From: Saccostrea cucullata
Taxonomy: Eukaryota
Reading direction: 5' to 3'
NCBI RefSeq assembly: GCF_032062105.1
Contig: NW_026934762.1
Location: 1 to 61,426, forward strand
Length of the DNA stretch: 61,426 nt
Shown: positions 1-61,426 of the stretch, in pieces
Numbering within the stretch: the first letter of the stretch is position 1
How the letters are laid out: each line of letters begins with the position of its first letter
Made by a program: the position numbers and the translations under genes
The notes under the pieces: generated by a model
Seen by the model: the letters and a program-made list of their open reading frames with translations, nothing else
The model's database searches: none
What the model was told of the DNA's origin: nothing

Positions 1-236
1 TTTCCCCTTTATGTAACACTATTTCAGTAAGGCATTTTACATCTCAATAAAACAAGTTGGTCATGTGACCATAAATTAATTGTTATGTCATAATTAATTG
101 TCGTTTGATAGTGACGTCATAAGCGATCGACGTTATAAACACATACCGTTAGTTTGAAAAAATAACGTTATCGGTTTCAAACTTTAGTTAAGTACCTTAC
201 TATTTGTAATGAATAGTCTCAAATGTAAATATTAGT

Positions 237-390
237 AATAAGGTATCATTTTTTTGTGTTTTATTGGGCTGTAGAACGGGTTCACATGATCAAATCTTTC
301 ATAAAGCCCTTCGGGCTTTATGGGATTTTATCACGTGACCAACCCGGTTTACATCGCAAAAAAACACAAAAAATGATACCTTATTTCTTA
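237..390. repeat. Nested inverted-repeat (hairpin) module, probably the end of a non-autonomous element
   Basis: AATAAGGTATCATTTTTTTGTGTTTT pairs with AAAACACAAAAAATGATACCTTATT. Central hairpin CATAAAGCCC-TTC-GGGCTTTATG. Confidence 0.6.
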
Positions 391-695
391 TATACATTGA
401 GTATCGCTTTACAGAGCAGTTCAACCCCCCTTGTTTTACTGTTTGTTACTTCTGATGTTAAATATTTAAAAAAGAATTCAGCGATAAAAATTAATTTATA
501 ATCGTCACTTGAGGGTTTCCATAATCCATGGATGATTTTTCATCTGTTAAAAAAAATTAAACAAATTAAATCTTCACAGATACATGTATAATAGCATACT
601 TTTGTATTTAGAAAAAAACAAAACTTTTATAACTGAAATTTTCACAATAATACAAAAACAAAAAACCCTGGTAATTAAGATTAAATGATATTTAC

Positions 696-3024
696 CTAGT
701 GACGTCTGATCATCCTGGTGGTCCCCTTCACTGATGCTCCAGTCTGTACTGTGGGATACCATGGTAAGTACCAGAACTCCGGGGACCAGGGACCGTTAAG
801 GAAGGCGGAGTGACAGGAGCGGAACCACCAGCCTCCACTAGTGGTCCTGTAAGCAGCACAGTTATTATCACCCCACCCGTCATTGTCTCTGTCTGGGGTA
901 CTGAAGTACATCCCAGACAGATCATTGATAGAAGAACCTGTTTCTAACATAGAGTCTCCTGTAAAATCAAACAAGAGAAATCACAGAGATAATGGATTTA
1001 TATATCTTCAATTTAATTCTCAATAATAATACTGAGATACATGTAAGAAAGACGACTTTACGTGCTGAAAAGAGCGATAATATTTATTTTGTTCAGTTTT
1101 AAAGACCCCCGATGTCTAAATACTGGCACCTGCAGATTTAGAAAAACGATATAAAACAGAGATAATAATTATTAATTTACATCACATTGATTCTAATACT
1201 GTAGTACGTCTGATATACGCAGTTTAACGTGTTGTTTCCTGGAAAAAAGAAATAAAAATAATACAAGAGAACAAAACACTGCGCAATTCACATAGCATCC
1301 TTTCTAGTGTAACAATAAACAACAGACGTGTTACACTTTTAAGCATGGTATTATTGGGGGGGTAAAGGTCACTGGAAATTTTAGAAAACATCACAAAATG
1401 AAATTTTAAAATTTGTCCATTTCCTGTATTAAGATATATTTGAAATCATCTGAAAAGTTCATCGAATACAATTATTATTTTAAAAATCTTTATGAATCTA
1501 CCGTAATGAAAAATCAAATTATTTTCCATAGCTGTAGACAATATCGCTAAATTTGGTCTCATTAAAATATGCCGCTAAATGATATTCTTTTTCTCTATTT
1601 TTTTTTATCATTTGAGATATCAATTAAGCACGATATGTGAATATCATAGAACACACATTACTTAGTTTTAAATTTAGATCTTTATTACGCATTATAGTTT
1701 TTTACTTGCCTTAAGAATCTTTTTTATCTCCAAACTTTGAAGGAATAAAAAGTTCCTATTTGAAAGGGATTTACACTTACCGACCCAGACGTTTTGTTCC
1801 GGTGAACCGAAACCATTTTTATAATCCATCCAGTTCCTGTCAAAGATCACGGATCCGTCTATGCGTTTCTGAATTGCCTGTAAAAATTAACATGTAATAC
1901 AATTCAAGTTATTTCTTCGAACATTCATAGGATCCATATGTTTTGATATAAACTAGAATACAATCCAACAACCCTTAAAATAACCAAAATAATGTGAGTT
2001 ATATTAAGTACTTTTAATTCTAAAATAAACGACCTACCGTCCATCACCCACCCATTGTAGTCATATCGCAATACACACTGACCGGTATTGTTAGTGTATC
2101 GTAGGGGTATATATCATACACCCCTGTGATGGTTTGTCCGTTTTCTAGAAGATCCTTGCAATCTTGGGGCATGCTAGGAAAGTCTAAAAAAACATTACCA
2201 GATTCATACAATGTATATGTACAAGAAGTAGGAAGATATATAATGCCTGTATGGTATATAATTGTTAATTGTTGAAGCTAAAATGTTAACTAAATGTATA
2301 ATGTGTATTATGTTAAACTGTTCCTCATTGTCTAAATTCATTCTTGTTTTCTATTTGATACAAATCTTTGATTAAGGACATGATTAAAAGTATTTTAAAA
2401 TCAAATACAATCATTTTCAATACTCTGTTGATTGAAAGAAATGTAAAAGAGGAATACATTTGTAGATAAGATGACACACAAATTAGACACTGAAACATAT
2501 GTTGAAAAATGTAGTAAAATCATGATATATTTTATGCATGATGCAATGTATGTGAAATTGAACTATTCATAGATTCTTAGGTGGATACAATGACCATGTT
2601 TTCCAACACTTTCTATCGTATCAAACTTCAACAGATTGTAAGGCGAAAAAAATGTAAGAGAAAAAGAATTTTGTCCTCGCAAGAAGGACCTAAAAGCACA
2701 AAGAAGCAAACACAAAAAATAACAAATATACATACCGTCATCCAAGTAGTATCTCCAACCGGCCTCATCAGACAGCCCGGATGTAAGACTTTTCTTGTTG
2801 GTTCGACATTTCTTCATTTGACTGTTGAATCCAAAGAAAACGCACTCCCTTTGACACACCGCGGCGCACTAAGTTAACGAATGAGCATTATGCTCCCCTA
2901 AAAGTTCATAGTTTGACTTCTTATCATTAAGTTCGAGTTTCGCAGCATATTTCTGAGAAATAATGGTAGCTTTAGATAAAGCTAAGAAGCCTACAATTAA
3001 AGTGATAACCCACAAATTGCTCAT
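696..3024 (-). pseudogene. Secreted PAN/apple-like + fibrinogen C-terminal (FReD, ficolin/MFAP4-like) gene, disrupted. Exons 3024-2736, 2183-2038, 1877-1781, 958-696
   Basis: Exon 1 reads MSNLWVITLIVGFLALSKA (signal peptide)...SLT*CAAVCQRECVFFGFNSQMKKC...GWRYY. Exon 2 reads PQDCKDLLENGQTITGVYDIYP...VYCDMTTMGG*WT. Exon 3 reads AIQKRIDGSVIFDRNWMDYKNGFGSPEQNVWVG. The last exon reads FSTPDRDND...CAAY...GGWWFRSCHSAFLNG. All junctions are GT/AG and in compatible phase. In-frame stops: TAG at 2871-2869 and TGA at 2046-2044. Confidence 0.9.
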
Positions 3025-4575
3025 TTTTTATGTTGCGCAAAAAACTGCCGCGTTCTTGTGAATCTGTAGAAATTCTGCTAAATGGTCTTTCAACAGCAGA
3101 ATATATATATATCGTACCATAATCACAGTCTGAAATGTGATTGGCTAACTGTTACGTATTCTATATTTCACTGTTTTAAGTATCGATTTTATCGAAGTTC
3201 ATATGAATTTTCATGAATTGTCATAAACGCTTATTTTGAAATTGCAATTTAGATATAACAATGAAAGCTGTGCTGTTTTTAATTTAGTTAATGCCTGTTA
3301 TGTTATGATGTTGTACAGTGTTTTTTTTTTATTAGCTATCTTTAAAATATGGAATTTTGATATATCTTCTCCTTCATCCACTCAAACTGAATGAAATTAG
3401 AAATCAGCAATATTGAAATAAAATTCAAAGTAAAATAATCTGATTCTAAAACATAATTAAGAATATATTGAATATATATTGATTTTTCAACTTTGATACA
3501 TTAGCCAATAAATGTTAATGTAACACAATACATGTACATCATCATTGGTTTATTTACTTTTGAGTCTTAGAGAGACATACATTTGTAAAATACAATTATA
3601 ATAGAATTCTATAAGACTTCTTTTAAGCCCGTTAAAAACTTTTTTTTTTAAATGAAAAGTACTAACGGTAGATGTTTAAAATATAGAATCGTAACACGTA
3701 ATGCCTCGAGCCCGCGGAGGGGTGCTTAGCCATTATATAGACAGTGAAAGTTGAGATTTACCTTTTTGATAAGCCCCTCCCCCACCCCCACATATTGGGT
3801 GCATGAAAGCATGACGTCAATCCATGACCTAGTATATAACAAAGATATGTAGGATTAAACATTCTCATCCAACGGTCATTCCTACCGTGTGTCCCATGTT
3901 ATGATCGAGCAAATCCAAAACAAAAAAAAAATGGACAATTCAGTGTTATACAATCATAATGACGAATTGTATATAAAATGTGAGTTTACTTTGGTCTTAA
4001 TCATGGACTATATCTTATGTGACTGGGTCATTGTATCAAACACAAAACTTAAGAAATTCTCACTTAAAGCTAACTATTGATTCAATTGATTTACCACATA
4101 TTTTTACCAGTTAGCCTAGTTTTTGAAACTGCGAAAAACAGGTCTCTTAGGAATGGATCTTTAAGACTTCACTAAACAATGTCGTGTGTAATGTTCTTTA
4201 AAAAAATTATGAAAATAAAAATTAAACGTTATGAAATAGTTTTTATAATACGAGTATCACAAGGTTAGCAAATACGCGAAGAAAAAATATACATATGCAA
4301 TTTTAAAAGCAGTTACAGTATAAAACTTAAAAAACCGCGATTTTTGTTCGTTCAATAAATTTAAGAAAAGGGTTACTTAAAAAAGAATCACAAAACCTAT
4401 GTTTGATATCATTGCCCCAATTTGAGCATTGGACATCAACATAATAAGTGGTGTTGTAATGAAATCTATAAGAAATTGTGGTTGTAATGAGCCTCTTCAA
4501 ATTCTATGTGCAGTTGAATAATGGATAGGAAATCAGAGGTAAAACAATAGTGGTAGTCAATATATATGTAATATA

Positions 4576-4800
4576 CTGTCAACCAACTTTTATTCGCGAC
4601 GACTTAATTTCGCGATTTACCGAGAGTAAACTAGTTCGCGGGGATTTATTTTCGCGATCAAGCCTTTTTGGAACAGTTTTAGTGGAAAAACTTTAGTGAA
4701 GAGACTTTAAGAACGCGTTCGCGGTGAGAAATATTCGCGATGACGAGGCTCTCGCGAACCTCACAAAAATTTCTCGCACGCGAATAAAAATGATTTACAG
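4576..4800. mobile_element. MITE (TA-CTGT...ACAG-TA type)
   Basis: TA|CTGTCAACCAACTTTTATTCGCG ... CGCGAATAAAAATGATTTACAG|TA. TA flanks and internal TTCGCG repeats. Confidence 0.7.
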
Positions 4801-5587
4801 TATTTTAGCTTCGTTTTCTTTGATTTTGATTAAAAGCTTAAACAGAGGCAAGAGGTCGCGGAAGTGTAAGTATTTCCAAACTCTTTCTTAATTTTTTATT
4901 TTTTTGGGGAAATTCGCAAAATTTTAGTTTTCACTTCTCAAAAAATAGAGCACAAGCTTATTTTTCTTTGATTTTTATATATAAGATGCTTCGGATTCAA
5001 GCGTTGTTCGGAAAGTTCGTGGACTACTGCCATAAAATTAAGATCGCCTAAGATACATGTATATCAATGAATTATCCAGCGTTTAATTAGCATAAACTTT
5101 TCTATTTATATATTAAACAATGCATCATGACTTATTTTTTTTTAAATACATTGTTGGTGTTTTTGGCAATGCTTTGTCCTGGCGGGCCAAACACGAAGAT
5201 TGTGTTTTTTTCTAACCTAAATGTAACAATTATTTTTTATATGAAAACCTGTAATTTAAAAAAAAGAACGATAATTCCCTCATGTGATAATACAAAATTA
5301 TACCTCAAACACTGCAATTTTAGCACCATTTTGTAAGTCTATGAAGTTGCATAGTAATTTTATTAAAAAAAATCTCCAAACAATTTGTGAGAGGTATTGA
5401 CGTCAGAGAAGAGGATGGGTTTCTTTTTTCTAGCATGCTATAAAGTTTCACCCCCCTGGAAAAAAACTGGCATAGACGTAAGAACTATTTAAGTAGCACA
5501 TTGAATAATAAAATGCATTCAAATTACTTGTTTTTAAATACCCAAAAATATTAGAGAGACGCGAAAAGTGAAACGCAGGGGGAATAA

Positions 5588-6573
5588 GGAAGCATTCAAA
5601 ATATTCTACCTTGACTAAATCAGTGCTACATTATGACGTCATAGTAGGCAAGATGACGTCAATTCTAGAACACAAGTTTTCGTAATATTGGTATTTAGAG
5701 ATGTAATTTAACTCTAGAAAACAAATGGAAACGTGTAAATATTAACAACAATGAAATGTTCCTACGTAGTTATGCTGTATTTTGGCATTTTGATTAAAAT
5801 CTACCACCGATGACGTCATATGTGTACATCAAGTAACTTTGGAATTGATTATGTCATAGAAAGAGAATTTGGCAAAGACAGCATGTACAAAGATACGTAA
5901 AATGGAGTTTAAGAAGCAAATATCGTGAATATCTTGTAAAATTCAGATGGAGTTCAGTTAATAAATCAGGTATGCTTATTTATTTTCATTGATTATAGTC
6001 TCTTTCGAAGACAGTCAGCTATATACGTATCCCATTCGGCCTTTCCTCTGTCATTTGTGAAAAAATAATGCATTAGAACAACAATAAGCCGCATATTTCA
6101 AAACATAAAATTTGTACATATAGAAAGTTTGCCTCCTAAAATACTTGGAAAGTGCTGCTAGAATCCCGAGTTAAACATGGTTTTACGAAAAATCTCGGTT
6201 CATATGTAAAAAATTCAAAACATCGGGTAAGGTTTTTGGCAATGTGTGGAATATTTATTTTACTGACTGGACAGTGGGATTCTAGCAGCACTTTTTAGGC
6301 AAAATATATGTTTTTGAACTACATCATTTACTCAAAGAAGTTATTAAACTCCGGGGTATTGTTGTTCTGTTAGCTTTTTTATGAAGGAAAAATTCGCTAT
6401 TAATAGAAGTCACGTGATGCCGTGGTGTTGGTGCACGTGGTAGCGTTAGACACTCTTTTTATCTTTATGCAATAGATAATAATAGTTTACGTTTATCAGC
6501 GGTTTTGGTAAATTATCAAACTTAATTTTCTTTAAAAAGTCTGAATTTCCCGGAAAAAGACTTGTATGCTTCC
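5588..6573. mobile_element. Putative non-autonomous DNA element with GGAAGCAT...ATGCTTCC ends (Kolobok-like)
   Basis: ATAA|GGAAGCAT ... ATGCTTCC|TTAA. Perfect internal 17-bp inverted repeat AGTGCTGCTAGAATCCC (6151) / GGGATTCTAGCAGCACT (~6277). The right end recurs in reverse orientation at ~45721-45910. Confidence 0.4.
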
Positions 6574-7309
6574 TTAACATACCCGCGAAGTTAATGCCGA
6601 TTTCTAGTGGTGTCCAAAGTGTGTCATGTAGAAAAGTTATGTTGATCATATATGATTGACGTGGAACGCCGACAATCAAATATGCTGTTTTAATTAAGTT
6701 AGAACCTTTCACGATGTATAAATCTATTTGAAATAACATTCATTTAAATCAGGTATTCATGACATCTTTAAATTTATATAAACAAGACGAGGTTAAATCT
6801 TTCCTTGCCTCCAAGGAATCTCATAAAGATAAGTGTATTAGGTAGAGAATGAGAAAATTGAGAAACAATAACGTCATGCAACAAAATGCTGACTGCGCCG
6901 GGTAAAAAAAAATGTCTTTTTAATTTATGATAATTCGCCGGGTGAAAAAAAAATTCTTAATTTATGATAATTTTCGGGGAAAAAATGAAGGTATCAAGCT
7001 AAATTTTCAACATTTTTCTAACTTTTGTTGTTTTATGTTCCTTAAAAATATTTTAAGTATAAACTAACTTCATAGTATTAATGTTATCGCATCTGCCTTT
7101 AAATTTTTTGAACAACTTTTGCATAAGTGTATGATTGAATGACTGATTGTATATTATTTAATTTTTATTTATTTACGATAAATGACGTTGTCAGCATATC
7201 AATAAGTCAAATGCTGACTGACAGTTTTTGTACTAATTTAAAACTATTATTTACACACTGTATTGCCGATAGAATTTTGGATTTTCTCGTTATAGTCCGA
7301 TTATGACAT

Positions 7310-7458
7310 CAAGTGTGAGCGTTCGGCAGAGGGTGCTCACTCCTATATGTTCCAACGTCTAAGATTTTAGAGGTCTGTGTTTGCTTTGCTCCAAAATTTG
7401 TAATTTTATGTGGTCTTTTACGAATTTTTGTATTGTTTGTTATCTCAATATTTTTCAT
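7310..7458 (+). repeat. Degenerate dispersed repeat, probably a retroelement tail
   Basis: Similar in reverse complement to 45352-45510 (GATAAC-GAACA, AGCATCCCCTGCC, CACACCCGCC blocks). Confidence 0.45.
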
Positions 7459-7464
7459 CCAACT

Positions 7465-8190
7465 AGAAACACCTTTTGATTTTAAGATGGTTTTAAGCTG
7501 GAAAGATGCAATAATTAAACGAACCTCATTTTTAAAATCGGCTGATATCGATACCACGCCTGCTAAAACATGCTGCACCAGTCATACACAAATCTATCTC
7601 TTATTTTATCAATGTCAACATTTCTACAGGAATATTTCCAAATCAATTAAACATTTTTAAAGGTAACGCCTAAATACAGAAAAGGAGAAAAACTTGATCC
7701 TGGTAATTCTAGGACAATATCTTTCTTCCCGTATTTGTCGAAACTAATTGAAAAACATGTTGGTAATCACATCCCTAAATTCTTATGAGACTTTTATTTA
7801 CTTTGGAAATCACAATCAGGTTTCAAAGAATCACAATCATGCCAAGCTGTTCTTATTAAATTAATTGATAAATGCTTTCAAGCAACGGATACTGGTGAAC
7901 TTGTCGGTGTAACCTTTCTTGATTTCAGTAAGGCTTTTGATTTTGTGAATCATAATATTTTGATTAAAATCTTAAGCATAAAAATTGGTTGTCTCAATTT
8001 TAAACTGTGGATTTCAGAGTGTTCAACTTGGAAGTATAAAATTTGAAAAAAAAACAGTTAGTCACAGCAAGAGTGTCACAGGGATCAATTTCAGATGCAC
8101 TTCTTTTTTTTTTAAATCAATGATCTCCATTATTCATTGAAAACTCATATATTGATTAATTTGCTGATGACGCTACTCTTCTCTTTTCCG
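7465..8190 (+). pseudogene. Degenerate non-LTR retrotransposon (L2/CR1-like) reverse transcriptase fragment
   Basis: Frameshifted translation gives KVTPKYRKGEKLDPGNSRTIS, LSKLIEKHV, QSGFKESQSC, GVTFLDFSKAFDFVNHNIL, VSQGS, and FADDATL (~8160). These are LINE RT motifs in the canonical order. Confidence 0.85.
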
Positions 8191-8684
8191 ACAGCAATGT
8201 TTCCTCCGTTCAAATTATGTTATCCTCGGACATAAGTAATATATAGAAACATCCTGTTCTCGGACTCATATGATTTTGAACACTAGTTAAACAAAATGCA
8301 TGTTGTTAGGTACACATCAGAGATTATCAAAACTGACAAACCAAAATCTGAATTTACAATACAATATATAAATCAATTCTTGAGAGTGTCACGCATGAAA
8401 AATTACTTGGAATTCATATTGATAATTTACTCAATGTTACTACACATATCGATGTTGTTTGTAAATCTGTATCTGGATAGATATATGTACGCAGGATTAA
8501 GAAATATCTTACATTAAATACGAAAAAAAAGTTATTCTAAAATGCTTATACCACAATCCAAAACTAAAAGGGAAAATCAAAATTCCCTTTTTTTCACCCA
8601 AGGTTTACAATCTGAAGTCATTTTGGTCTTAAAATCCTTATATGTGTCTCCACAAGTTCCCTTTTTGAAGATTTTTTTAAAGTA

Positions 8685-9481
8685 TTTGAGGAACGTTCCT
8701 CTTTCTACACTTAATATGCATTTGTTATGACCAGAGATTTGAGGAACGTTCCTCTCTCTCTCTCCCTGAACTTCAGATGCATTTGCTATGACCAGACATT
8801 TGAGGAACGTTCCTCTCTCTGAACTTCAGATGCATTTGTTATGACCAGACATTTGAGTAACGTTCCTCTCTTACATGTGCACATACAGCGTGTATTTTTA
8901 AATACTTTAAGAATCTTAACACATGAGACATTTGAGGAACGTTCCTCTCTCAAATTCACTTTTTCTAAAGACATCTCATGAATGGTCAAACATCAGGCAT
9001 TTGAGGAGCGTTCCTCGCTCGAATTTAATTATTACTGTAGGCATCTCAAGGATTGTCAAATATCAGGCATTTGAGGAACGTTCCTCTCACAAACGGTTGT
9101 CTCATGAATTGTCAAACATTAGGCATTTCAGGAACGTTCCTCACTAAAATTTAACATTGTTCACACAGGATACTTACATGTATGAGGAACGTTCCTCTCT
9201 CAGATTTGTATATGTTGATACCTTATTCATATTAAATCAGGCATTTGAGGAACGTTCCTCTCACAAATGGTTGTATTTCTGTTGATAACTTATACCTCAT
9301 GAAGCTTGCAACCCGTGCATTTGAGGAACGTTCCTCTGTCTTGTAATGAATATCTGTTGATACATTGCAAAGCCCACTTAAAAATAACTTTAAAAGAACG
9401 TTCCTCTCTACTATTATCATGTGTTTTGTGATATTATATTAGTTTTTATCGTACATGAAGAATTTGGGAAACATTTCTCTC
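8685..9481. repeat. Left subterminal array: ~13 copies of TTTGAGGAACGTTCCTCTC with spacers of variable length and sequence
   Basis: Copies near 8685, 8738, 8799, 8852, 8931, 9000, 9070, 9126, 9181, 9244, 9320, 9390 and 9463, with period ~53-80 bp. Confidence 0.9.
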
Positions 9482-10205
9482 TTGCAGTACATATTCATAG
9501 AAACATTTTTTATCTGTACACACTCTACAAAATATTTATGAAAAATCAGTTTGTCATTTTATAAAGTACTTTTTGAATTAAGGCTTTCTTAAAGCATAAT
9601 ATAAACTAGGTACAGGAACAAACAAATTTTTCACTTCGGAACAAGCATGTGCAATGTCCAGTGTTCAAGTGTCAACTAAAAGGGCTTTTTCACTGAATGG
9701 CAGTGTGATCACATATTACAATGTCTCGGTTAACAGGTTAATACCCACAGTATTTTTCCTTTCTACCACGAAATTAAACCAAAGTTGTGATGAAGGTCAA
9801 CCATGTTTCTTTCTCGGTTACATCTTTCCCTCATAATAGAGACGATTCCAATTCCTTGGTCTCCAAAGGTTCATAGCATTTTTTCATCAGTCACAGTAAA
9901 ACAGCCTCAACAAGTTTCTTGGGTGTCATCTTCTGTAGGAAAAATCTCACATTCAGTACAGCGGCATGTCGTATTATCAAAGACGTGATTTAGAATAATC
10001 GAAACAATGTGTACATAATAACAAGTTTGGATGTCTCATCTAAAAATTAAATAGACTGGAAAAATCGATATTAAAAAAAATGCAAAACTTAAATTAAAAT
10101 TTTGAACTTTAAATTGCCCATGATTTATGAAAGTATTTCCATACCGTATTAAGAATATTGCAAAATTGACACTTTGTATCTTTCTCATACTATTTTAATG
10201 AAATA

Positions 10206-10354
10206 CTGTAAATGTTTTATATTTAGAGTGTACTATATTTGGCGGAAGTTGATATTTTAATAAGTTAGAGTAGGTATGATTTAGCGCATTTTAATGTTTT
10301 ATGTTTAAGACATTTAGCGTTGTACTTAAATTACCAAATGTAACACGTTTACAG
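10206..10354. mobile_element. Small MITE nested in the foldback element
   Basis: TA|CTGTAAATGT ... ACACGTTTACAG|TA. Confidence 0.55.
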
Positions 10355-13300
10355 TAATAACTCTGATTTGCAAATTATGTCTGAGAAAAATCATTCTCCT
10401 TTATATCTTGCATGTAACACTAATTTAAAAAGTAAGTGACAATTGGACATGTAAATTATAATAATATATAGGTCTTAAGCCCCATACTCCTCCAATGAAC
10501 ATTTTATATACATGTATGATAATATAAGTCTTCAAATTTTAAAAAAGTTTAATTTATTTCTCTTTTTCCATAGTGCATGCAGCTGTCAAATAATATTTCA
10601 TGGGTTTTATTAATGTATTCTTTAATTTACACGAACCTATTTTCATTCTGAATCTCAATTTGTATTATATTGTAGTACTATTGTGTATTTCTTAAAACTG
10701 ACGAATTGATTCTATAATAGGGATTTGTCTAGTTACCCTAAGTCCTGCATCATTCTTTACTTTAAAGATAAAGACTTTGAGACCTTGATGTCTTCCTGGC
10801 CCCAGCTCACTGTGTAATTGTTATTAATCACTGCCAATCATATATGCTCATGGAACACTAGCTATAGGCGATCAGCTCTGGCAACTATCTGTCCCCTGTG
10901 ACTTCATGGACAGTAAAGATCAGTGCTGATGCTATGATCACTTGATCGTGTTATAGATAAACATGTCTCTGCAGTCAGAAAATTGAAGCAAATTACATTG
11001 TAGAAAAGAACTAAAACAGTGAGGGAATTAAGATCTTGTTAGAGTTTTAAATTTTACTCCTTAAAATTTGGTTAGTTTCAATATATTTAAAAAACAAAAA
11101 ATGTAATGAAATTTATATACGCTGTAAAACTTTACTAATTATTCTGGCTCGGGAATAACAAATCTCAGGCCAAAGAAACATTCCACAGAATTATTTTGTA
11201 AAAAAAATAATAATAATGTGAAAACAACATCTCCTGCACTTAATTGTCAGATCTTAAGGAAGCAGAAATAAGAATCCATATTTCCAAAAAAAAAAGCCCT
11301 TAAAAAATGTTTTATTGATTTAGAATATTTTATTCAATTATTAGCACATGTATTAAAAGAAATGTTATACTGAGTAATACAGTTATACAATGTTTTGTTT
11401 TATTGATTGGCTATTGCTCATCTTCCTTCCCCCTTTTCAAAGTTAGATACTTTGATAATGAAACTTTCTTTTATTTAATTGTTAATTTCAGAAATGTGCA
11501 CTCTGAATTTCACAGATTTCTTATATCTTGGATTGCAGTGTGGGTCATTTGGGATTTAATAATTTAGCCAGCTGCAGCCAGGTCAAAAGTTTATGTTATC
11601 TGTAAAACTTCAGGTCAATTTATTAACCCCGGTCTTATCTGCTTTCATTATGTAAAAAATAATTTAAGAAGATTTTCTTCAACTCTTTGAAATTACATTC
11701 ACCAACACTGGAACACTGAGTTTCTAAGAATAAGAATTTCATTGGTGTACATATCAGGCTTGTGTTATAAAAATGAACCTTTCTAATGAAACTGAATAGT
11801 GCATTTTTTCTCCGCTTTAACCTTATAAATAAATAATTACAAAATTACGGTTATATGCATTAAATGATGGAAGTATCAACTAGTGAAACCGTTACTCGTA
11901 TTTTTAGTAATACTATTTTTCTTTTATTAGGGACCGGACACTGAATGCACAAGACATGATCTGCCGATCGACCATTACTGACATATAAAATGTTTAACTA
12001 ATATACAATTTTTTAAGATCTGAATTATAAATACTTATTTATAATTAAATAATACATATACTTAATTTATTGTTAAAGTATTAAATAATCCTTAACAATA
12101 GGTGTATGTAGGAATATAAACAAGATGCCACCTTTGGATTTTTTTTAGAATAAAATATATTTTTCAATGGGATAGTGATGATTGACAACTAAAAGAAACT
12201 TCAGATTCACTCTATTTTGGATTGAATTCCACTTTGATTAATATTAAAAATCTGTTAAAACAATCAATGCAATACATAAAATGTGACTTTGTATTTAATT
12301 ATTTATTTATTTTTTTTTTAGAAAACATGGAAAAGATTAATATATAGAATGACAAAAAAAACCTTTAAGATAAAGGTTTTGTTATATATGTTTCTTTAAA
12401 TTGTACACGTGTACTTAAGCTTTGATCATAATCCTTGCAGTTGACAACACAACAAAATATGCCTAGAATTTTTATTAAAAAAAAAAATTCCCGGTAAATT
12501 GTTTCAAAAAAGTGTTTAAATCTTTAATAATTAGTTTTTTTTAATTTTATCCTTATTATTCTAACTGCAGCATATAGTGTAAAAGGATACAATATTGAGT
12601 ATAATAATTTATTGAATTTGTGTCTTTTTTTCCATAATATTTCAAGATAACCAATTTGTAGTAAAATTTTAACATGTTTTTATAGCAGGGTATGATATCA
12701 GACAAGGTCACTATAATGCTAGCAAAGAAAAACACATGATTTTAATATATAAAGTACTCCTGATCATACACACAATTGCAAGTAAAAGAGCTAATGATAT
12801 CTTGAAAAAGAATAAACATTTGACCAGTGATCACTTAGTGAAGCCGAGGAAGCGATAATTGTCTCAGAGTCTAAGATTTCAGCATTGACCATACATAAAC
12901 AAACTATATGGCTCTGTTTCATCTAAACACATTAATTCTTTGACACACTAGATTATTCCCTTGAGCCTCGTTGAATGTGTTCTGCTCTGCTCTAAAACCA
13001 TCAGAATTAACAGTGCTGAGCATCTAGTGATTTGGATTGAACTAGGTGAAACATAGCAATAGTTCTCTTTATCAAATCAATTAATGTTTTATTAAAAAAA
13101 AGCAAATAAGACACTGACTTGGCATATAAAATATACCAGGTCTGTCCAAAACTTTAATTCAAAATAGAGTGTACGTCTCTTATCAATAATGTATAGTTAA
13201 TACATGGACATGTTAAATCATGCCAGTTTACAAATTAAAAAAATATACCCGGTAATACAAATTAAAAACACTACATAAATCTGTATATTTTGCATATTTT

Positions 13301-13830
13301 TCGAAAGTATATAGGATAAGTTCAGTGGCAGGGGGGGGGTTAATTTTTTAAGGAGCAAATTCTCAATCAAAGTTTCCTGTGTTAGGAAGCCAAAAAAATT
13401 AGTATGGACACGGACCCCACCCATCCCCACTCCCACCCCCTGACCCCCACCCCCAAAAAAGAAAAAAAATAATAAATTAATTGAGATAAGTAAATGATGA
13501 ATAATTAAAATAATTAACAAATCACAGTAAAACATGATTTTTGCCAACACACTAATGTTGAATTGAGTTACAGCGAAGTGCTTTTATTCCCTGTGTCTTA
13601 ATTATGTATTTTTATCTTCATAACGAATTTCGCTCATAATAATGCAAAATCATCTGTCGATCCCTGGCACTGCTTTTTAAACATGTTTTACTTGTATTCA
13701 ACATAATTAATCTATTTTCTGCCATGTACAGCATTTGATAACATATATTATATAGGAATTCATAGAATTTCTAATTTTCCCAACTAATAATGAAAATTAT
13801 GACTACGGTACTTACTTGATTTGTTTAGGA

Positions 13831-14550
13831 CACTTTCATCATTTCTCTGAAATGTTACTGCAAGTGGTGTCATGAGGGTATTCGTTTTCTTTTACATTGA
13901 AATCCAGGGCATATCATTTTTTCTGAAATTAAAGTAAATTTCTCATTTTAATTTACTGGTATTTGGAAGTGTCTGACAGCTTATATTTCAGCAGAATTGC
14001 TCAACTCTGACTAAGTTATTGATATAATATTTTATTTTAGTTTTTATGCAAACAAAGCATACAAAGAATTTTCATAAATTGATATTATTTGCATATATAC
14101 CTTAATAAATCCTTAACCGTGAAGAACTACAACATCCTGTTTTATTCAACAATCTTTCGATGTGATGAGCATCTTCTGAATTGAAATCGTGAACGTTTTG
14201 GTAGGGTTGAGAGACGGATGTGTTGAAGACTGATAACACACCCAAGATTATCAGTGTGCAGTGTTTTGATTGACATTTCTTCAGTTAATGGCACCACATG
14301 TTTCCATTCAAATATGTATGGAAGGGTCGCAGTTGCACATGTGAACAGCTATCATTTAAATGCAACTGTTGTTTGAAGGGGAATTCGAAATTGGAGAAAT
14401 TAGACATTGGTATTTCTGCGTGTTATACTGTGAAAAAGTTATAAAATTAGTTTTGGTCAAAAAACTGCGTGATGAAGTTAGTAGAAACACATGCATGATT
14501 TTCAAATGTCAATGGATGTTCAACTTATGGAGAATTTACTGGTCAATGCA
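13831..14550 (+). pseudogene. Heavily eroded CACTA/EnSpm-like transposase C-terminal region
   Basis: 13831-13910, with one frameshift, reads HFHHFSE(N)VTASGVMRVFVFFYIEIQG, matching the H..H....V...G.......F..E spacing around the CACTA catalytic Glu. 14284-14375 reads VNGTTCFHSNMYGRV...NSY, followed by EIGEIRHWYF, resembling the NG..(F/Y)HS..Y.R...NS...(F)G.I..F tail of these transposases. Confidence 0.5.
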
Positions 14551-14894
14551 CTGACTTTTCATAAATTAATCTTGGATGAACTATACTAAAAAAGCTAAAA
14601 GTAAGAATACTTTTCCTGAAAGATTTTTTCATTTAATAAATACATTGTATCATAAAATTTCAATTGTTAAAGAAAATTGTTTATTTTAGTGTACGAAAGC
14701 ATATATTGCTTTATACAACAGTTTTATATCATAATGATAAATGCAAGGGACCAGGGGAATGGTATAACTTTTTTTATCAATTCCTTGTTGTAGATTTATT
14801 TCTCTTGCACGATTGAAACAGTTGCCCTTTTTTCTCATTTAAAATAAAAATAAACATTTACTCTTTATTCAGCAGATATACATTCCTATATCCA

Positions 14895-15375
14895 GAGAAG
14901 TGACCTAATGACCTCAAAATAAAATGTGATCATGTATACTCCTAAAGGAGTGGTACCAACGAGTTTAATGTCTGTAATAATAAGAGGCTTTTCACAAAAT
15001 TGACTGAAAATTGATTTCCTAAAATATGTTAATTGTCAAGAATGACACGTACTTGATCTTGTGATCGAGTTATGACCCCCAAATCAAAAGTGGTCATATA
15101 TTTCTCAGGAGGACTACAGACCTAGTGCATTAAATTATTTTTCAAACATTAGAATCTCAAGTTACTTAAATATTGAGTAAACAATACTTTTTCTAATTCT
15201 AGATCAGTTTGAGCCTTGTGCTTTCGCCTTGTAACCAAAAATCAGTAGGGGTATACTAAGTTTGAAGTCCGTAAAGCAAAGGGTTCCCAAAATTTTAAGC
15301 AGACATTATTTTTCTGTGTCGAATAGTCTCAACCTTGAAATTTGAATATATGAATTCAACAGGGTTATCTACTCT
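14895..15375. repeat. Degenerate ~160-bp TGACC-type repeat remnants
   Basis: Recurrent TGACCTCAAAAT / TGACCCCCAAATC / TAACCAAAAATC heads at ~14909, 15074 and 15232, each followed by similar blocks. Confidence 0.4.
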
Positions 15376-15507
15376 TTTACGTTAGGGAGTACCTGGGTGT
15401 ACAGCTTTCTTCAAATCCAATTATACTCTGATTCATGTATAAAGTTATATAATAACATTTGAAATCAGAAGATCAGTATTCGATATGAATCCATTGTCAA
15501 TAGTTGG

Positions 15508-16693
15508 AAGAGAATGTTCCTCCAGTCCAGTGTCAAATTTTGAAATGGGGAGAGGAACGTTCAGTGTATTAAGATTCATGGTTGTAGTGTTTTTTGATAG
15601 GAATTGGTAGAGGAACGTTCCTCAAATGTACTGTTTATATACATGTAGTATGTATTATCAATTGAAATTGACTAATGAACGTTTGTGATATTGTGTGTTA
15701 AAACTTGTAAATACAGTGTCAAGTTAAAAGAGGAACGTTCCTCCAGTGTATATAGTGTCAATGTTTGAAATTGGATGAGGAACGTTCCTCAAATATGTTG
15801 TGTTTAGACTAGTTAATCCAGTGTCAATAGTTTGAAGAGGAACGTTCCTCCAGTGTACATGGTGTATATAGTATCAATATTTGAAATTGGAAGACGACTC
15901 TTCCTTTAATGCCTAATATTTGAAAATTCATGAGATGCCTACGGTAATAAGTAAATTTGAGAGAGGAATGTTCCTCAAATGCCCGATGTGTTCATTCATA
16001 AGGTATTTAAAAATACACACTGTATGTGCACATCTGTAAGAGAGGAACTTTACTCAAATGTCTGGTGATAATAAATGCATCTTAGTTTAGAGAGGGGAAT
16101 GTTCCTCAAATGTTTGGTCATAACAAATGCACCAGAAGTTCAGAGAGAGGTAGTTCCTCAAATCTCTGGTCATAACAAATGCACCAGAAGTTCAGAGAGA
16201 GGAACGTTCCTCAAATGTCTGCATAGTCATAACAAATGCACCAGAAGTTCAGAGAGAGGAACGTTCCTCATATCTCTGGTCAAAACAAATGTGTAGAAAG
16301 AGGAACGTTCCTCAAACGTTTAGTCATAACAAATGCACCAGAAGTTCAGAGAGAGGAACGTTCCTCAAATGTCTGCATGGTCATAACAAATGCACCAGAA
16401 GTTCAGAGAGAGGAACGTTCCTCAAATCTCTAGTCATAACAAATGCACCACAAGTTCAGAGAGAGGAACGTTCCTCAAATCTCTGGTCATAACAAATGCA
16501 TCTGAAGTTCAGAGAGAGGAACGTTCCTCAAAAGTCTGCATGGTCATAACAAATGCACCAGAAGTTCAGAGACAGGAACGTTCCTCAAATCTCTGGTCAT
16601 AACAAATGCATCTGAAGTTCAGAGAGAGGAACGTTCCTCAAAAGTCTGATCATAACAAATGCATCTGAAGTGTAGAAAGAGGAACGTTCCTCG
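15508..16693. repeat. Right subterminal array: ~20 copies of AGAGGAACGTTCCTCAAA; the outer part is a homogeneous 53/57-bp minisatellite
   Basis: Unit AGAGAGGAACGTTCCTCAAATCTCTGGTCATAACAAATGCACCAGAAGTTCAG repeated over ~16090-16690. More divergent spacers over 15508-16050. Confidence 0.9.
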
Positions 16694-17989
16694 AATACTT
16701 AAAACAAATCTTCAAAAAGTGAACTTGTGGAGACACATATAAGGATTTTAAGACCAAACTGACTTCAGATTGTAAACCTGGGGTGAAAAAAAGGGAATTT
16801 TGATTTTCCCTTTTAGTTTTGGATTGTGTTTTATATAATGCAATCAATTGAATACAGTTTCACAATTTGAGGTAATGCATCAATATCTAACATCCAGAGA
16901 ATTCATAAATTACAGAAAAAGACAGGGCGCTGTGTCCTAGATGATGCCTATGACAGGCCTTCATAACACTAATTTAAAAAAAAAATGTTTGTCAGGACAT
17001 GAAGAATTGACTATAAATAAGTTAGTATTATTGAAAAAAAGCTTTATGATTGAAGTCCAAACTACCTGTCTGATATGCTCAATTTCTGATCATCCATTTC
17101 CTACCATATAAGACATATTTCTAATTTTGACTTGTGTGTTTCAAAGCCAAACATATTGAAATGTCTCAAAATTCTTGTAGTATTGTAGAATGACGTACAC
17201 CACACTGGGGGAGACAACTCTTGCGATTTCAATTGAACGTTTGACGTAACGTCAAATTTAGCGTTGGTAATAAAGCGTTATGATGACAAATACTACGATC
17301 ACTGTGTATCAAACATAAAAGAAAATGGAACATGGGACTTGATTGTGATTATGAGTACCACAATCAATCCATTGTTTTTTTTTTTTTAATTAAACTGATT
17401 TACGCCCGTGAAAAATAAGACACAAAATATCATCCCTTGATATTTATTTCATTTCAGACACAATAAATTGTGTTCTTAATCAAAGTATAGCATTTTCTTT
17501 TCCTTAATATTTTATTTTAGCCTACATTGCATAAATTCTCGTTATGTACAATTGGCTACGTAATAACGTTCCGATTAATTGTGTATATTATAATTTGCAC
17601 ATACACGATATAAATATTGTTTTGTTTTTCTTTAATTAAAAAACAACAACACCAATAAGCAAACAAAAACTTTTTACAACAACGATGTCGTTTTCAGAGC
17701 CTTACTTATCAAAGAGGAACAACTCTAAAAATGTGGGTTTGTTTTCCTCCCTTTATTCACTGTTTTCCGCATACATGTATAGAATCAGCATCAATTAATA
17801 GAATCAGATACATTTACAGCAAGACCTGATAAATCCGAGAATTGGATAATATAGACCTAATACACACGATGTAAGTATAGGAATTGGAAAGGAATTGTTC
17901 ATTAGTACTGCAATTATCTGGATTTATGAATATGCAGCAAATCGTTTGACTTTCTATCATTGTCAACAATGTCGGTTCGGATTTCCTCG

Positions 17990-18552
17990 ATTCAAAACAA
18001 AATGTAAAGAATATCAATGAAGGCATGAATTAATATCAATTAAAGTAGATGAAGGATTTAACAGTTTGATATATTGAAGTGGACAAATACAGATTTTTTT
18101 TTTACTTTAGAAGCATGCATACAATATATATTGTGAGGGGTGTGCATGCATATGACATTATTCAAAACAAAACGTAAAGAATATCAATGTATGCATGAAT
18201 TATTATACAGGTAAACTTCGGTATCTCGACATCGGATATGTCTACAACCTGGGATATGTCGAGATATACGGAGTCATCGATGCGTGACAAGCAACCAGCT
18301 GACAAACAATTAGGTCAAGTAGACATATACCAGGTAAGTTTTGCTCTTGGGACTGTGAAATACGTCGAGATAATCAGGTTGTGGACATATCCGGTGTCGG
18401 GATACCGAAGTTTACCTGTAAATCAAAATTGATGAAGAATTTAACACTTTGATATATTGAAGTTAATGTGGACGAATACGGAATTTTATTTTTTTTATCT
18501 TTAGAAGCATGCATACAAAATATATTTTGAAGGTTGTACATGCATATGACAT
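17990..18552. repeat. ~170-bp tandem duplication; the second copy is interrupted by a MITE
   Basis: ATTCAAAACAAAA(T/C)GTAAAGAATATCAATG...TTTAGAAGCATGCATACAA...CATGCATATGACAT occurs twice. Confidence 0.8.
18208..18418. mobile_element. Tc1/mariner/pogo-type MITE, 211 bp
   Basis: TA|CAGGTAAACTTCGGTATC...GATACCGAAGTTTACCTG|TA with ~45-bp imperfect terminal inverted repeats (TIRs). The neighbouring tandem copy shows the empty site. Confidence 0.9.
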
Positions 18553-18600
18553 GTTTTGATGTATCCCCATGGCCATGCACTGAATTGCTTAAAATAATGA

Positions 18601-19448
18601 TGTCGCAGGCGGGCCGATAGGTCGTCACACAAAAAAGAATATAACGACTAAGTTCTTTAAATATATCACATTTATTTGGCTAATACATAATTAAAAGTTC
18701 TGGATCGGAATGTTGTTCGGGTGGAATGGCTTCCTGGACCAATTTGGGATCTACAAAATCATTGTAAATTCACATATTATAACAATTGTAAATACTAACT
18801 TGATTCGGGCTAATGCATATTATAACATACAATATATACTTTGCATTTTACTGCATACTGCATTTTACTGCAAAACTAAAGCATTTTACTGCATACTGCA
18901 TTTTACTGCATATACTAAAGCATTTTACTGCAAAACTCCATAAAATATTTATACGAAATATTTGTGTATAATAAACACCTACTTCACACCATACATTGTA
19001 GTTACTTCATACTATAATAAGACTATAATACACACGTATACTGTAAGCATACTACTAGTACTTGAAATGATAGCAATGCACACATTACTCAATCATGTAA
19101 TTTACAACAAAATTTAGAACTAAGGTCCTTGGCCATTTCAGGAAACTGTATAAGATAATAAAACCTTTAAATTCATAAAACAAACTTACCTCAGAAGAGA
19201 TGTAAAGTCTGGTCAAAATACTCTATGAAGAATACTACTGAAATGCTCGAGCAAGTGAATTACGTCTGCTCTACTCAATTGCTACACCCAAACTGACTAC
19301 ATAACAGCACCTGATTTTAAACCCGCCAAGTAAATTCTACTGAACAGATAAAACATTATGGAACACAGTTATGGCATTTCAACAAGCTACTAACATTGAG
19401 AAAAGGTGTATGTTAAAAAATATTGATGTTTGGACGTTAATTGTGACA
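18601..19448 (-). repeat. 3' LTR of the Gypsy element
   Basis: TGTCGCAGG...TTGTGACA. Internal GCATTTTACTGCATACT repeats at ~18843-18935. Confidence 0.97.
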
Positions 19449-19463
19449 CACCTCCCCTATTCA
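19449..19463 (-). other. Polypurine tract
   Basis: Minus strand reads GAATAGGGGAGGTG directly before the 3' LTR. Confidence 0.85.
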
Positions 19464-19618
19464 AATAAGTACAAAGTACTTTTACAGCTCAACAATTAAC
19501 GTATGAAGTAAAAAGAATTTCCCTTTATACTATATACATTTTTTTTTTACTTTTTGCATTAAGATAAAATAATAAAAACACTGTTCTTATTGTAAACTCA
19601 TTACTGACTGTCACTGAT

Positions 19619-22600
19619 TCACTCCCGTCGACTCAAATAATCAGCTCCAACGTTTTCCTTTCCCCTTATTGCGATAATACGGAATCTATAGTGCTGAAGA
19701 AGTAGTGCCCACCTCATAAGTCTGGAATTCACAAGTTTAGTCCGGTTAAGATACACCAATGGATGGTGATTTGTCTCCAACACGAACTCCTTACCATAGA
19801 GATATCGGTGGAATTTCTGGACCGCCCATACAATACCTAGACATTCCTTCTCAATGGTAGCATAGTGTTCCTCACTGGGTTTCAACTTCCGGCTTGCATA
19901 AGCTACGGGTAACTTGATATCGTCTTCCTCCTGTAACAGAACTGCACCTAACCCTTTGTCAGAGGCATCCGTCTGAAGAATAAAAACTTTTGAAATATCT
20001 GGTAATTTCAGTATAGGTGACTTTGTCAAGGCTGATTTTAAATGTTGAAATGCAATTTCCTGTGATTCAGTCCATTGAAGTTTATTTGACGAGAATTTCC
20101 TTGTAAGATCTGTTAAGGGAAGAGCAATATGTGCAAAGTTGGAAATAAATTTTTGGTAGAAATTTACCAACCCTAGGAAGGATCGCAATTGTTTCTTGGT
20201 AGTTGGACGACTTGCCTGTTGTATTGCTGATATCTTGTCGGGATGAGGTTGCACTTTGTCACCTCCAACGATGTGTCCTAAACACTCCAGTTCTTTGTAA
20301 CCCACAGAACACTTGGTTGGTCTAGCAGTAAGGTTTGCTGCACGTAGACGCTGAAACACTTCGGAAAGCACAAGAACATGTTTATCAAACGTGTCAGTGA
20401 ATATAAGAAAATCGTCAATGAAATTATCAACGTTTGAAACATTGTGCAAAACCTCCCGCATAAGTCGACAAAATGTCGCTGGTGCGGTAACTAAACCGAA
20501 TGGCATTTTAGTAAACTGAAAAAGCCCTAAAGGAGTTTGAAAAGCAGTTAAAGGACGAGCAGACTGAGTAAGTGAAGTGGCACCTGCCAATAACTCTTAG
20601 AAAGATCTAGACGTGAAAAGAACTTGTGACCTGACAATATTGCAAATATCGCATCCATATCTGGCATTGGCTCTGCGTCAAACACATTAATTCGATTAAG
20701 TCCCCTGAAATCTACACAAAACCGATAAGTTTTGTCTTTCTTCACAACCAAAACAATAGGTGACGAATAAAGACTTTCTGATTCTTCTATGACCCCCATC
20801 TCTAACATTTTACTTACCTCCTCCTTAACCCTTTCTATCATTGCAAATGGAATTTGCCTAGGACTTACTCTAATGGGTTTGTCTGTAGTTGTCCGTATGT
20901 CATGTTCCAATACATGGGTGTGACCTGGTTTGTCACTCAAAACGTCACTAAAACTATGCAGAAGTTCCATCAAAGTCTCCCTCTCCTGCTTACTCAGGTC
21001 TGGGTTCAAATCTACATCCTTGTATGTTTCTACCTTACATGAATCTACATACCCTTCTTGTTCATCTCCGTACTCCGACTCATCAATTTTATCTGAACTG
21101 ACAACAGACATTGCAGAACTTACCAATGGAACTGAACGTTCAATATAACTTTTCAACAAATTAGCATGATAGGTTTTGAGTTTTCCATTCATGTCTAATT
21201 GGTAGTCAACATTACCTATCTTCTTGACAATTTGGAATGGCCCTTTCCACTGCATTAACAGCTTATTACTGTCAGTAGGTAGTAAAACTAAAACTTTCTC
21301 ACCTGGCTTCATGTTACGACTTCTTGCTTTCTTATTGAAGTAAGCTCTGTGTCTCCTAAATGCTTTCTCCAGATTCTGATGGGCCAGTTCACAGGTTGAC
21401 TCTAACCGGTCTCTGAGATCAAATACATATTGATAAGTGGACTTTACCTGTGAATCCTGTATTTCCCTCGTCCAAAGGTCTTTGAGAATCGTCATAGGTC
21501 CTCGAACAGTGCGACTGTACACTAGCTCAAATGGAGAGAAGCCTAAGCTTTCTTGTGGTACTTCACGATATGCAAAGAGGACGGCTGCTAGGTACTTGTC
21601 CCAATCCTTTGGTCGATCGATACACATCCTCTTTAACATCTGTTTCAACGTACCGTTAAACCTTTCCACTAGTCCGTTACACATGGGGTGGTACAGTGTT
21701 GTCGTCAGCTGTTTCACTGAAATTAGCCTACTTACCTCCATCGTAAGTCCAGATGTAAATTGTGTACCCATGTCTGCAAGAACCTCCTCTGGTACCCCAA
21801 TACGCGAAAACATTTCTAATAAAGCCTCTGCAACCCGTTCAGTATCTATACCTGGGAGCGCTATAGCCTCTGGATATTTCGTTGCGTAATCTACTAAGGT
21901 TAATATAAATCGGTTACCTTTATCTGTCGCCGGATGCAATGGACCGATTATATCTACTGCCACTCTCTTAAATGGTACATCTATCAGAGGCATTCTGTCC
22001 AGCGGGACTTTGCTCACCTTACCTTTTGAAACAGTTCTCTGGCACGTATCACATGATTGATAGAACCGCTTAATTTCAGATTGCATACCAGGCCAAAAGA
22101 ATTCTGACAAAATTCTGGATATAGTCCTACCTGTTGCTAGATGACCTGACATAACTGATTCGTGTGCTAGCTTCATAACAATCGTTCGAAATTTAGAAGG
22201 TACTATGAGCTGTGAAAAAGCCTTACCTCCTTCCTTTTCCGATGCTTGATACTCCCTGTACAAAAGTCCTCTTTTCTCTAACCATCCTACCTTCCCATTA
22301 CGCGATATGAGACCTTCTTTTGCATTCCGACGTGATGTTTCAATGGATGGATCTGCCTGTTGTTCACGCTGTATATCCTCAGGTTTGATATCATCCTTGA
22401 CTATATCTGGAACTCTAAGAGCTGGGTAAGGTTTCTTCTTTTCTCTTGCTTGCCGTCGAGTCTCCACTGCTAAGACAGTCTTTGGTCTCCACTCTGGGTC
22501 GGGATCATGGGGTTTCCTTGCGTCATGTACCTCTCCAATGATCAAATCAAAAACAGGGTTTTCCATACACCAAACCTCAAATTCACCTGTCACATATGGA

Positions 22601-23919
22601 GAATCTATAAATACCTTTGCAAGTGGCACAATTCTCTTGGTATTATCTGCTAAAATACAAGTCTCACTTTTACCTGTTAAACTTTCATCTTTCACCAAGC
22701 TTCTCCTTACCACAATATTTTGACAACCAGAATCTCGAAGAAGTGTGACTGGTTGACCATGTACATATCCAGCCGAAAGTGGCATTGGTTTCCTAGTGCT
22801 GTGACATGCTGAAGTTAAAATGGTTGATTTGTCATATACCTGCGAGTACAGAACCGAGTTCTCACTGCAAACAAATGCAGAACAATTCTCTGTTGTTTTG
22901 TCAACGTCTCTGCGCTCATCTTTATGTACTAGCGCACCTGAAATCTTACCTTTGGATTTGTGGCACTGTGGAGCTATATGACCCTGCTTACCACAAATGT
23001 AACATTTTCTCTCTGTCACTGGAACGAACGAAGACTTCTGGTTTTGGGGTCGTTGCTGTAGATCTTTAGGTTTTACTTGCGTCTTACTTACTTGTACTTC
23101 CGTAGGTTTCTTCATAACCTTCGAACATAGATTTGAAGCGCTTGTGTTTCTCGCCTCTCTAAATTGGTCTGCTAGAATGCATAATTCATCTGCCGTCTTT
23201 GGGACGTTCTGTTTAAGAAACACCAGCAAATCATAATTGCACTTATGTAAGAACTGATCGCGAAGTGTAAGTTCAAAGAGAGCTTCAAAAGTCATAGAGA
23301 TCTTAGACATTTCTATCCAACGAGTAAGGTAAGAACCTAATCTGACAGTAAACTGAGAAAATGTTTCACCATTTTCGGGACGACAAGAACGAAACTTTCT
23401 TTTGAAACCTTCTCCCGTCATATCATATCTCCGGAGTAACGCTGCTTTGAGCTCATCATAATCATCTGCTTTTGACTTTGACATTAAAGCATAAACCTCT
23501 AAAGCACGACCTTAAAGTAAATCACTCAAATGAGTTGACCAAAGAGATTTTTCCCATTTCATAGCTGTTGCATACCTTTCAAATCTTCGCAGATAACTAT
23601 CCATCTCATCTCTGTTCTCTTCAAATGATGGAATTTTAGGGGTACTTGGTTTGACTGAGTTAATACTCACCTCATTCACTGATATGTTACCCTTCGTTGC
23701 CATTTCCATATCGTGTTCATCAGCCATCTGTTTCAGCTTAAGGTCATTGTACATACGTTCCAATTGTAGTTGGTACTCACGTTCATCTTTCTCCTTTTGA
23801 CGAACTGCCGCTCTTTCTTCACGCTGCAAAGCTTGTTGATCGCTCACATATTTGCGTAAAGTATCGTCTTTATAGCCTAGTCTTTCTCCAGCAGAAATCA
23901 ACTCCTCTAAAGTCTCCAT
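19619..23919 (-). pseudogene. gag-pol: Gag-Pol polyprotein (SCAN-like capsid, CCHC, protease, integrase, RT, RNase H) with one stop and one frameshift
   Basis: Likely start METLEEL at 23919. Motifs: YLRRFERYA; zinc knuckle CYICGKQGHIAPQC; protease LRDSG; integrase AHES...GHL...CDTC, VAVDIIGP, ADMGTQF, GLVERFN; RT YSSPIVLVVKKD, RFCVDFR, MPFGL, FIDD; RNase H LQTDASDKGLGAVL, EKECL, ADYLSR. TAA at 23514-23512; frameshift at ~20575. Confidence 0.95.
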
Positions 23920-24639
23920 TCTTAACAAAAATGTCAAATGTACACAACAAAGTGTATTTACTAACTCACTACTCTGTAAACATGTTTGACATACTACTAC
24001 TACTATACACAATACTGAAGTGTTGAGTTTGGGTGACACAATTTTTAATAAATTTAACTGATTTACTACATTACCATGACCAGTCTCCACAACACACTCT
24101 GAAGTAGCTTGGCAATCAGCTTTTAAGGAAGACTTCTGGATCCAAAATAGCCAATGATCTTGTCCTACAATTACAGCAATCACAATGAAACAATTGATAC
24201 TATGCAACATGGAAAAGCACGAATGATCATCTGTTCAAAAAGATGATAAATAAAATGCAGTTTACTTTAAACAGAATAAATACTTCTGAAAATACAATCT
24301 GTTTCAGATAAATAGAGTTTCAGTTATTCAGTTTTACTTATGATTTAACACTTCAAGAATTCCTGGTTTAGTCAGTTATAATTTTTTTTTCTGTCTGTAT
24401 CCTGTTTGCCTTATCCTATAAACGGGTCTGTATCCATGGATTGTCACGTGGACGTCTCCTGTTGATAAGTTCCGCAATAAGACAAGTTGTTGAATCTACA
24501 TCATCGATACAACACACTCTCACTGGAATCCTGGGATCTGTATTAATGGTGATAATCTATGGATCCCTGGAACAAAATTCCTGGATCTCCCTAGGTTGAT
24601 CTCCTGGGCAGATCGCCTTGGGTGGATCATCCTGGGCGT

Positions 24640-24657
24640 ATCCCACTTCTGACACCA
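24640..24657 (-). other. Primer binding site, tRNA-Leu
   Basis: Minus strand reads TGGTGTCAGAAGTGGGAT, 2 nt after the 5' LTR. It is complementary to the eukaryotic tRNA-Leu 3' end (ATCCCACTTCTGACACCA). Confidence 0.9.
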
Positions 24658-24659
24658 AA

Positions 24660-25518
24660 TGTCGCAGGCGGGCCGATACGTCGTCATGCAAAAAGGAATA
24701 TAACGACTAAGTTCTTTAAATATATCACATTTATTTGGTTAATACATAATTAAAAGTTCTGGATCGGAATGTTGTTCGGGTGGAATGGCTTCCTGGACCA
24801 ATTTGGGATCTACAAAATCATTGTAAATTCACATATTATAACAATTGTAAATACTAACTTGATTCGGGCTAATGCATATCATAACATACAATATATACTT
24901 TGCATTTTACTGCATACTGCATTTTACTGCACATACTAAAGCATTTTACTGCATACTGCATTTTACTGCATATACTAAAGCATTTTACTGCAAAACTCCA
25001 TAAAATATTTATACGAAATATTTGTGTATAATAAACACCTACTTCACACCATACATTGTAGTTACTTCATACTATAATAAGACTATAATACACTCGTATA
25101 CTATAAGCATACTACTAGTACTTGAAATGATAGCAATGCACACATTACTCAATCGTGTAATTTACAACAAAGTTTAGAACTAAGGTCCTTGGCCATTTCA
25201 GGAAACTGTATAAGATAATAAAACCTTTAAATTAATAAAACAAACTTACCTCAGAAGAGATGTAAAGGCTGGTCAAAATACTTTATGAAGAATACTACTA
25301 AGTTGTGAATACTCGAGCAAGTGAAGTGCGTCCGCTCTACTCAATTGCTACACCCAAACTGACCACTTAATAGCACGGGATTTAAAACCCGCCAAGTAAA
25401 TTCTACTGAACAGATAAAATATTATGGAACACAGTTAGGGCATTTAAATAAGTTATTTACATAGCGAAAAGGTGTATGTTAAAATATATGGAACAATGTT
25501 TGGACGTTAATTGTGACA
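24660..25518 (-). repeat. 5' LTR of the Gypsy element
   Basis: Direct repeat of 18601-19448. Confidence 0.97.
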
Positions 25519-28204
25519 AATGACATGTTATAAACTATAATTATTCCATTTTTATCACAACAGATGTGAACATACACAGTTGTCCTTTTTAAATAAATAA
25601 AATGAGAATAGAAAAAAAAAATAAAATTCAACATGTTCAACATAATTTGAATTCCTGTCAAGTTATTATGTGATATTGAATGCATAACACGTACATATAT
25701 GGACTAAACACTTGGACATAAAATCCTTTAGTAGATTTTTCTTGATTACATAAAAAAAAGTAGTGAATATGTATTCTGCATTCCTGAATTAACAAACTAG
25801 TGTGTACTTCAGGGATTAATATGACGAAATATATATCTGCACTGTAACCGACGTTTTGTCAAACACTAGATCTAATGATCTTCGACGCAAAAATAGGAAG
25901 GGGTAGGGTGAAGGATGTATTAAAAAATTGCCGAAAAATCAACATTTGAGTACGCTGTACATATGAGAATTCTGATATATGTAAGCAAAAGCAAAATTCC
26001 AATTTAGATTTTTAAACATGCGTATTAGTATATTCATAGCGTAATTATCGACCAAAGTCTGAAAGATGCGCGGGAACGTCATTAAGGGAAAAGGGGGGGG
26101 GGGGTAATTTTCCGATATTAAATCAAATCTGATCGTACAAAAATTATGCCCCAAAAAAATATGAAAATTGTTTTTACTACCAGCTGCTACCTAAAGAAAG
26201 TTTGTTACCAAAATTAAAAGACAGGCTTTTTCACAAATAATTTCTGAAATTGAAAATTACAGATTTTTCAAGGTTAAGTTAATTCATAGTATTTCAGTTT
26301 AAGTTCTTTGAAAATTTTATTCATGACATGCATATCAAAAAGATTACAACGAGATATTTTTGTGTTAAATGGTTAAAAGAATAAGTCAATGAAAGTTGAC
26401 AGTTATAGCCAACCTGGCTTTTTTGAAAATCAAGGTTTAAGTAGTTAGTTTATTGATAAAGAATTTTCACTCCTCGTATTTAACTAAAGGGGGTTAACTT
26501 TTGGAATTTCCTTTCCAAAAACAACTCTAACAATTTCGTCCAAACTGTGCATACACACAGTAGATATAGTAATGTATTAAATATACAAAAATAGCGAAAA
26601 TTAAACGACGGGACCTTTTGGGGGGTGTACAATATATCATTGTGTATCATTCCATTTTTTTAAAAAGGCCCCAAGGAAGTATAGTGCTCGCACTAATACA
26701 GTCACCCTCTTAAAATAAGGTATTATTATTAATAATATTATTCAACGTTGACTGCAAGGCTGTGTATCATTTGTGATGATGAACACATTGAAATGCATTC
26801 TTTCACAATAAGGAAGTGTTTTGTGGGTCGTGAACTTCCCTGATTTCTATATTGATTTAATTACAGGGAAATATATACATATAACGACAAGTGTTCAAGC
26901 CCTAACTTTCCTCATACATTATAATTTAGTAGCTGAGCAAACATTGACCTTTGAAACATCTAAGTAATGGTCAGTGATGAGTGAACATTCCGTTCAGATT
27001 GTCGCACACTCCGTTTGCTTCTTCTTATGATAAAAAACGTAAAAAGTTATCAACAATTTAATGTGAAAATTATATCCTTACAATTTCTCTGTAGAACAAC
27101 AGTAAGTATTTCACTAACCAGGTAATATTAAATTCTATTTGATGACAAGAGCATTGTATCCACTCAATTAAACAAATTACAAACAATGATAATGTGACCA
27201 CCTGCTTTGTCATCTGGGACCAGTACATACAGATTGGATAATCTATTTAATTCTTTTTCACTTATGAAATATTTAACTCAGAAAAGGTAAATTTCTTCTA
27301 CTGTACAGATCTATTTCCCTAAAATTTAACTCATGTAGTGATGAGTTATTAGTCAGCATTAATATATTATAAGTATACGCGACTTAACGAAATTCTAAGT
27401 CAGGGATCAAACAAAGATCAATGCTTGGAATTATGTGTTAAACCAGGTGTTGAGTTTGAAGGTAAGGACATGTTAACATCAATTGTATTTCAATAATTAT
27501 TTATTCTCAACAGACTAAAAGGATTCCAGACATCTAATTATGCAAAAAGAATCAAACCTCTTAAGAGTACTTGGTTTTTATAAATATTAGATTTAAATAA
27601 GACCGCATGACAACAAACAAATGACATTGACAATGAATAAGTATTGGACAATTAAGCAAATGATTATTACATAATTAAGGAGATAATCAACCAACTCTCT
27701 CTCTTTTGCGCGCGCGCGCGTATTGTTAACTGGCCTTCAATACAGAGTCTGTAAACGTTTCTCTCATCGGCATCAGAGAACTGTTTATAAAATACATAAA
27801 AATGTGTATCATTCGTAAAGTAATGGTAACATAGTAGTAAGAGCTATTCGACTTTAAAAATACTAAAAAATGTAAATGAAATTGCATTCAAATGTGTGCT
27901 CAAAACATAACCATATGTAAGTTTCAAGGTTAAGTCTTTATAAAGATACGTCTTCTGTGGGAAAAATGTGTTTGATTGCTGAATTGTAGAATCTGTATAA
28001 TCTAATGTATCTTTAATTGAATTTTAATTTGGAAAATTACATGCGTCAAAATGCCAACAGACACATAATGTTGCTTATGATATTAACTGATTACCCGAAC
28101 CAATTCTTGTATTCACCCAAGTTATGTTATCTACCGATTCACTCTTTAGTTTCTGGATTGTCATTGAGGTTAAAGAAAATATAAGCAATATACAGATGTT
28201 TAGA

Positions 28205-28210
<6 letters not shown>

Positions 28211-28251
<41 letters not shown>

Positions 28252-28257
28252 GAGAGA
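28211..28257. repeat. (GA)n microsatellite
   Basis: Directly visible. Confidence 0.95.
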
Positions 28258-28970
28258 TCTTTCTGTCCACCATCTCAGCTTTGTGCCAACTGATTTCGAA
28301 CATGACACGGAACATGGGAAAACATGATTAAAACTTTGATAATGGTCAAGAACATGCTAGATTTCCTCAAACAGATTTTGTGAAGGAACGAAAAATCATA
28401 TTTAAAAATCTTTTTCTGTGAAAATAACAAGACCTTCCGGTTAAATTAAACGACGGCTTTCATAGACTTTTCATTGACAAATCAGCCACAGAATAGCAAA
28501 TTCATTTTAAAGATGTCTCAGTTGCCTTTCAGTCACATTTCAGGTTCCTGTCAGTCAAAATTCATCGAACACATTTTCACCAATTTTCAGTGACTTTTCC
28601 ATCGTCCTTCAGTGACCTTTCTGTCGACTTTCATTTACTTTTCATCCACCTTTCAGTAATTTTTCAGTCTCAATTCTGCAATTTATTCACCGGCTTATTA
28701 GTTTATAATCAGATACATTTCCTGTACAATATTTTGAATCAATTTATTTCCCAATCTGAACTCTTTTTTTCTCGTGATAAAGTTCACATACCTTAAACTG
28801 GTACTTCCGGTGTGAGGAGGTTAAGTTGTCTTTAAAGTGTTTACTAAATTGTTAAACTGGGATAATAAATTTAACAAAAAATGCGAAAATGATCATTATA
28901 ATTTTATAATTTAATTTCACTTGTATCAAGCAGTTTCATTGTGTGCCGTTTCACGACTTATATGTATATA

Positions 28971-30026
28971 CGAGGGTTGTCCCAAAATTCCGTAGACAAG
29001 CGTTGTTTTGTAGGAACCTTATGTCATACATTAACGAAACTTCGTATATAGATTAAACAAACACTATCTAATGGATTTATCGACAAATATGGAGTAACTA
29101 CACAAATTATTCCCATTTAAAAGACATATTTCATTGCCTGGTGTAGGAAGGCGGCGCACTACCCAAAAGTTGCCATTAAAATTTAGAATATCATATTTAA
29201 AATCCTAAGGAAAAGTAATTACTACCTCATATTTTTTTAATGGAAATGAAAATTCTTAATATTGCTTTATTAACTATATTTCCTCAAATTTTGGTGTTAA
29301 TGCTTTGATAAATATTAATTTTATAACGTTTTATATACATGGGGTTGAAATCCGAATTTTTGAAAAATGGCGGCTGCGTTGGCCCAGGCGGCGCACTGGA
29401 CTAGGATCAAGTGTTTTAATCGTGAATTCACTCTTACAGAAATGTACCCGTCATAAATGTTTGGTAAACTAGGAAACTTTTTCTCGTCCTTAATATTTAC
29501 AATGACCAAAACGGTTTCTCTATGTTTATGTGAATAACAGTAACTAAAACAAAAGACAGTGCAGAGAAATGGGCAAGAGTTCCATTTTGCAAATCCATTA
29601 GGGAAAACAGTCGAAAAGCCCGTAGAAATATAGCGTTTTCAAATTATTATTATTTTATACCTGTACATGCATATACTTTGTTTTACATATTTTAATGTTT
29701 GATCATATCATAGTAATTAAGATATTTTACATTTATAACCATAACCGTTTCGTTTAATTTAAGAATTTGATTCTAGTAACTAAAATATTTTCTCCAAAAA
29801 TTTGAACCGTTGACAATTGTACTTTTTGACGTTGGAGATTGCTCCGGGTGTCAGAGAACTATACCACTTCACATGTTATTACTCGAAAAGTTTTCAAGTC
29901 AACATGATAAAACTTCGTAATTTATCTGCCAAGAACATGCTTTATCTACCCCGAAAATTTTATAAAGATACGTTAATTTCTTAAAAAGTTATGAGCTCAG
30001 TCTACGAAATTTTGGGACAGCCCTCG
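28971..30026. mobile_element. Non-autonomous mariner/Tc1-type element (1056 bp) inserted in the BEL 5' LTR
   Basis: 27-bp TIRs CGAGGGTTGTCCCAAAATTCCGTAGAC / GTCTACGAAATTTTGGGACAGCCCTCG. The TA duplication is confirmed by the empty site in the 3' LTR. Confidence 0.93.
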
Positions 30027-30434
30027 TATGTTCGTAGACTGTTTTGTGTTATTCCGTTTTTGTCCGTGTGAAATGTTTTAATCTACCGTTTATATCCGGA
30101 CACTACCTGTGTTACTATTCAGTGTTTCTCGTGCATTCAAGATCGCAACTGGCGCATCGGCCACACCACCGTTTTTCTATCATGTTTGAGACTTTAGAGC
30201 CACTATAGAGTAAGTTAATAATGCAAAATCAATTTAATGTATATTCTATTTATATAAATTCAGTTAGGAAATATTTCTTTGTGTAAATTTAATTTTAAAC
30301 TTGCAAAACTCAGTGTCAATGTCAGTGATGTGTATTCAGTCTTGTTTTGTTCTTTTTGTTTGTAGCCTTTATCGTAAGATCATCTATGTTTCAACTGAAT
30401 AAAATCTTAAACGATGATTGAGGCGTTATAATAA

Positions 30435-33400
30435 ATGTCTATTCCCTACACCATCATGGCGGAGAAGAACGTGGTAGCGGATGACCCTCACACCACCGAG
30501 GACGGCGTCAAAGAAGAAACAGACCCTGAGCCGACAGAGGAAAGAAACACCACACCATCAGAAACAAGTGAGAAACGAGTAAGAACATTGACAGTCAAAG
30601 CTAAAGAACTTTACGATGCTGAAGTTAAGAAATCCAACTCAAAAATCGACTTAATATGGACTGATATAGAGAACATTCCTAGTGAAATAGAAAACATTGG
30701 TCATAATACACAAGCATTGCGTGTTCTGGGTTCCAGACTTGACTATCTTGGAGATAGATATGAGGAAGAGTGTGTGTCATTTCGTGAATATCTCACCCGA
30801 AGAAATACAACAGAAAGCCAGCAGGAGTTGGACTCCCTCATGGCCTCCCTTGACAAAGGAAAAAGTATTATTCAGGAATTACGGAAAAGAATCAGGGATA
30901 CTCGTATGGAAGCAACAGAAACTGCCTCACGGAGGTCCGCTTCAGTAAGGACGTCGTCATCCCATGTTGATTCAATCCTGTTCAAGAAACGTGTGGAAGC
31001 AGAAACGCAACGTGCTAACATTCTATTCCGAGAGAAGGAACTTGCGATCCTCAAAGAAAAAGCATCACTTAAGGAACATGAAGCAAAACAACAAGCTGAG
31101 AACTTGAAGCTACTCATCACTTGTTAGAAGAAAAAAGAAAAGCAGCACTCGTAAAAGCAGAAGTGAAAGCAATAGAGAACTTTGAGTCGGACACTAGACA
31201 AGGGTTTGTTATACCATCAGATATCGATGTACCGATAAATCGCAAACAGTTTACTGCTCGTTACATCAGCGATCAAAGTGATACAGTGCAGGGAACTAAT
31301 TTTGTTACATAAACCAGCATCAGGATCAGCATAAGTAGGATCAGGATAGAACTAGCATCAGCATCAGCATTTAAAAATCAGCATTACTGGATCAGCATCA
31401 GCAAGCAAAGGATAGAACTAGCATTGACCAAAGTGAAAACAGATAAAGGAAAGTCATTTAATACAAATTACAAATAAAAATTACCCCAAAAAATATTTTT
31501 AATGGCTTAAAATAGCGATGCTGTTTTTTAATTATCCACTTCCGGCAGGATAATCCTACTTCTGGTAGCATTACAAGCATTGACCTAGTTTCAAACCAGC
31601 ATCAGGATAAGGATCAAACCAGGATCAGGATAAGGATAACTAGCATCAAAATCAGCAAGCAAATGAAGCATCAAAATCAGCAAGCATAGGAAGCACCAAA
31701 ATCAGCATTGATGCTGTAACAAAATTATTTCCCTGCACTGTAATAGTATCTTCGCTAAACAAACTTCAGATTGTGATAATGGTTCCATAGATCCAGTGAT
31801 TGATCATGACATACCACATCAGAAAGAGACTCAGTCTAACCTGAACCCTATGGCAAAAGAATTTGTTAGTCAACATGTGAAAAATTCTGAAGATCAGAAT
31901 GTCGTCAGTGATCTTACAAAATTTCTACTCAAGAAGGATCTGTTATTCTCAAGATTTTCGCAGTTCAGTGATAAACCAGAAACATTTGTCACATGGAAAG
32001 CCAGTTTCAAGAGTATAACAGAGGAACTGAGAGTTACACCGTTTGAAGAAATGGACTTACTAGTGAAATTCTTAGGACCAGAATCCTCAAAGTTTGCAGC
32101 CAGCATCAGAGCAGCAAATACAGCATACCCAGAACGAGGCCTTCATAGGATATGGAAAAGACTCCAAGAAGGTTATGGAAGCCCTGAATTAGTAGAACAT
32201 TCTTTAAAGAACAAACTCAGAGACTTCCCTAGAATTAGTAACAAAGACAATAAACGTTTGTATGAATTAGTCGACATTCTAGCAGAAATCGAGTCTTTGA
32301 AAGAAGATTCAAACTACTCGACATTACTGTCCTACTTTGACCCATCTTCTGGCATTATACCTATTGTGAATAAACTGCCTTTTAACTTACAAGAGAAATG
32401 GACAACCCGCGCCGCAAGCTACAAAGCCAGACTAGATGTTCCACATCCACCATTTGATTATTTCGTGGAATTCTTACAAGAAATGAGTAAGATTAGAAAC
32501 GATCCGGGATTTCAATATGAAGGATCCTTTAGTACCCCTGGACCAATCCAAAACAGGAAAACCAAAAATACTACAGTTCTGTCGTGTAAAACTGAAGTGG
32601 AACCAAACAAGTATGTGTCTCCCAGAGGACAAAGGTGCCCTATTCATAACACGCACCACAATGTTAAAGATTGTAAAACATTCCGATCTAAACCATTATC
32701 TGAGAGGAGGAAGATCTTGAAAAACTCTGGATTGTGTTTTCGATGTTTGGACTCGAATCACTTAGCTCGTGACTGTAAAACAGTAGTGAAATGTGAGAAC
32801 TGTGAAAGTGACACTCATAATACTGCGCTCCATGACTACTACAGATCCAAACACTCAGATCAAGGCGGGGAGAAAATCAACCACGATAAGACAGATGTGC
32901 AGAATAAGTGTACCGTGATATGTGGAACGAACTTTAAGGGCAAATCGTGCTCTAAAACTATTCTGGTCAACGTTTACCCCACTGATCGTCCATCAGAGAA
33001 AAAGACTATCTATGCCATAGTTGATGACCAAAGCAGTCGTACACTCGCTCGTTCACAGTTTTTCAACATGTTTGATATGAACACTGACTCTGTGACTTAC
33101 ACACCATCATCATGCAACGGTTCTGTGACACTCACTGGCAGATGTGCATCAAACTTTACCTATGAACCAGTATTGGAGGGACACCGAATTCATCTACAGT
33201 CTGTGATAGAATGTGATGACATACCCAACTGCAGAGAGAAGATTTCCACACCAGATGTGGCACGTGCATACCCTCATCTAGCAGACTTAGCCACTCATAT
33301 ACCTGATCTAAATGAAGAGGCAGACATTTTGTTACTCATTGGAAGAGATCATCCAGATGCTCATCATGTCCTAACACAGATAACTAGACCTCATGGAGCT

Positions 33401-33778
33401 CCGTTTGCACAAAAACTATCGTTAGGATGGACAGTTATAGGAGAGTGTTGTCTTGATAAGGTACATGTACCTACGAACATTGTGACCAACAAAACGCACA
33501 TTCTACCATCAGGAAGAAGCTCGACTTTTCCAACTTGTCCTTCTTACATACATGTGTCTAAAGTTGCAGACAACCCATTCTGTAGTGACGAAATAATGAC
33601 TTCTGATATTTTTGTGAAAACACCCCAGGACAATGAACCAGTCCTGTCAGTGAATGATCGAGAATTCCTAAAAATTAAGGAAATGAATGTTACAGAGATG
33701 AGAACGGAAACTGGACTGCTCCGCTTCAATTTAAGACCAGTAGAGAGAAACTTCCGAATAATCGTGAACAAGCCATGA
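30435..33778 (+). pseudogene. gag: BEL/Pao Gag + aspartic protease region, frameshifted and MITE-interrupted
   Basis: Coiled-coil N-terminus; FSDKPETFVTWKASF; three Cys/His knuckles CPIHNTHHNVKDC, CFRCLDSNHLARDC and CENCESDTHNTALH; protease YAIVDDQS; LLIGRD. Frameshifts at ~31120 and ~33690. Confidence 0.92.
31284..31740. mobile_element. 457-bp MITE nested in BEL gag
   Basis: TA|CAGTGCAGGGAACTAATTTTGTTACA ... TGTAACAAAATTATTTCCCTGCACTG|TA, with internal AGCATC/AGGATC repeats. Removing the element plus one TA (459 nt) rejoins the gag frame. Confidence 0.93.
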
Positions 33779-36700
33779 AAAGAACTCTGTCATTTCTAGC
33801 TTCTTGTAAAAGGAACAAGTTGAAAATGGAACATGCAATCTCGTTTATGGACAAAGTGTTTTCTAAAGGACATGCAGAAAAGGCACCAGCGCTTAAGGAC
33901 GGGGAAGAGTGTTGGTTCCTACCGATCTTCGGCGTCTACCACGCAAAGAAGCAAAACCAAATACTTATGGTTTTCGATTCATCTGCAGTATTCCAGGGAC
34001 ACTCCCTGAATTCAGCTCTTTTAAGTGGACCCGACCTTACCAACAGTCTACATGGGATTCTACTAAGATTTAGAAAAGAGAAAGTAGCTGTGACTAGTGA
34101 TATTGAACAAATGTTTCACTCATTCAAAATTCGAGAGGATCACAGAAACTTTGTACGATTTATTTGGTTCACAGACAATGACCCAGATCTACCTTTAATG
34201 GAATATCGTATGTGTGTTCACCTATTTGGAAACTCACCTTCTCCGGCAGTGGCAACGTATTGTTTGAGACAATGTGTTAAGATCAAGGAGTGTGACCCAA
34301 GAGTTCGTGAATTCGTTAACAGAAACTTCTATGTAGACGATGGTCTCGCATCTTACCCAACGGAAGATGAAGCATTAGAAATCTTAAAGAAAACACAGAC
34401 TACACTCAAAGAAGAAGGAAACTTGAGGTTTCATAAGTTTGCATCAAACAGCTCGTATATCATGGATGTACTACCTCCAGGCGACAGGGCTAAAGATTTA
34501 TCTGACGTGGATTTACACTTAAATGCAGCACCATTACAACGGAGTCTGGGACTCATGTGGAATGTAATGTCTGACGCATTCACCTATCAATTTGTACCCA
34601 GGGTCAGGGACCCTCCGCTAACAAAGAGAGGAATTCTTTCATGTCTGAACAGTCTGTACGATCCACTTGGATTTATAGCCCCTGTGATTCTGCAAGGCAG
34701 ATTCTTATTTCGTGAAGTGATAAACTTACCTGTTGGATGGGATGACATGGTTCCATTGAATATCGCCAATGGACGGAAAACTTTGTGCAACACTTTACAC
34801 TATCTGTCGAGTTTACAGATTTCTAGAACTATCGTGCCAACTTCCCTGGGAGAAGACACTCGAAAGGAGATACACTTCTCAGATGCTTCAGAGAGAGCCG
34901 TTTGTGCAGTGGCTTACTTACGTGTGATACCAAATGACAATGCATCCATGCAGGTCGGATTCTTGATGGGAAAGTCGAAACTTTCACCCCAACATGGTCA
35001 AACAATTCCCAGACTTGAGCTGTGTGCAGCAGTGTTGTGTACAGAACTCGCAGCATTTGTGTTAAAACACATAGACACTACTATTCATGAAGTGAAGTTC
35101 TATACAGATAGTCGCATAGTCCTTGGATACATCTACAACCAAACCAAACGTTTCAATACTTACGTTGCTAACCGAGTACAGCGTATCCGTCAGCACTCAG
35201 CTCCAGATCAGTGGAACTATATTTCCACTGAGGAAAATCCTGCGAATGTCGGGAGTAGAGGAATTCTTGCGAATGAACTACCTCAGAGCATGTGGCTTCA
35301 AGGACCCGTTTGTTTACAACACAGTTATCTATCGGAAAAAGAGGATTTTCCACTTATTGACCCAGAAAAAGACAGCGAAATTAGAAACACTAACGTCGTT
35401 GTACAGAAAACATGTTTCAACGCCCATGAAGTCTACAACAGGATAGATAGATTTTCCTCATGGACATCCTTAGTCAGAGCAATTACCGTTCTCCGAAAAG
35501 CTGTGATGAGGAAACTTGGTTTACCATTGTTGGACCCTGTACACGTGAACAGTGCAACAGAACTGTTCCTAGTGAAACTCTGTCAAAATGAAACATTTTC
35601 TGCAGAAATCACAAACTTGGTCAATGACAAACCAGTATCTAAAGATAGCTCGTTACGCTACCTGGATCCTTATCTTCATGATGGAATCATACGACTAGGA
35701 GGGAGAATTCGTACTGGAGACGCCCTGTCTGACGAACACGGCCCAATCATTATTCAAGGAAAAACTTACCTAGCTCGTCTTCTCGTTCTACATTGTCATG
35801 GAGTTGTGAAGCACCAGGGAAGACATCTAACCGAGGGAGCCGTTCGCTCATCTGGATATTGGGTGATTGGTGGAAAGAGATTAATATCGTCAGTCATACA
35901 TTCCTGTGTTACTTGTAGAAAACTTCGAGGTAAACTGGAACATCAGAAGATGGGAAATCTTCCGTCACCTCCATTTACCTATGTGGGCGTGGACACATTC
36001 AGACCTTGGGAGATTGTTACGCGCAAGACCAGAGGAGGTTCAGCTAATAGCAAACGCTGGGCTATCTTATTCACCTGCCTGACAAGCCGAGTCGTACATA
36101 TAGAGCTAGTGGAAGATATGTCATCACCTACGTTTATCAACGCCCTCAGACGTTTCATAGCCATAAGAGGAAAAGTTAGAGAATTTCGCTCGGATAGAGG
36201 TACAAACTTTGTCGGCAGTACAGACGCACTAAGAATCACTGCAGTCAACATAGAAAGTTCACCAGTGAAGAAGTTCCTTACAGATAGCGGATGTTCTTGG
36301 ATCTTCAACCCTCCCCACTCTTCCCACATGGGAGGGGTGTGGGAGAGGATGATTGGCATCGCTCGACGAATCTTGGATTCTATGCTTCTAAAGGAAACAA
36401 AGAAAAACCTTACACACGATGTGTTAAATACCCTCATGGCAGAAGTTACTGCAATTATAAACAGTCGACCGATAGTACCTGTATCAACTGATCCGTCTCA
36501 ACCCTCTGTACTATCTCCATATACCTTGTTAACGCAGAAGACAGAACTAGACGTTGGACCATTTGAGCCATTTGATACAAAGGATATGTACAAGTCCCAT
36601 TGGAAATGCATACAAATCTTAGCCGACCAGTTCTGGAGGAAGTGGCGCTCACAGTACCTCCAGTTGTTACAGTCAAGACGCAAGTGGGTGGACTCTCGAA

Positions 36701-36807
36701 ACAATCTTACCGAAGGTGATGTCGTACTCTTGAAGGATCAAGACTCTGTCAGAAATGAATGGCCTATGGGTATTGTTGTCCGTGTCTTTCCAGGTAAAAG
36801 TGCGTAA
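33775..36807 (+). CDS. pol: BEL/Pao Pol: RT, RNase H (Pao peptidase A17 region), integrase; defective copy with a C-terminal frameshift
   Basis: GPDLTNSL, SDIEQMF, LFGNSPSP, FYVDDG, YDPLG, FSDASE, TIPRLEL, HQGRH...CVTC, VGVDTF, SDRGTNF, GGVWERMI, FWRKW. Confidence 0.93.
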   Translation: MKRTLSFLASCKRNKLKMEHAISFMDKVFSKGHAEKAPALKDGEECWFLPIFGVYHAKKQNQILMVFDSSAVFQGHSLNSALLSGPDLTNSLHGILLRFRKEKVAVTSDIEQMFHSFKIREDHRNFVRFIWFTDNDPDLPLMEYRMCVHLFGNSPSPAVATYCLRQCVKIKECDPRVREFVNRNFYVDDGLASYPTEDEALEILKKTQTTLKEEGNLRFHKFASNSSYIMDVLPPGDRAKDLSDVDLHLNAAPLQRSLGLMWNVMSDAFTYQFVPRVRDPPLTKRGILSCLNSLYDPLGFIAPVILQGRFLFREVINLPVGWDDMVPLNIANGRKTLCNTLHYLSSLQISRTIVPTSLGEDTRKEIHFSDASERAVCAVAYLRVIPNDNASMQVGFLMGKSKLSPQHGQTIPRLELCAAVLCTELAAFVLKHIDTTIHEVKFYTDSRIVLGYIYNQTKRFNTYVANRVQRIRQHSAPDQWNYISTEENPANVGSRGILANELPQSMWLQGPVCLQHSYLSEKEDFPLIDPEKDSEIRNTNVVVQKTCFNAHEVYNRIDRFSSWTSLVRAITVLRKAVMRKLGLPLLDPVHVNSATELFLVKLCQNETFSAEITNLVNDKPVSKDSSLRYLDPYLHDGIIRLGGRIRTGDALSDEHGPIIIQGKTYLARLLVLHCHGVVKHQGRHLTEGAVRSSGYWVIGGKRLISSVIHSCVTCRKLRGKLEHQKMGNLPSPPFTYVGVDTFRPWEIVTRKTRGGSANSKRWAILFTCLTSRVVHIELVEDMSSPTFINALRRFIAIRGKVREFRSDRGTNFVGSTDALRITAVNIESSPVKKFLTDSGCSWIFNPPHSSHMGGVWERMIGIARRILDSMLLKETKKNLTHDVLNTLMAEVTAIINSRPIVPVSTDPSQPSVLSPYTLLTQKTELDVGPFEPFDTKDMYKSHWKCIQILADQFWRKWRSQYLQLLQSRRKWVDSRNNLTEGDVVLLKDQDSVRNEWPMGIVVRVFPGKSA

Positions 36808-36928
36808 AATCGAACTCCGTGTAGTGAGAAATGATCGTGTCGTCAACTACGTTAGACCCGTTACAGAAGTGGTTTTGCTGTTTTCACCATAGAGACTGTT
36901 TGCGATGTTGGACATCACAGGCGGGGAG

Positions 36929-37359
36929 TGTGCCGTTTCACGGCTTATATGTATATATGTTCGTAGACTGTTTTGTGTTATTCCGTATTTGTCCGTGTGA
37001 AATGTTTTAATCTACCGTTTATATCCGAACACTACCTGTGTTACTATTCAGTGTTTCTCGTGCATTCAAGATCGCAACTGGCGCCTCGGCAGCACCACCG
37101 TTTTTCTATCATGTTTGAGACTTTAGAGCCACTATAGAGTAAGTTAATAATGAAAAATCAATTTAATGTATATTCTATTTATATAAATTCAGTTAGGAAA
37201 TATTTCTTTGTGTAAATTTAATTTTAAACTTGCAAAATTCAGTGCCAATGTCAGTGATGTGTATTCAGTCTTGTTTTGTTCTTTTTGTTTGTAGCCTTTA
37301 TCGTAAGATCATCTATGTTTCAACTGAATAAAATCTTAAACGATGATTGAGGCGTTATA
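36929..37359 (+). repeat. 3' LTR of the BEL element
   Basis: Near-identical to 28942-28970 joined to 30029-30430. AATAAA at ~37327. Confidence 0.95.
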
Positions 37360-37540
37360 CATTGGCTGAATCATTCAGAGGAACATATAATATTTTGGCT
37401 AAAATAACTTGCCTACGTGACAATGAGTAACGTCAAAAACGTATAACTCCGCTTGACGTTACTTTGAAAATAATGCTCAATTTGAAGTCTTTTTTCCGTT
37501 GGAAATATTGTCTCAATGTCTACACTGGAATTAAATTATG

Positions 37541-37693
37541 AGGAATGAAGCTAATTGCAACTTATCTTATCCGATATAACAAAACTTGGGACAGTTTACG
37601 CTTTTCTATGAACCGCTTTGCGGTTTATAAAGCGTAAACTGCTCCAAGTTATGTTATATTGGATAACATAAGTTGAAATAAGCTTCATTTCTT
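37541..37693. repeat. ~150-bp imperfect palindrome
   Basis: GGAATGAAGCT...CAGTTTACGCTTT...AACCGC-TTT-GCGGTT...AAAGCGTAAACTG...AGCTTCATTTC. Confidence 0.85.
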
Positions 37694-39089
37694 AAACAAA
37701 AGAAATGATACTAATTCAAAATGATTTCAATTTTTCTAGTTAGATTTAGAAATCCAAAAAAAAAAAAAAAAAAAAAAATTCAAAGGATAAAGTATAATGA
37801 AAGGATAGTCGAATCAAGATTTGATTAAATGTCGTAAATGTTTGTCTATTTTTTTCTGTAAATCTCTTAATCGGTTATGAATATTCAATATTATAAGCAT
37901 GTATATGTATGAGCAATCAATCAATTAAATTAAAAACGTCGATTTCAGTCAAAATGCTTTTAATTTAAACAAGAATACATTTATTTCATTTTTAGAGCTC
38001 ATTATAGATGTCATTATTCTTTCTATAGTGCTAATATATTGAACAATGAGACATAGACGCATTTAGATGAAGGAGGTCCATAGGAAATGCCTTTAAATAT
38101 TTCGAGAAAATAAAAACATTGATATCACTTTATTAGCATGAGTTTTAATTGAATGAAAATTCTAATATTGTATATGTAAGTATGGAGTCTCTGCCGAGTT
38201 CAGCCAAAGCGACTTAACTTACATCAGCTTTTGTCATATGTTTAAAATAAGAAAAAAATATATGTATATGTATGTCATAAAAGATCGTAAAGGTTCACGA
38301 ATATACGGAAAAGTAGTCTATGACGCCATCTCACTCAGTAGAGCGAATAATGTTATAATGAAAAGATAAGTGACACATTGATTTACATTGATAATATTAA
38401 TGAGAAATGACTATTTAAGAGTGTATGAAAAAGAAAATTAGTATTTATTCGCCGAAATTCATTTGAGGTTTTTCCGTGACGTCATAATCAATTTTCTTAG
38501 GCTCTGCATAGACTAATTTATCTATACAGGAGACTTTAACCAAGCTGAAAATACATAATATCATTTACATCTTTTCTGGAAAAACCTTGATAATATAAAT
38601 TTCATTTCTTAATTGTAAAAACCAATGAGTATTTTACCTTTGAAAGACATCGTTTTAAGATCATTTTGCATGAATAGAAAAAAAAAATTATGTCCCTCTT
38701 GTAGAAGAAACTTAATATTCTTGATTTTAGCTTGAAATGGATACTGTTTTGAAATTATTTGACTAATTTGTGGATAGAATAATTTTTTTCCCACATAAGC
38801 ATAGTACCGTGGCCCATCCTTAGGACCCCTCTTACTTCATCTATATTACGTCTTACCCACAATTTGCTATCTTTGTGGTACGCTACCTACAAAAATTCAC
38901 ACTGAAAACAGCCCTTTTGTTTAGTTAAGGCCCTCTAGTGGATGCTAATTCCTGGTTGTTGTGCCTGTCCAAGTTGGGTTTTTTTTTGTGTGTGTCTCGT
39001 TTGGAGTAGGCGGGGTATTTCATCGATTTCATGAAAACATGCAATATGGCTCCAGTTATTATAGTCCAAATCAATTCGAGTACATAAAC

Positions 39090-39415
39090 ATGAACTGTAT
39101 TACAAAAACAGGAACTCTTTTACATAAACTATTACATTAATAGAAACTCTATTACATTAATAGGAGCTCTATTACAAAAAGGGGACCTCTATAACATTAA
39201 CAGGAACTGTTTAACATTAACATGTACAGATACTCTTTTGCATTAACAGGAACTTTATTATAAAACACAAATTCTATTACATTGACAGGACCTCTCCTAC
39301 GTTTACAAGAACTCCATCACATTTACAGGAACTGTATTACATTAACAGAAACTTTAATACATTAACTGGAACTCTAATAAAAAAACAAGAACTCTGTTAT
39401 ATTAGCAGAAACTCA
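39090..39415. repeat. Degenerate ~21-bp minisatellite
   Basis: AGGAACTCTATTACATTAAC-like unit, about 15 copies. Confidence 0.85.
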
Positions 39416-42400
39416 ATTGAGCGGGTCATGGTACTTTTTTACTATACTGACACTTCATAAGCTTTTATCTGGATATGTTCTCATAATTAAACATTCATCT
39501 TATAAAGAGCTAAAAAAAATACCTGTTGAATACACGCTAGTTTTCATAAAATATAAATTTCTGAACGATAAAATCATACATTTATTCTTGCTAAACATAC
39601 CTTACAATTCTCTTTTCTACGGAGATTGCCGAGCGAACGCGAAATTTTTGAGAATATACGAGACTTTAACAGTGTGACGTCACATGAAGAACAAAATTAG
39701 CGGACGCTTCTTTCAACAGCAACATCGACAATTCTTTACCAGAGACTATAAATGAAATAGATAGCGGGGAAGATAATAATCAAGGGGAGCGTATGGGAGT
39801 CAGGCCTTATCGGTTTGAGTCTCGAAGAGCTGACAGAATTGCTATTGTCGGGAACAGCGCGGCTCAGGATTCCGGTCAACTCAGAGAGGAGTAGGATCTT
39901 TAGTGGTTTGTGATTATAGTGATAAACGCTTGTTCAAATTATGTCTTATTTATTGCAAATAAATTAACAGTACCATTAAGTTGATGTTATAGTTCATTTC
40001 AAAACATGACATTTACATCCTGGCTCATTTTTGTCCGATTCGATTTAACTACCGCCTGCCACGCCCCCCTTTCACTGCACGAACTTTGACATTTTAGAGG
40101 TACTTCTGAGAAATAGGTTAGACACTTTCCCTTTAGCGTCGAATAATTAATACATAAGTTTTATGAACCAACCTTACATACAAGAATCATAGGTGCTTGT
40201 TTTAGGAGGGTATATTTTTGCGCATTATGCGGGTTTTTGTGTCTTGATTACTTCTTATATAAAGAACAAAAATCGCTGAAATAGCACTTTTCACAAATAT
40301 CACATATATGTCATAATAATTTAAAATTTGCTATTTAAGCATTTTTTGTTTTTATTTGAACAGTGCTATTTCAGCATTTTTTGTTTTTATTTTAACGATA
40401 GTTTTTAGACACACTTTGAAACCACCCCCTGCAATAAAGTGTCTATGACAAGAACCACATAGCAAACCGTAAAAGGGAATACGTCAATTATCATACTTAT
40501 TGATTTCATTTGTAAATATCCTTTGCATAGAAGGATCCAAATCAAGGTATATGTACTTACACGTAATTTCACTAACAAAAGTACATGTTTATTTAAGTCT
40601 ACAGAATTCCAGTCTTTGACTTAAAGAAATGTTCCATGTCAAAATGCAAGGCTCAGGCAGATTCTCAAAATGAAAGGGGTTGGAATGGTATAGTTAGACA
40701 TCAAGTGTCTCATGTTGACTTCACAGGATGGTATTATCGCCAGACTGCACAATTTTTCAAACTTTCCTTTGTAACGAGTTGTACCTGGTAAACATTCAAC
40801 ATCTTTTATTTAAAACATTTCATACCTAAAACAAGAGTAAAGACCTCCCAAATTGGCAATGAATAATCAATATAAATGCATGTAGGTGTACATGTGGTAC
40901 ATGTAAAAATTAAACGAAGCAAATGAACAGACCAATCAAGATTTTATTTGTATAACATCATTTCCTGGATTTCAAAGTGTTTGTTTAGATCCATGTTTTC
41001 TAAAACAGTGTTTCTAGAATGTTTTTTTGTTTATTATGCTTGCTATATTATATTTTCTATATTATGCTTACCCACAAAAATGGGGAAGGATACAGAAACC
41101 CAAGCAACAGTGAATGTCTTAATACATAAAACTATAGCATGATAATGAAATACATATAAAAAAAATAAATATTCAGCCATTGTAATAAATCTCCAACATA
41201 TTTTATATGTGCAAATGTAACGGGAATCCCGGCAATAATAAGTGGAAGAACATTCTAATTTCTTTCATAATTTATATATTAACAATCATTGGCTCTGAAA
41301 TTAAGATAAAACATACAATAACATTATACTTATACAATAAAATATAATACATGTAGTAGATATACATAGGAATCATTATTCAAAAAGTGTCATAAATAAA
41401 TATTTCACTCTATGGAAAACTGTTACACTTTACATATACAAAGGGCAATGACTCTTACAAGCTTTATCTTTAAAATTACTAGCCACAATCGAGAAGAGTT
41501 ATTTTTCATATATAACCAAAATAATAAAACAGTAATGCATACCGGTTTGTGGAACCAAGTCAATCTGACATACTGTATGGATCTTTCAGATATGGTGTTA
41601 CACTATATCAATTATAAATAAATTCCTAAAGATATATTTTTTACAATAACTCTGTATTTGCACCAAAATACTTCTTATGAAAATATTTACTTATACACAT
41701 TTAATATGATCTGAATATTTTAACTCATAAAGATTAATCAAATTTATCCACATCTGATCTAATCATAGACATAAAATATTTTATACACAGTTTTTACAAA
41801 GTATCAAATTTTTAATTTCTTATGTATATCGTAATTCATTTTCTAATATAGACTAAAAATTCTTAAAATATTATTATTTAAAAGTTTCTGTACTGTTTCT
41901 GTCAGTAAGTCATTAAGATTTCAAATAATTCACCAGATCTAGCTTTCTACGTCTAAAGACTGAGATTTTTCAGAACTGAGTAATTATCACTCACTGGACA
42001 ATGTAAAACCCTTGACCAATGAAATGTAAATATTCAACCAATGAATGGATGTCTGTGTGAAATGTATAGGTGGATCAAGAGGGATGGGTGGTAACACTTA
42101 ATACCTCATTAGTAATAAAAAGACTTTAGATTTTAATTTTTTTTAACTATTTTAAATTTATTCTATTCATTTATCATTTATTAAATTATTTAATAAAACA
42201 TACATCTACTACATAAAGCAAAGTCTTTACAAAAATGTTTAATATTTTAGGAAGTTTAGATTAGTGGCTTATCGTCAATTATTAAGATGGTGTTGGGGTT
42301 TCATGGGAAAGAACAACAGTACAACTTTACCAGCCTGTGTAATGTCACACATTAGAAATGCATTTCCTGCAACTGAATGCACAGTATATAACTTTGAGTG

Positions 42401-42983
42401 GCCAAATAACTAGAATTCTAGTAATTGCCATTCCAACAATAAAAAAAAAACAGTTGAATGTAGCATTTCTCCACAAAGATGTTTAAGCATTCTGCACAAT
42501 GGTTTCTATGGGGTTAATCAAAATGCAAAAATATGTGTAACTAGTAACAATTTCAAGTGGTTGAAACAATCAAGTTAGATTAGTACAAAGCACAATATAT
42601 AAACACAAATAGATGTTTCAAGTGTCATCATCTGTTATATCTGGACACGAACATCTCCACAGCCTCTGCCTTGTTCGGTTGATCTGCATTAGTGGATAGA
42701 AAATTAGGTTCCCTTGCACATAGATTATTGATGGAATCTCGTGAAATTGCCATTTTTGTCAGTTTGTGAATATCTTAATAAAGAATTAGATTTTAATCTT
42801 TTATTTTTGAGAAAAATAATTTAAAAAAAAAGATAAAGATACATCAGATACTGGTACAAAGGCCTCCTGACAATAAATGATACGTTCAATAAAAGAATCC
42901 CACTAACATAATGGCATTCCTTTTTTTTTTTACAGTATCTAGGGTTCGCCTGTGCCTGGCTTATAAATCCCCACCAAAAAAGC

Positions 42984-43131
42984 NNNNNNNNNNNNNNNNN
43001 NNNNNNNNNNNNNNNNNNNNNNNNNNNNNNNNNNNNNNNNNNNNNNNNNNNNNNNNNNNNNNNNNNNNNNNNNNNNNNNNNNNNNNNNNNNNNNNNNNNN
43101 NNNNNNNNNNNNNNNNNNNNNNNNNNNNNNN
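42984..43131. other. Assembly gap (148 N)
   Basis: Run of N. Confidence 1.
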
Positions 43132-45351
43132 TAGGTAAATTGCTCATTTTTTTGACATTTGAAAATATAATTTCTATAGGTTAATTATCCGTATTTTTTT
43201 TTTACCCGTTAAAAGTAGTTCATTATATATTCAAACAGAGGAAAATATCCAATCCATCCTTTGTTTTGTGCCTTAGTTGTAATTTTTCATTTACAAAAGA
43301 AAACGTATGAATTATCAGCATATACATATTTTGAGAACGATCGCGAGACCTTTAGTTAAAATACCTGCATGTGTTTCCTAGTACAATTTCAAAGTTTCAT
43401 CATCTTCGTACCTTGTTTCAAAAAATCAATGATGTACATTGTATGGGAGTTGCTCTTCCTTTCCTGTCTTGTTTTCATATAAATATATAGAGCTTTAATA
43501 GTTACTACTATGCAGAGTGCCTTCATGCAAAAGTGGTTATTAGTGTTTTATCATTAGTCGTTTGATTTTGTCGTATGACAGTAATTATTTTTTAAGTATT
43601 AAAATTTCTTTTTCTCTGGAATAGGTTCAAGCTTGATTGTAAATTTTTCGAAAAGTAAAAAATTTTTCAACTGATTTATAAGAGTAAATCATAATATCCT
43701 GAGATTAAAGAGATCGAATGAAACATTTGTATATCTGTAAAATATCTAGCCTGACTATATTTCAGATTCAAAGCTTCTTTCTCATGTCAGGATACATCAG
43801 ATAAAAAACATTTCTTTTAAATTGAAAAGCCACTCTTTAATATAAAAAAGCACCAGATTTGATATTTGTCTCTAATGAAATGATGATTATGTATTTTGCC
43901 TTCAACAGGTCTGATTTTAAACTTTAAGATAATAAAAACACTTCACATTAAATTTGGAAATATATTTCTTAAGCAGATCAAAAATAAAAGGTTTATTTAA
44001 GATGAAAAAAAATCTTGTGCATTCTTCACAAGTTCATATCAACAGTTTATTTGTATTTCGACAGTGTTTTGACATTTGACAACAAGCAAATAGTAATTCT
44101 TGATAATTGGACACTTGTGACCTGTTAAAATTAGAATCCTAACGACGAGGGTGAGACAGCAGTTGACCCAATCTTTTGCCTCCTTTTGACTTATAATAAC
44201 GACGACAGGTGGCGCTGGGTGACTGAGAGAAACTACACGTACTATACAGGAGAAGACGGACTATTTAATTTGAAGCCAGAAAAGCATTCTTGTACATAAT
44301 GTTTCATTTTCTGTAAATTAATACATGTATAAACATTTGCCACCATTATTTTTTAAAATAATTTCATTGAACATGGTTTAAAGAATTCTAGATAACTACA
44401 AGCATTCTCAAGATTATGTAGTATAGTATATTCGTCTCTTCGAAAGAGATCTAGATCAATCCTCATGATTTCAAATAATCTATGAATAGCATATACATGG
44501 AGACAAAATGTACATTTTATATTATAGTGTCTCGTTATCTTTGCAAGGAAACTTACAACTCAAATCTCTTCTCACTATACGTATATTTTTTTAGCAAACA
44601 ACTAAGTGCTTTTTAATAATTTCTAGGCACTTGTAATCCAAGAACCAGGGGTAGATATATCGTGTTCTAACGGTCGGTCTGTCTGTCTGTCTGTCTGTGA
44701 TTTTTTTTCTCATTTATATGTAAGTGGAAAAATAGAATAGTTCTGACTTAAACCTTTGATTGGTTTGAACTATGGATTTCAAAATTCACGGGTGTATAAA
44801 ATATTAAAGGACCTTTTCTTGGGATTAAATATTTTATTAGACTTTTTGACCTTCATTTTGGCACTTTTGGGAAATTTAAGCCTTGGTCATATGAATTCTG
44901 GCTTTCATATTTCAACGGGTTATTCCATGCGTAAAACGTCACCAAAGAAAAAGTGGGAAATGAGCTTATCTTTCCACCGTGACAATGTGCTAACACCACG
45001 AGCTGAGAATCTACTCATGCTGGACAAAAATGAAATTAAAGAACCGCAAGAAATTAATGTTAGCAAGTGTGACAGTGTAACATAAGATAGGAATACGTTT
45101 ACCTCACATACTGCCGATTTTCATACATTTTACACATGCCAGAAACGTAAACAAAATGTTTTAGTGTAGCTATTTAAAGATGCGTAAGGTCGAGTGCATG
45201 ACGGTCCCAGTGATAATTAGGAGAACAGAGATGGACGTCAAATGCTTAAAGTACTTTCTGAGAGGGATCTCTCAACTGTAACGATTATCATTTCAATGAT
45301 AAATGGTAGATATCTGGGTCCCCGTTGTTTTCACAATACGAATGGTCTTGT

Positions 45352-45510
45352 TAATGAAAAAGATGAAGATAACGAACAGAATTCAATAACAAAACTCCAT
45401 AAAACAATATCAACTAGGAGGAGACAATACACCGATCTTCAAAACATCGGAGGCGGGATAAAAGGCCGTGGAAGATAGAGCATCCCCTGCCAATCGGTTA
45501 CACCCGCCAT
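45352..45510 (-). repeat. Second copy of the dispersed repeat seen at 7310-7458
   Basis: GATGAAGATAACGAACAG...GAGCATCCCCTGCCAATCGGTTACACCCGCC. Confidence 0.45.
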
Positions 45511-45720
45511 TATGTTTCTTGCCATGGTTAAGGAATAACGGAAAATTCCGTGCTCAATTCAGTGTATAAAAATTGGCTATCACTTAGTATGCAAAACATG
45601 AGACAGCATTAGACTCAATGATAAATTGTACTTGCTGACAAGGTCATTGTATCGATCATAGATCTTACAAAATGAGGACTTAAATGATACTACTGAAAAT
45701 TGTCTTTCATCACCTTGTTT

Positions 45721-45910
45721 GCTCGGGTATGTTAAGGAAGCATTTAAATCATTTCTCGGGAAATTTAGACTTTTTAAAGATAATTAAGTTTGACAATTTA
45801 CCAAGCCACTGATAAACGTAAACTTTCATTAACTATTGCATAAAGATAAAAGAGTGTCTAACGTCAAGATGTGCGCCACCACCACCACTACATCACGCGA
45901 CTTTTATTTA
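45721..45910 (-). repeat. Inverted copy of ~6400-6586
   Basis: CGGGTATGTTAAGGAAGCAT...ATTGCATAAAGATAAAAGAGTGTCTAACG matches the reverse complement of that region. Confidence 0.8.
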
Positions 45911-47621
45911 TAACGAAATGTTCCCTAATAAAAAAAGGTATAGCGAGAATACGTACTTAAATGGCAGACACATGTATATGAAAGGAACAATTTTCTTAAT
46001 CACGCAATATAATTTTTGAAGCACCAAGCATATTGCCTTATCTTGGGGAGTTTTTCAGATTGCAACATTTTTTTGAGTTTGAAAGGAGAGATATGTACAA
46101 AAAACATGTTCTTGACATTCAGATACAAGTAATTGACATAAATCTATTAAAATTTGCCTTGAATGCACACTGATGAAGTGACAGTAATCTGTGTTCAACA
46201 GCATCTACTACGATTTTCAGGTATCTTTAATTCATGATCTTTACAACTAATTACATTCGATAAAATCTCTTGATTGGTTTTGAGATGACGGTTTAAAAGA
46301 TACATTTTATTTATTGTATCACAGTGACATCTAATTTTTGTTTTGATCTAATTTTAGCATACAGTTGAGAAATAATTTGAGAAATTTATCAAGAAATCTC
46401 AATTAGGAAGTCATGATATTATATTTCTTGGTATTTCTCTTGACAACGCTTATTAACTGTTTGTTTAAAATTGTGTCCCTTCCTTCTATATAGCTGAGAC
46501 AGAATAAATAATCTCTCTATTGATTAAATGCTGTTGGAATTTGATCATTATACCTGCGGATGTGGTGATTGACAACAGATATATATTTGATATTGGTCCA
46601 TCAGTCAATTGTACAGGACCTTAAAAATAAACCAAAAAAGAACAATATCACTATTATCGGACACTTGAATTCAGATACCATCTTGGAACTAGTTGATATT
46701 AAATTGCTAAAATATATACTTTTTACTGATGCTACACTTTGTGCCAATATTACATGTATATGTTTTTCAGTTATTTATAAAAAAAAAATTAATCTTCAAT
46801 GTTCCATGCAAATTTTCGATCTGCAAAGAAGTCAACAAAACAACCATTTTTTTTTCGTAATTACAAAGAGAACTCTGTTTACGTTTTTTTTACTACTCTT
46901 CCCCTCATCCGAATTCTTCAGCATTGGATTTTCCTTACAATTACACCTGGAAATATTAAGTTGCTTCTCTTCATACCAAGATATTAGAAAACTGTACATA
47001 CAAATACAAAATATTATTATTAGAAAACTGTAAATCATCTTTCTAATAACTCAATGATCATAACGCGTATGTTTCAGGAACTATGGACAGTATTTTTTTC
47101 CCCACAAAAAATGTTTAAATATCTCTGTGTATTAAAGAATAGTTTTTCTAAAAAATCCATTACAATCCATTAAAAAAATTCTAGTAGGAAGACAATATCA
47201 AGTATAATTCAATCTCAGGTTATCTTTTTGTATTGATTGGATGTTCTCATTAAATGCTTCTCTCGATCGTATATCTTTATAAATAATGATAATTGATGTT
47301 TCATCATACATGTATAAAAACTATTTCTAGTGCACAGATATTATTGATTAATTTAGTTGCAACATAAATGTTTACAATCATTGTTGGACGACACAGTTTA
47401 TGAAAATGTCAAATAAAGTTCAAGAAATTAAAAGCAAATGTCTTAAAAAATATAACAACTTAGGGAACACACTTTCGCCTAAAGCATATATCAATATTTA
47501 TCCAATAATTAGGTATACCTATGTATTAATAATATATTGGAAAATGTATGTCAAAAATGAAATAAATTTCTTTTTAGATTTATTAGCAAAATTAATAAGG
47601 ACACGAGATGCTATAAACATA

Positions 47622-47624
<3 letters not shown>

Positions 47625-47669
<45 letters not shown>

Positions 47670-47696
47670 CCTCCCCCCCTCTCTCTCTCTCTCTCT
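47625..47696. repeat. (CT)n microsatellite, interrupted
   Basis: Directly visible. Confidence 0.95.
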
Positions 47697-60959: not shown

Positions 60960-61426
60960 TAGGGATGTCAACGAGTACCCGGTTAACCGGGTACTCGATC
61001 GAACGTCCGAGTATCGAATACTAAAATCGGTACTCGGTTACTCGGATGTATATTTTTTAAATATTTCTAAGCTTTTTCATTATTGCATTAAAAAATCTGT
61101 TTAATAATATAAAATGCTCCTTGCACTTGTACATGCAGTAAGGTTTCCTGCTTCCCTTTATGACCGTAATTGCCTGTGACAGTGTTTATGCAGTAATTAT
61201 CGTGACCAAGCACCTGTTACTTGTCTTTCTCACCTTCGGCTGTCCTCTACCCTTATTTTTGGTTGGCTTTAATTATTTGCTTTCACTGAACATCGTTTAA
61301 GGTCTAATTTGTTTCAATAAATTAAATAATTTTGTCAATTCTCCGAGAAGCCGTAAATTAGGAGATTATTATTATTATTTTTAAAAAAAAAAACACTGTA
61401 AACCTCTTACGATTTTATTTCTTGTG
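60960..61426. mobile_element. Left end of a probable hAT-type non-autonomous element; runs off the window
   Basis: TAGGGATG terminus; subterminal CGAGTA/TACTCG repeats; perfect 26-bp palindrome at 60972-60997. Confidence 0.55.

What the first reader, a model, noticed from the sequence alone, without database searches (positions are those of the whole stretch)
8552..16828. Large foldback element with ~35 palindromic sites in inverted subterminal arrays
Seen: an 8.3-kb unit with CAC...GTG ends. Each arm has ~130 bp of unique TIR and then an array of the perfect 14-bp palindrome GAGGAACGTTCCTC. The flanks (TTT on one side, TC on the other) give every copy a polarity that is mirrored between the arms. 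Established: CACTA/EnSpm elements use subterminal repeats as binding sites for element proteins, and Foldback/Galileo-type elements have modular long TIRs. Inference: a CACTA-derived family that has taken on foldback architecture. This is the best candidate for an undescribed system in the window.
Basis: partly seen in the sequence, partly recalled or inferred. Interest (0 to 1): 0.8.

Follow-up and report, generated by a model that had tools for sequence, protein, structure and literature searches.

The report
Non-autonomous oyster transposon with palindrome arrays
This is a real, young, multi-copy 8.3-kb jumping-DNA element without a transposase gene; each end carries about 15 copies of a 14-base palindrome that most likely binds the missing transposase, so it is a new family of a known kind, not a new system.

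Summary
The inserted DNA is window 8550-16830. It has a perfect 138-bp unique terminal inverted repeat, then arrays of GAGGAACGTTCCTC: 12 sites on the left and 18 on the right, 30 in all at 3 or fewer mismatches, not about 35. It is one of several dozen copies in a 1.17-Gb oyster-like genome. That genome holds 73 matching ends and 1045 exact palindromes, against 1 for a reversed control. Seventeen independent full copies share one 8.3-kb non-coding backbone and lie 1.4-4.4% from their consensus. The longest open frame in the consensus is 98 aa, and Pfam finds nothing. The true termini are 5'-AACAC...GTGTT-3'. The target duplication is 4 bp (11 of 17 pairs perfect, 2 pairs 5 bp), with target consensus TAY|NTAN|RTA. 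Twenty-seven paralogous empty sites fix the boundaries. The CACTA reading fails on duplication length and terminal sequence. A 4-bp duplication with RR...YY termini is the published Kolobok signature, but the TTAA specificity is not met and no autonomous partner was found. Superfamily assignment is therefore tentative. The palindromes as phased (53 bp) transposase-dimer binding sites is an inference. A spliced minus-strand RNA crosses the interior.

The parts
8546..8549 (.). Left target-site duplication TTAT
   Evidence: It matches 16831-16834. Homologs of the left flank in 27 empty sites end at 8550.
8550..16830 (+). Whole inserted element (8281 bp), 5'-AC(AA in other copies)CAC...GTGTT-3'
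8550..8687 (+). Left unique terminal inverted repeat (138 bp). It contains an inner inverted repeat AAAAGGGAA (8566-8574) / TTCCCTTTT (8583-8591) that shares the GGAA/TTCC half-sites.
   Evidence: The two arms are identical over the first 140 bp in the family consensus. The sequence was read.
8688..9406 (+). Left array: 12 sites of GAGGAACGTTCCTC (8 exact). The outer units have a 53-bp period; the inner ones are 55-79 bp apart.
9407..15551 (.). Interior: 6.1 kb, 25-35% GC, non-coding, conserved among copies
   Evidence: No ORF longer than 121 aa (stop to stop). Pfam finds nothing in 102 stop-free pieces. The consensus has no ORF above 98 aa. Rfam gives nothing above threshold.
9245..9932 (-). 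Last exon of a spliced minus-strand transcript (acceptor ...TTTTTCCTACAG| at 9933/9932)
   Evidence: The joint 9932->13816 is seen in the RNA runs X13 and X23, and an X13 contig covers 9245-9932. The sequence was read.
13816..14051 (-). Upstream exon of that transcript (donor CAA|GTAAGT at 13816/13815). The upstream limit was not seen because the stretch laid ended at 14051.
   Evidence: All three frames carry stops just before the donor in the family consensus, so the exon is probably non-coding.
15552..16692 (-). Right array: 18 sites (12 exact), mirrored polarity; the outer 9-10 units have a 53-bp period.
16693..16830 (-). Right unique terminal inverted repeat, ending ...GGATTGTGTT
16831..16834 (.). 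Right target-site duplication TTAT
   Evidence: Homologs of the right flank in empty sites start at 16831.

Best explanation
Window 8550-16830 is one copy of a young, several-dozen-copy family of non-autonomous cut-and-paste DNA transposons in an oyster-like genome. It carries no transposase gene and must be moved in trans.

Each end has a 138-bp unique inverted repeat that carries the cleavage end (5'-AACACAATCC). About 15 copies of a 22-bp asymmetric site follow, whose core is the 14-bp palindrome GAGGAACGTTCCTC. The outer sites are spaced 53 bp apart, about five helical turns, so they face the same side of the helix.

I infer that each palindrome binds a dimer of the DNA-binding domain of the missing transposase. 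The two mirrored arrays would load many dimers, bring the ends together and hold the 8-kb element in a paired-end complex. Integration makes a 4-bp (rarely 5-bp) staggered cut in an AT-rich palindromic target, TAY|NTAN|RTA.

The combination of a 4-bp duplication and 5'-RR...YY-3' termini, with CACA just inside, points to the Kolobok superfamily, which is abundant in bivalves. This step is tentative.

Shown: mobility, boundaries, duplication, copy number, absence of coding capacity, and restriction of the palindrome to this family.
Inferred: the binding role of the palindromes, and the superfamily.
For: - Arrays and inverted repeat.
- Family size: 73 ends at 2 or fewer mismatches to a 34-mer; at least 124 candidate ends; 1045 exact cores genome-wide against 1 for the reversed control; only 1 core with non-family (S...S) flanks; 460 polar 19-mers, + in left arms and - in right arms.
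- Copies: 20 full copies were fetched, 17 of them independent. All have the same backbone plus unrelated nested insertions or deletions. Copies lie 1.4-4.4% from the consensus, evenly over ends and interior.
- No coding capacity.
- Duplication: 4 bp perfect in 11 of 17 pairs, 5 bp in 2, and no other register fits.
- Termini: AA at -2/-1 in 43 of 43 and 42 of 43 ends. Target preference: T at -9 in 30 of 43, A at -8 in 25, C at -7 in 19, T at -5 in 29, A at -4 in 23.
- Empty sites: in 27 contigs the homologs of the left and right flanks abut with a 5-base overlap, including C3748 at 99% and 95% identity.
- Core versus spacers: the core is invariant while the spacers of the inner units are unrelated (relative entropy 1.4-2.6 bits over the core against 0.2-0.6 beyond +/-10).
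- Kolobok signature: 4-bp duplication and RR...YY termini; KolobokP families duplicate 3-4 or 4-5 bp and are rich in bivalves (PMC9587614). KolobokP consensus ends read GG(N0-3)CACA.
- Precedent for many transposase-domain sites in long inverted repeats: Galileo THAP (PMC3688188, listed).
Against: - No autonomous copy was found. All 20 full copies and 28 of the 30 end loci checked run straight into the same non-coding backbone; two (L009, L011) depart from it about 1.2 kb in.
- No protein has been shown to bind the palindrome.
- Kolobok is described as TTAA-specific. Here only 1 of 43 duplications is TTAA, with a centre-TA preference only.
- RR...YY is a weak signature, met by chance about one time in four.
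- The terminal 10-mers and the palindrome are absent from the KolobokP supplementary sequences.
- Sola2 also makes AT-rich 4-bp duplications, AWWT (PMC3627910).
- Pfam has no model for Kolobok, Sola or Academ catalytic cores, so a highly decayed relic of one would have been missed.
Confidence: 0.55

Rival explanations
1. The element belongs to another superfamily that makes 4-bp duplications (Sola2, Ginger1/2, AcademX, Chapaev-3-like CMC), or to an undescribed lineage. The palindromes are still transposase sites.
For: The 4-bp AT-rich duplications average A-T-A-T, which resembles Sola2's AWWT. The mix of 4 and 5 bp matches Ginger2's '4 or 5 bp', and AcademX makes 3-4 bp. The Kolobok TTAA rule is not met. 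No transposase is available to settle the matter.
Against: The Sola2 ends seen (GAG/GAA..., TGTT...) are unlike AACAC. Ginger ends are TGT...ACA, not met here. CMC would need CAC at the very tip and usually 2-3 bp. RR...YY plus CACA fits Kolobok ends.
Confidence: 0.3
2. One reading: a CACTA/EnSpm-derived family that adopted foldback architecture.
For: CAC...GTG lies near the ends. The subterminal repeat arrays recall the TnpA sites of En/Spm (established knowledge). The inverted arms are long.
Against: 0 of 17 pairs have a 3-bp duplication abutting CAC. The duplication is 4 bp and lies outside AA/TT. The terminus is AACACAATCC, not CACTA. No Transposase_21/24 or any other domain is present. 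A 6.1-kb middle is not foldback-like.
Confidence: 0.06
3. The palindromes act mainly as host-factor or regulatory sites, or as structural elements, rather than as transposase sites. The core contains GAAnnTTC (heat-shock-element-like) and GGAAnnTTCC (Rel/ETS-like).
For: The resemblance of the core to these motifs is from my own knowledge and was not tested. The interior is transcribed and spliced. About 30 sites per copy is far more than most transposases need.
Against: The sites sit exactly where transposase sites sit: subterminal, mirrored, starting at the same base on both arms. The core occurs essentially nowhere else in a 1.17-Gb genome, which argues against a general host-factor motif. 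Polar flanks are conserved.
Confidence: 0.08
4. An assembly artefact or a segmental duplication rather than a transposon.
For: The assembly is fragmented and contains haplotigs.
Against: There are 17 independent copies in different flanks, each with its own 4-bp duplication, and 27 empty paralogous sites. The family is present in DNA runs from several studies and under two species labels.
Confidence: 0.01

Closest known systems
Kolobok superfamily (Kapitonov and Jurka; lineages in Kojima and Bao 2022, PMC9587614)
   Same: 4-bp target duplication. Termini 5'-RR...YY-3'. CACA just inside the tip, as in several KolobokP consensus ends. Abundant in bivalves; KolobokP families duplicate 3-4 or 4-5 bp.
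   Different: The target is not TTAA (centre-TA preference only). It has long inverted arms with palindrome arrays instead of short inverted repeats or long terminal direct repeats. No transposase or accessory gene is present. No sequence match to published KolobokP ends.
Galileo (P superfamily) and Drosophila Foldback elements
   Same: Long, internally repetitive inverted arms. In Galileo there are multiple binding sites for the transposase's DNA-binding domain along the arms (PMC3688188). Many copies lack a transposase.
   Different: Duplications of 7 bp (Galileo) and 9 bp (FB) against 4 bp here. Different termini. This element has a 6-kb conserved non-coding middle. The site is a perfect 14-bp palindrome.
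En/Spm (CACTA) subterminal TnpA-binding repeats
   Same: A short motif repeated many times in both subterminal regions, in mirrored arrangement, next to a short terminal cleavage sequence.
   Different: 3-bp duplication and CACTA tips in En/Spm. There the motif is a 12-bp non-palindromic sequence in mixed orientation. The superfamily test is not met here.
Sola2
   Same: AT-rich 4-bp duplications (AWWT) and large elements (PMC3627910).
   Different: Its terminal sequences are unlike these. Subterminal palindrome arrays are not known to me in Sola2.

Membership tests
Kolobok | 4-bp target-site duplication | tested here: met
   11 of 17 independent pairs are perfect at 4 bp, 2 pairs at 5 bp, and no other register fits.
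Kolobok | Duplication specific for TTAA | tested here: not met
   1 of 43 ends has TTAA. The consensus is N-T-A-N, with T in 29 of 43 and A in 23 of 43 at the centre. KolobokP families are reported with 3-5 bp duplications.
Kolobok | Termini 5'-RR ... YY-3' | tested here: met
   AA...TT in 42-43 of 43 ends. The TT lies outside the empty-site homology.
Kolobok | Kolobok-type DDE transposase (C/DxxH motif, zinc finger) | not testable with these tools
   The family has no coding capacity. No autonomous partner was found.
CACTA/EnSpm (CMC) | 3-bp (2-4 bp) duplication abutting CACTA...TAGTG termini | tested here: not met
   0 of 17 pairs at 3 bp abutting CAC. The terminus is AACACAATCC.
CACTA/EnSpm (CMC) | CMC transposase (Transposase_21/24 and related) | tested here: not met
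   No Pfam hit in 102 interior pieces or in 125 pieces of the nested inserts.
Foldback / Galileo type | Element made almost wholly of long internally repetitive inverted arms; 9-bp (FB) or 7-bp (Galileo) duplication | tested here: not met
   The arms are about 1 kb each out of 8.3 kb, with a 6.1-kb middle. No pair is perfect at 7 or 9 bp.
Transib / RAG-like | CACAATG-type heptamer at the very tip, 5-bp duplication, RAG1-like transposase | tested here: not met
   CACAATC is present but preceded by AA that belongs to the element. A 5-bp duplication occurs in only 2 of 17 pairs. There is no coding capacity.
hAT | 8-bp duplication, hAT dimerisation domain | tested here: not met
   0 of 17 pairs at 8 bp. 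A remembered likeness of minus-strand pieces to the hAT C-terminus got no Pfam support, and the consensus has stops in all frames there.
Sola2 | AT-rich 4-bp duplication (AWWT) and Sola2 transposase | tested here: inconclusive
   Duplication length and AT-richness fit. The ends are unlike the published Sola2 ends. No transposase is available to test.

The most novel reading that the evidence does not exclude
The family is driven by an as yet undescribed transposase lineage: either a Kolobok branch with a relaxed NTAN target or something outside the known superfamilies. Its DNA-binding domain would bind a 14-bp palindrome as a dimer and polymerise along about 15 helically phased sites per arm, a filament-like paired-end complex that allows 8-15-kb non-coding elements to move. 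The driver is absent from this assembly, which would mean trans-mobilisation by a diverged element or a lost or horizontally supplied source.
Probability: 0.15. Interest if true: 0.5.

Novelty: new member of a known kind. Interest (0 to 1): 0.3.

Why it matters
For annotating this oyster genome, the work defines a clean young family. It supplies a consensus length, exact ends, the duplication rule and the target motif. It also explains about 1000 otherwise puzzling perfect palindromes.

More generally, the family is a tidy natural example of a transposon end built from one cleavage sequence plus many phased dimer sites. If the driver is found, it could serve to study how site number and helical phasing help synapsis of large elements.

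It also shows that CAC...GTG ends alone do not make an element CACTA or Transib: the true tip and the duplication had to be fixed from empty sites. It does not reveal a new kind of system.

Tried and rejected
1. Transposase inside the element. There are no long ORFs in the window copy, in three long copies, in 20 copies or in the consensus. Pfam on 102 stop-free pieces found nothing.
2. The longer copies (10.7-15.3 kb) as autonomous versions. Their extra segments lie at different backbone positions, are unrelated to each other and have no transposase domain. They are nested insertions.
3. End loci running into a different interior. 28 of the 30 checked run straight into the same backbone; L009 and L011 leave it about 1.2 kb in and were not followed.
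4. hAT relic. Minus-strand pieces near 9890-9932 and 14105-14284 recalled the hAT C-terminus. There is no Pfam support, and the consensus has stops in all three frames before the splice donor. Dropped.
5. Other duplication models. A 7-bp model (A-CAC ends), 5-bp abutting, 8/9-bp TTNNNNNAA, TTAA, and Spy-like insertion between AA and TT were all rejected against 43 flanks and the empty sites.
6. Rfam on 8000-17500 gave only a sub-threshold U3 chance hit in the array.
7. Metagenome and viral collections searched with the polar 19-mer gave 4 single chance hits and 0 hits.
8. KolobokP supplementary sequences searched for the tip and the palindrome gave none.
9. The literature gave no table of terminal motifs that settles the superfamily.
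10. Earlier notes of this scan gave nothing at this place. Genome-wide notes gave leads only.
The copies in C2521 (about 14.9 kb), C7584 (about 12.5 kb), C5297, C6856 and C10876 were therefore not read. I did not try to get those letters another way.

A majority consensus of this non-coding DNA transposon family was built only in scratch, for statistics.
Full report
**What is in the sequence**

The region was read directly. The inverted arms 8547-8759 and 16621-16833 are 94% complementary. The 14-bp perfect palindrome GAGGAACGTTCCTC occurs 26 times in the window at 1 or fewer mismatches, against 0.01 expected, and 30 times at 3 or fewer, against 0.89 expected. All sites fall in 8688-9406 (12 sites) or 15552-16692 (18 sites), and 20 are exact. 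Tandem Repeats Finder shows a 53-bp unit in the outer part of both arrays. The count is 30 rather than about 35, and the boundaries need moving by two bases on each side (see below).

**It is a family**

The window is contig C16899 of a 1.17-Gb, 23,869-contig eukaryotic assembly. Earlier follow-up notes of this scan call it an oyster genome; I did not verify this independently.

- The terminal 139 bp gives at least 124 candidate places, and the 40 that were scored are 96-100% identical.
- A 34-mer from the tip finds 73 ends at 2 or fewer mismatches, forming at least 23 pairs 6-15 kb apart.
- The exact core occurs 1045 times genome-wide, against 1 for the reversed control.
- Only one site in the whole genome has the core with non-family flanks.
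- The polar 19-mer occurs 460 times. In the rows listed it reads + in left arms and - in right arms.

I fetched 20 full copies. Three are haplotig partners of others, at 97.9-99.6% identity, which leaves 17 independent copies. All share one backbone. The longer copies (10.7-15.3 kb) carry nested insertions at different positions that are unrelated to each other. The shorter copies (6.1-6.3 kb) carry deletions.

An alignment gives a consensus of 8310 bp. Copies lie 1.4-4.4% from it in substitutions, evenly over the ends and the interior. The family is therefore young.

**No coding capacity**

- The window copy has no ORF above 121 aa, counted stop to stop (110 aa from a start codon), and that one is low-complexity.
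- The consensus has none above 98 aa.
- Pfam finds nothing credible in 102 stop-free pieces of the interior or in 125 pieces of the nested insertions.
- Interior GC is 25-35%, against 40-45% in the coding retroelements of the same window.
- Of the 30 end loci checked, 28 run straight into the same backbone; two (L009, L011) leave it about 1.2 kb in.

The family is non-autonomous, and no autonomous partner was found. One caveat: Pfam has no models for the catalytic cores of Kolobok, Sola or Academ (PMC5751038). A very decayed relic of one of these could be missed. The consensus ORF result argues against an intact gene in the master copy.

**True ends, duplication and target**

Forty-three distinct outward flanks all have A at -2, and 42 of 43 have A at -1, before CAC. 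The window copy, with AC, is the exception.

Among the 17 independent pairs, the 4 bases outside AA/TT are a perfect direct repeat in 11. Five bases repeat in 2 pairs, 3 of 4 match in 2 pairs, and 2 pairs have no duplication and are probably recombinants. No register abutting CAC, and no length of 3, 6, 7 or 8, fits.

The window copy sits inside another repeat. Homologs of its left flank end at 8550 and homologs of its right flank start at 16831. In 27 contigs the two abut with a 5-base overlap, for example C3748:43519-43817 and 43813-44098 at 99% and 95% identity. These empty sites prove a discrete insertion. They also show that the TT at 16829-16830 belongs to the insert. The fifth overlapping base (A at 8550) can be read either as the element's first A or as target; the family rule favours TSD TTAT followed by AC.

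The element is thus 5'-AACAC...GTGTT-3' with a 4-bp, rarely 5-bp, duplication. The flanks show a palindromic AT-rich target, TAY|NTAN|RTA.

**Architecture of the arms**

In the consensus the two arms are identical for the first 140 bp, about 92% identical to roughly 480 bp, and 81-87% identical to roughly 740 bp in shifted registers. Further in they share only the site itself.

The first site starts at base 137 after CAC on both arms. There are 15 sites on the left and 16 on the right in the consensus. Outer spacing is 53 bp and inner spacing is 47-120 bp.

Aligning all 31 sites in arm orientation gives cATTT-GAGGAACGTTCCTC-TctC. The core scores 1.4-2.6 bits per position, against 0.2-0.6 bits beyond 10 bases on either side. 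The spacers of the inner units are unrelated to one another. The core, not the repeat unit, is what was kept. This is the expected signature of a protein-binding site, though gene conversion within the outer arrays also contributes.

The commonest decay of the core is CG to TG or CA.

The unique terminal part holds a second inverted repeat, AAAAGGGAA-N8-TTCCCTTTT (8566-8591), with the same GGAA/TTCC half-sites.

**How it most likely works**

Shown:
- It inserts with a 4-bp staggered cut.
- It is copied to dozens of places.
- It has no gene of its own.

Inferred:
- A transposase supplied in trans cleaves at the AACAC tip.
- Its DNA-binding domain binds each palindrome as a dimer.
- The 53-bp (five-turn) phasing puts the outer sites on one face of the helix.
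- The mirrored arrays help pair the two ends of a large element.

Precedents are the multiple THAP sites in Galileo's long inverted repeats (PMC3688188) and, from established knowledge, the TnpA sites of En/Spm.

**Which superfamily**

- CACTA fails on duplication length and on the tip sequence.
- Transib fails because AA precedes the heptamer-like CACAATC and because 5 bp is the minority duplication.
- hAT, P, FB and MULE fail on duplication length.
- Kojima and Bao (PMC9587614) state that Kolobok makes 4-bp duplications and has 5'-RR...YY-3' termini. They also report that KolobokP families, rich in bivalves, duplicate 3-4 or 4-5 bp. Their oyster consensus ends read GG(N0-3)CACA. AA-CACA...TGTG-TT with 4 (5) bp fits this.
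- Against Kolobok, the target here is not TTAA, and the tip and the palindrome are absent from their supplementary sequences.
- Sola2 also makes AT-rich 4-bp duplications, but its published ends look different.

I rate Kolobok at about one half, another or a new 4-bp superfamily at about one third, and CACTA well under one tenth.

**Reads**

The stretch is held by runs from ten studies under two coded species labels. Laid on 8052-14051, DNA contigs of both labels cover the element at depths several-fold to about fifty-fold above the first bin of flank (8052-8251); that flank is itself a repeat. RNA runs cover it thinly.

One joint, 9932 to 13816, has skipped ends CT..AC, which is a GT..AG intron on the minus strand. 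It is seen in a metatranscriptome contig and in 11 oligo-dT reads with 5 start places. The donor is CAA|GTAAGT and the acceptor is TTTTTCCTACAG|. The family consensus has stops in all frames just before the donor. This looks like a spliced non-coding transcript, perhaps a remnant of the lost gene's 3' end.

**Verdict**

The finding is real and well defined, but ordinary in kind: a new non-autonomous DNA transposon family with an unusually regular array of palindromic sites, probably Kolobok. The open point is the identity of the transposase.

The two LTR retrotransposons in the window were only observed.

Noticed in passing
window 9245-9932 and 13816-14051+ (minus strand): A spliced transcript crosses the element's interior. 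The intron is 9933-13815, with a GTAAGT donor and a polypyrimidine-AG acceptor. It is seen in two independent RNA data sets. The consensus shows stops in all frames before the donor, so it is probably non-coding.
   Followed up: partly
window 8252-8549 and 16831-17128: The element is inserted in another dispersed repeat: at least 75-81 candidate copies at 75-87% identity, 27 of them giving intact empty sites. One copy, C3748:43519-44098, is 99% and 95% identical and lacks the insert. This is either an insertion polymorphism or a recent duplication.
   Followed up: partly
window 10301-10333: A 33-base stretch inside the interior is flanked by many loose read ends in the RNA runs (38 before, 34 behind in X23). 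It is shared with some abundant transcript or repeat of unknown identity.
   Followed up: no
window 19619-24210 (minus strand): A Gypsy-type LTR retrotransposon. It has a reverse transcriptase / RNase H ORF (323 aa) and an integrase ORF (978 aa) whose N-terminus gives a sub-threshold SCAN-domain match. Observed only.
   Followed up: no
window 30435-36807 (plus strand): A BEL/Pao-type LTR retrotransposon. ORFs of 660 aa and 1010 aa carry Peptidase_A17, rve and DUF5641, plus sub-threshold DUF1759. They appear long and open. Observed only.
   Followed up: no
window 8566-8591 (mirrored at 16789-16814): Inside the unique terminal repeat lies an inverted repeat, AAAAGGGAA-N8-TTCCCTTTT. It shares the GGAA/TTCC half-sites of the array palindrome and may be a split version of the same binding site next to the cleavage end.
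   Followed up: no
L056 (C3516) and L055 (C15950): Two copies lack a direct duplication. In C3516 the two 4-mers are reverse complements of each other (ATTT / AAAT), which suggests recombination or inversion between copies rather than simple insertion.
   Followed up: no
consensus right-arm sites; window 15963 and 16094: Mutated palindromes mostly carry CG to TG or CA at the central CpG, as expected if the sites are methylated in the germ line.
   Followed up: no
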